The notes under the pieces were generated by a model. It did not search any database and was not told where the DNA came from. It saw nothing but the letters and a program-made list of their open reading frames with translations. A stretch of DNA of 57,816 nucleotides, counting the filler, from Circinaria calcarea (lineage: Eukaryota): the NCBI GenBank assembly GCA_051942165.1. It is 8 parts of 8 records of this genome, joined end to end, with 100 filler letters (N's around TTAATTAATTAA, not from the genome) between each part and the next. Parts side by side here need not be neighbours in the genome. Positions count along the whole stretch, not along the records: positions 36,224 to 43,358 come from JAVECS010001401.1; 7 more parts are not named here. The stretch is one strand, 5' to 3'. How positions within the stretch are numbered: position 1 is the first letter of the stretch; each line of letters begins with the position of its first letter. Both the position numbers and the translations under genes were made by a program. Positions 1-57,816 of the stretch are shown one piece after another.

Positions 1-529
1 GGGGGAGGGATAGGTTATGGGGGGATAAAGGTTTGAAGGCTTTTCCGAGGGTATTGGACGGAGGGATGGTTATTTTGATATATTCGTATAGCAAAAGGGG
101 GGTTTGGGAAATGGTGAGACCTCAAGTTTGAAAGGAAATAGGGGTGGCTCCGCTAGGTGCCCCCGAGGAATAGGCAAAATACGGCTATTCGAGTGTGGGG
201 CTTCGGAGGTCCTGAAGGTGGGAAGGATTCAGAAGGGTATATGGGCATAGGCTGACTGCTACAGTAGAGTGCACATGTAGAAGGTGACGTCGGAAGCTAA
301 AAATTCAAATACTGCTGCTGTGCTATAACTGCTATTTTATTCTATTCGTGATGTGTGTATGTATGTTGTGTAGAAGGAAAATCCCCCATCTATGATTTGC
401 GCCCGTTACCCTGAGACCCATGCCTTCCAATATAGCCATATCGACCCCACCATACAAGAAGGCAGAGGGGACTGGACTGCTCTAGACCGCACCGGATGTT
501 AGATAAAAAGGGGTCCAGCTATCAGAAGC

Positions 530-1524
530 TCACGGTTCATTTGCCAAGCTCTTCTTCATAAACACAGCGGGCAGCGACCAGACCTTCCCGTTCAGATCAG
601 GCTGCATGTAATGCTTCTCCTTGCGCTTGTAGACCCGATACCCCCTTCTCGCGTACCAATCTTGCACAACCACCTGGCTCCCCTATCAGTATTTCAAAAA
701 CGCAGGGACCCCCCCCCCGGTTTTTTTCAAATCGCAAAGAGAGAACGGTGAGGACGTTACCTTGGGCTGCTCTGTCCCGTGAGCATGCCATACTTCCAAA
801 TCGTCGTGCCGCTCCTTGGCCATGGTGTCCAGAGCCAGCGCTCGGGCGTGCAGAGGTGGTTTGACGGCCAGGAGCTCGACTGCGTCCATGGCGGCGGAGC
901 CGAGACCGGTGCTTTGCAGGGCGTGCGAAATGTAGAAGGTGGTGATGCAGTAGAGGTGTTGGGATTTATCTGCGAGGGTGGGGTCGAAGGGGTTTTCCGA
1001 GTCGAGGGAGATGTGGCCGACCGGGATGAAGGGGGGGTGGAGGGAGGGCGTTCTGGGAGCCTGTAGAAGGGACGTTGCGGTGTCGGAGATGGGGTCTTTT
1101 TCTTTGGGGTGTCGAGATGTGTGCTGTGCTAGTTTACCGTCTCGTCCGGGGTCGTCTTGGGACAGTAACTGAGCGGTATGCTGAGCCAGGGCACGAGAAA
1201 CAGCTTTGCATGATGTACTAGAAGAGGACTCGCGTAAAGGGATTTGATGCCGAAAAGGAAAATAGGGAGATTTCAAACTGTAGATATCCTCCTGCTCAAT
1301 CTCTCAACCTAACTGTATAAATCCAGACTTACGATCCAGTGAATGGCCTTTTGGCCTTCTCGCTGCATCACTTTCCATCCTTCGACCAAATTATAGTTCC
1401 ATCCGCAAGCGACACGTTGATTATAGAGCCGCTCGACATGTTCGGCTGATTCTGGGTCCCATGGTACAAGTACAACTGTCGATAAGAGCTGCCGCTCCGG
1501 CTGCACGGTTGCTGAGTTCGTCAT
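530..1524 (-). CDS. GNAT-family acetyltransferase (3 exons)
   Basis: Spliced reading MTNSATVQ...VLVPWDPES...QRVACGW / ...FYISHALQSTGLGSAAM (acetyl-CoA binding motif A, Q-x-x-G-x-G)...LALDT / VVVQDWYARRGYRVYK...VFMKKSLANEP*. GT-AG introns at about 1332-1170 and 760-674; stop TGA at 530-532. Confidence 0.8.
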
Positions 1525-2079
1525 GAGAAAATTTCCCAAGTTGTGTATCAACCAGAGCTATGAGAGGTCTGGAAGTCGCTCTCTCATCTTCTACATGAAC
1601 CTCGACAGTAGTGACTCATAATATACGTTTAGTCAGGAATTGATGACTCGCCACCGTGTGCTGATCCTTCTCGAGTCAAGATAGAAGACATGGATCTTCT
1701 AGTCTTTCCAAGTTTATCTCATCTCTTGAAATTTATGAGGATCAATGGAGTTGCAATGTATAACGGAGGGCTTATAGCTGTTCATCTTGACTTGGAGTTT
1801 TTGTTTCGTGGGAAAGGGTAATTGGGATGATGTCATCAGACATTCGACTCCCTTTGTTGACATTCCAAAGATCACTAAGCTTACTGAAAAGGTTATCGAG
1901 AGGCATGGCTGTTTAGTGTTTCTAAGTTATATGAGAAGTAGCAATAATTGCAATTTGAGCCAAGGCAACTAGCCACTCCGGCCAATTAACTTGGCATGAC
2001 AGTCAGAATATAATATGAAACGTTTGGCCACCGCTGTCCTCTCTTCCAGCAACGGAAACAGGGTTTGATCCGCAGCTAA

Positions 2080-2106
2080 GCCATCAACGCCATCAACGCC
2101 ATCAAC
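2080..2106 (+). repeat. 9-bp tandem repeat (GCCATCAAC)x3, intergenic
   Basis: gccatcaac gccatcaac gccatcaac read directly. Confidence 0.7.
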
Positions 2107-2571
2107 CCAACTGAATGTATTGGGAAAGTAAGAAGCGACAGCCGAAGGTAAGCTTCAGCTGAGGTGGAGCCTCCTTCCTGGAAATCCTAACCAATACCCA
2201 GGACAGAATCGTAGGTCATAGGATAAGTTCTGCCCATACAACTCAAACGGGGTTGAAGAGGTGCAGGTTCTCCCGCCTAGATATAGTACTGGCGTAGATA
2301 TGGGATTTGCTGTGCACAAGGACAACTATTGTTATCTCTCATTGATACACGTAGAATTCATTTGATGAACATACTGGGATATCTGCTTTCTTAAGCCGTA
2401 AAGGCAAAGCTTCCAATTGTCCCCAAGCTGCTGCTGTCACTTTCACTACCACCATTCGAGATGGAGATTCTCTTGGGAGTAGTAGGCGAGCCGAGGTGGT
2501 CCAACGACACCTTATTTGTTCCTTTCCACCCCAAGGGAGTGAACTCGCATTTATTATCCCTCCGAACCACG

Positions 2572-2942
2572 TCACGAGTGCTTTACTCCTCCAATGACAC
2601 TCCCCCTAACTTGAGCCCAGTCGATGCTCGCGTCCAGCTCCTCGTCGACGAGTCCGCACACCGAGACGTTCTCTCCGCGAATGAGATACAGGCCGTGACT
2701 GACTTCGGTACTGGCTTCTTCGTCATCTGGTGGGCGTATAACGCGCTCAATGGTCTGGCTCAGGACAAGATTTGTAAGTTGATCGCAAGACAGAAGGATG
2801 CCAGTCAGCGTTCGGCCGTCCGCTGTGATCACGAGCACCCTCTCTGGTTGAAGTGGGAGTCAGTCAAGAGCTTTAATTTTGGCCACATGTCCATCTGGAG
2901 GGGTTGGTTCGACTTACTATCAACATAAGGTTGGAGCGACAT
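2572..2942 (-). CDS. LSM8: U6 snRNA-associated Sm-like protein Lsm8
   Basis: MSLQPYVD / KRVLVITADGRTLTGILLSCDQLTNLVL...HGLYLIRGENVSVCGLVDEELDASIDWAQVRG: Sm1 and Sm2 motifs plus Lsm8-type C-terminus. One intron with GTAAGT donor. Confidence 0.92.
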
Positions 2943-4303
2943 AGCAATAGGCCCTGGTCGAGTGTTGGCTAACGTATCCGATAGAAGCCCAATCGATCGC
3001 AAGCACTAGCAAAGTTGAATCTCAGATCTGGATGGTCGAGTATCTTGCCATTGCTGTCTAGACTCTGGAGTAGGTATTTTCTTTGCATTTCCTACATCTA
3101 CTCTACTCTGTACCACAAGGTACCGGCGGCCGTGACAGGGCTGTCTAAGCCCGGATAATCAATCTTCCATATCCCGGCATGTCACGACTCCCTCTCATGT
3201 CCTCTCTCTCCCTTTGCGACCTCCGCATAGGGTGTTCTAGCTGATCCAATGCCCCGTACCCTTAGGTTCATATCAGAAGATAGTCTGTGCCAAATCGGAT
3301 CGACTCCTTCCTAATACTAACCATGTCCGAACCGAGGCAAGAAGTATACATAGACCCATCGCTAATATTACCCTATTCCGTATGGCTACAGCACTTATTG
3401 TGTCTTAGTATGCCTCCGTCGATTTGAGACTCGTTTCTCATATCGTATGGATTCTCGCCTCGAACTCTACATTGGTATGGTAGACCCCTTAGTGGGAGAC
3501 GAGGCATTTGGAACATCTTAGCCAGATGTATACTTCTGCTCGCTCTCAGAAATGTCCAAATATTGCAAACTATTTCTACAGCAATGGTTTGAAGGTAAGA
3601 GCCGGGTTTGTGTTCTTGAAGCCGCGGACATTTGTTCAAGCTTGACTCACGTTTCGAATATTCATTTCAATATGAAGGCAAGATCTTTGTCGTTGGAGCT
3701 CTCGAGCGAGATTCGGGACGCTCTGGCCAACATGGCCATATACTTCTACTATTATTATCAAAAGTTTGAAGTTTTGAGTCATCACACCACTCTATTGCTC
3801 GGCTTTTCCTATTCCAAGCGAAGTGCAGATATCCGAACTACCATCCAAGCAAAGCTCTTTTACATACATATCTTGCATTTGATCTGATAAACAAAATCCA
3901 ATTGTTCCGTTGTAGCGGTGGTAATATTATGCTATCTCCGCCCTAGATCAGGCCACTCGGGTTGTTCTTCCACCTCGCGTAAGAATATTCCTGCAGCCTA
4001 CAGGATTAGGATGCTCTAGCCCTATCATCTTACGGATAGCGCCGGACTCAACGGAGCATAGTCGTCGGCGTGAAATTGCTTCGCAGAAGCTGTAGCGGTG
4101 AGAGGCTTAATATGGCAGGTGATCTGTATGTGGCTTGTATGAAGAGTCGGGAACACGGAATGCCATGTCCTCTTGGCATGAATGAGGTCCAGCTTATTAA
4201 CTATAAAGATCTCATATCTGGCATCTGTACTGGCAGGTATAGAGCACAAAACCTCAAGCGCAGTCGAAGCCTTGGCCATCCGACAACGGAAGAAGTTCCA
4301 AGA

Positions 4304-6228
4304 ATGAAGATGAAGATGAATTTCGGACTGTGGGTATGTATTCTATTTACTCCGTAATGCAGACTCTCACATATTCAACAAGGTTTCCCTCGCTTACATC
4401 TCTGCGACCAATGATAGGTCGGCTTGCTGCCTTCGATATACGCGGCCGGCTTCCGAACCGTGGGGTCCTCTGGTTGCGCAGTACAAATGGTCTTTATCCC
4501 GCCCAATACCTCAACCGCGGTTTTCATCGACAATTATCATCCAAACTTCGGTGGGCCCGGCGTCAATCTCCAAACCGGGGCACCTTCACCTACTTCATAC
4601 GTCTACGACGACGGTTCTGGCCTTTCTGTTTTCGGCACAGAATACAATTTAAACACGAACGGTTTACGCAAGTTGCGACCCCAGAGCAATACTTTCTGTT
4701 CTGCTGGATCCTTTTTCAGTGACGGAACTCTTCTCAACATTGCAGGGGCCGAGCCAGGACCAAATGGCGTCGCCCAGGGTTTCGATAAGCTCCGGACGTA
4801 CTCGGCTGGACCATGTTCTGGTACTTGCAAGCAGGACTGGGTCGAGCAAACCGCAAAGTTACAACATACTCGATGGTATCCGACAGCGCAGACACTCACA
4901 GATGGGAGTATTCTAGTGGTTGGGGGCTCAAATGTAGGAGGTTTAGTGTTGAATGAAGCCAACATCAATGTCCCAACCTATGAAATAGTTTACCAGGATG
5001 GACACAAGCCGCCAATTCCCGTGTTACTGCCTATTCTAGAATTTACCGCAGCCCAAAACCTGGTTCCAGGGAAGTCGTACAATCTGTACCCCATACGTGA
5101 GTTACTCCATATACTCTATTATTGAATTAGCTTACCGTGTATGACAGTGCACCTGCTACCGAACCCATCTGCATCCAACGAGATTTTCACCGTAGCTGGG
5201 AACCAGACGATCATCTGGGATTACACTAAGAACACGGCTGTCAAGGCTTTACCAGATACACCTCTACAGCCTCGCACATTTCCATCCTCTGCAACATCAG
5301 TTCTACTTCCACTTATTGCTCCGGACTATGACCCTACAGTACTAGTGTGTGGGGGTTCATCCGGTGACATACCTGACCCCAGGGCCTTGGATGATTGTTA
5401 TACCATTAACCCGCTCGACCCTTCACCGGTATGGGAATCTACGGACGTAATGCCGAACGGTCCACAAACAATGTCTGACGGAATCCTGCTACCAGATGGC
5501 ACTGTCTTGATACTAAATGGAGGAAGGGTTGGCTCAGGTGGTGGGTTTATGGCTGACGATCCTGTTTTCCAACCTATATTATATAATTCTACCGCACCTG
5601 CTGGGGATCGATTCACGACTCTGCCCGGAACAACAATTCCTCGCCTATATCATTCTACGGCTACTCTACTCCCATCTGGCGAGGTACTAGTTGCTGGATC
5701 TAATCCTGCTGTTGGGTACAGCGCGGACGGCAAAGTTCCCGGCGGGTAAGCTTACAAAATACCTCTCACTTTATCTGTTTCTGACTGAAACCTCATAGTT
5801 GGCCCATATTTGGCAACAACGGTCATCAGTGCGCTCTACATCAACAACAAAGGCAGACGTCTACCTATCCAACCGAGTACCGTGTCGAGATTTTCTCTCC
5901 TCCATACATATCAGCTAACGTCCGTCCAATCATCGCAAGTCCGCCTATGATTGGATACAATTCGACGTTCCAGGTCGAGGCAACGCTCTCTGATAGATCT
6001 GTGAACGGCAAGACTCAGGTGGTTCTTTCACACCCAGGGTTTCATACGCATGGAGTTGCAATGGGACAGAGAATGGTGATGATGGAACACACTACCGTAG
6101 CCAACTCCAACTCGATTAGTGTTACGTCGCCGGGTAATGCGAGTGTGATGCCTCCTGGGGTATACCTCCTATTTGTGGTTAACAACGGGGTGCCTTCGGA
6201 AGGCGTGTGGATTAAGTTGACTAGCTGA
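4304..6228 (+). CDS. Secreted copper radical oxidase, CAZy AA5 (glyoxal oxidase-like)
   Basis: Predicted signal peptide MKMKMNFGLW/VGLLPSIYAA across intron 4334-4417. Radical-copper site motifs NTFCSAG, RWYPT, RLYHST and GFHTHG, plus C-terminal PPGVYLLFVVNNGVPS (galactose/glyoxal oxidase Ig-like domain). Further introns near 5097-5147 and 5746-5798. Confidence 0.88.
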
Positions 6229-7154
6229 TTTTCGAGAGTGCTATTGCTTCTCCTACTATGTAATGTAATGTTATAATTTATGTCCACTGTCCCAGTATCT
6301 ATAATTACCAGTTTTTCATGCATTACGGTCGAATCATTCTTAAATGATCGATAAACAATTCGACTATACGATAGCACCTGCAGGTGATGACGCGTGACGC
6401 TTGCACTTTCTTATCCTCTTATGCATGGGGTGGTTAAATGCCGATTGCTACTTTAATCCCTCCTCGCGAACATTATGCTCATATCCGCAGCTGTGTATGT
6501 AGAACCTCGAATAAAGTGTGTGGACTGTATTCCGAGTCCCAACGGATGCCATCGGTTTCCTCATCTCCACCCCAACCTTCTTCACGTCTTCTTTCCACCT
6601 TCCCTTTCTCTCCGCAACCCGCCCCGCAAAAACAACGACTTTCCAAACCAAAAAGTGAGCAAGTGATCCCCCCCTCCTTCCTCCAACAAAGAGACCAAGG
6701 GAGCCTGAACTTCCGAGGTCCTCCTGACTCGAGAGTCCTAACGTAGCGAGGTAGCTTAGAACAGCTACCTCTCGTTCCAAAAAAAAAAAAAAAAAAAAAA
6801 AGGAGAGAGAGAGAGTGCGTGTGTGTCTCAATCTCACGCACCATCTTCCCCCCCGTACATATATCTCTGGCAATATCCCCCGCCCCCCTTTCCGACAAAC
6901 TCTTCGTCGGGGAAACCCATGTCCTCAAATCCCAAGATGGGGACTATGGCAATTCCCCCTCCCTCAATCCATTTCCCTGAACCCCCCGGGGGAGGAAGGG
7001 TTAAAAACCGAAACCGGGGAGCACTAAGGCTCTGTCTGGGATTCGTAATGTGAAAAAAAAGGGATCGGAGAGGGGCCTGCAATTTCCATATTCGATCGGG
7101 TTCGTTTTTTGACAAGGTGGTTGAGGGGTTAGAAGCGGCGGGGCAGGGGAGGAG

Positions 7155-7254
7155 NNNNNNNNNNNNNNNNNNNNNNNNNNNNNNNNNNNNNNNNNNNNTT
7201 AATTAATTAANNNNNNNNNNNNNNNNNNNNNNNNNNNNNNNNNNNNNNNNNNNN
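7155..7254. other. Artificial contig spacer N44-TTAATTAATTAA-N44
   Basis: Six-frame stop linker flanked by Ns; identical at all seven junctions. Confidence 0.99.
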
Positions 7255-7888
7255 TTCTGTTCGAGGGCAATGGTGGTGATGTACGGTATGTTGGTAAAGT
7301 CCACCCGGAACTGATAGTTCCCAGTGTAGCCGGGAGATGTAAGACCCCAGGAGCCGGGCGGGTTTTCCGAGCCATCTTCGTTGTATGCCAGCCATTGAGA
7401 TAGCGTCCCTGACTCGAAGCCGCCATTTTGGACAACCGTTGTCGGACAGCCTGTTGGTGTGGGCAAGCAAGAGCATGCCGAGCTTACTCTACTAACATTG
7501 GTTGAGCATGGTGAGGCAGCGTATGTAGGGATTAGTGAGGTTGCTGTTTGGAACCCAAGAGTAAATCCCTGACAGAACGACGAGGCAGAAGCTAGACGTC
7601 CGGGGGTTACTGTTGCACGAAGCGCACGTAGGCAGCTGCTACCGATTAGTTCAGGCCCCTGGAACAAGCTTCGGCTGTGTTAAGAATTCGTGATAGACAA
7701 GGTCTGGATCGGACTAGCGGGTTCCACCCAAACGTAGGAGCGTGTGGCCTCTAAAGCCAAATACGGTGAAAAGGACCGCGGATGAAAATGACATACTTGT
7801 CCGCTTTACAATCTGCAGTGGCCAAAGTCACCAGGTGCTCACTCAAGCCTAAAAGCAATAGCAGAATATAGCTTGTGCAGAACGGCAT
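7255..7888 (-). CDS. Putative secreted Cys-rich protein with a CBM4/9-like (NGGFESG) domain; 3' end cut off by contig end
   Basis: Hydrophobic N-terminus MPFCTSYILLLLLGLSEHLVTLATADCKAD, then an intron, then CLRALRA...ASSFC...IPTYAASPC...VSSACSCL (a Cys pattern recurrent in fungal secreted proteins) and VVQNGGFESGTLSQW. Confidence 0.6.
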
Positions 7889-9418
7889 GTTGAGAAATGT
7901 GTTTGAAAATGAAGCAAGTAAAAATTTATATTTAGAAAAGACACACGACACAATGCGCATAGATTTGGTTATAAGACAGTTTCAAAAACCAAGCGATGAC
8001 TGTCTGCATAACAGCAGGAAGAGCCGGCAACTGTACTTAAGGGCTGGAGGAGCACCCCAACTTCTCAAGGAGATCTCACGGGATGCTTCATGGACTACCA
8101 ATAAATAGCCTAGCCATGCCACAGCCAGGGCGGCGGTTAGGACTTGATACGCTAATCTCAAGTTGTGCCGAAGGATCTGTGAGCTGTGCTGCATTGTAGA
8201 TAACCTCGTATTCACAAAATCACCGGAGGACAGCCAAGCTCCCACTTGATAGCTGGCTTCGCGGTTGAGATGGTATACGGGCATTCGAAGCGAAAGAGTA
8301 TTGTGTATCTAGGCACAGTGCGCTGTTGGAGTCTTCATGGACCAATAGAATCCTTTACTCGCTTAATTAGGAATCGCCAAGGGATGCAAGTGTCCTGCCA
8401 AGATTGGACTGGCAGAAGCCTGGACCTACATAGATTGCTGACTCAACCGTCGCATTGTAATTAGCGGTAGAATGCTGAAGTTCGTCCATGACAGGGTTGA
8501 ATTTTATCAACTTATCAACTTGCGCACTTCGTAGGGGGTGCCGTGCCTAACATCGAGCACTCCGATATAAAGCACACGAAAATGGCATGTATGCTGAACA
8601 TCAGTCCCAGAAGTACTTTCACCGCGCTTGTGACCTCCTTATGCAATCTGCGTAAGTTGTGACATAGAGTGCGAACGTCACGAAGAACCACAAGGGAAGT
8701 TGCGCATGGCACGAAGAGGAGAAGGGATGTTGACGATGAATATGTGATCATGATAAAGAGTGCGACGAGGAATGGCACAGGAAGGAGTGTCCTAGAAATC
8801 TCCTCTACATGTGCTGTGGGTGGCGCGGAGAGGCCCTGGCAAAGGGTTGTAGGAACGGAAAGTATGAGGAGAAGCTAGGATGCTGGCAAAGGCTGAAAGT
8901 TATTTAAGACAGGAACTTGCGGAGATGGGTGCTAGAGGAGATCAAATCTTAACTGATATTGCCTCCTTTGGATGGAATGCTGAATACGCAAAGCCCATAA
9001 AGGTTTGGGAAGAAAACGGGGCAGTCTTTTCTTAGGTGATATAGAAGCATTGTGATTCATACAAATCAGTGAGATATTGGAGAGACCCCATAGTCTAATC
9101 ATCATGTCCTTCGTACCTCAGACACCGACGCAACGCCGAGCCTCATGAAACGCTTTAGGTGACGTATTGAGATGGCTCTGGCTTAGTGGCACAAACTCAT
9201 ACTATGCATACTCGGCTACCTTGATATCAGAGGAGTATTAGGTAGACAACCTGTCTCGGAGTTAGCTAATGACTGAAAACACTATCTAGCCAACCTACTT
9301 CGTTTCCTCACCTATATATGTGCGTGATGCTGAGATCTGTGTGGGTTATGGTGGCCGACTTGTAGCTGATTGGTCATCGGGGGGGGCTTGGGGCTCTTTA
9401 ATAACAAAGAGTCTCATC

Positions 9419-10086
9419 TCATTCGGACACGATTTTCTTTACCCTCTCTAACAGCACTTGGCTTTCACGTCCTAATTTCCTTTGGCCATTTTGTCCGCCT
9501 GTTCGGGCTTTGGCCATTTGCCTCCGGAACCGCTCCCGCTCTTCAATTTTCTGCTGCCGTTGCCGCTTAGCCTCCTCTATAGCCTTGTACCGCGCTTCTG
9601 CTTCCTTCCTCTTACGATCCGCTGCTTTGGCTTCTTTGACAAATGGAATGGGCTTTGGTCTTCTCCGTTTGACAATTCCACTAGACTGTGAAGATGTTTG
9701 TCCATTGAGCTGCGGTAGTTCTTTCTCTGGCTCATCCAGCATAGCCTGCCTAGCAGGATGAAGCTTAGTGGTCGGACTTGCAGCATCTTCCTCTTCTCTC
9801 GAGTATCCGCTCGGCACAGACCTATTGATGAGCTCCCGCTTCTTTAGCTTCGCGTAGGATTGTTTGATTTTGGCCTTATGGATTAAGTCCTTTTTGATCT
9901 TTTGGACTGTGAATATGGTGTTGGATTTAGCATTCATAGAGCAGAAAGTACGAGAGAAAGATACCTACCTTTGCGACGATGTGTCCCATCCGGTAAATTG
10001 TTCGGTCCCACTTGAAATCCCTGCTTCGGTTTCTTCAGTGCATTCGAGACATCGTCGTCCTGCTTGGAAGGCTGAGTCGCGGCCAT
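9419..10086 (-). CDS. Basic nucleolar rRNA-processing protein, Fyv7/TAP26-like
   Basis: MAATQ...KKPKQGFQVGPNNLPDGTHRRK / VQKIKKDLIHKAKIKQSYAK...NGQRKLGRESQVLLERV. One intron at about 9909-9968. Confidence 0.65.
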
Positions 10087-10602
10087 GGTTGATAAACAAA
10101 GAGAGCGTCTGCAAATAATACCTCGGGGTCTGGTTGCTGGTACGGCCCACGCCGACAAATCCGGAACGCCGGCTATGGTATGGTAGTAGATTTCTTCCCG
10201 CTGGGCTAAGATAAGCGATAAGATGACGAAATTGAGGCGACATACGGAGTAACGGATCGAGACCGTGAGGATTTCTTTTCCCGAGTATGATACAGGTCAT
10301 GTGAGCCATGCTGATAGGAGATGATAAGTCTGACGGGTAGCATGCCTACCGTACCTGATTCATCCAGCACTAAGTATTGCTTTTCTCCTTTACCCCCGGG
10401 AGGACATTAAGCATCTTGGTATTCCCGTCTTCTTTGTTGAGCATGTGCCCACGCTTTGCTCGTTTAGATATACCTTCATAAATTTAGCATAACTATAGAT
10501 AAATCCCCTCACCCATGCTTCTTCCAACATCTACAAACGCCACCTCGCCTCTGGATGTGCTCCTCCCTGATGAACTGACAGAACAATGCCGCTGAGATCG
10601 CC

Positions 10603-13254
10603 ATGCCAATGCTCCATGACCTAGATCAGACTTGCAACCATTTCAAGGAATGTTCAAAGTCAGGCGAATCCGATATCATCATGCGAAAGCCGTCGGAAGA
10701 GAGCATAAGAACAGAGTTCTGTGATGGACCCTTACTCGAAGAGAGCACGGCTGGACCCCCTTCGCCACATCAGGAACGTGAACCACTGTACGGAACGGAG
10801 AGAGGGGAAACTAGTGATCGGACAGAGCTTATTGAAAGAATCAAACGAGGGGAGAACCCCAACTGGGTGCCAAACCGAAAGGTAAGCCACTTTGAACACC
10901 TCAACAAAATCCCGATAGCATTAAATGGTGCCTGTACCTTCTGAAGGAGACCTGAGACCCGGCATATATCAAGCATCGAGCTGTAACTTCTGAGACATGT
11001 TACCTTATGAAGAAAGATCCTCCAGCGTAGTTGATAGACGAAGTCAATCAGTTCCGGGGTGGGAGGGAGTTACTGACTTAAAGATGTTATTTAGCTAGAA
11101 GAACATCTCAATCTGCCGCAGAAAGCTCGGATTCAGGATCTGACTACGGGGCCAAAGCCTGCTTCCCCGTTATTACCGGCCTTCGAGCTTTCCCATAGAT
11201 CGAAGGTACCATCCACAAATGCAGATCCACCTTCAGCCACATACAGATCTCAGCTAAGCCCTCCATCCGACAACGAAAGACCTAGGTCTGCTTTACACGC
11301 CGGCGATTTCACAGCACATGTGGGAAATTCAGAACAAATTGGTCATGCTTCTCAAGAAGGGCAGGATGGCTCGAGGGCTTCAGGCCCAGTTTTATTGGGT
11401 ACGTCGCCAACTACTCCATGGTACATACCCGCTCCGTCGGTTCCGAGCGCATTTCAGCTCGACGCACGATTTCCACCTCCTTATCGGCCCTCAGCGGAAC
11501 CCGGCGAACGACTATATCGGATCCGTGCACCTTCCTTACAATCATACTCGTCAAGCTTCGTGCTCAAACCTCCAACCAGTCCTCTGGTACAGCAATCGAA
11601 CAACAATGACTTGGACTTCTCCCCTATTGACCTTTCCGAGTCTCTCGACAAAGCGGACCGTCGTCATACGCTTCCTCCCCAAGGTGTACCCATATTGGCC
11701 TCCTCGCCTAATGGGAGGTCGCCCAACTCATCTCAGCTTGCTCGTAAGCCCACATCGCTCCGCAGAGAAGGAACGTTCTCGTACCAGGTCCACCAGATAC
11801 GCAGATCGCTGACTTCCAACTGGTCCCTTCAAGCATCCACTTCACCACAAACGCCTGCATTCCTTCGGTCCCGAAGGCCATCATTTTCTTCAGAGACATC
11901 ACCATTACAACATGCTTCATTTGTGGGTTCGTATGAAGAGTCTATCCTTCGTGGACGTATGTCGACTGGTCCTTCTAAGCCTTTAGACTTTACTGCCAAA
12001 ATTGGCGCTCTAGGTAAAGGGGATTGCAAGCCAAAACACCCTGCTCATGTAATTGTTCCATTCCCTGCCGTCTTCTACAATTGGAGTGCTGGAATAGGTA
12101 GATCCCCTTCCAGCATTGATGATGAGCCGAGTCCTTATGTCGGTCATATTGACTTGGAGCATCTTTTATCTCCGGTCCAGCCAAGGCAAAGGCTACGCAA
12201 GCAAAAAGAGCACCTCTCAGGTGAATTAGACGCATCCGGTGATGCTGAGAGCAATCACGAATATGATGGTTCTACGAGGAACCTTCCGATAAGAAAGCAC
12301 GAAAAACGGAAAAGGCGATCCCCATCTCCAAAGGCACCACCAGGGGGTAGTTACAGGATCCCACGGACTGGTCAATTGCAAATCATGATCAAGAACCCCA
12401 ACAAAACTGCGGTCAAGCTTTTCTTGGTTCCTTACGACCTAGAGGGTATGGAAGCGGGAACAAAGACATTCATACGGCAGCGATGCTTTTCGGCGGGTCC
12501 CATTATCGAAACAGCTCTTGCCTCAGGGTCAAATTCTGATTCAGGCAAAAATTCCAAGATTGCAGACTTTGATAAAAAGGCAAAGCCAACCTTGCGATAC
12601 TTGATTCACCTGAACATATGCTGCCCTTCAAAGGGAAGATTCTATCTTTACCAACAAATCCGCGTGGTATTCGCGAATCGTGTTCCAGATAACAAAGAGA
12701 ATTTGCAAAACGAAATACAGCTGCCCGAGCCTCGATACAGTCCATATAAACCGACTAAAGAAACTTCAATGGGACCTCCAAATACCAGCACAAATTCCAT
12801 ACCAGACAAGACACAACGAAGGAGAAGCTGTGGGAATGCTATTGACAGTGTAAAGGCTCAGCGTTTTACAGCCGATAGCTGTTTTCTTTATAGTAGTGAC
12901 GGCCTTGTTCCACCAGTACCGCCGATCCCGTGCGATCTCTTAGGATCTCGGCAAGAGAGCAAGTCAGGAAGTAGTATCCCGTCACATGAGCCTTTGGACG
13001 TGAATACCTCAAGGCCCACCTCTCCAGGTTTGCAATCCCCGTTGAGTGACAAAACGAATCGTATCGCGAATACCTTGTCAGGATCATATCGAAGTATTTC
13101 CAGCCAGAGCAGTGATGGATATAATAAGCTCAGCAAGGGCGACGCAGGATACGGTGGCCGGCCGGGTACCCCTGAGCCGGGTGAGGGTCTTTTGGCAAGA
13201 CGACTTCGAGGGTTTGGCATCGAAAAAGATCAGAACAAAGGGATCAGCGAATAA
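10603..13254 (+). CDS. DUF4210 / ATOS (FAM214)-like protein
   Basis: FVGSYEESILRGRMSTGPSKPLDF, YRIPRTGQLQIMIKNPNKTAVKLFLVPYDL, GTKTFIRQR and LRYLIHL motifs. Exon 1 (DRTELIERIKRGE) ends at GTAAGC 10882; acceptor near 11093. Confidence 0.85.
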
Positions 13255-13729
13255 TGAATCTAAAATTTGATATATTGGGAAAGCGACGTGATTGGACCTA
13301 GAACGCATTGTATTTGATGCATAGCGATTTATTGGCGTTTACATGTCGGGAAAATTGCAGAGCAGAATTTAAGAACAGTGAAATTGTCAATTTCTTTTAG
13401 TCATTACTGAGGGTCTTCTTAAGATGACGGACTAAGCTTCTGCAGCGAACCCATTTCGGCCTTTTTAGGTTTCAAAGCATGATTTGATGGGTCTTGTCCC
13501 TGACTACCAACATGAACGAAGAGCTCCAAAGTTCTATTTGCTTGAGTAGGAATTGCCCGCCCACGTTGAATTGCTTATAAGAAACCTACAAGATTCGGTC
13601 AAGTGATCGAAGGTGCGTAGACATGGAAAATTTACTCCTGGTAGCCCCGAAAGGTAGAGTAGTGTAGATATTGTGATTGGCAGTTACCTTGGTGGCCAAA
13701 TTGGGGTTAGCTTTAATGCAACCACTTTA

Positions 13730-13765
13730 AACGCGCTTTTAGAATACGCGTCTTAAGTTTCGCGT
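13730..13765. promoter_or_regulatory. Cluster of MCB-like (ACGCG/ACGCGT) G1/S elements upstream of MCM3
   Basis: AACGCGCT at 13730, ACGCGT at 13746-13751 and TTCGCGT at 13759-13765, about 180 bp upstream of a replication-licensing gene, which is the expected MBF context. Confidence 0.6.
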
Positions 13766-13936
13766 TTCTGTCGTTTCTCCATTACCACCGCTGCAATCAT
13801 AATCCTCCGCTACCACTAATAACGCCCTGTCGTGATATGCAATTGGCAATTGTACAGGCCTCCATTTACCGTGCACTCTGTCGACCGTTAAAGCGCATAC
13901 TCTTCAACTTAGATAAACACGAGCATCGCAAATACC

Positions 13937-14400
13937 ATGGACCAACTCCAACTACGTGATGAGGCGGTACGAGATCGCATTAGGCTTGCAGAAGAATTCT
14001 TGGACCCAAGTAGGCTTGTCTGCTGGTTTATGACTGCTTGATGCTAATATAGCAAATTAGATGACCCTCGAGCTCGAAGGTTGACTGAACGACAAACCCG
14101 GCATGCCTATTACTGACAAACTGTACAGCTACCGGGCAGACATTATACTCATGCTGAATCGAGGTTTAAGAAGGCTATTAGTCAGTGTCCAGTACATATG
14201 AGGAGGTGGAATGCTAAGGAACTCTCCAGGTCAGCTTGGATGAAATACGGGAGCACAATAGAACACTAGCAGATGGGTAGGTGACCAAGTGAGCTCTTCT
14301 ACCGCAATTGCTAATGGGATCTACTCAAGGCTCCTACAATCACCTTTTGACTTTTCCCAAGCTTTCGATCAAGCTCTGAAGCATCTCGTGATTGCCCTTC
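13937..14400 (+). CDS. MCM3: DNA replication licensing factor Mcm3, 5' part (5 short exons, cut off by contig end)
   Basis: Spliced MDQLQLRDEAVRDRIRLAEEFLDPNDPRARSYRADIILMLNRGLRRLLVSLDEIREHNRTLADGLLQSPFDFSQAFDQALK, the characteristic Pezizomycotina Mcm3 N-terminus. Not in the ORF track because the exons are tiny. Confidence 0.88.
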
Positions 14401-14500
14401 NNNNNNNNNNNNNNNNNNNNNNNNNNNNNNNNNNNNNNNNNNNNTTAATTAATTAANNNNNNNNNNNNNNNNNNNNNNNNNNNNNNNNNNNNNNNNNNNN
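14401..14500. other. Artificial contig spacer
   Basis: N44-TTAATTAATTAA-N44. Confidence 0.99.
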
Positions 14501-14995
14501 GTGTATGGCGGAGATGGTGGAGGGGAGGGAGACGAGTGCGGATGTGGGGGGTTTGAAGCCGTGATGGGTTGGTGAGTGACTTGGGTCGGTAGCAGATTTT
14601 GGATCTTGGGTCTGCTTTTGTTAGTGAAAGGAGAGAGAACCTGCATCGCCGTTGAAGTGATATAAACGAGTTGAATGACTGAGAGAGGAGAAACCTGGTT
14701 TGGTGCAACCCATCAATCCAACGAGGAGACTGTTGGCTGGGGTAGCATTGCCTTGTGTCTAGGGAATTGGTGATCATGTACTTGAGCACAAACGACGATG
14801 ACTGCTCTGCCTCTAATGCCTCTATATATAAAGGACCCCCTTTCCCACCAGCGCAATGCGGTGTCGACCTCAGTAGCAGTCGCTGCCTCCCTTGCTGTTA
14901 CTGACAGTCAGTGGTGAAGATGAGGAGAAACACAGGATCTAATCGAATGTAAACCAAGGGAATCCTTTCAGCAGGCCGCCCAACATGCCCAGAAA

Positions 14996-16295
14996 CTAGT
15001 TCTCATAAGGCTTCCTCCCAATCATCAAGTACATTGGCGTGAAGAGCTTCTCTCTCCCACCAGCCACCAGAGAATCCGCAGCCCTCGCCAAGCTATCCGC
15101 CGTCTTTTGGGTTCCTTTCGAGACGACCCCCAGCATTTCCAGCCCGCCAACAAGCCTGTGGACGGCTCCTCTTCCGTACCTGTGCATCCTGGCAATTGTT
15201 GGTAAATCCCAGACACTCCCAATCATGCTGAAATCCCCAGCAAGCGGATAGTACCACGGCTTGCAGTCCGATCGATCTGCCAAGTCTTCGTGGAGTTCCA
15301 AGGTGAAGCCGGCATCTTTGATAGCTTGGAGACCTTCGGAGATTTTGCACATGTTTGAGATGCCGTCGCCTTGTTCGATACCGAGACGGATTTCACGGTG
15401 ATGGGGGTTGTCATTGTCGTAGGCGTCTGTCATGAGCCATTCGTAGACGCCAAAGACACCGCCGGGTTTTAGGACGCGGAAGATTTGGGAGTAGACGCCT
15501 TCGAGGGAGGGAGCATGGACGGTAGCTTCGATTGCGTAGACAGCATCGAAGGAATTGGACGGGAAAGACATTTGCTACTCGGAGTGAGCTAGGTAAGGTG
15601 GTTGGGAAAGGGAAAACGTTACCATGAAATCACCCTTCACAAAGCTTAGTTGGCTAGACAGTCCTTCTTTGGCTGCGTACCTGGTGGCGCGTTCGATCTG
15701 GTAGTCGTTGTTGTTCAAGCCGACGATATTTACGCCTGAAAACTTGGCGATTTCGCGAGCCGGTCCGCCCACGCCGCATCCGACGTCGAGGACCTTCATG
15801 CCGTCTCGGAGACTCATCATATGCGCTAGGTAGTGCTCGTGCCGGGCGATTGCTTGGTAGAATCCCTCGCCGTATGCGAAACGGCAGAAGTGAAAGGAAC
15901 TGCCCCATCCGTACTCGTAAAGGTCTGTCGCAAGGTTGTAGTAACTAATTCGTTCGTTGTCAACAACGGGACGTCAGGCAGTTCTTCAGAGTCAGGGTAT
16001 TATACTGTTTGGTGAGGGTAGCGTATTCTGCTTTCCGTTGCTGGAAGAATCATTAGTCAAATGCAAGTTTTATGTATTCGACCAAACGAACGTCTCGGGT
16101 CTCCTGAGTTTCGACATTGGCGCTTTTGTTATCCCAATGCTTGAAGTACTCCTCCACCGCAGCTTTCTGTGCCTTGGGGTCCTTTTTTATCATGGACATG
16201 AAGCCTGCACGCTCCTCCGCAGACTTGCCATGCATAACCCTGTTGAATGCCGCATCGCGGGAATGGTCCTCGGTCTCGAGCGCAATTGGAGCCAT
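14996..16295 (-). CDS. ERG6: Sterol 24-C-methyltransferase
   Basis: [74 protein letters not shown] and [11 protein letters not shown]. Three introns. Confidence 0.96.
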
Positions 16296-16610
16296 GTTGG
16301 AGTTTAAGAGGTCTGTGTTGATTGAAAGAAATAGAAAACGAAAAGCACAGTTACGGACAGCAATGTCCTTCGGCTCAAGCTCCCTTCAATCTCACTTCTT
16401 CTTTCCATGGAATACGCTTACGAAATTATCTCTACAGGGATGCGGCGTATCTGCAGGAACGGAGAGGAAGCTAGTCCAGGCCTCTGCCTAGCGAATGGCT
16501 CGAGCTTTATCAGGCTTATCAATAGGTACAGTATCCACCTCCAGTATTAGATATTCGTGGATGTCCCCAATCCGCTGTACAGACACAGCTCGGAGACATC
16601 GATAGCAGTT

Positions 16611-17823
16611 ATGCCTCAGATCAAACAAGACATTAATCGATCTGGATGGGAAAGCACTGACTTCCCTTCAGTGTGGTATGTCTGGAGCTCCTCTCCAGTT
16701 GATTGGTAACATCACTAACTGGTCCTGTAGTGAAAACTGCTTGCCTGACAATCCGTATGTCCAGATGCTTAAAGAGGATCATGGCGCGGAATGCAAGATA
16801 TGTACTCGACCGTTTACCATCTTCCGTTGGAAAGCCGATCGCACCGCCAGAACAAAACGGACGAATATTTGCCTCACATGCGCACGCCTGAAAAACTGCT
16901 GTCAATGTTGCATGCTAGATCTTTCTTTCGGTTTACCTATAGTTGTCAGGGATGCGGCACTTAAGATGGTAGCACCGGGGCCAGAAAGTAGTATCAACCG
17001 AGAATACTACGCCCAGGAGAATGAGAAGGAGATAGAAGAAGGGAGGGGAGGGGTGGAAGAATATGAGAAGACGGATGAGAAAGCACGTGAATTACTACGA
17101 AGGCTGGCAAACAGCGAACCGTACTACAAAAGGCAACGGAGGTTGGAAGCAGTAGAGGACAGCGGAGGGACATCCCAAGGCGGAGAAGAGGGGCAAAAAC
17201 GGATATCGGCAGGCCCAGGACCAATACGCACTCATGACAGCCGAATAACAAGAGGAGGAGCCTCAAGCACACGAGGACCTATGCGTGGTGGACGCGGAGG
17301 CGGAAGGGGTGGACGTGCTTTCCCTAGCACAGCGCAATTACCACCCGGACCCCAAGACATTCTCCCACCCCGTGATCCCAACATCACCTCCCTCTTCATT
17401 ACTGGGGTGGAAGACGATCTACCGGAACATTCAATAAGGACCTACTTTTCTCCGTTCGGGACGCTAAGATCGGTTGTTTGTTCGCATCGAGCACATTGCG
17501 CTTTCATCAATTACGCTACACGGCAAGGCGCTGAGGCTGCAGCAGAGGCGTGTCAAGGGAAAGCAGTTATTTCGGGATGTCCTCTACGTGTTCAATGGGG
17601 GAGACCGAGGCCGTTGGATAATATGGAGAAGGAGGAGAGGATGGCTACGGCCAGGCAGGGAAGAGATACAGCTGCGGCAGTGGCAGCTTCTAGTAGTATG
17701 AGTACGGGTGCAATGGGATTGGATTCGGATACGCCGGTGCAGGAGCGTTTGGAAGATCTGACGGCAGTTGCCCCTCCGCCTGGGCAAGATGACGTTCATT
17801 ACGCGAGTCTGGCTGGGGATTGA
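16611..17823 (+). CDS. SLT11: Pre-mRNA splicing factor Slt11/Ecm2 (RBM22 family)
   Basis: MPQIKQDINRSGWESTDFPSVC / ENCLPDNPYVQM...ECKICTRPFTIFRW...CARLKNCCQCCMLDLSFGLP zinc region and a C-terminal RRM (SLFITG...CAFINY...LRVQWGRP). Confidence 0.93.
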
Positions 17824-18331
17824 CCTTTTTGTAATGAGCTGAGCACGTCTCTGAACTTGTTGTGAAGGTTGTTGAGCTCAGGTTCCTGCTTAGGAAGTTA
17901 CTGGCGAATAGTATACTCGTAGCTCTTCACAGCTACATCTATGTTCCGGTCTCTAGGTCACGATATACTACAGTCTCCCGCATATTAAGCATTAACGCTT
18001 ATTTTCCATGAGAAGTATACCCAAATCATACTTGGAGGAGATTTGGAGAAAAAGCTGAAACGAGTTCTGAAAGATGCCCGTTTCTCTGCGAGGCTTGGAT
18101 TTCACGTTAGAGTTTGTTGAGTGTAACGGGCTCACTGGGGTTGTCAAAAGTGGCGCTAAATAGTCAAGCATGCCGGAGACCGTAGTGGTACATCCCCATC
18201 GACTTTTTACCCATTACCCCCATGGTCTCAAGCTCTTCTTCAACTTATCCCGCACTTAGAGTACCATAACCTTGGAGTCATTAAAAAGCCGCAGTGAACA
18301 GAAGTGTATCACCATAATACACATTGAGCCA

Positions 18332-19737
18332 ATGGCTGCATCGCGAGTCTTCCGCCCTGCCTCTCGACTTCTCTCCTCCTCCTCTCGGCCGTCTGTAGCT
18401 ACACTCAGCCCAGCATTCCGACCCGCAGCCTCATTACCGGCTTCGCTGAACCGAAGGAGATATGCTACCCCCAGTGGTGTCAAGGAAATGGCGGTCAGGG
18501 ATGCGCTGAACGAAGCTCTGGCCGAAGAGCTAGAAGCTAATGAAAAGGTGTTTATACTTGGGGAGGAGGTGGCGCAATACAATGGGGCGTGAGTGAGCTA
18601 CCTCCCGGAGAAAGGTCCTTGGGTCCACACTGAAATGGTTGCTGCATCATGATCACAGCAATGTGGGGATGCAACACCACTTGCTAAGATCAGACGGACC
18701 CTTCGAGTGCATCTGCTAACAGGAATCTTGGGCGCAGATACAAAGTTACCAAGGGTCTGCTGGATAGGTTCGGTGAGAAGAGGGTTATTGACACTCCCAT
18801 TACGGAGTCTGGGTTCTGTGGTCTTTCGGTGGGTGCGGCTCTGGCGGGCTTACACCCAGTGGTAAGTAGCTCTATTGTCTGGACTCTAGCCTTATCGTGG
18901 AGATCTAATCGTGGGCTTTTTCTAGTGCGAATTCATGACCTTTAACTTTGCCATGCAAGCCATTGACCAGATCATCAATTCTGCTGCCAAAACACACTAC
19001 ATGTCCGGTGGAATACAACCATGTAATATCACATTTCGTGGACCTAATGGCTTTGCAGCCGGTGTTGCTGCGCAGCATTCGCAAGACTACTCAAGTTGGT
19101 ATGGCAGTGTACCAGGGCTAAAGGTCGTTGCGCCCTGGAGTTCGGAAGATGCAAAGGGTCTGCTTAAGGCCGCAATTCGAGATCCTAATCCGGTCATAGT
19201 CCTTGAAAATGAGTATGACTATACTAGGCTGTTTTACAAACCTCCAGCTCGCTGACTGGTCCCAGACTCCTCTACGGTCAGCAGTTCCCCATGTCCGAAG
19301 CCGCTCAAAAGGACGATTTTGTCCTACCATTCGGCAAGGCGAAGATCGAACGCCCGGGCAAGGATTTGACGATCGTGACACTATCTCGATGCGTCGGGCA
19401 ATCCCTTACCGCTGCCGAACAGCTCAAGAAACAATATGGCATTGAAGCCGAAGTCATCAACCTACGATCAGTGAAACCACTGGACGTTGAAGCCATTGTG
19501 AAGTCGGTTAAAAAGACCGGTCATTTGATGGCGGTCGAGAGTGGCTACCCGAGTTTCGGTGTGGGCGCCGAGATTTTGGCCTTGACGATGGAGTATGCAT
19601 TCGACTATCTGGACGCGCCTGCGGTCCGGGTGACGGGGGCCGAAGTCCCTACACCATATGCTCAGGAGCTGGAGGGGATGAGCTTCCCTAATGAGGACCT
19701 AATTGCGAAGTATGCTGCCAAGCTGCTCCGGGTATGA
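18332..19737 (+). CDS. PDB1: Pyruvate dehydrogenase E1 beta subunit, mitochondrial
   Basis: Arg/Ser-rich presequence, [65 protein letters not shown] and EVPTPYA. Three introns. Confidence 0.97.
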
Positions 19738-21272
19738 TGAGAATAGGTTGGGGGTGGCTGCTTTCCGATTCGCTCCGGGGTGGTGGTATCGACGACATTG
19801 TACAGGACTCGACTTTTTCTCCGACGCAACCATTCATCAGATGTTGCCACAGTGGCGGGGCGCATGTTTTCCTCTGGCTTCTTGAGCCTCTTCCACTGTA
19901 ATTAGTAGCAAGATTGCTGAATCAGTATGGCCGCAGGGGCCAATCAAGCGGGTGGAAATAGAGCATTGGCGGACCTAGTCGGGTTCCAAATACACCCTCC
20001 ATCTTGATGTCATTAAGAAATGTGCAGGTGCGGTAAATAGGACAACGTCGGCGCCAGGCGAAGGATGATTGCTCATGGCGCGTGGTGAGTGCGATGTAAG
20101 GGCAGTGAAACTACTCCGTAGACAGTTGAGGCGGTGGATGGCCTAGATGAAAATCAAGTTTTTTGCTGGGACGCTTTCGACTTTTATGTGGGACGGACTT
20201 CGTCGGTCTGCCCTTCTGTTGCTTCGATAGCGCGGGCCTTACCAGCACCCGGGCAGGTCTTGGCCAACCATGCCGCTTGTCCCTACCGAGTAAGCCGTTA
20301 TCACGTTCGCAGCACAACGTGGTTGACGCCAGACGAGCAGCACGCCAACCACGTTTTGACGTTATGAAGCCACCACGACGAAGACTGCAACCCATTCTGT
20401 CGATCCACCGCCGGCGGCCCATGGCGCTGGGTTGCCCGATTGCCCCCTCGGCACCAGAACTTTGGGATGGGTTCCCTGGCCCCGTTCTCGTTTCTACTAC
20501 GGTAGCAGGCCAAATAATCCGTAGCGCTGCAGATCTCGCACGGGTAAAATCTCTTGCCATTTTACTCAGTCATGCCACGTAAATCTCCGCACGGCTGTTT
20601 AATCGATTGGGGCATCAGGGCTAGTATATAAAAGCAGCGTTGCCGAGCCTGCCAAGACGCTACGAATTATTTTGCCTGCCACCGTAGTACGGATGCCCTC
20701 GGCAGTGATGGCCTGATGGTGAATTCATCAGGCCCAGAGCCGAGTCGTGTCTCATCGTGGACGTCGGGGCTGTCAGACTAGAGTCACAGACATTGGGAAA
20801 GGGCGTCGAACACCATCCTTTCGGAGATGAGCAGTCGTCTCGTCCCTCCACTTTGGACTGGTCCTGCTTGCCGGACCCCTGCGCTTTGACCCCTTGAAGA
20901 TAGGGCATTTTCCCGTCCGGCCGCCTACTCCTTCGTCTATTCTCTCGTCCAGAAAGCCACACGAGAAGTTTAGCCGACCAGTAAGAAGGCATCTGAGGCT
21001 GGTGTATCCTTCTCTCCTTCCTCCCTCACATCATCATCCTTTCTGTCCGCCAGCCTACCCGGTGGCTTGAGGCTCTCTGCCTCTTGACCGAGCATCCCCA
21101 AGCACAGTCTCTTTGGAATTCAGCCAAGGCCCCCCTTCATTCCTACTCTCCCTTCAAAGCTTCCTGCCGTATACCGGATCGTCATGTTGTCTTTCAAATA
21201 CTCCTTCATCATGGAGGAGCCTATAGGTTCTCCCATATCTTGTCCGAAGCTCCCTCGTCCCTTTCCCTTGAC

Positions 21273-21643
21273 ATGTCTTCCGGCACCTCCAAGAAGGTCA
21301 TGGCCAGGCGGCCCAAGGTGAAGACAACGCAGCACTTTCTTACCTTACCCCTCGAGATCAGAGAGCAAGTGTATTCGGACATTCTCATCACCATGCCTCG
21401 TGCGCTCCTGCAACTACTCCGCAGTAACCGGCAAATCTCCACGGAGGCTCAACCCTTTCTCTACAAGCAGCCCATCCTCTTCGACGGACAAGCCGAGCTC
21501 TTCAGTTGGCTCAAGAAGATCGACCGCGACCTACTTCGCCATGTTACCACCATCAAGTTCAAGCTCCATGACATCGACGCCAAGAGGATTGTCGGAGCAC
21601 TGGGTGAACGCCTCCGCCGAGTCAAGGTCTCTCCGGGTACTCC
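21273..21643 (+). CDS. F-box-like hypothetical protein, 5' part (cut off by contig end)
   Basis: HFLTLPLEIREQVYSDIL...LLRSNRQISTEAQPFLY, the F-box-like LPxEIRxxIY...CRQxxxEA pattern common in fungal proteins. Candidate TATA box TATATAAAA at 20625. Confidence 0.6.
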
Positions 21644-21743
21644 NNNNNNNNNNNNNNNNNNNNNNNNNNNNNNNNNNNNNNNNNNNNTTAATTAATTAAN
21701 NNNNNNNNNNNNNNNNNNNNNNNNNNNNNNNNNNNNNNNNNNN
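21644..21743. other. Artificial contig spacer
   Basis: N44-TTAATTAATTAA-N44. Confidence 0.99.
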
Positions 21744-22420
21744 CCGCCTCGACGACCACCACCTCTTTGGCGGCCGAACTGTCATCAGTCAGATACTAGG
21801 CAGGCATTGTTGAGAGTATGGACGTACTGACTCCCTTGCGCCCGCGGCTCTTTGTTCTGCTCATGATGTCTACAGCGACTGGCAAGTCTAATCCATGGAC
21901 TTGAGGGAGAGCACGTGTCTAGCCTTGTCGGGTGAAATACTCGGTAGAATAGATTCAGTAGGTACAGTCTTTTAGTACGATCCCTTGTCCCCCACTAGAA
22001 TAGCAGCGCTGGTGCGGAATCTTCCCAAAAGCCCCCTAATATAATCTACGAAGTGTCCTGATGCTACGGGGCAAATGGGCAGCATAGATGAGAGGAGTAT
22101 TGTCCCGATGAGCTACAATGCTATTCGTTTCGCTTTGCTTCGGCTTCACGCCTTTTACCTGGTTGGATCCGATGATCCTTCAACCGGGACCCCGCAGCTG
22201 ACTTTACTCGGAGCTTCACGGTAACTGAATGGGAAGGAGAATCTTATAAATCAGATCTCCCTTCTTATCTTTTACTGTCGTCTTTATCATCCTCAAGCCC
22301 TGTTCATTACTCTTCTTTAATTCCCTTTACGTGACTGTCATCATTTACGATACCTTTGATAGACATTCTCCCAGTCAAGAAGAGCCCTATACTCACTTGA
22401 AAGACTGAAAGATCTCAATC

Positions 22421-23407
22421 ATGGCACCACCATCCGCCACCTCGACCGAGACCCAAACCAATGGCTCCTCCAAGCCCTCGACCTTGGCTCCCCTCGAACC
22501 GGGCCTGAGCGAGAAGAAAGCCAAGGTACAGATGCCCAAGTTCCCGGGACCCCGGAAGTTTGAAGACAAGTACGAAGAGCGTGAATATCTCAAAGGCCGT
22601 CTCGCCGCTGCATTTCGCATCTTCGCCAAGTATGGCTTCGACGAAGGGGTTGCCGGGCACATCACTCTTCGTGATCCGGTCGACCCCTCCACTTTCTGGG
22701 TGAACCCTTTTGGAGTTGCCTTTGGCTTGATCAAGAAGAGCGACCTAATCCAAGTGGACCACGATGGAAATGTCATCGATGGGGGACCAGTCCGCCTGCT
22801 CAACGCCGCAGCCTTCATGATCCACAGTGCCATCCACTCAGCGAGACCAGATGTGATCTGTGCAGCCCACAGTCACAGCATCTACGGCCGATCCTTTTGC
22901 ACACTTGGACGGGAACTTGACATCATCACCCAAGACTCTTGTGCTTTCTACAATGTACGGTTGCCCCCCTCCTTTCTTCTTAAGAAACTGAACGCCCCTC
23001 CCCGCTCCCTTCCAAGGACCTTTACTAACCCCCCTTACTCTTCCCGTTAGGACCACGTCCTCTACAAATCTTTCAACGGCATCGTCCTTGCCGAAGCCGA
23101 AGGCCACGCAATCGCCTCCTGCCTCTCCTCCAAAAAGGCCGCCCTGCTGCAGAACCACGGCCTCCTAACCGTCGGCCAAACCATCGAAGAAGCCGTGTTC
23201 TGGTTCGTCAGCCTGGAGAAATGCTGCCACGCGCAGCTGATGGCGGACGCTGCCGCGACGGGCCGCGGCGGGCAGACGGTCAAAATTGGGGAGGTGGAGG
23301 CGGCGGACACGCATAAGACGCTCGGGGTTCCGATGGCGGGCTGGTTCAATGCGAAGCCGTTGTTTGACACAATTGAGAAGACGGAAGGGGCGGATTATTT
23401 GCAGTGA
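22421..23407 (+). CDS. Class II aldolase/adducin-domain protein (Mug14-like)
   Basis: RLAAAFRIF...EGVAGHITLRDP...FWVNPFG...FMIHSAIH...AAHSHS (zinc His residues)...LLQNHGLLTVG. Intron at about 22956-23050. Confidence 0.9.
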
Positions 23408-23930
23408 GTGGAGATGGTATGGTGGTGAAGCGGCTGTTAGCTTCGATTAGCATCTAGCTAGCTCGATAGCTTTGGCAATCTCGCGCCCACTACAACAGCG
23501 ATTCTTCAACACCACACGCCCTCTCCTGCTCCTTAACGTCTGACATTTTCTCCAAACTCTTCCCTCCCTTCAATTCCAACCCCAACGCCGACCCCCAAAT
23601 CCCAAATCTCAGTAGAGAACGAGCCATAAAGCCACTAGCTCTCTCCCTCGGCTCAAAGAAACCCTCCCCCTCCTCCCCTCCCTTTCTCACACCCGAGCTA
23701 TAAGCAGATCTCATGCAAAGTACAACAAGTAACCTGACATGACACAGGCGAGGCAAGGGAGAGGGAGAGGGGCTTTTAGATTATAGATTTCCGGGTTTTC
23801 GGGTTTTCGGGGTTGGGGGGCATAGAGGAGAGGTAGATGGTAGATAATAGATGTTAGAGAGAGGGGGGAAGTACTGTACAGTACTGTACGTAATATGATG
23901 GTCATTTAGGTTGGTAAGATCCGACGGTCA

Positions 23931-24002
23931 GGGGATTTGGAATTTGGGATTTGGGATTTAGGATTTGGAATTTGGGGTTGGGGAATTGAGGAATTGGAAT
24001 TG
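23931..24002 (+). repeat. Degenerate 7-bp G-rich tandem repeat (GGRATTT/GGAATT units)
   Basis: ggggattt ggaattt gggattt gggattt aggattt ggaattt ggggtt ggggaatt gaggaatt ggaatt, lying between convergent genes. Confidence 0.7.
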
Positions 24003-24244
24003 TGAGGGGAAAGGGGTGGGGCGAGAGTGCTGCTCTATCGATCTAGGTCTAGGACTTTTGCAGGGTTTTTAGATTGTTGGAAAGGCCTTGGAACAGATTC
24101 AGTGGGCTAGAGTCCAGAGAGACGAGGCAGCTGGAAGGGAAAGAATGATGATAGTAAACTACGTCAGTCATCCGATCCCGTGCCCATTTTAGGAATTTAT
24201 TTTTTGCATTGCTTGTTGTGGATGCGTGCAAAAGGGGATGAGAG

Positions 24245-25219
24245 CTAGCGCAAAGGCTTAAACACCTTGTCGAAGCTCTTCCTCTCCCGAAAGATATTCC
24301 ACCACGTCTTCACCTTATTCCCCACACGAAAGCCCGGCACCGATTTCTGCAGGTGAGCCTCCAATATCGACCAGTCAGCGGGGTCCGACGTCCCCACCGA
24401 CATCAACAAATGGGACACCCAAGGAACCATGTGGATATCCGCCAGCGTGACTTCTTTCCCTGCGGCGTAGGGGAGTTTGATCGTCTTGTCGAGCTCGGCC
24501 ATACCCTCGGCGAACTTCTCATATTTGACTAGGGTTTCTTTGAAGAAGTCGTCGTGTTCCTTGGACGGACCACTGGTGAAGATGTCGTTCAGGGCACCGT
24601 TTTCTCTTACTTTGGCGGCATAGAATTGGTTCTCCGGCTGTTCGGAAGAGTATTTCTGTAGCCTTTCTTGACGGACGGAGAGAAATGACGGAATGAATTC
24701 TGGCTTTGATGCGAGTTCTTCTTCGTCACGAGCGGTGAGGAGAACCAGGCTGGTATCCAAGTCCATAGAGTGGACAAGCTTGACCAACTTTTCCATTGTT
24801 TTGGTGGTTTCTGGGTCCGAGGGGATTAGCTTTGGAACATTGGCTGCAGTAGAGTTGCGGTCTAGGAATTCCAAAATGTCAGTGGAGTCGGTGAATATCT
24901 TATCCTCCCACGGGACCGATAGAGAAGGGATCGTCCCGTTTGGGTTAACTTTCAGATACTCGGGATCGAAGTTGTCCGCATTGACTGTTGAGTTGATCAG
25001 CAATATCTTCTTTCGAGGGTAGGGGAGAAGTACTAAAGTTGACCTCGACCTCTTCGACGTCGTCGGCCACGTATCCCTTTTCAACCAGGCCCAAATGCGG
25101 TACGCCCGCCCATAGGGAGGCACCAGAGGTGTATAGGATCATCTAGTACAGTTGGACCCGTGTCAGTGTTCCACCGAGTACGTTGGAGAGGACTTGTTTA
25201 CCTTGTCCTTGGAACCCAT
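24245..25219 (-). CDS. Glutathione S-transferase-fold protein
   Basis: MGSKDK / MILYTSGASLWAGVPHLGLVEKGY / NFDPEYLKVNPNGTIPSL (GST-N NPxGxVP) ...DSTDILEFLD and C-terminal PYAAGKEVTLADIHMVPW (GST-C N-cap). Two introns. Confidence 0.82.
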
Positions 25220-26062
25220 TTTGAGTACCTGTGAATTGAGGCTGTTGGCGGTTTTAATTCAGAATTACCAGCTCAGTGGTGAACAGGGTTGCAGAGGAAG
25301 AGAAGGACAGTTGAGATGCAAAGACTCTCTACCATAACAGAGTCTTATACTCCGGAAGCATATGGCCTGCATGACGAATGGCCAGCAATCCATTACGAGA
25401 ACAGAGGTATTCACGGGCTAATACACGACCTGCATGCTCATCTTCGGGGAACATTGGGAGTGGGGTAAACTGTAATCATCGATGCGTGCCCTTGAGGGCG
25501 ATTCGTATGGGGTAACATTGATGCATTGACAATGTAAGCCTCGCCAATTCTCCCGCCTTCGGGTGGAATTGCTTTTGAACAACTCCGTACGTCTGGCAAG
25601 ATTGTGTCGATGGATGCAGGGCCTTGACAGTTCTAGTCCATCAAGGACTGCTCTTCATCTTTGGTCAACTGAGTGCTCGTCTTGGACACTGCGACCCGTA
25701 CTGCATCTGTAGTGGAAATAATAAGTACGGAGTATCCTTCGGCTAATTCAGGGTCTCCTCCGATCTACGATCACGTGCGTCAATTTCAGGGGTTTACCAG
25801 TAGGGGTTTAGCAGTAGGGGTTTAGGGCTGAGATGTCCAAGCTCGCGCGAAAAGTCTCTTAGTCTATTTTTTTTTAACGTGTAGGGACGTTTGCATGTTC
25901 GAGACGACACGCAGAGAGAGAGAGTAAAGCAAAGCATCGCTAAGGAACATTGAGCCTGCCCCCAATCATCGAACCTGACCTTCATTCCACCTGCCTTGGC
26001 TTGTTTCCTTTTCAACCTCATCCATCCATCTACTCCTCTTGATCCAGCCTTCCACATAGTCC

Positions 26063-28301
26063 ATGTTGACCGCTTTACGGAGCGGGAGGACATCTCTCGG
26101 TCGATCCTTGTTTGCACTTGCAGCACCTTCTTCTTCCAAGTGTGCGGTGTCGTCTTGGATAATATGTCGGGAGCGACAGCCTGTGCAGCCGAAGCTCATA
26201 GCCAGAACTCTACATTCCTCTCCATTATGGAGGAGATCCGCTACAGCGGCAGCTGAGGTCGAGGCAGACGAGAACCTTATCGAAGGCCAAATTGATGAAG
26301 GAATCGGCTCCCAAAGACCTCTCTCAGACTCTGAGATTAACGCATCTCTCAAACGTGGCCCGGTCACCAGGTTCCGGGAATTGGCCGAGAGGGGCATGGT
26401 ATCCCCGACAGTCGTCAAAACCCTGACGGAAGATATGCGCCTAGAAACCATGACACAAGTCCAGAGCCTTACGATTAATGAGACGTTAAAAGGCATCGAT
26501 GTGTATGCAATGGTACTCCCGCTCCAAACCTCTCTCAGGCACTGATATGACTTGTAGACTAGCCCAAGCTCGTACCGGAACGGGAAAGACTCTCGCATTC
26601 CTCATCCCAGTCTTACAAAACATCATCAGTTATGACCCGAGTCTTGAAGCCCGTGGAAAGTACGGACGAAACCGATCCTCCCCTACCGATATCCGAGCAA
26701 TCATAATATCGCCCACCCGGGAACTGGCAGAGCAAATCGCAGTGGAGGCACGAAAGGTGGTCAAAAATACTGGAGTCATCGTACAGACTGCCGTGGGTGG
26801 ATCTGCGAAAGCGTATGGTCTTCGGAAGATCAGGACCGAAGGCTGCCATATCTTGATCGGTACCCCTGGCCGCCTCAACGACATCCTCTCGGATCCTTAC
26901 AGTGAGGTGCGAGCACCAAATCTGAGTGCCTTTGTTCTAGATGAAGCAGACCGGTTGCTCGATCAGGGATTCGCGCCCGACATTGAGGCCATTCAGAATC
27001 TTTTGCCAAACCGACAGGAAGTTGACAGGCAAACCCTTTTGTTCTCTGCTACTGTACCCCAAGGGGTGATGCAAATTGTCAAGCGAACCATGAAGCCGCA
27101 TTTTGAGTTTGTACGGACGGTACAAGAAGGAGAGCAGCAGACTCACGAAAGAGTGCCACAGAAGGTGGTTGAAGTACGAGGGTTTGAAAACGTGATGCCG
27201 GCCCTTTTGGAGCTATGCCAACGTGAACTCGCACGCAAAGACGCGGAGCCGTTCAAAGCTATTGTGTATTTCAATGCTACAGCCGAAGTTACTCTTGCAG
27301 CATCTACGTTTGAAAACCTGGCCAATCCCGGTACGCGTCGGTTCGAGCAACACCCACTTTATCCTGCTCAAATCATCGAGATGCATGCCCGACTGTCACA
27401 GGACCAGCGAACCAGAGCCGCAGATACCTTTCGACGTGCCAAAACCGGTATCATGTTCTCATCCGACGTAACTGCTCGCGGTATGGATTTCCCCAATGTG
27501 ACGCATGTCATTCAAGTGGGCGTTCCTGGAGATAGAGATACGTACATTCATCGTATCGGACGAACTGCTCGGGGGGATAAGAAAGGAGAAGGCTGGCTTT
27601 TGATTACAGAAATGGAAACTCGTGAAGTCAAGAGCAGACTTTACAAGCTTCCTCTCCAACCCGATCAATCGCTGGAAACCGCCAAAGTCGATATGACCCA
27701 AGATGCCCAATTACCCGAGTACGTCGCGAGAACGTTAACGCAGGTTGTCAACGCAACGAAGATGGTGAAAATATCAGTGAAATCTGCAGCGTATCTAGCA
27801 GCATTTGGAATCTACCAATGGATTCCAAAGAAGCAGCAACTCGTGGATTCGATGAACAATCGCGCCAAGTTTGGCTGGAGCATGGAGCGACCACCTGCCA
27901 TACCGTCGGGACTAGCACAGAAACTTGGTCTTAGCCGTTTAACAGGCATCAACACTGGACCGATGGAATATGAGGTAGAAAGCGCCATTTCTCCTGGACG
28001 TCAGTTTGGCCCCTCTGGTTTCAACCGTGATCGAGATGGTTCTTCTTCGGGTGGGTTCTCCAGAGGTGGTCGTCCCTCTGGCGGCTTTTCAAGAGACAGT
28101 GGTCGCTCAAGGGGAGGGTTTGGCGGTGGTACGCGTGATGGAGGTGAGGGGCGGTCCTCTTACGGTGGAGGGCGATCCTCTTACGGTGAGGGGCGGTCTT
28201 CCTACAGTGGAGGGCGACCTTCTTACGGTGAGGGCCGATCATCATCTAATGGTAATCGCGATAGGAGTTCTCTATCACGTTTCTTTGACCGGGACCAGTG
28301 A
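26063..28301 (+). CDS. MSS116: Mitochondrial DEAD-box RNA helicase, Mss116/CYT-19 family
   Basis: Mitochondrial presequence MLTALRSGRTSLGRSL, Q motif MTQVQ, ARTGTGKT, PTRELA, TPGRL, DEAD, SAT, ARGMDFP, HRIGRTAR and a basic G/R-rich tail. One intron near 26502-26558. Confidence 0.88.
28143..28247 (+). repeat. Five in-frame 21-bp tandem repeats encoding (G/S)(E/G)GR(S/P)SY in the helicase tail
   Basis: ggtgaggggcggtcctcttac / ggtggagggcgatcctcttac / ggtgaggggcggtcttcctac / agtggagggcgaccttcttac / ggtgagggccgatcatcatct. Confidence 0.9.
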
Positions 28302-28886
28302 TCATTCGGTGGACGGGATAGCAGAGAGGCAGGTCGAGGTGCACGCGGCGAAGATGGCCGGCGCGAGTCGACGATATATCTGATCGGTTTACCTCTGCAA
28401 TGGCTCGTCGCTTTACTCTACTTTCTCCGTCCTCTTAATTTACCAATGTATATTATCCTCTGATTTCCCCTCCATCTCCTCCCTCGGGCGGCGACACTCC
28501 TCTTTGTCATGCCTGGGCAGCTGTATCCCTATAGGATATCGAGGAGCGTTTGTAGTTGCGAGGAGCGGAAAGCGTGTTGTCGAAATTGTGGGGGGGGGGA
28601 GAATTGCATATAGACGGTGCTTAAAGATCAGGAGGTTCCCTAGAAAGTCTCAGGATTGCTTTTTATTTTAAAAACAATAGTAATACACCCACATTCTACT
28701 CTCGTCTGTCTACTCTCATCCAAACCCCTAAACAAAAAGAGGTTCCTTAGAATTCCCGTAGATGGTAGTTTTTTTTTGGGGGGGGGGGGGCTTTTCTCCC
28801 GCAAGTCGGAGACATCCCTCATTCCGTAAAGAACATGCCTCTCCCCTCTTGTAAGATTATAAGCTACCCCCCCCCCCCCCCCCCCC

Positions 28887-28986
28887 NNNNNNNNNNNNNN
28901 NNNNNNNNNNNNNNNNNNNNNNNNNNNNNNTTAATTAATTAANNNNNNNNNNNNNNNNNNNNNNNNNNNNNNNNNNNNNNNNNNNN
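28887..28986. other. Artificial contig spacer
   Basis: N44-TTAATTAATTAA-N44. Confidence 0.99.
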
Positions 28987-28987
28987 G

Positions 28988-29143
28988 GTCGTTGCGAAGC
29001 GTGGCAAGGACGCCGTGTATGTGCAAGATGGCAGCAAGCTGAAAGAAGAACTTCGAGAGCTATTTCTCAAGATGACATGGCTAGAGATCAAGGAGAGCGG
29101 ACTCTGGGAACCAAACGAGCAGGATCCATGCAGGCATCTTTAG
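28988..29143 (+). CDS. Probable 3' end of an unidentified gene cut by the contig start
   Basis: Open frame from the contig edge: VVAKRGKDAVYVQDGSKLKEELRELFLKMTWLEIKESGLWEPNEQDPCRHL*. Protein-like composition only; no family recognised. Confidence 0.4.
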   Translation, partial: VVAKRGKDAVYVQDGSKLKEELRELFLKMTWLEIKESGLWEPNEQDPCRHL

Positions 29144-30178
29144 CATGTATGCCCCCTACTTGAACATTCAAGTTGCGAGCTGTTGTCGATGCGTGGCCAC
29201 GGTAGTGATTGTTAGATTGTGGCAGAGGAAGACTACGGGCTCGTTGTTCTCACTCTTCCTGGCCTTTGCTTATGATGTGTCTTGCCCAACCGATTAGTCC
29301 AGAAAGCATTGGGATTATCACACCGTGAAAGTTCAACAGCTTGACTATTTTAGATCAAAGCAAATTTGTTGCTCACTTAAAATTTCACGCAGTAGATTAT
29401 CATGCATGAAGGCAAGTACAAGTAAACCGCCTCTGTTGCAGTATGGTACTCCTTCTACACTAAGCCAAACCTCTTCCCTTTCACACAAACCACTCTTTCC
29501 ACAAGAAGGATAGCGGGTAGGAAATGGCCGACCATGGTTTTTACGTGGAAACGGACTCGCATTGATCTGCGGTTGAAAAGGGCTTTGGAAGGCGCTGGGC
29601 CTGCCATGATCGTAGGGAAATTTATAGAGGCTTGTTGCGAGATGGCTGCTTACGCCTCAAGCACGTAAAAGCGAACTGGATTTGGATCATGTACGGTACA
29701 CATACGTGAATACAATAGATTGTAAACATAAACCGTGCCTATCAAGGGACTTTCTTCATTGGCATATTTGTTTCCTTTCGACCATAACCTAATAATCACG
29801 ACGTAGATGGCTTATTAGACGCTAGAGAGCAGAATACAGTAAAGGAAAAGCTTCCCATAGTGCAGCCAGTGCAGCCCTTGTATACAGTTTTATAACGCTA
29901 TCAGCCATTTCCAGGCCCCTGTTTAAACCACCGGAGCCTTGATGCTCAATGACGGAGACTATTTACCCTAGGTTAGCAAGCCTGGAGCTACACTGCCAAT
30001 GTGCACCATCAGTGCAATGTAGAGGGTAATATTGCCATGCCAATGCAGTCCGGAGCATCCCGCTGCGATACGGCACCGCCTGCACTATCAGAGGTCGTGG
30101 CAGTATTGCCAAGGTATCCGATATTTCTGATATTGCCTTTTACTCCAAGAGCTCGGGAGGAGCCGTTGACCTTTGTGG

Positions 30179-32064
30179 TCACAGTGTTGCTCTCTTCTTC
30201 GACGAAGACACCAAGCAGCCGATATTATCTGAAGCCAGTATGAAGCTCTCATGTGCATCTTTAAAGTCTCCATCAGATTCATCATAGTCGTCTCTTTGGT
30301 CTGTGTTATGCATCTCCGTCTCCAAGGTGTGATATTTTAGGAAACCAGCTTCCATATGGCTTTCCATATTTTTTCCCGACGGACTCTCTTTTATTACCTC
30401 CAGCAAGTCTTCGAAGGCCTGTATTAGTTTTTCGGTCACATCTGATCGCTCACGTAGCCGAGTGGCGGCGTCGTGAAGCATATAGTCTTTATCAAATTTC
30501 GGCCTGAGATGACTCGCTGAACTTAGAATCGACATGGTTTCCATATCCGCATACTGAGCAACGAGCTCAAGAAGATGGGGTCCCCTAAGACGCGGGCACT
30601 CGCTGTATTCATACCACCGGTCAAGAAGCAGCTGGATTACCACATAATTGTTATAAACAACTGCTGTAGTTAATGGAGTCCGTCCATCCTTTGAGGTGAC
30701 GTTAATATTAGCACCGTATTCCAATAACAGCATGGCGTGACCAGCGCTATTACTCCGCGCAACGTGGAGAAGTGGTAAGAGAATAACCTCGGGTACTGCT
30801 TACACCTCTCGGAGACGCTGAGCCATGCCTGAAAAGACCTTTCAGACCTTCAATATTTCCCTCCAACGCAAAAATGACACATCGCGCAGAATCCGGAACG
30901 CGTCCAAGTGTACTCAACTGCATAGAGGGCCCAACATGAGGCTCGTATGCTAGCTGAAGTCGGATGATCTGAGACCAGCAGAAGCCAAGTGGAAACCAGT
31001 ACTCCACACTCATCTGAGGATTCTGGCCTTTGTCGCATGTGTCGGTATCACACCGAGGGCTGAGCAGTGGCAGGCCGGCATACCCAACGAAAAGTTGTGC
31101 TAGTACGTGGTCCACAAGCCCTGGCGTTACGGATTTCTGTTGCGAATGACAAGCGCAAGAATATCCAAGCCGACAGACAGTGCTGGCGTAGCGAGTTAGC
31201 CGGACACCCACTCCTACGGAACGTGCTCGGTTCCTTGCACCGCTGCTCTGGTTGGTTGGCCGAGAAGGTCGTCTGCGATATGGAAGAGGAACTTCGCTGT
31301 GTAAGGGGCCAATCTGTGCTAATTGGCTGCTTGAATCTGAGCTGACTGCGCATGGAGCATTTGCTCAACGCGGCTAATACGCTGGTCAACCTGATTATAG
31401 CTTTCCTCCAGGGAATCTGTCAGCATCTGTTGCTACCGGGTGAGACCATTAAGTAACTTGTTTCGAAGACCGGACTGGGTCTGCATAGATTGAGCAATGA
31501 TGGTTGATAAAGTCTCAAGCTCCAATCGGACACGTATCATATCTCGCTTAGTATTCAGTTCAGTTTGACGATTCTGGCTTAACAAGTGGCGTGACTCGCT
31601 GGTTGGTTCAAAGTTGCTAGACTTGGACTGGCTGGACAGACTTACGAATTAGACGCTCCAAGCATAATATTAAGGCTACTTTTAACTGTCTTGATGTCTT
31701 CTTGCAATGCGTTCAGTCTTGGCTGTTCCTTCCGCCATGCACTTGCTCGAGTGATGACTTTCTTGCGGGTGCACGTGGTAGCTAGGCGCTCAACAGTCTC
31801 TTTGAGTTCGTTCAATTTGGTTGATGCTTGCTTCAAAAGCCGTGGTATCGTCGTCTGATCCTTTTGTGGCAGGCAAGATCGCTCGTGGATGACAGCAGCA
31901 ACTTGGTAGAGCACCACCTCGATGTCGGCGACCTCGTTATTCAAAGCATGCAATCTCCCAGGCAATTCCACACATAGTGCTCACAGCTCCGCGAAAGCCG
32001 AGCCGACTTGGGCAGCAACGGTGGCGACGGCTATAATACCGGCGGAGATTGAGAGCGGATCCAT
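30179..32064 (-). pseudogene. Disrupted fungal HeLo/STAND-N-terminal-like plus ankyrin-repeat protein
   Basis: MDPLSISAGIIAVATVAAQVGSAFAEL*ALC with in-frame TGA at 31981-31983. Conserved middle block CSCACH...LFVGYAGLP...EYWFPLGF...IFALEGNIEGLKGLF. Frame break at about 30780 joins RGYSL directly to a late ankyrin repeat (LLHVARSN...LLLEYGANIN...GRTPLTTAV). Confidence 0.75.
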
Positions 32065-32391
32065 GTCTTACTGGTACTCGGTAAGGAGAATGTCTAGATG
32101 GGAAGTTATGTTAAACATGTTCTCGCAGTTATGAAGCTGTCTATTTAAGAATGCTACCGTAGGCTAGTTCTGCACCTTTGCGGTCGTACATCACAGGCCC
32201 AAAAATTGGCTGGTTTTCTGACACAGTTGTGCCTACCGCACAAATTAATCTTATCGGCAGGTTTCTTTTTAGCCAGCCTTATTGCTTCTGGCGTTAATAA
32301 ACACATATCGTCTGCGTTTTCAAGGTAGGGGCCTCCACGTTAAGGCTAGATGGAAAGACGGGAATCAACGGCAGTAATTTGAAGTAGTAGC

Positions 32392-33874
32392 CTACGCCCA
32401 GCTCTCCCTCCTCTTAGCCCTTTCACAAAGCTCCTTGAGCATATATCCTGCCCGTTCAAAATCCGTTAACTCAAGATAGATTTGCCCGCTCAGCCTGGCC
32501 CAAATGGCTCCGGCATGTACCTTCGTAGGAACCATAGTATCGAAGTCATCAACAGTCCATTGTGTTATCCATTTGGCCAGCTTGGGGGCTTCATCTATAC
32601 TGATATACTCCTCGTGGTCTATGTGCATATTCGCCATACTCTGCCGAACGATTATTTTGGCATCCTGAACCTTAGGAAAGTTGGGAAGAACGAGTGTTAA
32701 AGGTAGTCGCACATTCGCGAAGCAACAGTTTTGGAGTGTCTGGGTGCGGTTACTCATTACCTCTGTGCCCAGGATCTGAGCGATCAGGCTGACCCCAGCT
32801 TGCGCAATATACTGACAGTACTTTCTGATGCTTTCTTCACCACCGCATATGCTGTCGCGGAACTGTAATGCTTCTGGAACACAAACATATGGGGTAGTAT
32901 CGACTGTGGCGACTTTGTTGAACAACTCAACGAATGGGTTGCTACCTACAGTGTGCAGCTGACCTGGTGCCTTCGCCATCGGATCCGAACGGGACCGGAA
33001 TCCCCAAGAAGTAGGCAATGAGGTGCGGATCAAGTGATGGTTGCGAGCTGGGACGTGGAAGACGGCGCAGCCGCGAGGCACGTAGAGCCATCTGCTAATG
33101 TTAGTAGCTCTACTATTTCTGAAGGTGTACCCAGTGTTTTCAAACCCATGTATCATGCCACTCGATGACTTACTTGTAGCAATTACTTGTGAAAAAGTCT
33201 GGTGAGATTCTGCCCAGCTTCGTCAACTCGATATGGCCAATACCATGCGCGCCATCAATTAGACTCAGAATGCCCAAGTCCTTGCAAGCCTGAACCAGGG
33301 CCTCCCACGGCATTCTCACTCCAGGAAAAGTAAGTACAGTATCGAACAGGGCAATCTTGACCTTCCTTCCATCTTGACTGGTCTTTCCAACCAAATCGCG
33401 AAACTTCTCAACTATCTCTTGATCCTCCAGTGGATATTCTAGCAAGACGCAAGCGCTCTCCGCTGGTGTAGTCTCGCACACGTAGTCAACGGATTTTTCG
33501 CAGGCACCATAAATAGTGCTGAAATATAATATCACATCCCCCTTTTCGTAGACCAGGTTCCTCAGCACTGTGTTGACACCGGTAGTAGCGTTAGGTACAA
33601 AGACTACTTCATCCATAGGAACACCAAGAAGTGGAGCGACAGCTGCACGGGAACTATTTAGCAACTCCGGCATCTTGTACCGGAGGTAGGGATCAGGCCG
33701 AGATTCAGTCAAATCTTGTATCTTGCGCTGGTAATCCCGTACAGAGGTTGGAAAGGTTCCAAACGAGCCATGGTTTAGATTTGTATAGGCTTTCTCAAAG
33801 TTGAAGTATTTCTCCCGCATTGCATGTCCAAAGGGGATAATAGGCTCGAGCACGTCGTCGCCCTGGGAATCCAT
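32392..33874 (-). CDS. Class V PLP-dependent enzyme, Egt2 (hercynylcysteine sulfoxide lyase)/LolT-like
   Basis: FGHAMREKYF...NLNHGSFGTFP, FVPNATTGVNTVLRN, LIDGAHGIG, PDFFTSNCYK/WLYVPRGCA (PLP lysine spans intron 33092-33173) and WARLSGQIYLELTDFE. Confidence 0.85.
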
Positions 33875-34409
33875 GTCAAGACGCAAAGATTCAACGTTTC
33901 TTCAAGACTTGGTCTTGTTAGGAAACCGCCTTAGATTCGCTGTGGCAAGAAGCACTGACAGCGAACAAACTGGCGGCCGGCCGCCGGACGCAAAGATGCC
34001 GATATGGTATCCGATGGAAGTCCCCTTGCTGCCCACCTGGTACAGCTGCCCCTTTGTTCAGCGCGAAGATAGCCGTGCTCGGTCATGCCACAGCACCTTG
34101 TCTCCTATACTCCATAATCCATCGAGAAGTTGGTGCCTGACAGAGTGGGCGCTACGACTCCAAGAACCCCCACGCAAGCGGTCCCGACATTCTTAGTTCT
34201 ATCGCACATTTATATACGCAACAGTAGAGTTGCTGTGATGTATGGTGAGCGTTGCAGGTAAATGTTTGGTTACTGTCGGCTCTAATTTAGGTTGGAACCT
34301 CCGGAGAGGGGGGTATTCGCGGTCCAAGAAGTAAATTCTACCAACACTGTTGCCTTTCGCAATTAATCCTTACCTGCTAGAGCCTCTCAGATTCAGGATG
34401 GAAATATTA

Positions 34410-35056
34410 GGGCCTGTTCGGCGACCCCCGATTATTGGAATCGATTTCCAAAATCGATTTTGGACCCTGAAAATCGCCAGGAGAGTGTTCGGTGACAGCG
34501 ATTTTTGCGATTTTGAAAATCGATTTCAATAATCGATTTTGCAAACACATACAAATTTAGTGCCTTGGCATAAGTAGGTCGGGACCTACTTCTAGCGATT
34601 ATTGCTAGCGATTCTGCGTAAAATACGCAATTAAATACACAACCAAATGGATGATATAGATGAATTCTATGCAGAATAAGGCCTTCCAGTAAGGTTTATT
34701 CCATGACCAGAGTCCAATTGAGCTTATCCACGGAAGGGTTCTTAGGGGAGGAAGGCCTAGAATACACACCGGGGGTGGAAGGGGTCATAGGGGTGGAAGC
34801 CATAATAATTAAGCCGGGTTATGTATAGCTTCAAGACGTGAGCGATAGAAATTTTATGTATTTTGTTATAGATTCAGGATTTTCCCAATGTAAATTGGTA
34901 AATTTACTAGTGATTAGCCTATTATTTAACCCTTGCAAGCGGGGAATCGCAGCTTCCATAATCGCTCCAGAATCGTGCAACCGAACACCTTTTCAAAATC
35001 GGCGAAAATCGATTTCGGAAATCGATTGCAATAATCGGGGGTCGCCGAACAGGCCC
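34410..35056. mobile_element. Non-autonomous PIF/Harbinger element (Tourist-like MITE), 647 bp
   Basis: TIR GGGCCTGTTCGGCGACCCCCGATTATTG is perfect over 28 bp and 50/52 over 52 bp. TTA direct repeat on both flanks (34407-34409, 35057-35059). AT-rich interior with repeated AATCGATTT and no transposase ORF. Confidence 0.92.
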
Positions 35057-35085
35057 TTAACCCTGCAGTTTTCTCTCGGTTGATA

Positions 35086-36123
35086 ATGAATGCAAAATTA
35101 ATACTGTTCACTGGGGCACCAAATACTTGCTCATTACGATGGGACGAGGACGAGCTTTCCATTTCCCTGTTACCGTGCTTCTCATCTCCATGTATTCTCC
35201 CTAGCGAAACTGTGCAACCGAGCAATCAAGCGCCGCTCTGGCGGTCAATCCCCCTCGAAAGACAGCATTTACCAACGGGACTGACCCCAAATGTCCGGCA
35301 GCTGGAATTGGTCAATGAACCGACTACCAATAGCTTTGATGACGAAGAGACTTCCTTTTTGGATACCAAGGATCCCTTCGGCGTCTTCACTGGCCCACAA
35401 GTCAACAATGAAGATCTACCCCCTTCTTCCGAAGGAGCAGAAAAGCTCCTTACCCAATTCTACGAGCACTCCTTCGCTGTCCATGAAGGACTTCCAAGCT
35501 CCCAAATCATCGACAACGATTATTCATATGATACGACTTCCTTGACCGTATCATCAGACTACTCCTCATCCTATGATCTGGGCTCAACAGCATCCCCTAC
35601 AAACACGACACCCAAGCCTACGATACCGTCCTCCGCTCATCTCAGTGATCTGGAAGACATCCCCAATGCCGCCTATGTCCGCTCAATCGAGCCCCAAACC
35701 ATGAGTGTGAACCTAATAGTTGGCATCATCTCCATGCATCCGCCGCGAATTATCAAGGCCCGCAAAGACGGCCGCACCTTGGAAGTCATTGAGTTGACAG
35801 TCGGTGACGAAACCAGGGCAGGTTTCGGCATTAACGTCTGGCTTTCATCCTCGAAATTCCAGTCAGAATGCCTACCAACTGCCATATCTGATCTCCGGCC
35901 GCAGGATATCGTCCTAGTCAGGAACGTAGGCCTCAGCGAGTTCCGCGGTAGCGTCTATGGGCAAAGTTTGAGGAAGGACAGGACGAAGCTGCATCTGCTG
36001 TACCGCAATACGATAGATAGAAACGATCGCAAGGGGGCCTATAGTAGCAAGGAGCTGGATAGTGCCGATGTGACCCAGCCGCAGATTACTAAGATAAAAA
36101 CGGTGAAGGATTGGGTGATGAGG
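35086..36123 (+). CDS. OB-fold nucleic-acid-binding protein (cut off by contig end)
   Basis: Long ORF with an acidic/Ser-rich linker, then VNLIVGII...IELTVGDETRAGFGINVW...LRPQDIVLVRNVGLSEFRG, an OB-fold beta-strand pattern. Confidence 0.7.
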
Positions 36124-36223
36124 NNNNNNNNNNNNNNNNNNNNNNNNNNNNNNNNNNNNNNNNNNNNTTAATTAATTAANNNNNNNNNNNNNNNNNNNNN
36201 NNNNNNNNNNNNNNNNNNNNNNN
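36124..36223. other. Artificial contig spacer
   Basis: N44-TTAATTAATTAA-N44. Confidence 0.99.
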
Positions 36224-36655
36224 AGCTCACTCGCCGTGAGGCTGATTCTGCCAATCGGTTATCACCGCCTCCATTGTGCGCTATATGGATTTCTGGATAA
36301 CCTTCGACGGTTGGTCCTACTGGGTGTATGCTGAATCTGCCAAAGTAGCTGCAGTACTCGAGGACTTGTGGGACTGGGAGGTCCACAAAGTCTTGGTTCC
36401 GGAAGACGACCACCTTGCGTTGGGCAACGAGCAGAGCGAGCTCATTCTTTCCCCTGTCTGATAGGGAGTCGATTTGTACACCAAGAACCTCTAAGCCCAT
36501 TGCAGGCGTAATGTGGCTTATTTTCGTCTCCTAACTTAAAAAATGAGGGAAGGTTGGACCGGCATCCTTGCCGTGCTCGTAATACTCGAAAGGTTTAGGA
36601 GTGGCAATTTTCTGGTTAGGAGTCCACGTTGGTAGGTAGTTCGTTGTCTCAGAAG
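36224..36655 (-). pseudogene. TauD/TfdA-family 2-oxoglutarate dioxygenase (Jlp1-like), interrupted by the transposon and carrying an internal stop
   Basis: NYLPTWTPNQK...FEYYEHGKDA...FLS*ETKISHITPAMGLEVLGVQI...KNELALLVAQRKVVVFRNQDF...IHP...YPEIH. In-frame TAG at 36531-36533; the frame runs into the element terminus at 36656. Confidence 0.8.
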
Positions 36656-36764
36656 CTCAGACTGCTTTTGCTTCGCTGCCGCGTATTTTTCGGAATGGCT
36701 GTATATAGTTAGTAGATGCTAAAAATAGCGTGCGCGCGAAGCGCAGTCTGAGGTATTTGTCCAC
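36656..36764. repeat. Left terminal inverted repeat / fold-back hairpin
   Basis: CTCAGACTGC (36656-36665) pairs with GCAGTCTGAG (36743-36752). Inner GCTTCGC/GCGAAGC and TATTTTT/AAAAATA also pair. Followed by TTTGTCCAC at 36756-36764. Confidence 0.85.
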
Positions 36765-36846
36765 CTTTTTTGGTGGGGGTTACAACATTGTTATATGAGA
36801 AATCGTTTTTTGAAAATTAATCAACAACCAATTAATAGAATTAAAC

Positions 36847-39512
36847 ATGGCTTATAATACCCGTTCTAAACGTTCTTTCGAACAATCTATAAGAGCGGAT
36901 TCTTCAAATACGCCCGCGTCGAGGCCTCAGAAGCGCTGCCGTTCTGGTTCAGCTCCTTTATCTCCGACTTTCACCCCTTATCAACCTGCCTCCACCCCTT
37001 CCCAGCGACCTCAATATAGACCCTACATGTCCTCCAGGCAAAAGGCAGACGATATACTGAAGTATATGCATAACCAGCATAGATGGACGGTGAGGGATTT
37101 GATCAGAAGCCTTGCGTGCGACTCCCCCGAAGAATCGAAAAGTTATGTTGGGTATAGCAAGGAAGACAGAACGGAAAGAGTTATTGAAGCAATATGGGGC
37201 CATACAGAAGTTCTGAATGAGTTTGAAAAGCACACTACTTTTCCTGGGCTGAGCACGTACAGCAGAGAATTGGAGGCGTTGGAAAATACCATTTTATTTA
37301 ATAAATGGAGAAATACAAGTGATATCGATCAATTGGATTTCTCTTATGCATTTAAAGATCTTGAACGCCTTGCTCCTATGCTTCTGCAGTTACTGAAAGC
37401 TCTTGTTGCTCCTGCCCGTGAGCGGAGAGACCGGCCAACTCGCCAGCTTGAATCTATAGAAGGTCGATTTGTTCTTATATTTTCAATTCTTTGCTTTACC
37501 CGTCGTCGAAATACCTGCGATAACATCCCAAAGTTACTTGGTTTATACCTTCAGTCAATGGGTGTTAAAAGACGGGTCCTGCAGGTTTTGGCTGGCTTAG
37601 GTATCTGCGAGAGCTATCATACCATCAATCATTTGAACGATAATATCGCCGCTGAAGCTACCACTCGTTTGGCTGATGCAGGCACTCGTTCCGATACAGT
37701 CATTGTATACGACAACTTCGATTACGAGGAGCGTGTTCAACATCAACGAACCGGTGACCATGGGGGTATGAGAAGCGTCACGAGTGGGTTGCTTCTGCAT
37801 GGAACCCTACCTCCGGAAGGGCTACGGCAAGATATGCTACGTGAGGAGGTCCCGTTGAAGCTGAAGGATATCATCAATGCGCCGGGCAATCAGTATGATG
37901 ATATTCAGAAGAAGGTAAGCTGAAAATGTGGATCTTCTGTATGGATCTCATACAGAACTTCTGTATGGCATATGCTAATAAGAATTAGTAGATTTCAGTT
38001 TATTTCATCGCTCAAGCGCTTCAAAAGCAGCACCCAAAGGCTATCAAGCGGTTGTTCGTAGATGCCGAATACCCTGCAATGCCTTGCCTCGATGTGCTGG
38101 ACGCCCGCCAAACCCATCAGTTCTCCCTCGGTCCTATACTGAGTAACGAGGGGACTATTCAGGGGACCTATGAGGTGCTTGCAACGATCTTCAAAGACCA
38201 GCTGCATTGCAGGACTGAGGACTTTGAGAACAGGCTGTGGCTAGTGTATGGAGATCAGAAAACGGCATCTAATATCCGGAGTGTGATCAATCAACGAAGG
38301 GAGGCATCATATGGGTTTGAGCGTCACAATTGGGTATTGCCTCTTTCGGCATTCTTCCACCTTCGCCAAACATACCTATGGATGATGCAGGCGGCTCATT
38401 TTGGCGGTGAGAATCAGAACTCGCCATCGACGTTATATCATAACATGAACTTCTGGAATCGGCATCATATTCCTGCAGTCAAGGGGCCATTCCATCACGT
38501 TGAGGAGCTCGTTATGCATAGCTTTGAGGCCCGCATTGTGGCATTTTTCTACACTGTCATACAGAAGGCTAATGTCGGTATCGACTCTGCGGAAATTATT
38601 GAAGAATACCTTAACACGGTGACTACCGAACGGTATTTGGAGATAGTGGAAGATGTGTATTGTATAGCGTTTAGTAAAGAAGTGCAGCAACCGGCTATCC
38701 AAAAGAATCATGAACAAGAAGATGAAGAATTTTCAAATCATATTCGATACCTTCAGCACGCCGAGACCTATGCTATTCTGAAATACGCTACGAAGCATGG
38801 CGATATTGGCCTTATCGGGCGAGCAATCGATCGTTGTTGTGTATACTTTCATGGATCTAATCAAACCAAATACGCCCATGAAATGCTTCTATACAAACGA
38901 CTTCTTGCTACTGATGCGGCTACTCCGGAGCTGAAACGAGCTATTCTAGCCAATGGTCTTGTCAATACACGAGGCAAAAAGGATAGCTTCGTGGCGATCG
39001 ATTTGATCAACGAACAGCTAAATCTTACGTTGAAACAAATTCTTTGGGCACGTCGAACATCCACCTATGGTATAGATAAGCTATTCAGTCGTACCGCCTT
39101 AACGTCTAGCTACTGCGGCTCCTTGAAAGAATGCCTGGAGGCGGAATTCGGTGAACATACCAATGCAGAACATACAACCAAGGCATCGAGCATTGACGTA
39201 CGGAATCTTGCCTACGAAATGGCTAAAGGTTCAATCAAACGCCAGCTCAGTGGTAGAACCGTCACGTTCAAAGCCCCGCATCTCGTGGTGCTTGGAAGCC
39301 ATCGGCTTGTAACCAAATCGTTGGCAGAGTTCAATCAAAGAGTTGTATATATGGCCGATCAATTGGCGCCTACTCTGAGTGATGATATTGAGGACGATGG
39401 GGCAGGGGAGTTACCAGATGGTAGCTTTCCTTTAGATCTACAGGTAAGTTAATCCATATATTCTACGTTATATGCTATATCCTAACAAACGAGTTAGCCA
39501 GAGGAAGAATAA
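36847..39512 (+). CDS. Academ-type (DUF6589-like) DDE transposase, about 844 aa, 3 exons
   Basis: Exons 36847-37914, 37992-39443 and 39498-39512 (GTAAG donors, CTAA branch sites, TAG acceptors, frames consistent). Candidate catalytic motifs IVYDNFD, LVYGDQKT, AFFHLR and DLINEQLN. Confidence 0.8.
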
Positions 39513-39563
39513 TGCGGGTTATTACAGAACTTCTGTATGCGAACCTCTTTTATATACATGTTA

Positions 39564-41657
39564 TTATTGCATCTGATTGCTATTGCCTATACCTCTGCTA
39601 TTACCATTCTCACCCAACGGCAGTCGCTTTCTACCAGCTCCTTTGCCTTTCGTATTGGCTTTGCCGCCGTTCTTTGCCTCCTCTTTCTTCCTATCATCAA
39701 CGGCCTCGCTGAAAGCTTTTTTGGACGCCTGGAAAAGCTTCTCGTAGCACTGCTCACGCCACTCCCATTGCCCTACTCCTGTGAGCTCTTTGACATCGTC
39801 GATTTTGCTTGTTATAGCACTGCTGGCGACCTGATCTAGAATATCATCTGGCACCAATGCCTCAGGTATGCAATTGCCAAATATGGTGTTTTGGAATTCC
39901 ATCGCTGCAATTTCCTCGCGCCATTCTCTCAACTTCTTTTGTATGGGCTCTGTAAGTTCGCTCGTTTTATATACACGTTTTTTCTTGCTCGGCTTAGCTA
40001 GAAGCTCCGATGGGCAAGAAAGCAAATGCATAGACTGGCAGCGATTACAGCAGATAACTGGGGTACCTCGCTCTGGGCCTTCATTCAGATAATCCAGAAT
40101 AATCTTTCGAATACAGCCCGTACTGTTGAACAGATCATACAGAACTTCTGATAAGGCTTTCCGCTTTTCAGCTTCTGTTTTGGTTATTTTCTTGGCTTTG
40201 GCTTTGGCTTCTGTACCCTGTGAAGCAGCAGTATCACCGTCAGGGGTACCAGCACGAGAGATTGACTGGTCAGTAGCCTCGCTATCTGATAGAACCAATT
40301 GCTGTGATAGCTGACTAGGTCGTATAGATTGACTAGACTGACTAGAAAGCTTTGATCTCCTGGGCTTTTTGGGCTGAATCTCTTGTGAACCCCATAGCCA
40401 TTGTTCCGCCAGTAGTATGGCTTCACCAGTCCTATCAGAACTTCTGGCAGCACGTCCAAATCGTTGCCATAAAATTTCGATAGCTTCCTCTCGCTCTCCA
40501 GGCAACCGCCATACGACAACCCTATCGATATCGGATAGATCAACACCCATCCCTAAGCTATCGGTGGCAAATGCGATTCGATAAGCCGATTGCTCGCCAG
40601 GCTTTTTAAACTCTTGCATAAACGCTATCTTATCGACATCGGCTATAGTGGAATGGTAGGCTGCAGTGGCTGCTCTGATCGTCGTATTGGTATAACCCCG
40701 CCTGCTTAGCCATTGCCTGACTGCAGCTAACGCATTAGACATTATAACTTTGGACTCGAAATATATAATAGTCTTTGGAATACTGCATAATGGCCGAAGG
40801 CCCGCAGGGGTTACTTCAATAACAGCGTCTATAACGAAATATAGATCTGTGAAAGTCTTGGTCTCACCCGGCGTGATAGGCTTAATCAAAATGGAAATTT
40901 CAGGACGATCAACAGAAGTTCTGATAAGCTTAACGTCTTTTTGGAAGCCCACGCTCTCTTTCACTACCCGCAAAGTCTCTGCAGGCAGGGTCGCTGATGT
41001 CCCAAACCAAGGCACCCCGGCACCAAGGAATCGACGCAAAGAGGCCAGCTGTCCGTACGGCTTCCGGAAATCACGGCCCCATTGTTTCACACAATGAAGT
41101 TCATCTACAACGACCAGGCCTACCCGAGACTTGAAGCCAGGGTCTTTGGCAATGCTACTGAATTGGACGTTGACGGCAAGCTCCGGGCTTAACAGAATGT
41201 GAGTAAATTCGCATTTTCGAATCTGTTCGAGGATCTTCTGACTGATATGGTCTTTATCTAGCAAACATGGCTTGCAGTTAGGCAGCTGCTGCATCTTAGC
41301 ATGCTGTTCTTGACCCAATGCCGTCAACGGAATGATCATAATGGTGATACTGTTCCTGCGAAGGGCGGATACGGCCTGTGGAATCATGCTTTTGCCGAAG
41401 GACGTTTTGGCTATCAGAATAAGATCCTTTCGGTTATATATCAACGTTCTGATAGCCTCAATCTGTTCCGGCTTGCCCTTATAGGGGTATATCCTCTCAA
41501 TGCCTTCTGCGACACGTTCTGTCTGTTTTTCGACCCCATTGTTCTTTGCTGCATCCAGTGTATTCAAGAACGCTTGCCATTCATTAATAGGCGGTTCAAC
41601 CCTTTCCTCTCCTGCGCGTTGACTCCACCGTTTGCGCCACTTCCTATCGAAAGCCAT
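39564..41657 (-). CDS. RecQ-type superfamily 2 DNA helicase (transposon-encoded)
   Basis: Motif I AKTSFGKS, II VVDELHCV followed by the RecQ aromatic loop WGRDFRKPY, III SAT, V ATDSLGMGVD, VI QRFGRAAR, zinc module CIR...CCNRC and HRDC-like LREWREE. First in-frame ATG is at 41657; the frame stays open to 41879, so the true start is uncertain. Confidence 0.9.
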   Translation of the reverse strand: MAFDRKWRKRWSQRAGEERVEPPINEWQAFLNTLDAAKNNGVEKQTERVAEGIERIYPYKGKPEQIEAIRTLIYNRKDLILIAKTSFGKSMIPQAVSALRRNSITIMIIPLTALGQEQHAKMQQLPNCKPCLLDKDHISQKILEQIRKCEFTHILLSPELAVNVQFSSIAKDPGFKSRVGLVVVDELHCVKQWGRDFRKPYGQLASLRRFLGAGVPWFGTSATLPAETLRVVKESVGFQKDVKLIRTSVDRPEISILIKPITPGETKTFTDLYFVIDAVIEVTPAGLRPLCSIPKTIIYFESKVIMSNALAAVRQWLSRRGYTNTTIRAATAAYHSTIADVDKIAFMQEFKKPGEQSAYRIAFATDSLGMGVDLSDIDRVVVWRLPGEREEAIEILWQRFGRAARSSDRTGEAILLAEQWLWGSQEIQPKKPRRSKLSSQSSQSIRPSQLSQQLVLSDSEATDQSISRAGTPDGDTAASQGTEAKAKAKKITKTEAEKRKALSEVLYDLFNSTGCIRKIILDYLNEGPERGTPVICCNRCQSMHLLSCPSELLAKPSKKKRVYKTSELTEPIQKKLREWREEIAAMEFQNTIFGNCIPEALVPDDILDQVASSAITSKIDDVKELTGVGQWEWREQCYEKLFQASKKAFSEAVDDRKKEEAKNGGKANTKGKGAGRKRLPLGENGNSRGIGNSNQMQ

Positions 41658-41679
41658 AGAGAAAAGAGGGTCGGCGATT

Positions 41680-41746
41680 TTCTGTATGGGGGATCTTCTG
41701 TATGGAAGTGCAGAAGTTCTGTATGGGAAACCGAAGTTCTGTATGG
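41680..41746 (+). repeat. Four tandem TTCTGTATGG motifs just upstream of the helicase ATG
   Basis: Copies at 41680, 41696, 41717 and 41737 (spacing 16, 21, 20 bp). Confidence 0.9.
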
Positions 41747-42067
41747 AGAACAAAGGGTCTGGTAATTGTTCTGAGGGGTTCAATAGCGATTTACCGCAAG
41801 TATAGTCGTGCAATGGGTAGTTGGAGGGGTTTACACTAAACCGTGATCTTTGGTTATTAGCGTTTTGTTCAACAACCACTGGGTGGAATTAATTACTTAA
41901 AGGGTTATATTACAGAGCAGAGTATTTAGAAGAGAATATAAGAGCGGATTTAATTAATTATGCGTGGTGGTTACGTGGTTGATAAAAATCATAATTTGGG
42001 AGCGCGGGGATGTCGCGTGGTTTTGTATGTAAATTGCTAACAAATGTCGCGAGGTCCCATATATTCC

Positions 42068-42162
42068 GTGGACAAAACTCTCAGACTTCTTTCAAAAAAG
42101 GTTTACATAATATCGGATCGGAATAACCATTTTACGCGGAGCTAGTACGAAAGAAGTCTGAG
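42068..42162. repeat. Right terminal inverted repeat / fold-back hairpin
   Basis: GTGGACAAA at 42068-42076. CTCAGACTTCTTTC (42080-42093) is perfectly complementary to GAAAGAAGTCTGAG (42149-42162). Confidence 0.85.
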
Positions 42163-42346
42163 GCCCCCGGAGCTTGCGGAGGTGGCACTGAGGCAATCGT
42201 CGTCATTCGTAGACAGCATGACTAAGCTCTTTCTTCTCGCAACTGCCCCTCCTCAACCCCACATCCTATTACTTCCTACATCTCTTTTACACGTGTGAAT
42301 AACTCCTTCTCGGTATATAATTGCTTCATTGTACATCGCCTCAGCT

Positions 42347-42780
42347 ATGCCTGCGTCGTCCGAATTCGAAAATGCTGCGGCTGCGGTTAAAAAGTTTTCG
42401 AAGGATCCTCCCAACGAAGTCAAACTTGAGGTGATTACTTGTTTGCCTGAATTAGAGCTGTAATGCACGAAGGATACACTGACAGAGTGACTCCTAGATC
42501 TATGGTTTATATAAGCAAGGATCACAGAACCCGCCCTTCGATAAGGCACCGGCACCGTCAACTTTCGATTTCACGGTCCGCTCCCTCTACTCTGTTCATT
42601 CCATCTCCTTCATCAAACTCGTCCGACCATGCATTTGTTAAAAGGGTTCTACTAACCTCTTCTCAGGGAAAAGCCAAATATAACGCCTGGAAGAAGGTAA
42701 ACGACGCTAAGGTTACACCCGCCGAAGCACAGAAAAAATACGTCGAACTGTACAAGAAAATCAAGAGCGACTACGAATGA
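42347..42780 (+). CDS. Acyl-CoA-binding protein (ACBP), 3 exons
   Basis: Spliced MPASSEFENAAAAVKKFSKDPPNEVKLE / IYGLYKQGSQNPPFDKAPAPSTFDFT / GKAKYNAWKKV...AEAQKKYVELY, with ACBP signatures YGLYKQ and KAKxxAW. Confidence 0.9.
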
Positions 42781-43358
42781 ATCCGGCACAATTACGGAAC
42801 AGAACGAGCTCATTGCTACTGGTGTTAAGATGCCTCGTGTAGCGTAAAGCTGGCGGGGAAGTAGAAGAAGAGATCATACATATGGACATGGGCAAGGCAG
42901 AGACGTGGCTTTCGTCTCAAGTCAATCATCGTCAGTATAGGCACATCTGCAATTGCACGTTGATTCAAGTACAACTTCTCGATTAGGCGCGTGAGTCATC
43001 TCCATCTGCCAGGAATCACCCACGTTTTCATCCACAAGGGTACAGTTTAAGACCTCCTTTGACTCTAATGCCTGCTGTCCTGCTTTCCATTTTATGTAGC
43101 CTAATAGTGATTTGTATTTGCAACCCTCATATCAACGTATATCTTCACGTACGAATCAAGCCTCACATTGCTCGTAAAAGTATTTGGAACTGTCATAGCG
43201 TTTTCTCCAATGGATATGCTAAAGCTAGGCTAGCAAAACAGTAGCTACGATGGTGGTTTCTCAGTGCATCCCAAACCCAGGCCAAACCCTTCCCATCCAA
43301 TCCGGCTCCGAGTCCGGCGCAGTAGCACACCAAGGCATCTCATCATCCCTATACGGAA

Positions 43359-43458
43359 NNNNNNNNNNNNNNNNNNNNNNNNNNNNNNNNNNNNNNNNNN
43401 NNTTAATTAATTAANNNNNNNNNNNNNNNNNNNNNNNNNNNNNNNNNNNNNNNNNNNN
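43359..43458. other. Artificial contig spacer
   Basis: N44-TTAATTAATTAA-N44. Confidence 0.99.
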
Positions 43459-43812
43459 CGGATGAAATCTTCCGTTTTCTCGATGCTATGGAGAGAGAGG
43501 GGGGGAAAAGGAGAGAAGTGTTCCTGTGCAAATTTTTTTTGCAGCGGTAACGTCTCTTTCCTTTCCGGCCCTGAAAAATCCCCTAATCTTCGTCAAAGCT
43601 CCTCTGAAGGGGAGGGCCCGGTGGGTGCAATCGTAATCGTACCCCCGTTGCCAAGGTCATATTTTCCTGTACGGCTTATATATGATGATTGGATATGAGA
43701 GGGGATCGTTTGAAGTTTGCCTGCCGCTTGAGTTTTGGCAGTTTTCTTGCCCAGTTTGATTCTTCATATTATAACCAAGAGAAAAGATGGTAAAAGGAGA
43801 AAAGACAGGGCG

Positions 43813-44232
43813 TTCACATTGAACCCTAATCTCATCTAACTAGGGAGCAAGGAAGGCCGGTGATGGTATATATTCTAACAGGCCAATAGCATTTTGATCC
43901 GGTAAAGAACTTTACAGAAAAGGAAAAAAGTCCAACCTCCTTTTGACGCTAGCTATATCGACATAGGAAGGTTTTCACGCTGAGCGAGCCCTAATTTCGT
44001 TTATTTCGAAGCGAGGAGGCCAGTGATTGCGGATGGCTTAACGAACCAATGTGGTCTGACCTGGTGAGAGGAAACCAGCCTCCTTTTAATGCAATGTCTG
44101 ACATAGGACAAAGATTCACACTGGGCCCTAATTTCGTCGAAGCGATGAGGCCGGTGATTGCACATGGCTTAACGAACCAGTAGGATCTGATCCGATGGGA
44201 GAATACCAACCTCCTTTTGACGCTATGTCAAC
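43813..44232. repeat. Three diverged tandem copies of a ~140-165 bp unit
   Basis: Anchors CCCTAAT at 43824, 43989 and 44126; AGGCC(G/A)GTGAT in all three. CCAACCTCCTTTTGACGCTA is identical at 43932 and 44206, with a variant at 44075. ATGGCTTAACGAACCA is shared by copies 2 and 3. Confidence 0.85.
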
Positions 44233-44450
44233 ACAGCTGCCGAAAATGCCCCGTCGTTTAGCCCCGATAAAAAGAGACCTAAACGCCGTGAAACTCTGCA
44301 GCTGTTCACAGTTGTCACACTCATGGTGTATCCGTAAAATACGCCTTCATCTGCAGAGTATGTAGTCCTTGGTATATCACAGGACTTAGAAACATACTCA
44401 CATCATCCCTTAGCTCACCAATAGCACCCGTTTCTGCAAAAGCGCTCAAG

Positions 44451-45677
44451 ATGCCGCCCAAACGCGTCCGCCAAGCCTCCGTGTCCAACCCACACCCGGC
44501 CAAGAAGATCAAAGCAGCTCCCAACACCGGCAGATTCGTGTGTCCGATCTGTAACCGTGGCTTCAGTCGCCGCACCACGGTGCGTGATACGCATTTCCCA
44601 TCGTGCGTGCGTAAGAATGGGAATCCGGCAGGCGTGAAGTGGGATCAGCACGAAAGCTGTAAAGGGAGAGCTAGGGAAGATGCGTGGCCGAGTGGGAGGG
44701 GGAGGCTACTGGTTGGTGGAGAAGAAAGTGAGGAGGAGCAAAAGGGAATGAATGAGGTAAGTTGAGCATGAGAGCTTGTCTGGTTGGGAAGGGAGAAGGA
44801 GACCTAACGGGAAGGGGTGTAGGCACAATTTGAAGACCGATACAAAGAGATGCAACTAGATGGTGAAGGAGATGGTGAAGCTGAGAACGCAGGTGAAGTG
44901 GCAGATGAATCTCTCCCGGAAATGATGGAGGGCGTCGCTGCGAGTGAGGCGAGCACTGATGTCGAGGATAACATCGTCATGAACATGCCTTCAACGTCCG
45001 ATACACGTGTTGCATCGTCGGATGCCCGTCGTAAATCCAGTCCGGCGCCGGAAATGAAACGTGGACCTCGCGAGACACTGTACGAGCCTCCAAGGGCGAG
45101 AACCACTGATAACTCTGTTCCAAATCGGGTGAGACTTTGAGCTGATCCTTCGATTCGTTCACCTTCTTTGCTGACGGAGTGGGTGTTCAGCGTGGCGTAC
45201 CCCCTTCTCAAGAGCCTCGCTTTATGATGAGCAGCGAATCCATCATCCAGATTGCCAATGTCGCGTTTATAACATGCTGGGAGGAGGCTGGAATCAGTGA
45301 CGTGAAGGCGATGGAAATGTACGATCTGTGGTATCGTGAGGTATGCTTTTCGTTGGTTGAATGACATTAAAAAGTACAGAAACACTGACAATCTTCTCCA
45401 GCTGCCTCCAGGACACACCACTCGCATCGCCCGCCCAGAACCTGGCTGCGACATCAAAAGCAGACAACAAGCAGTGGTATGGATTGCACAGGACGTGTAC
45501 TCGGCATTAACCTCGGATGTGCAGATCTGTATGCAACAGCTCCATATTGTCAGCTTGTACCGCAATGTTACGTTGAGCCTGGGTAACATGGATGGAGTGC
45601 GAGGTATACATGAGCTTGTGAAAGGACAGTTGGGACCAAACGGAACGATGCTGCTATCGTTCCCGGCTGATGGATGA
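44451..45677 (+). CDS. Hypothetical nuclear protein with an N-terminal C2HC-type zinc finger (4 exons)
   Basis: MPPKRVR...KKIK (NLS-like) and FVCPICNRGFSRRTTVRDTHFPSC. Canonical introns at about 44757-44822, 45129-45190 and 45341-45401 stitch four ORF-track fragments into one frame. Confidence 0.65.
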
Positions 45678-46264
45678 CTTGCCCAACAAGCATCACCACA
45701 GAAGACCACTAAGTCTTTGGCTTCACAGAGTTTCAGATATCTTCGGAACCGCCACACAAATGGTGGAAGTTGGGCAACAATGGGTCCGACAGACAGGGGT
45801 ACGGCAATGTTACTGTCGCCCGGAATTTTGCATCTTTCTCTGATAGTACTGTGGAGATGAGGTCACAGAGAAGAAGTTTAGCTGTAATGCGCTTACATTA
45901 ATGAAGCCTTCCTGTTAGCAAGGCCAAATGCTACTTTGTTCAACTCTTTGTGTCCTTGATCATATGTCCCCTTCAGATATGCCTTCGTTGGCATCCTCAT
46001 AAGAAGACATGTGTATCGAGAATGATAGTTGAACGAAACGGATTACTTTTCCTGAACGGAGTAGAGATGTTTCCTTACAGAGTAGTAGGTCGTCCGAGCT
46101 TTTTTATCCACCAGGGGCCACTAGGTATTTTGCACGCAAAAGTTCTACCATTACGCATAACCTTACCATTATTACTGTCAATCAAATCTACCTCCACAGC
46201 GTCAGAGCCCAAACTTAGACACTCCGTATGACTAGCGCCACCACTGCCTACCCTCTCTCACACC

Positions 46265-48147
46265 TCAATCATCCTGTTGTTGCATATGAGTGGGAAGATT
46301 AGTAGCATCATAATCCAAGTGCACAAATGCCCTATCCACATACGGTACACTCTCCAACACGTACTGTAAGCTCTCTCCCAGATCATGGCTGTCCCTTAAC
46401 TGCATATTCTCGTCCAGCACCACGTCGACCTCAACGTTCAGCTTATCGCCAGCGTGGTAGGCCTGGAGACCTTGTATTTGTTTGATAGTCTTTGCGAAAC
46501 GCATGGTAAGGTATAGCAGTATGTTGCGCTCGTCCGCACTGGCGGCACGTCCACTTAGATTGCGGATATGTGAGGCAGATGTTCGGGCCCAGTTGATAAT
46601 TACATATAGCGAAAGGACGAGACCGCCAAGAGCATCGAGCCACCAGACCTGGGCGTAGAAGCCGACTGCAAAGGTAAACAAAAATGACTGAGTACGCCCA
46701 ACGATGTTTGAAGAGAGGTCGAATGAGGAGGGACAACTTACTCAGCGGAAATATGATACTGAATATATTGAAAACAACATCTGTCATTGCATCCTGAGCG
46801 AGTGCTTGTACGCTGGAATTCTTGATAAGGCGACACCAAAGCCAGCAGCCGAACTTGATAAGGACGGTACTTGCCATGATAGCAATGGCTGGGATACCAA
46901 GATGTACAACCGAATGGTCGCCAGAGGTGAGGCGGTTCAAACATTCTATGGTTACCTGAAAGAAAGAGGTAATCATGATAATGGAAAAGACCAGAACACC
47001 GATAGGCTCAAGACGTCGGCGGCCGATCGGGTAAGCGTATCGATCTTGACGTGCGATGAGTCGCGATGTCGTCCAGATTATCGCGGTGCTAAGAAAATCG
47101 AGGGCCGCATCAACGAGGGAAGCCAGTACAGAGAGCGAATTCGTGAGTACAATAACAACAATTTTCCCGGCGAGAAGAACAGTGTTTGCAGCGATGTTTA
47201 TGTAGATGGCTACCGTGACAATCGAGCTACTACTATCAACACCTTCGTCTTCTCCGGCTTCTATGTCTTTCAACTTTGGTCCGTCTTCATGACCTTCACC
47301 GAGTAAGGGGCTGTCTTCCTTCGGCACGTGGTAAAGGGCTTTAGGGGTTCGTTTGACCTTAGACCTTGTGGTGTGACCATTTGCAATGGTTCTATCGGTG
47401 GTCGGAGTTGAAGACCCTGTGTCATCTGCAGGGGATTGTACTTCTTCAATGGTCTGTGGGATATGCACACCATAGTCTGCAGAGTTATTATATTCCTGGA
47501 TTAGGGTATGCGGAAGGGAGGAATCCAGCAACCGATCAATGTATACATATTGTGAAATGAGAAAATTGTTTCGCTCATAGTATTTGCGTCTATTTCTCGT
47601 TAGTGAAACGGTCGTCATCTGAGAAGACAACATACATCGGTTTCTTCATTTCTTTTAGTTCTTGTTCTGACTTGTAATATTTCTCCCTGCGTCAGAGAAT
47701 AGACGTCATCCATCTGAACCAGAAGGTGGCCTTCTAAGGTATTCTTCCCCCAATCCACAGAACTCACCATTGATATCGGGGGTTGCTGTTTCCAATCAAG
47801 CGCATACTCCTCATTTGCGGTGTCATCAAAGCCTCCACCGCCATATTCAGTCTCTTTGGTCCCGACTTTGTACTCCTTGTTGGTGATCTTTCCATATCTT
47901 CCCCATTCTGGCCGTCTGTATCTTCTGGTGTATCATCATCCCTGTGTCTTTGTAGCGTAGATGGTCGCCTTTTGTGCAATTGGCCCCGCAGTTCCCCAGG
48001 ATCTGCGGTTGATCTACTCTGGATGAGAGCAGGCAGCTTCTGGCCTCGTGTCGATAACGAATCTTCGGAAAGAGGGAGGAAGTCATGGAGAACTCCAAGG
48101 CGGAAAGGTTGTTTGAGAGGAGGTGAGTTCGAATAGGGTTCAGCCAT
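46265..48147 (-). CDS. Cation diffusion facilitator, Mn-CDF/MTP-like
   Basis: SLSVLASLVDAALDFLS (DxxxD), YPIGRRRLEPIG, ALAQDAMTDV and SHDLGESLQYVLESVPYVDRAFVHLDY. Several introns. Confidence 0.92.
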
Positions 48148-48801
48148 TGTGGAGAGTCAGAGGGACTGGTATCATACAACCATCAAGCGGTAATTGCGTC
48201 CCATTGTTCTGAAAGAGTCGAGATGGTTCGCGATATATAAAGCTTCGCGGGTATCAAAGAGCGTTCATGTAGATAGATAATGTTGGATACCTAGGTTGTC
48301 GGAAGATCTCCCGCGTCAAAGCACTTGCGTAGAAAGGGGGGGGGTTATACAAGCCATGAGCACCCAAACTTAATAGTAACCCTTCAGTGATTGGGCATCC
48401 TTTAATGACTGCTATCGTTATACAGGCCCACTGTCAGCTTTTCGGTAAAAACATCTAGAAGTACGTATGTATTCGAGGAGAGAGCCATTACGGTGGTACA
48501 GATACACCCTAGACAGTATACATGGCCGCGCCCTTCTAGTGGTAATGGTTCACAAGAGGATATCAATCCACACCCTCGTCTTACGTAACTTATCTATTAT
48601 GGTTATTAGTTTCGTTATCCTAGCACATGTGAGCGACCACTCATGAGCCAAGATACGCCTGATTAGCAACCACGCTGCCTGCCTGACCTAAACCTGAAGA
48701 TCTTCCATAACAACGTTCACTCCGAGCTATGCACCTTACCGGGATGACAGACCGAGCAAAGGATGCCTCAGAACGCCAGAGAATTCAAAGAGCCGGTGGT
48801 A

Positions 48802-50551
48802 TCATTCCTGCTCCATAAACTCCACCATGACCGTTCCATTTTTTAGTCCAGCTTGTTCGATTGAGTCTTCCAGCATGTCTATCAAATTCTTCTGCATGAA
48901 TATTAATTCGAATTCTGTTCCTCCCTTTCCTTCCAGCGGAGATGCTTTCAGCCACTCATAAATCCTCCTCACAGGGTCCGTCAATGCAAATCTTCTAACA
49001 ACTCTTCCATTCCGATGTCGAAATTGGATACGAGTGCTGGCAGAATCTGATGGTGGTTCTGCATGGGTGTTTGTAGATGATATAGTCGAGAAAGGTGATT
49101 CAACCGAGTCTATCGGCATTGGATGGCCATTGGTCTGCGAAGCTTCCGAGTTAGTCATCTCTGCATCCTCCTCCTTCGATTTTCCTTTTCGGTTACCAAA
49201 GTCGCCCATACTTCGTGTAAGGTCATCAGGGTCGTCTTCCTTCGGTCCAGAGTTCCCCGCTAGACTGTTTTGCAAGGCCATCTCCATCATCTCCTCCTCG
49301 GTCATCTTTTCCACCTGTTTTTCCTTCTTTGGCTCCGCCTTCCGCCTTGCCACAGGGTTCTTAGCTGAGACGTTCAAGCTATATCGATCTAGAAACTCAT
49401 GTAGCTGCATAAGGAAGTCGGACGCCTTGGGCGCTGGGGGACCCGACCACACCTTGACCTGTTCTCCGGTTCTTGGATCAACGATTGCAATGTGAGGGTA
49501 GGCGTCTTGGCTTTCTCGTGCTTGAAAGTAGTATTGAATATACCGGTTTCCCCGAGGGTCATCCTTGGCATATTGCATGAAGATAAAGTTCTCCTTGACA
49601 GTATCTCTGATACCTTCATTACTCCAGATGTCCCGGTTCAATACCTGGCAATCAAAAATAGCCGGATCTTGTATATTGACTAGAATCCATTTCTCGTTCG
49701 CCTTCCCTTCTGCACGAGCCTCTTCCCACGATAAGCGCGACATAATGTCAAATGGAGGTCGATAAAGTGAAGCCAAGTGGTTTGATTTTGGGGACGCTTC
49801 CGATGCGCCTCCAGTTGCTTGAGCAAGTCGGACACGGTGACCCGTAGAGCTAGATCTAGAACCTGGTTCACTCCAGATATCTGTGGTTGGCTGCTGATTG
49901 AAAATACCCGCTCGACCTATGTGTGTTAGCATTCTGGAAACAATCCGGCTACTACAATAGACGATTTGACGAACCTGGGCCTCTACGGCGTGCATTTAGT
50001 TGCTCGAGGACTGCCTCGTTCCTTTCGTCTTCGTCTTCCATGTCGTAACCTGCAGGTCCGACAAGAGTCTCCCTGGTTCGAGCTATTGGAGCCCTGACAC
50101 CGGCCATGTCTACTGCACCGCTCATATCACCGCCTGCGTATAGTTCTTCTTGTAACCGTCTTGCCATAGCCTCATCATCGTCTAGCCGTGGATTCAGCTG
50201 AGGGATCGGCGGTGTACTACTGGCCGAGACGCGGTTCGCTGCCCTCTCAGCCGTACGCCTTGGTTCTATCAGTTGCGGCTCATTATCCGAATTCTCATCA
50301 TCCGAATCAATGTGCACGATGCCGCTCGCATCTTGGTATCCCCGCCTTGGAAATGCTGCTGGCGTTTGTGGTGGTGGTATGGGGGCGGCGGGTGATGTCG
50401 AGGCGGCGATTCCAAGGTCAGCTCCATCGTTGGCGAAGAAAAGTTCTATTGCTTGCTCGATATTGCCATCCGTAAGCCCGAGGTACTGTTGGGCTCTCTC
50501 GGCAGATGAGTTGGTGATGCTGATAAACTGTCCCACCGTCTCATTGTCCAT
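48802..50551 (-). CDS. UBA-UAS-UBX domain Cdc48 cofactor (Ubx5/UBXN7 family)
   Basis: N-terminal UBA-like VGQFISIT...AQQYL...NIEQAIELFF, UIM-like DDEAMARRLQEE, LASLYRPPFD, UAS domain FDCQVLNRDIW and C-terminal UBX TRIQFR...RRFALTDPV. One intron. Confidence 0.9.
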
Positions 50552-50592
50552 CTTTGACCTAACCAAGTGTTCGAGGATGGCAGTGTTCTTAT

Positions 50593-50692
50593 NNNNNNNN
50601 NNNNNNNNNNNNNNNNNNNNNNNNNNNNNNNNNNNNTTAATTAATTAANNNNNNNNNNNNNNNNNNNNNNNNNNNNNNNNNNNNNNNNNNNN
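50593..50692. other. Artificial contig spacer
   Basis: N44-TTAATTAATTAA-N44. Confidence 0.99.
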
Positions 50693-51295
50693 TGGTGAGC
50701 AAACCCTTGGTTCCCATGCTCCCTATGGTTACACAGAGCGGCATCGTAAGCAACCCGGAGTTCGGTCCCTAGTACCCCCGGTACCTAACTCCTTTTGTCC
50801 CTAGTGCATGCTATGGTGCTGGCGCCATAACACCCGTAGGCCCTGACAGGTGGTTATTTTTCAATTTATTATAATTGCGTGCGTTCCGATTCCATCGGAT
50901 GGAAAATCGCTAGCGTGTGCATTTAGTGTTAGCGCGAACTTTAAATTTGGGCGCCATTCGAGTCAAATGGGACGGACAATAGTGATAGTGTTTGCGCCGT
51001 AATATGTTTTTGTTTTTCATAAGTTTATTATGCCACCGCCGTTACGTTAATATTAAGGAGAAAGCAGTAATCGACCAGCGGCAGAGGACCAGCCCGGCGA
51101 TGTTTTCTTGCTGCAAATCGCCGATGCGATACGGAGCAGCGCAAAAAGAAAGCATCTAAAAGCAATGAAAGAATGTAACGATACCAACCCGACCTTTCCG
51201 GTCCCTTGGCAGCTTCGATACCTCAAGATAAAGCACGTCCATCGACCTCTGTACGAAAGCTCTCTCATAAAATATACCTCCTCTCTACAACTGCA

Positions 51296-52357
51296 ATGCC
51301 TGAAACCAGTAACACGAGCGGCCCACTGCCAGGCTCATGGCGAGGAGTCCTTGGATCCGAAGAATTCCCCGCCGAGAAAGATAGATACCACCTTTATGTG
51401 GGCCTTTTCTGTCCGTTTGCACACCGTGTGATTCTTATCCGCCAACTCAAGGGTCTCCAAGAGCTCCTGCCCATGAGTGTCGTGAAAGCATATCCCAAAG
51501 GCGACGAAGGCTGGCGGTTTCCCAATTCTGACTCGGAGTATCCCGGCAGTACTGTCGATCACCTCTTCAATTCGTCCTTCCTACATGAAATATACTACAG
51601 GTCGCCTCCGACATTCAAGGAATACAAGGGCAAGTTCTCCGTCCCGGTCCTCTGGGACAAGAAGACCAACCAAATCGTGAACAACGAGTCCGAAGATATC
51701 ATGCGTCAGCTCAATACCGCTTTCAACCATCTCCTCCCCGAGGGTCCTCAGCGTGCTCTCAATTTCTATCCTTCGGATCTCAGCACCGAAATCGATGAAG
51801 TCAACTCTTGGCTCGTGCCTGATTTGAATTTGGGCGTCTACAAAGCAGGCTTCGCCGCTGACCAGGAAGGTTACTCCAAGGCGTGCGCCACAGTCTTCGC
51901 GACCTTGGACAAGCTACAAGAAATACTGATAGCTCACAACCGCCCATACATCCTCAAGGATCAGATCAGCGAACTCGACCTCAAAGCATATGCTACCCTA
52001 ATCCGTTTCGACACCATCTACGTCCAGCATTTCAAGCTCAATGTTGGTATGATACGTCACAACTATCCTTATCTGCATCGCTACATCAAGAATATGTACT
52101 TCAACGTGGAGGGCGTCAGGGACACGACGGATTTCAAGCACATCAAGGAAAACTACGTCAAGAGTCATCCGGGTATCAATCCGCAGGGTATCGTCCCGGA
52201 TGGTCCGGTGCCCAACCTCGAAGCGTGGTCGGAGATGTGTGAGAAGTGGAGGGCCACCTGGGCGAACCCAGACGGAACTCTAAATGGTCAAATATACCTC
52301 TCTTATCCGGAGTGGCTTCTCGGTTTGAGGACTGGGCGCTTGAGTATCAGTAACTGA
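51296..52357 (+). CDS. Glutathionyl-hydroquinone reductase / omega-xi class GST (Ecm4/YqjG family)
   Basis: FPAEKDRYHLYVGLFCPFAHR, SVPVLWDKKTNQIVNNESEDI, GVYKAGFA, TLIRFDTIY and HIKENY...INPQGIVP. Intronless. Confidence 0.9.
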   Translation: MPETSNTSGPLPGSWRGVLGSEEFPAEKDRYHLYVGLFCPFAHRVILIRQLKGLQELLPMSVVKAYPKGDEGWRFPNSDSEYPGSTVDHLFNSSFLHEIYYRSPPTFKEYKGKFSVPVLWDKKTNQIVNNESEDIMRQLNTAFNHLLPEGPQRALNFYPSDLSTEIDEVNSWLVPDLNLGVYKAGFAADQEGYSKACATVFATLDKLQEILIAHNRPYILKDQISELDLKAYATLIRFDTIYVQHFKLNVGMIRHNYPYLHRYIKNMYFNVEGVRDTTDFKHIKENYVKSHPGINPQGIVPDGPVPNLEAWSEMCEKWRATWANPDGTLNGQIYLSYPEWLLGLRTGRLSISN

Positions 52358-53326
52358 TGACTTTTTGAGGGTGGAAAAGATGACGTACCCAAGAGCAGAG
52401 TCCGGGAGCATAGCGAGGAATAACAAAACAAACCGCAGTTGCTGCCATGTGTACTTTAGACTAGGATAGCAAGTACCAATTGGCATGGAAAAGTAGCACC
52501 GGCATCGTCAATCATGCTTTTTACAATTCCCGGAACCGGATGATTTAGTTTGACGTGAACTGGTTATGTGTAGATTCCGGTGCCTTACTTCGTGCTACTA
52601 TAATACTGCCTCTGTTGACAATGATCTGTGATGGACCATGCGAACAATGCGAACAATAGCGTATCTGTATAGGACATTCCTTCTAATTGTGGCTGTCTCA
52701 CTTGCCATTCACTCCGTCGATTGACATTCCCAACCCTCTACCCATCCGACCCACCCTGGTCATCTGAATAACTCCGACCCGGAAGTTTCTTGCCTTTGCT
52801 GTTTCCATTAATCCCACAGCCATGGACCATGCCCTCGAAGTTAGCCCATTTGCAGTACAGGTCCTCTTGCCAGCCAAGTGGGTATTTGTTTGCTGCATTA
52901 ACTGAAGAAGGGGAGCTAGATGAGAAGGGAATCTACGGGCCGAGTAAGATTAATCGTAAGGTCTGGAGGGAATCTACGAGAATTACTGGCAGTTCTTCGG
53001 GCTAGTAGAAGAGGCTTTGGGCGGAATATGAGTATGGGAAGGAAAGAACGAGAGAGTGATAAAGGAGGTGATGAAAGCCGCGGGACAACAGCACTCTTAA
53101 TGATCATGGTAAAACAAGTTTCATCACATATTTCTCTTCCATCTCAATTTTGGCCTGGGAATACCATCATATGGAGGATTCCCTGGAGGGCCTCAAGCAG
53201 GTTAACCACGCTCGTCTGACATGCTTGTACCCTCCCTAGCTAGTATCAAAAATGGCAGAAACGATCAAGATGTAATATGCTTGGGTGGTAAGCGTCCTCG
53301 CCTGCCTGGCATTGCAGCATCAACGA

Positions 53327-53707
53327 TTATTGTGTGGTCACTGTGCCTTCCGCCTCAACGTTAAGATGGTCATTGGACTCTAGGACGCCAACGCTATCGG
53401 CCGGGTAGTCGACTCTGCGTGGATTTTAGTGCAACCTACACAGCAGGATTTCAAGCTCTTACGCGAAGCCTTTGAAAAGGGTATATTCGTGCGTGATTGT
53501 TCCCCCCTTTGATTTCGCCAGCTCCTTGGCCCTGGAATGCTTTCAGCAACGACGTTAGGACGAGATGCTACGACTCTAAGCGTACGTGTCAAGCTCTTTG
53601 GCGGCAGCGCCGTCTTTCAATGTAACCTGAGAGCACAACGTGGGTCAGCGTAGCCTTGCAGGGTGAGATCTTTAGATGGGGGTGCAACATACCATGTATG
53701 AGGGCAT
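53327..53707 (-). CDS. Small peptidase inhibitor I9 (subtilisin-propeptide-like), about 72 aa, 4 exons
   Basis: Spliced MPSYM / VTLKDGAAAKELDT / AKELAKSKGGTITHEYTLFKGFA / VDYPADSVGVLESNDHLNVEAEGTVTTQ*, with I9 signatures YxVxLK, GGxIxHxY and KGF. Confidence 0.85.
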
Positions 53708-54140
53708 CTTCACTGGCGGTTGTTTCCCTGAGGATTCGGTACAAAGCTTTGGCGGTGAGGAAATAACTCGAGTACGGTTCTGGTAGATGGGTTGTATTCT
53801 CCCTCTCCTTCTTATGAGGGAGTAATCCGGCGGCGCCTATATCTTAGGGCTCGGGCCATGCCCCACCACGATAAGCCAATCTCTACCCCTCCATCCCTCG
53901 TTTGGTGCCCCTCGACGATGACGATGACGTGCAGAGACCCTGAGAAGCACGCACCACCAGCTTTACATGTGCAGGCTCAGGAGCGCTAGTGAGGCTAGTA
54001 AAAGCTAGTAACAGCTAGCAAAAGAAGAGCTAGCGCTAAGATCGATGTCCAAAAAGTTCGCGCCCAATCTTTGGAGGAAGTGGAGGTGGTGCAACGACAA
54101 AGCCCTTCCTTACTGACCTGCCCCGGGTTCGACACCCGAT

Positions 54141-57100
54141 ATGGAGGATCAGACCAATCGAGCTCATCGCAAGACGAAAGAGAAGAAAAAGCATTCCGGG
54201 GGTTGGTTCACTCTATAATCGTCGGTACTTGTTGCATTAACAACGGCTAGGACCCAATCCCAAAGCCTTTGCCTATGCCAATCCCGGACGGTTGCAAAAG
54301 CAAGCAGTCCGCTCTCACGATGTATGTCAGGTCTCCTGCCAATTCCCATCTCGATGCTGATGGCGCTCTAGGTCAAAGAAAAGAGGCTCCATGTCCCACT
54401 GGTGGACCGCCTGCCCGAGGAGGCGCCCCCCATAATCGTTGCCGTCGTTGGGCCCCCGGGTGTGAGTTTGAATATAACGATTACCAAGCTAGTCTAACGC
54501 TCAAACAGGTTGGCAAAACCACCCTCGTCAAATCCCTTGTGAAGCGATACACTAAACATTCCCTCACTTCTCCCAGCGGCCCTCTTACGGTCGTCACCTC
54601 CAAGCGGCGTCGCCTGACCTTTATAGAATGCCCGGCCGAATCCTTAGCGAGCATGATTGACGTCTCGAAGATTGCGGACATAGTCTTACTCATGATCGAT
54701 GGAAATTACGGCTTCGAGATGGAAACAATGGAATTCCTAAATGTCCTCTCTGCCAGCGGTATGCCCGGGAACGTGTTCGGGATACTGACCCACCTAGATC
54801 TCTTCCGCAAACCCAGTACACTCCGCGATGCTAAGAAGCGATTGAAACATAGATTCTGGGGCGAGTTATACCAAGGCGCAAAACTATTCTACCTGTCGGG
54901 GGTCATCAATGGGCGTTACCCAGATCGTGAAATCCATAATCTGTCAAGGTTTATTTCGGTCATGAAAAACCCCAGGCCTTTGATATGGAGGAATTCCCAT
55001 CCCTACTGCTTGGCCGATCGATTTCTGGATCTTACCCCACCTACAGCGGTAGAGGAGAATCCGAAATGCGATCGAAGTATCGCCCTATACGGTTATCTGA
55101 GAGGCACAAATTTTCCTGCAGATGGCGCCAGAGTTCATATTCCCGGGGTCGGTGACTTAGGTGTATCTTTGATAGAGGCCCTTCCAGACCCTTGCCCGAC
55201 ACCTTTGATGGATCAAGCAATTGCCAAAGCATCCGGAAAGAGTGGACGGCGCAGGTTGGGTGAGAAACAGAAGTTGTTATTCGCGCCCATGTCAGATGTA
55301 GGCGGTGTTCTCGTCGATAAGGATGCCGTATACATCGATGTTAAGACTAACAACTTTGATAAAGATGCCGAGAACAGCGAAGAGCAGGGCCTCGGTGAGC
55401 AACTAGTGATAGAACTGCAGGGCGGTCGACGATTACTTGGAGAAGTCGATAATGGAGTGAGGCTTTTCTCCGGTGGGGACTCGGTGGTCGCAGAGGATGG
55501 ACATCCAACTGGAGCCGATACAGGGCGGAAATCAGCACGCGCTGCCCGGAAAATGGAGAGAGAAGACCGTGATGAGGACAGTTTTGAGGACGAGGATGAA
55601 GGATTTGTCAGTGGTGAAGAAGGAGATGGCATGGGCTACATCGAAGCGGGCGACGTTGCGGAAGATCAGCTTGGCCGGTCTTTCAGACTTCCAACAGACG
55701 AGGATCACCCAGACAACGAAGTAGAATTTGCGGATAGTGATTCGGACATTGGATCCCTCTCAAGTGTCGATGACCAAGAGCTTGACAGTGGTCTCAGTGA
55801 AGATGAAGACAATGACGATTCTGGGGTCGAAGATGATGTAAATGATGATCTCGGCGCACTACGGTGGAAAGAAAACCTAGAAGCGAATGCAAATAAAATG
55901 CATGCTACTCAACGTCAATATCGAACGTCCGACCTTGCGAGGATGATGTATGATGAAACATTGACGCCCGCGGAAGTGGTTGGAAGGTGGCGAGGCAATA
56001 TAGGTTCCAATTCAAAAGGTGCGGCCAATTCTGTTGCTCATCGAGATGTTAACGACGAAGAGGACGATATGTTCTTTCGCAAAACAAACGATAACGCCGA
56101 GGTTGATACGCTCGAGGACCGGAGTGTTCCATTACATGATTATCAAGTTCTAGTATACAAGTGGAGCAACCCGGAGAACCTTGAAAATCTTCGAAAGCGT
56201 TTCGCAAGTGCAAACCTTTCCAGGGAAGCTCGTTTCCAACTTGGGAACGAAAATGGGTCTGTGGATGATGAGGACGATGCTGAAGATGATGAAGGTGACG
56301 GGGAATTTCAGGACCTAGAGGCAGCCGACACGAATGGAGACGTGACATCAAATGCTACACTGGCTAGGGACGAGGCAACTCTGGTTGAAGCGGAACGCGA
56401 AAAGAACGCACGAAAAAAGGAAGAACTCAAGCTTCGCTTTGAAGAGGAAGACCGGGAGGGTTTTGGGAACGACAAGTCAAATGAACGTGGCAACGCAACG
56501 AGAGGAAAAGAAGAGCAGTTTGGCGAAGATGACTGGTACGATGCGCAGAAAGCTCAGATGCAAAAGCAGCTCGCAATTAACCGTGGAGAATTTGAATCGC
56601 TGGACGACCAATCTCGCGTACGGGTGGAAGGGTACAAAGCTGGTACATATGCCCGCATCGTGCTAGACAAGGTACCTTACGAGTTTGCTGCTAGTTTCAA
56701 CCCACGGTTCCCCATCGTTGTCGGTGGTCTAGCACCGACTGAGGAGCGCTTCGGCTTCGTTCAAGTCCGTATCAAGCGACATCGATGGCACAAGAAGATA
56801 CTCAAAACCAACGATCCTCTTATCTTCTCCTTAGGGTGGCGAAGATTCCAAACCATGCCGGTCTATAGTATTTCGGACTCGAGAACGCGAAATCGAATGC
56901 TCAAATACACTCCAGAGCATATGCATTGCTTTGGTACATTCTATGGCCCCTTGATAGCTCCTAATACGGGGTTTTGCTGCGTTCAGTCCTTCTCCAATAA
57001 GAATCCAGGCTTTCGAATCGCCGCTACGGGCGTAGTGCTCAACGTCGACGAGAATACTGAAATTGTGAAGAAGTTGAAGCTTACAGGTCATCCCTATAAG

Positions 57101-57816
57101 ATTTTTCGGAATACAGCGTTCATCAAGGATATGTTCAGTACAGCATTGGAGATTGCTAAATTCGAAGGGGCCAGCATTCGCACCATTTCCGGTATTCGTG
57201 GCCAGATCAAAAGAGCCCTCAGCAAACCAGAAGGCCATTACAGAGCCACTTTTGAGGACAAGATTCTGATGAGTGACATTATCTTTCTTCGAGCATGGTA
57301 TCCCGTCAAGCCGCATCGATTCTACAACCCGGTGACAAACCTACTTGATGCTGCCGAGGCAGACAAGACCGATGAAGGCTGGAAAGGAATGAGACTGACC
57401 GGAGAAGTCAGAGCTGCTGAAGGCCTCCCCACACCCCAACAGAAGAACTCCGCATACCGACCCATAGAGCGCCCTACCCGACACTTCAATCCGCTTCGGG
57501 TACCCCGTCAACTTGCCGCAGACCTACCGTTCAAATCCCAAATTGCGCAAATGAAGCCGCAGCGGAATAGCACTTATATGCAAAAGCGAGCAGTGGTGTT
57601 AGGAGGGGAAGAGAAGCGGGCGCGAGACCTTATGCAAAAGATCACAACCTTAAGGAACGAAAAAGTGGAAAAGCGGAGGCTGGCCCAAGAAGAGAGGAAG
57701 AGAGGGTATAAAAAAAGGGTGGCCGAGAATGAAGAAAAGAGAGGGGAGAGGGAGAAGCGAGAACGGGATGAGTACTGGCGGCGAGAGGGTAAGAAGCGAA
57801 AGGGGCAGGGGGAAGG
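54141..57816 (+). CDS. BMS1: Ribosome biogenesis GTPase Bms1 (last codons beyond window)
   Basis: [30 protein letters not shown]-loop [54 protein letters not shown] and [10 protein letters not shown]. Three 5' introns; no stop before window end. Confidence 0.96.

Follow-up and report, generated by a model that had tools for sequence, protein, structure and literature searches.

In the IS200/IS605 family, to which IS608 belongs, imperfect subterminal palindromes lie between a few and roughly 20 nt away from the cleavage sites and are read as folded single-stranded DNA. The palindromes are present at both ends and the left and right hairpins differ, while elements of the IS608 type use a Y1 HUH transposase, leave the target site unduplicated and encode no helicase. 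Helitrons are eukaryotic and encode a helicase, and they carry a subterminal hairpin about 10–12 nt from an end; this hairpin is found at the 3′ end only, the protein is RepHel (HUH plus a Pif1-type SF1 helicase), and there are neither inverted termini nor target duplications. Parvoviruses such as AAV have a T- or Y-shaped hairpin with a long outer stem, two small inner hairpins and a conserved protein site in the stem, and an element-encoded helicase acts on the AAV hairpin, but that hairpin serves as a replication primer at the very tip of a single-stranded linear genome, and Rep combines HUH with SF3. Among DDE transposons, the IR/DR ends of Sleeping Beauty, the internal repeats of P and the subterminal hexamers of Ac/Ds likewise provide more than one recognition motif per end, although these sites are read as duplex and no complementarity is required within an end. 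Foldback elements consist for the most part of very long inverted termini made of tandem subrepeats. To our knowledge, the presence of a helicase in certain eukaryotic DDE transposons (AcademH, KolobokH) has no established explanation.

AcademH, reportedly described by Kojima in 2020 as a lineage of the Academ superfamily, combines a DDE-type transposase and an SF2 helicase in one element, as does the element analyzed here. In two articles, AcademH is described as making 9- or 10-bp target duplications (PMC10045372) and as consisting of low-copy elements in Ascomycota (PMC10799480). The accessible literature, Kojima's 2020 work not among it, mentions neither subterminal stem-loops nor TTACCTCAG termini for AcademH, and in it DUF6589 is not linked to Academ or to transposons. 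We analyzed a window of 57,816 nucleotides (filler included) from Circinaria calcarea, for which a preliminary description had proposed an AcademH element encoding a RecQ helicase, each terminus of which forms its own fold-back hairpin. The AcademH label fits: a DDE-fold transposase, a helicase and 9-bp target duplications all occur in the family, the window copy itself being without a duplication, and the assignment is set by gene content and 9-bp duplications rather than by reference Academ transposase sequences. The parts of the window copy are listed in Table 1.

Table 1. Parts of the AcademH-like element in the window, ordered by position.
Feature	Position	Strand	Remarks
Whole element, AcademH-like DNA transposon	36644..42196	+	5553 bp; run X1 match limits and terminal 9-mers
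Left terminal 9-mer TTGTCTCAG	36644..36652	+	Family consensus TTACCTCAG; abuts 9-bp target duplications in relatives
Left spacer AAG, 9-mer to hairpin	36653..36655	+	3 nt; 3–4 nt in relatives
Left subterminal stem-loop	36656..36752	.	97 nt; 10-bp basal stem, 4-nt bulge, further stems
Inner subterminal motif TTTGTCCAC, left end	36756..36764	+	Common to both ends
Transposase exon 1	36847..37914	+	356 codons; no Pfam match on its own
Intron (GTAAGC ... GCTAAT ... TAG)	37915..37991	+	77 nt; inferred from frame continuity
Transposase exon 2, DUF6589, DDE/RNase H-like fold	37992..39452	+	Pfam PF20231 at 1.1e-73
RecQ-like SF2 helicase	39564..41657	-	697 aa; Pfam and solved-structure relatives
Inner subterminal motif TTTGTCCAC, right end	42068..42076	-	Composite pattern match
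Right subterminal stem-loop	42080..42162	.	83 nt; 14–15-bp basal stem; DNA folding
Right spacer	42163..42187	-	25 nt, odd against 3–4 nt in relatives; holds TCCGCAAGC read inward
Right terminal 9-mer CTGAGGCAA, TTGCCTCAG read inward	42188..42196	-	9-mer search and run X1 match limits

The borders of the element were set with the sole sequencing run that covers part of the stretch, a metagenome (run X1; share 0.08). Other copies in this run match the window up to exactly 36644 and 42196, and the X1 contigs carry unmatched letters before the one and behind the other position; because the match is lost exactly at these points, we take the element to be 36644–42196. Both hairpins are subterminal, not terminal: contrary to the idea that each terminus is its own hairpin, they begin 12–13 nt in from the true end, or 34 nt in the case of the right end of the window copy. 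The unusual right spacer is part of the mobile unit, since other X1 copies also reach 42196. Its TCCGCAAGC is a motif also present in the hairpin loops of relatives, and the spacer read inward resembles a degenerate copy of a 9-mer followed by caag and the start of a stem. Three ORFs lie between the hairpins (36847–37923 +, 38079–39452 + and 39564–41657 -), the first two of which join over the intron to give an 842-aa protein.

The fold of the transposase was modeled on a full-length homologue (P0062, 780 aa; mean pLDDT 63, built from 19 aligned sequences). VIA-align matched this model to ISCth4 (Z 10.7, 258 aligned, rmsd 4.7), the P element (Z 9.7) and Hermes (Z 8.3), with Tn5, RAG1, Transib and retroviral integrases at lower ranks, and the top six rows from Foldseek were all Hermes (E 0.024–0.09). 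With the model of exon 2 alone, Foldseek found nothing and VIA-align gave weak matches to the P element (Z 6.2) and Hermes (Z 5.1). The invariant alignment columns include D275, D395 and E632/E638, with the D of YDNFD and the D of GDQ. Together, the fold matches and the invariant D, D and E columns indicate that the DUF6589 protein is, at the level of its predicted fold, a DDE transposase with an RNase H fold and a helical insertion, which would link DUF6589, until now a Pfam domain without a described function, to DDE transposition. The predicted fold resembles that of P and hAT transposases (Z 8.3–9.7), but a search for Pfam domains of hAT or P at a limit of E 0.01 yielded none, and the duplications are mostly 9 bp as opposed to the 8 bp of hAT and P. 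The helicase matches the Pfam families DEAD (4.6e-15) and Helicase_C (1.4e-9), with RecQ_Zn_bind at 0.0079, below its cut-off; its best solved relatives are RecQ, RECQL5, WRN, RECQ1 and BLM, from 1.7e-17, so that the RecQ identity previously proposed holds in the sense of RecQ-like by closest solved relatives. In the window, L032 and L037, the transposase has a helicase with DEAD and Helicase_C domains as its neighbor; the two genes are convergent in all three, each running inward from an element end.

These features set the element apart from the systems that its ends bring to mind. An IS200/IS605-type element was rejected on the ORFs, which give only DUF6589 and helicase domains, on the DDE fold and on the 9-bp duplications, and a Helitron on the hairpins at both ends, the inverted 9-mer termini, the 9-bp duplications and a RecQ-like helicase that is not fused to Rep. 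In contrast to the parvoviral arrangement, the hairpin here lies internal to the 9-mer tip of a chromosomal DDE element. Foldback elements were also rejected, as the palindromes here span 49–106 nt, lie within one end and surround a non-repetitive loop.

Both hairpins of the window copy are imperfect palindromes. On the left, CTCAGACTGC (36656–36665) pairs with GCAGTCTGAG (36743–36752), and on the right, CTCAGACTTCTTTC (42080–42093) pairs with GAAAGAAGTCTGAG (42149–42162); inward of each come 3 nt and then TTTGTCCAC. The stem coordinates, the sizes of 97 and 83 nt and the inner motif at both ends are exactly as the preliminary description had them, and stem position 9 does hold G:C in the left hairpin and T:A in the right one. 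The DNA fold of the left hairpin has −23.2 kcal/mol (z −4.83), a value that none of 200 shuffles equaled, and shows the further inner stems that had been ascribed to it, beyond the 10-bp base and 4-nt bulge. The right hairpin reaches −12.6 kcal/mol on the + strand (z −3.58; 1 of 200 shuffles as good) and −14.3 kcal/mol on the - strand (z −5.00; 0 of 200). The composite AGTCTGAG-NNN-TTTGTCCAC occurs at exactly two sites in the window, 36745–36764 (+) and 42068–42087 (-), against 0.13 expected by chance (2 of 100 shuffles reached two), and four of the five window sites of CTCAGACT are hairpin arms.

Relatives were sought through the transposase, which matched 490 metagenome contig stretches; 165 of these encode a relative, and the best 80 of the 165, with transposases 32–65% identical to that of the window, were used. 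The outer arm in these relatives is always preceded by the conserved 9-mer TTACCTCAG and 3–4 nt, and the right end mirrors this. The order family-wide is a 9-mer of the TTACCTCAG type, 3–4 nt, an imperfect palindrome of ~50–105 nt and a short motif common to both ends, which gives annotators a signature for the family: TTACCTCAG, 3–4 nt, a CTCAGRC hairpin and a 9-bp duplication. When the definition of a candidate terminus was limited to the 9-mer, the spacer and the opening seven letters of the stem, leaving the inner arm out, the 80 metagenome loci and the window yielded 70. A complementary inner arm is present in 63 of the 70 (score above the 99th percentile of 400 random positions), so the inner arms are not peculiar to the window copy; the 63 termini represent 52 distinct hairpins of 49–106 nt from 38 loci and the window. 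The seven termini without a scoring inner arm include truncated, nested or bulged cases, and L071, also without one, nevertheless folds at −25.3 kcal/mol. Of 25 loci that had no exact CTCAGAC pair in the first pass, 10 had a module with a variant core and 15 had none, several of the latter having too little upstream sequence; later passes added a module for L028, L044 and L054.

Perfect 9-bp duplications directly flank the 9-mers in L063 (GCCCCCTGA), L066 (TAACCCAGC), L073 (GCTGTCCGC) and L074 (CCTTGGCAC), and the duplication is 8 bp in L024 and matches at 7 of 8 positions in L080. None was found in the other 6 of the 12 evaluable elements, namely L025, L032, L036, L037, L038 and the window copy. 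The copies that lack a duplication are those of the intact 6-kb elements, which stand on short-read contigs; contigs of this kind may be chimeric across a repeat. The window copy shares no 9- or 10-mer at either the earlier or the corrected borders, its flanks differ (GGTAGTTCG at 36635–36643, TCGTCGTCA at 42197–42205), and run X1 contains no empty-site contig joining 36643 to 42197. The two flanks may not have been neighbors before insertion, whether through rearrangement, recombination between copies or assembly. One X1 contig that is 92% like the left flank continues into unlike sequence at 36644.

Across the family, hairpin length ranges from 49 to 106 nt on a fixed stem base, which suits a stem-loop rather than a fixed duplex spacing. 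The mean z is −6.3 over 34 distinct hairpins; folding is weakest in L035 (z −1.0), and the left ends of L035–L038 have a 9-bp stem only. Branching is common among the hairpins: the outer stem reaches up to 24 bp and carries one or two inner hairpins. Certain loop motifs recur across clades and at both ends (CCGCAAG, GCTAAC, GCGGATAT/ATATCCGC), and GCGCTA[AG]ACCATTCTGGT is conserved in the loops of one clade. The motif that follows the hairpin is clade-specific and common to both ends (TTTGTCCAC in the window, TTATCCATA in L003).

The stems themselves combine an invariant base with variable pairs above it. Positions 1–7 are near-invariant (CTCAGAC/GTCTGAG, or CTCAGGC/GCCTGAG in one clade), and core pair 6 switches on both sides together (A:T at 37 ends and G:C at 13 among the 52 distinct hairpins). 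At positions 8–14, all four Watson–Crick pairs are used and 73–94% of ends are paired, compared with matches of 25–39% between an outer arm and the inner arm of a different end. Over positions 8–16, the 52 distinct ends give 361 of 468 matches with their own partners against 160.1 ± 12.9 when re-paired (maximum 201 in 2000 trials); because the ends are related by descent, such shuffle counts overstate independence, and these pairing figures are not probabilities. MAFFT placed the inner arm out of register beyond 10 pairs, so positions 11–16 were counted by a script anchored at both hairpin ends without gaps, which under-counts bulged stems such as the left stem of the window. In an alignment of 29 ends and 10 basal pairs (A2), pairing holds in 96.2% of cells, where shuffles give 83.0 ± 1.3, and the covariation score of 0.318 compares with 0.070; for neither measure did any of 500 shuffles reach the observed value. 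Slid registers pair at only 15.8–40.1%. Just 3 of the 10 basal pairs in A2 vary. Of the five measures taken on A2, two do not rise above the shuffles: a double change is seen in 3 pairs (shuffles 2.9; as high in 453 of 500), and the number of further pair types is 10 (shuffles 9.2; as high in 195 of 500). The variable pairs include pair 8 (C:G 9, T:A 8, G:C 7) and pair 10 (T:A 15, C:G 5, G:C 4, A:T 3). The claim that each arm matches its own partner better than the opposite end extends from the window to the 52 distinct ends and to seven two-ended elements, in which own-partner matches at positions 8–20 number 61 of 91 and 67 of 91 against 25 of 91 and 20 of 91 for cross-end partners. The comparison of sequences thus bears out the earlier suggestion that intra-end pairing is acted on, by selection or by a pairing-dependent process.

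We lean toward a model in which the hairpins are subterminal stem-loop modules of an AcademH-type cut-and-paste transposon and work as folded DNA. A different account, which we consider unlikely, would have the arms serve as duplex transposase sites, two per end in head-to-head orientation, without any folding, as in the multiple sites of Mu, P, Ac and Sleeping Beauty. The first seven stem letters are near-invariant in both arms at all ends, and CTCAG appears a third time per end, inside the terminal 9-mer; conserved sequence of this kind has the look of a protein site. Past position 7, however, the arms differ between families and between ends and yet remain complementary within an end. Such end-specific complementarity is not predicted if one protein reads four sites: where the ends of an element differ and each is self-complementary, four equivalent duplex sites for one transposase are not expected. 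The distance between the arms also varies about twofold (49–106 nt), which sits poorly with duplex sites.

Pairing could also be maintained by mutation alone, with template switching or short-tract conversion during replication perfecting close inverted repeats as a by-product. Quasi-palindrome correction is an established mutational process, and within the clade of L059-type left ends, position 16 shows an intermediate C.A (L065, L073 and L078) beside both paired states, C:G (L059 and L074) and T:A (L066 and L080). This change is a CpA transition that is open to parallel fungal repeat-induced mutation in both arms, and it therefore carries little weight. A mutational origin leaves unexplained why a palindrome lies at a fixed 12–13 nt from the tip at both ends in every lineage, as well as the invariant basal 7 bp and the conserved loop motifs, and it would itself require hairpin formation. 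We judge it improbable as the source of the pairing.

No more probable is that the palindromes serve expression, as promoter or 5′-UTR elements of the two genes that act through RNA hairpins or as sites for dimeric factors. The transposase ATG follows the left hairpin at a distance of 95 nt and the right hairpin lies upstream of the helicase gene, in a convergent order that is conserved; the latter distance, however, is 423 nt to the helicase ATG, and a degenerate copy with no 150-aa ORF retains both the hairpins and the duplications. The region 36000–42800 gave no Rfam family match and no tRNA. An RNA hairpin would also leave an excess of G.U-type wobbles on the sense strand, and the stem mismatches on the inward-reading strand (14 G.T against 23 A.C) show no clear strand bias, so a sense-strand RNA hairpin is not favored, nor is the folding DNA strand singled out. 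Finally, that the hairpins arose by chance, or are small palindromic repeats of other origin (mini-MITEs) lodged in the ends, is scarcely credible: the far deeper X1 coverage of the ends (50–100) than of the interior (0–18), the contig joining 36742 to 42089 and the solo end units in L036, L074 and L024 might suggest it, but 63 of the 68 hairpins with such a base anywhere in the data directly adjoin a terminal 9-mer instead of being scattered independently, the window holds just the two, and even lineages with only 32% transposase identity keep them at the same place with respect to the tip.

No one of these alternatives covers the covariation, the difference between left and right, the variable spacing of the arms, their constant placement near the tip and the conservation within the loops together. 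Distant relatives retain the pairing although its letters change, and the folded shape itself is therefore probably required for movement of the element. The steps of the folded-DNA model might be as follows. The RecQ-like helicase would open about 100 bp at each end, and each opened strand would fold into a hairpin, often a branched one. Once the hairpin is extruded, the terminal 9-mer and the inner motif would become neighbors. The DDE transposase could then recognize the invariant stem base, the 9-mer that repeats CTCAG and some of the loop motifs, and it would cut at the 9-mer and integrate with a 9-bp stagger. The single-stranded or cruciform end intermediates and the replicative or helicase-assisted transposition envisaged in the preliminary description are likewise hypothetical. 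From the kinetics of cruciforms, spontaneous extrusion from duplex is unlikely with loops as long as these (about 30–70 nt), which points to a role for an unwinding enzyme, and the conserved, covarying stem-loop 12–13 nt from each tip is a concrete candidate substrate for the helicase. The stronger proposal, that AcademH ends must be refolded by their own RecQ-like helicase into branched hairpins before the transposase assembles, we put forward as speculative and somewhat doubtful. If it were true, transposition of these elements would be a helicase-licensed, structure-specific form of cut and paste, and it would join DDE chemistry to a recognition of folded ends so far known from HUH systems (IS608, Helitrons and parvoviruses).

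Several further observations concern derivatives of the element. Over 36300–42500 of the window, the X1 depth is concentrated at the ends as described above, and besides the join of 36742 to 42089, X1 contigs join 37008 to 40691, 37816 to 40923 and 39527 to 41754, a pattern that points to derivatives with internal deletions or with ends only in a related organism; given the deep ends and the join close to both hairpins, short end-only derivatives probably exist. End units consisting of a 9-mer and hairpin are arranged in tandem, or stand singly just outside a complete end, in L036 (2475–2584), L074 (19634, 19713), L017 (5369, 5429), L066 (15292, 15315) and L024 (6624–6678). The 9-bp duplication of L074 flanks the outermost end unit, suggesting that ends become duplicated or that elements insert beside each other's ends. 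The copies of 11–12 kb with perfect duplications are degenerate (L073, 8523–19776; also L063, L066, L074 and L080), and L073 retains its hairpins and duplication with no ORF of 150 aa and has a GC content of 0.36–0.42 against 0.46–0.50 in intact copies. This resembles the outcome of repeat-induced point mutation, yet the hairpins of the degenerate copies are well paired. Many metagenome contigs begin at a terminal 9-mer or only a few bases from it (L010 at position 3, L014 at 9, L027 at 2, and many loci with a match start at about 1460–1560); the contig starts are probably assembly breaks at the repeat border, and free excised copies would also fit.

Two further sequence features deserve mention. 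Read outward, a terminus such as window 42188–42196 gives CTGAG|GTAA, which agrees well with a 5′ splice site, and read inward, TTACCTCAG resembles a 3′ splice site, while the GCTAAC of many loops equals the fungal branch-point consensus; this likeness may be coincidental. In addition, an 11-nt palindrome, CAGAA[C/G]TTCTG, has seven sites in the window, all within the element (37205, 37953, 39525, 40140, 40436, 40913 and 41711), distributed over exons, the intron, the gap between the genes and the region upstream of the helicase. The relatives almost lack it (3 in 513 kb), and the 8 matches to a longer form, CATACAGAASTTCTG, compare with an expectation of 0.02.

Follow-up and report, generated by a model that had tools for sequence, protein, structure and literature searches.

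Structure and gene content of the element

The window, i.e. the whole 57.8-kb stretch of DNA that was analysed, is composed of eight contigs separated by N spacers. The contig at positions 36224-43358 contains a complete DNA transposon of 5,553 bp (36644..42196), the ends of which were predicted from relatives and are confirmed by loose ends; in metagenome run X1, the loose ends of other copies fall exactly before 36644 and behind 42196. Ends of the family follow the consensus TTACCTCAG-N-CTCAG(A/G)C. Terminal inverted repeats are present, as the element opens with TTGTCTCAGAAGCTCAGAC... and closes with ...CTGAGGCAA. The left repeat is TTGTCTCAGAAGCTCAGACT (36644..36663, plus strand), while the right terminal region, ending in CTGAGGCAA (42155..42196, minus strand), has about 25 extra bases between two CTCAG units relative to relatives. 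Subterminal palindromic modules were found on the left (CTCAGACT...AGTCTGAG, 36656..36752) and on the right (CTCAGACTTCTTTC...GAAAGAAGTCTGAG, 42080..42162), and such a paired arrangement is also located at both ends of the related loci L008, L012 and L033.

Judged by our reading of translations, the element appears to be flanked on its left by a TauD-like gene (minus strand) and on its right by a gene for an acyl-CoA-binding protein. Its flanks, ggtagttcg and tcgtcgtca, do not match, and no target duplication is seen. Among relatives, L047 is accompanied by a 9-bp duplication, GCCCCCTGA, and in L072 the two copies, GACCGAACG and GACTAAATA, differ in transitions only.

Open reading frames of the element correspond to a transposase and a helicase, with no third gene. 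Exon 1 of the transposase (36847..37914, plus strand, 356 aa) encodes a disordered N-terminus, an all-helical region and the first catalytic Asp (DNFD). Exon 2 (37992..39446, plus strand, 485 aa) includes the DUF6589 domain (Pfam E 2.9e-75) with the GDQ Asp and the catalytic Glu, and the inferred gene model adds a short exon 3 (39498..39512, plus strand; PEEE and the stop) after intron 2 (39447-39497). Intron 1, read from the sequence, is 77 nt long (37915..37991, plus strand, GTAAGC...TAG); at its position, relatives show a 54-nt gap (L001) or a continuous reading frame (L005, L007, L008). DUF6589 is the only Pfam match in the transposase. All of the DDE triad is conserved, exon 1 providing DNFD and exon 2 both D88 and E341; the invariant residues are D88, D337 and E341. 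For the N-terminal region, neither a Pfam match nor a fold-search match at E<=0.001 was obtained.

The second gene, in convergent orientation, is a single exon coding for a RecQ-like SF2 helicase of 697 aa plus stop (39564..41657, minus strand). It matches the Pfam domains DEAD (E 4.6e-15) and Helicase_C (E 1.4e-9), while RecQ_Zn_bind stays below the cut-off of 25 (17.3 bits, E 0.0079), and RQC and HRDC modules have no Pfam match in it. Its relatives are named "superfamily II DNA helicase RecQ" in their sources. A helicase downstream of the transposase was detected in 39 of 80 related loci, in all 39 of them convergent.

Probable assignment to AcademH and predicted transposase fold

The AcademH lineage of Academ DNA transposons was reportedly founded in a paper by Kojima in 2020 (Mob DNA 11:15). 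Elements of this type are described from fungi as low-copy transposons with a DDE transposase, an SF2 (DEAD/Helicase_C) helicase, terminal inverted repeats and target duplications of 9-10 bp (PMC10045372, PMC10799480). The element in the window shares the DDE transposase, the SF2 helicase and the terminal inverted repeats, and the 9-bp duplication is found in its relative L047; it differs in the lack of a visible target duplication of its own. Judged by these features, the carrier probably fits the AcademH type.

An AlphaFold model of a full-length transposase homologue (P0134, pLDDT 78) was aligned to solved transposase structures. The best score was obtained with the P-element transposase (Z 10.5, 353-357 residues, rmsd 5.8-6.1), followed by Hermes of the hAT superfamily (Z 9.0-9.6), ISCth4 of IS256 (Z 8.8) and RAG1 (Z about 6), compared with at most 3.7 for unrelated rows. 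Foldseek returned E values of only 0.007-0.03, at about 10% identity. For the homologue, an RNase-H-like DDE core carrying a helical insertion domain is predicted, which indicates a shared fold class and not family membership.

A short word private to the element

The first-pass annotation had listed 11 exact copies of a 9-mer, TTCTGTATG/CATACAGAA, in this element, and all coordinates and strands were reproduced. Searching both strands of the whole window places every copy at 37201-41745, with none in the other ~52 kb outside the element, so that the word is private to it (11 copies versus 0); counted by contig, the one at 36224-43358 has 11 of 11 and the other ~50 kb have none. When the window was shuffled 100 times with its dinucleotides preserved, the word occurred 0.41 times on average and five times at most, and none of the shuffles reached 11. 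In its CATACAGAA form it is also the commonest non-homopolymer 9-mer of any contig in the window; the top 9-mer has 3-4 copies in six of the remaining contigs, and 9 copies of an unrelated word occur in contig 5. If up to one mismatch is allowed, the window contains 24 matches, 17 in the contig of the element (11 exact and six one-off) and seven elsewhere. The core palindrome CAGAASTTCTG, searched in the same way, gives seven exact matches and one with a single mismatch, all inside 37205-41741. When the sites are aligned, the word lengthens to an asymmetric consensus, GA(A/T)(C/G)TTCTGTATG(G), in which position -4 is G and position -3 is A in 10 of 11 sites each, and position +9 is G in 7 of 11. 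The word is present in none of the 80 related metagenome loci.

Copies extend through the body of the element, as had been proposed, but they are unevenly distributed: 8 of 11 are located in 921 bp of non-coding DNA (8.7 per kb) and only 3 of 11 in 4,632 bp of coding DNA (0.65 per kb). The ends are avoided, in agreement with the initial description, the nearest copies being 557 bp (left) and 451 bp (right) from the termini.

The eight non-coding copies are found in three places. Intron 1 holds three half-sites (37935..37967), including a 19-bp palindrome at 37949-37967 that reads as a perfect 9+1+9. The 51-bp gap between the stop codons of the transposase (39510-39512) and helicase (39564-39566) contains a motif pair (39521..39539), within which the 15-bp palindrome described before (39523-39537) reads as 7+1+7. 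The third place is a tandem array of four direct half-sites (41680..41745, plus strand), spaced by 16, 21 and 20 bp and located 23-88 bp upstream of the helicase ATG.

In coding DNA, motif pairs occur in transposase exon 1 (37201..37219, CATACAGAA-G-TTCTGAATG) and in the helicase (40136..40154, protein LSEVLYD), both of them near-palindromes as claimed, and a lone half-site is present in exon 2 (38558..38566, minus strand). Two core palindromes complete the set in the helicase, CAGAACTTCTG at 40436..40446 (ARSSD) and CAGAAGTTCTG at 40913..40923 (IRTSVD). The earlier statement that copies often form palindromes is to be qualified, as only one full palindrome is perfect, and the remaining pairs keep 4-8 of 9 bases in the weaker half.

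The five coding sites (three exact and two core) all align to relatives without gaps, and at these sites L001, L003, L004, L042 and P0001-P0014 use other codons and lack the motif. Site 40913 encodes the same amino acids as L003, from which it differs by synonymous changes only, while at site 40136 the amino acids themselves are altered (LSEVLYD versus LPDALYK or LPEEVY in relatives). The three exact copies are in different reading frames. As the word occurs in both orientations and in three codon phases, no protein motif explains its coding copies. Taken together, its presence on both strands and in three frames, with coding copies formed by substitutions absent in relatives, supports the view that the word acts at the level of DNA. 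The non-coding bias and the tandem array before the helicase ATG are the layout of putative regulatory protein sites. The coding copies suggest that codon choice in the own genes of a transposon, and even the choice of amino acids, can give way to selection for a DNA word.

Private words in related sub-families

The possibility that each family has its own internal motif was confirmed for one clade and perhaps for L040, but not for most relatives, including the nearest ones, L001-L003. The 100%-supported clade of the same transposon family carries its own word, ATATCCGC. Locus L019 contains 39 copies in 12 kb, compared with a shuffle maximum of 6, and counts inside and outside the element are 34 versus 0 in L047 and 29 versus 1 in L072. 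Copies of ATATCCGC occur in both orientations, even within one gene, in coding and non-coding DNA, at a density of about 3 per kb across elements that are 70-73% identical. They are conserved above background: at 73% identity 15 of 39 copies are kept versus 21% of random 8-mers, and at 93% identity 32 of 39 versus 58%. Palindromic copies of ATATCCGC also occur close to both ends, on the left about 20 bp inside the terminal repeat. The same design recurs independently, with another word, in a sister clade. In L003, L008, L012, L016, L017, L022-L024, L030, L031, L033 and L036-L038, exact 8-mer maxima stay within the shuffle range. Since most related sub-families have no private word, the array is not required by the family as such. 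The transposase N-terminal region is 50% identical to that of the motif-free L003, so that no feature of the proteins visibly changes together with the word.

Only the ATATCCGC clade possesses two paralogous small Cys-rich accessory ORFs with the spacing CxxCx6Cx14CxxCx6C, the six Cys of which are conserved in intact members. They are present in 20 of 80 loci, and 19 of these 20 have at least 8 motif copies. The best match to Zn_clus (17.8 bits) is below the Pfam gathering cut-off of 21; 9 of 14 ORFs reach E<=0.1 (best 0.0035), with coverage limited to the second half of the profile, and weak matches to DUF3716 are likewise below threshold. A PDB profile search gave no match. Restricted to this clade and tracking the motif, these ORFs are a candidate for a dedicated binder where the motif contains a CGG/CCG triplet. 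No homologue was detected by tblastn in the window (best E 0.57), nor was there a match in L052, a motif-rich locus with room for such an ORF. A comparable pair of small accessory genes, two DUF3716 genes, is known from REP9 of Zymoseptoria tritici, an IS3EU-type DNA transposon (PMC8232023). The ATATCCGC clade, though not the window element, resembles REP9 in having two small genes with a Cys-rich domain, and differs in the transposase superfamily, in its DUF3716 and Zn_clus matches being below threshold, and in the motif array, which is not reported for REP9 in the accessible part of the same source (PMC8232023).

Possible function of the array

We propose, as a reading with roughly even chances, that the array consists of putative protein-binding sites controlling expression or chromatin of the element, functionally like VANC/VANDAL. 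GA(A/T)(C/G)TTCTGTATG(G) would be the double-stranded recognition site of a sequence-specific protein, present singly, in a short tandem array and in inverted pairs with a spacing of one helical turn. About a dozen copies would have been gathered by this sub-lineage of AcademH-type transposon, some by small duplications where its DNA is non-coding and others by point substitutions within its own coding sequence. Such an array may mark the autonomous element as "self" for the putative binding protein, which may be the transposase, the helicase, a factor encoded elsewhere or a host protein; both binding and its effect are what we infer here, the most likely job being control of transcription or chromatin, with the helicase promoter or 5' leader as the most direct target.

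In Arabidopsis, VANC/VANDAL21 is a sequence-specific anti-silencing system (Hosaka et al. 2017, PMC5735166), and VANDAL elements are an example of family-specific words by which a plant transposon regulates only its own copies (PMC5735166). The VANDAL21 word has 8-9 bp (YAGTATTAY or AGTTGTCC) and is private to one transposon family, and its sites are reported to be absent from coding regions (PMC5735166). Similarly, the window word is short, private, mainly non-coding, partly tandem, lineage-specific and different in related families. Differences are that VANDALs are Mutator-like and encode the binder VANC, whereas the present element is of DUF6589/helicase type with no third gene; that three exact and two core copies of its word are coding; and that fungal silencing has another chemistry (RIP, H3K9me3). 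The VANC-like idea of the first-pass annotation remains the best analogy, although the defining accessory DNA-binding protein encoded by the transposon is missing from the window element.

Family-specific recognition words regulating only their own copies are also known for Spm/TnpA in plants. In En/Spm (12-bp motifs of TnpA) and Ac, sites for the transposase or regulator are subterminal, within a few hundred bp of the ends, and the element-encoded protein that binds them is also a regulator of the promoter of the element. Short words repeated in both orientations are common to these systems and the element studied here; their sites, however, are near the ends, while here the ends are word-free and the gene body carries the word. 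TnpA has been linked to transposases (bioRxiv 10.64898/2026.08.24.746577).

The foremost competing explanation, which we consider unlikely, is that the sites are accessory cis elements of transposition, bound by the transposase or used for landing of the RecQ-like helicase in end pairing, unwinding or immunity to self-insertion. The element does encode a helicase of unassigned role in transposition, ATATCCGC palindromes are located near both ends, where transposase-binding sites are expected, and by our reading CAGAAG is common to the half-site and the left terminal repeat in the window. The window word itself, however, is absent from the terminal 557 and 451 bp, the terminal CTCAG-N-CTCAGAC is conserved across sub-families in which private words differ or are absent, and the nearest relatives have the same two proteins and no such sites. 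In addition, a single contig of run X1, found at 80% stringency, has 36742 joined to 42089, so that both ends remain and every motif copy is gone. This deletion derivative gives a hint that mobility does not depend on the motif in cis, and provides weak evidence against the transpososome and helicase-loading roles suggested at first. The array is probably not a cis requirement for cut-and-paste.

Quite improbable, in our estimate, is a functionless word that was spread by mutation (slippage, duplication of short units, or short-patch templated repair between imperfect copies) and tolerated. Non-coding copies do resemble duplications: GGATCTTCTGTATGG is common to intron 1 and the helicase upstream region, part of 41680..41745 is called a 20-bp tandem array by TRF, and a 95%-identical sister contig in run X1 lacks exactly 24 nt between two direct half-sites of intron 1. 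Two of the coding sites also share 77% identity over 30 nt, exceeding the motif alone. Nevertheless, to make the coding copies, several substitutions had to be coordinated at places that are not homologous, in three frames and with no indels, some of them altering conserved residues, and the second clade keeps a different word above background conservation.

An action in RNA, by a hairpin or splice-signal-like element in splicing of intron 1, in the helicase 5' leader or in 3'-end formation of the convergent transcripts, is highly improbable. In its favour, CATACAG| is acceptor-like and |GTATGG donor-like, an intron, the 3' region common to both genes and the DNA shortly before an ATG all hold copies, retention of intron 1 would give a truncated protein ending in ...KKVS*, and the palindrome would be in both convergent transcripts. 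Against it, with respect to either gene single half-sites face both ways, a pattern seldom compatible with RNA elements; the stem would be only 7 bp, Rfam has no match at this region, and ATATCCGC is orientation-free within one gene.

Extending the preferred reading of regulatory protein-binding sites, we doubtfully suggest that fungal AcademH-type transposons may repeatedly evolve a self-recognition code, i.e. a private word sown element-wide, reaching coding DNA by synonymous and tolerated changes, with a dedicated reader (for one clade, the pair of element-encoded Cys-rich proteins). Under such a code, activation or protection by an element would be confined to its own copies, in an independent counterpart of plant VANC/VANDAL in a different superfamily. 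The founding AcademH paper aside, no report of family-specific recognition words in fungi or in Academ-type elements was found in the literature that was searched. Should the binder be found, it would form with the word a compact module for sequence-specific targeting, and the pair would give access to the ways in which fungal transposons evade or attract silencing. The family offers two natural test cases, one with a candidate element-encoded binder and one with no extra gene, and its motif-free sister lineages can serve as negative controls.

Abundance and form of the word

All 11 copies of the 9-bp word TTCTGTATG or its complement reported in the first-pass annotation were recovered exactly, at the positions and on the strands assigned to them, and the palindromes named there match their description when read from the sequence. 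The window comprises eight contigs of ~7.1 kb each, separated by spacers of the form N44-ttaattaattaa-N44, and the word resides in the sixth (36224-43358). The other seven contigs were taken as background for word counts; they contain no copy of TTCTGTATG, and none had been noticed there in the first-pass annotation. Dinucleotide-preserving shuffles of the window (n = 100) contained 0.41 copies on average and 5 at most, so that none reached 11. In a per-contig k-mer census, CATACAGAA (n = 11) is the top non-homopolymer 9-mer of any contig; elsewhere in the window, counts peak at 3-4 in six contigs, and an unrelated word occurs 9 times in contig 5. When up to one mismatch is allowed, the window holds 24 matches, 17 in the element contig and 7 elsewhere.

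The inner palindrome of the motif, CAGAASTTCTG, has seven exact copies in the window and an eighth that deviates at a single base, all of them in the element contig. Alignment of the 11 sites yields a longer asymmetric consensus, GA(A/T)(C/G)TTCTGTATG(G), indicating that a remnant of the second half persists even in “single” sites. Heat-shock elements, which require GAAnnTTC, GATA sites (TTCTGATAA variants), the LexA box and HMG TR-boxes were considered as the identity of the word and set aside for want of a demonstrable match. Viral contigs scanned with a 15-mer pattern gave one match each in at least 120 loci, which is attributable to chance. Rfam returned nothing for the motif, its sole match being a sub-threshold mir-1 on the right terminal hairpin.

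The carrier transposon

The motif is carried by a complete DNA transposon. Its transposase is encoded in three exons on the plus strand (36847-37914, 37992-39446 and 39498-39512), the second of which corresponds to Pfam DUF6589 (E 2.9e-75). The family counts 1,228 representatives at E ≤ 0.001, and its conserved residues include the Asp of DNFD, the Asp of GDQ and one Glu. The AlphaFold model of P0134, a full-length homologue (pLDDT 78), aligns best with the P-element transposase (Z 10.5, 353-357 residues), followed by Hermes (Z 9.0-9.6), ISCth4 (Z 8.8) and RAG1 (about 6), with unrelated rows at 3.7 or less; Foldseek E-values for the same model are weak (0.007-0.03). On this model, the fold is that of a DDE transposase into which a helical domain is inserted. 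The N-terminal region of the window transposase has no DNA-binding fold recognisable by Pfam or Foldseek, the latter giving 0 matches at E ≤ 0.001 with a query model of mediocre quality (pLDDT 67).

The second gene, convergent to the transposase, encodes in a single exon an SF2 helicase of 697 aa (41657-39567, minus strand) with DEAD and Helicase_C domains. Its RecQ zinc-binding match is sub-threshold, and its relatives are named RecQ-type in the sources. Metagenome contigs queried with the transposase sequence yielded 80 related loci (655 kb), 39 of which have the helicase downstream of the transposase, convergent in every case.

Relatives with both ends present share the terminal consensus TTACCTCAG-N-CTCAG(A/G)C. 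By analogy with them, the window element should extend from 36644 (TTGTCTCAGAAGCTCAGAC) to 42196 (...CTGAGGCAA). These ends were confirmed in X1, the one public run found with related sequence (a metagenome; share 0.08; 459 differences), in whose contigs unlike flanks set in exactly before 36644 and behind 42196. Target duplications are seen in relatives, 9 bp long (GCCCCCTGA) in locus L047 and riddled with transitions in L072; inspection of the flanks of the window copy revealed none. The element is likely a member of AcademH. Descriptions of this lineage in citing papers (PMC10045372, PMC10799480) agree with it in a DDE transposase and an SF2 helicase, in terminal repeats and a fungal host and, through its relatives, in target duplications (9-10 bp in those papers).

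At each end (36656-36752 and 42080-42162), the terminal word forms an inverted pair, CTCAGACT...AGTCTGAG, 65-97 bp apart, so both termini are able to fold back on themselves. This arrangement is kept across sub-families (L008, at 15/94 and 6200/6283; L012; L033). In addition, a direct, not inverted, repeat of ~80 bp links 36821-36901, spanning the transposase start codon, with 41869-41950, in the stretch 212-293 bp ahead of the helicase start; the two copies are 79-81% identical in two blocks.

Read depth of X1 over 36600-42250 is 92 and 132 at the termini, far above the internal 0-31. Contigs of this run join positions across internal deletions (37008 to 40691, 37816 to 40923, 39527 to 41754, and 36742 to 42089), the last keeping the element ends only. 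Depth and joints suggest many deletion derivatives, or related families with common ends.

Distribution of the word within the element

Of 5,553 bp, 4,632 are coding and 921 non-coding, and 8 of the 11 exact copies fall into the latter. Three lie in the 77-nt intron 1 of the transposase, one in the 51-bp gap between the stop codons of the two genes, and four, arranged as direct repeats, occupy the stretch 23-88 bp ahead of the helicase start codon, part of which TRF detects as a 20-bp array. The three remaining exact copies fall in coding DNA, as do another two core palindromes. The proposal that sites occupy the body of the element rather than its ends is borne out, since the nearest copies are 557 bp from the left and 451 bp from the right end.

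At the position of intron 1, there is a 54-nt gap in L001, one of the nearest relatives, and a continuous ORF in other sub-families. In one X1 contig, 95% identical, a stretch of exactly 24 nt is missing from one direct half-site of the intron to another. Together, these comparisons indicate that a small duplication enlarged the intronic triple. If intron 1 were retained, the frame would stop after three codons (KKVS*, 37915-37923), and the predicted product, an N-terminal protein of 359 aa with an incomplete catalytic core, would formally resemble the truncated repressors of P elements.

In L003, the nearest full-length relative, three tandem repeats of ~175 bp (5640-6110) are placed directly upstream of the helicase, where the window element has its 20-bp motif array, and repeats of ~220 bp occupy a similar place in L025. 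Judging from these loci, tandem repeats ahead of the helicase gene seem to be a recurring trait of the family.

Copies in coding sequences

The coding copies occur in three different codon phases, and half-sites are present in both orientations relative to each gene. All five coding sites align to relatives without gaps, and the relatives use other codons there and have no motif. At 40913, the peptide IRTSVD is the same in the window and in L003, and only synonymous codons differ (AGA ACT TCT GTT vs CGA ACA TCT GTG), creating CAGAACTTCTG. At 40136, the protein itself is altered, with LSEVLYD in the window vs LPDALYK or LPEEVY in relatives. On these grounds, the word is probably under selection at the DNA level, neither the encoded peptide nor the transcript accounting for it.

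Private words in related elements

The expectation that each family would have its own internal motif held for one other clade and, tentatively, for locus L040, and failed for most sub-families, including L001-L003. The window's own word appears in the 80 loci (655 kb) as three single TTCTGTATG copies vs about five expected. Loci L001-L003, with 61-62% transposase identity, group with the window element at 100% support (quick IQ-TREE, 65 rows, 16 short loci excluded). They have no private word, so TTCTGTATG arose on the window's own branch. Candidates in this set were rejected, AGAAGCTGATG being a 36-bp coding tandem repeat and ATTTAATG and GCTGTCAA having no extended consensus in common. Other sub-families gave no recurrent palindromes, and in most of them nothing was apparent apart from the terminal motif. 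In L040 (1317-4334), TCTTSAAG, whose core turns the AGAA-S-TTCT core of the window's word inside out, is dispersed 9 times through both genes; with an 8-mer count of 7 vs a shuffle maximum of 5, the enrichment is borderline, and this locus may be a weak third case.

The private word of the other clade (100% support, 25 rows) is ATATCCGC. It is found in L019 (whole locus), L045-L047, L052, L053, L056, L058, L059, L061, L063, L064, L066-L068, L070-L074, L076-L078 and L080, in elements of ~12 kb at a density of about 3 per kb. The 12 kb of L019 contain 39 copies vs a shuffle maximum of 6. In L047, 34 copies lie inside the 12,060-bp element vs 0 in 9,359 bp of flank, and in L072 the count is 29 inside vs 1 outside. 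Copies occur in both orientations, in coding and non-coding DNA, some as GCGGATAT-N3/4-ATATCCGC pairs, one of which sits just inside the left terminal repeat. Between elements 73% identical, 15/39 copies are fully conserved vs 21% of random 8-mers, and between elements 93% identical, 32/39 vs 58%.

Only this clade carries two paralogous ORFs of ~155 aa with six conserved cysteines (CxxCx6Cx14CxxCx6C), located in L019 at 4165-4632 and 6122-6607, both on the minus strand. They were found in 20 of the 80 loci, 19 of them with 8 or more copies of the motif. Five motif-rich loci gave no match to the ORFs; in four of them, the sequence downstream of the transposase is shorter than 2 kb, and L052 is an exception. 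Homologues are confined to the same transposon family and all unnamed, and a PDB profile search gave none. The product is a candidate zinc-cluster DNA binder, a lead only, because its Pfam matches (Zn_clus and DUF3716) are below threshold. The ORFs are intact in L019; the majority of the other copies are disrupted by stop codons or by Cys-to-Tyr transitions, damage that resembles RIP. A pair of DUF3716 accessory genes is described for REP9, another fungal DNA transposon (PMC8232023).

Possible function of the word

We put at about even the chance that a sequence-specific protein would bind the word on duplex DNA and that the array of sites would control the element's own expression or chromatin state. 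This regulatory reading is favoured because the word is private and independent of strand and frame, because its coding copies arose in spite of codon and residue preferences, because copies concentrate in the intron, the 3' spacer and promoter-proximal tandem repeats, and because the design recurs in a clade with a candidate reader.

It is unlikely that the sites are accessory sites of transposition, as the element ends are motif-free and terminal repeats are conserved while private words differ; the X1 contig reduced to the ends (36742 to 42089) also speaks against this, weakly, being a single contig. Neutral spread of the word through duplication and patch repair would account for the non-coding copies but for neither the coding copies nor the maintained ATATCCGC array of the sister clade, and we regard it as improbable. 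Function as an RNA element is disfavoured by the orientation independence of the sites and appears very improbable.

For regulatory binding sites, the closest working analogy is the VANC/VANDAL system of Arabidopsis, in which family-private 8-9-bp words are described to pile up in non-coding tandem repeats and to recruit an element-encoded anti-silencing protein (PMC5735166). Unlike VANC/VANDAL, the window element has no third gene. The N-terminal region of its transposase has no recognisable DNA-binding fold and resembles that of the motif-free L003. These points speak against membership in that system, and the putative binder may accordingly be one of the element's own two proteins (transposase or helicase), the product of another locus or a host protein. 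Transposases themselves are presented as sequence-specific transcription regulators in a preprint (bioRxiv 10.64898/2026.08.24.746577).

Other repeats in the window

The k-mer tables of contigs 1 (1-7154) and 4 (21744-28886) are dominated by long homopolymer runs, A9 occurring 15 times in the former and C9 19 times in the latter. In contig 5, 9 copies of AAATCGATT/AATCGATTT form three tight clusters (34439-35027), just upstream of an ORF starting near 35035. They resemble repeats of a palindromic AATCGATT site in a promoter region and are unrelated to the transposon.
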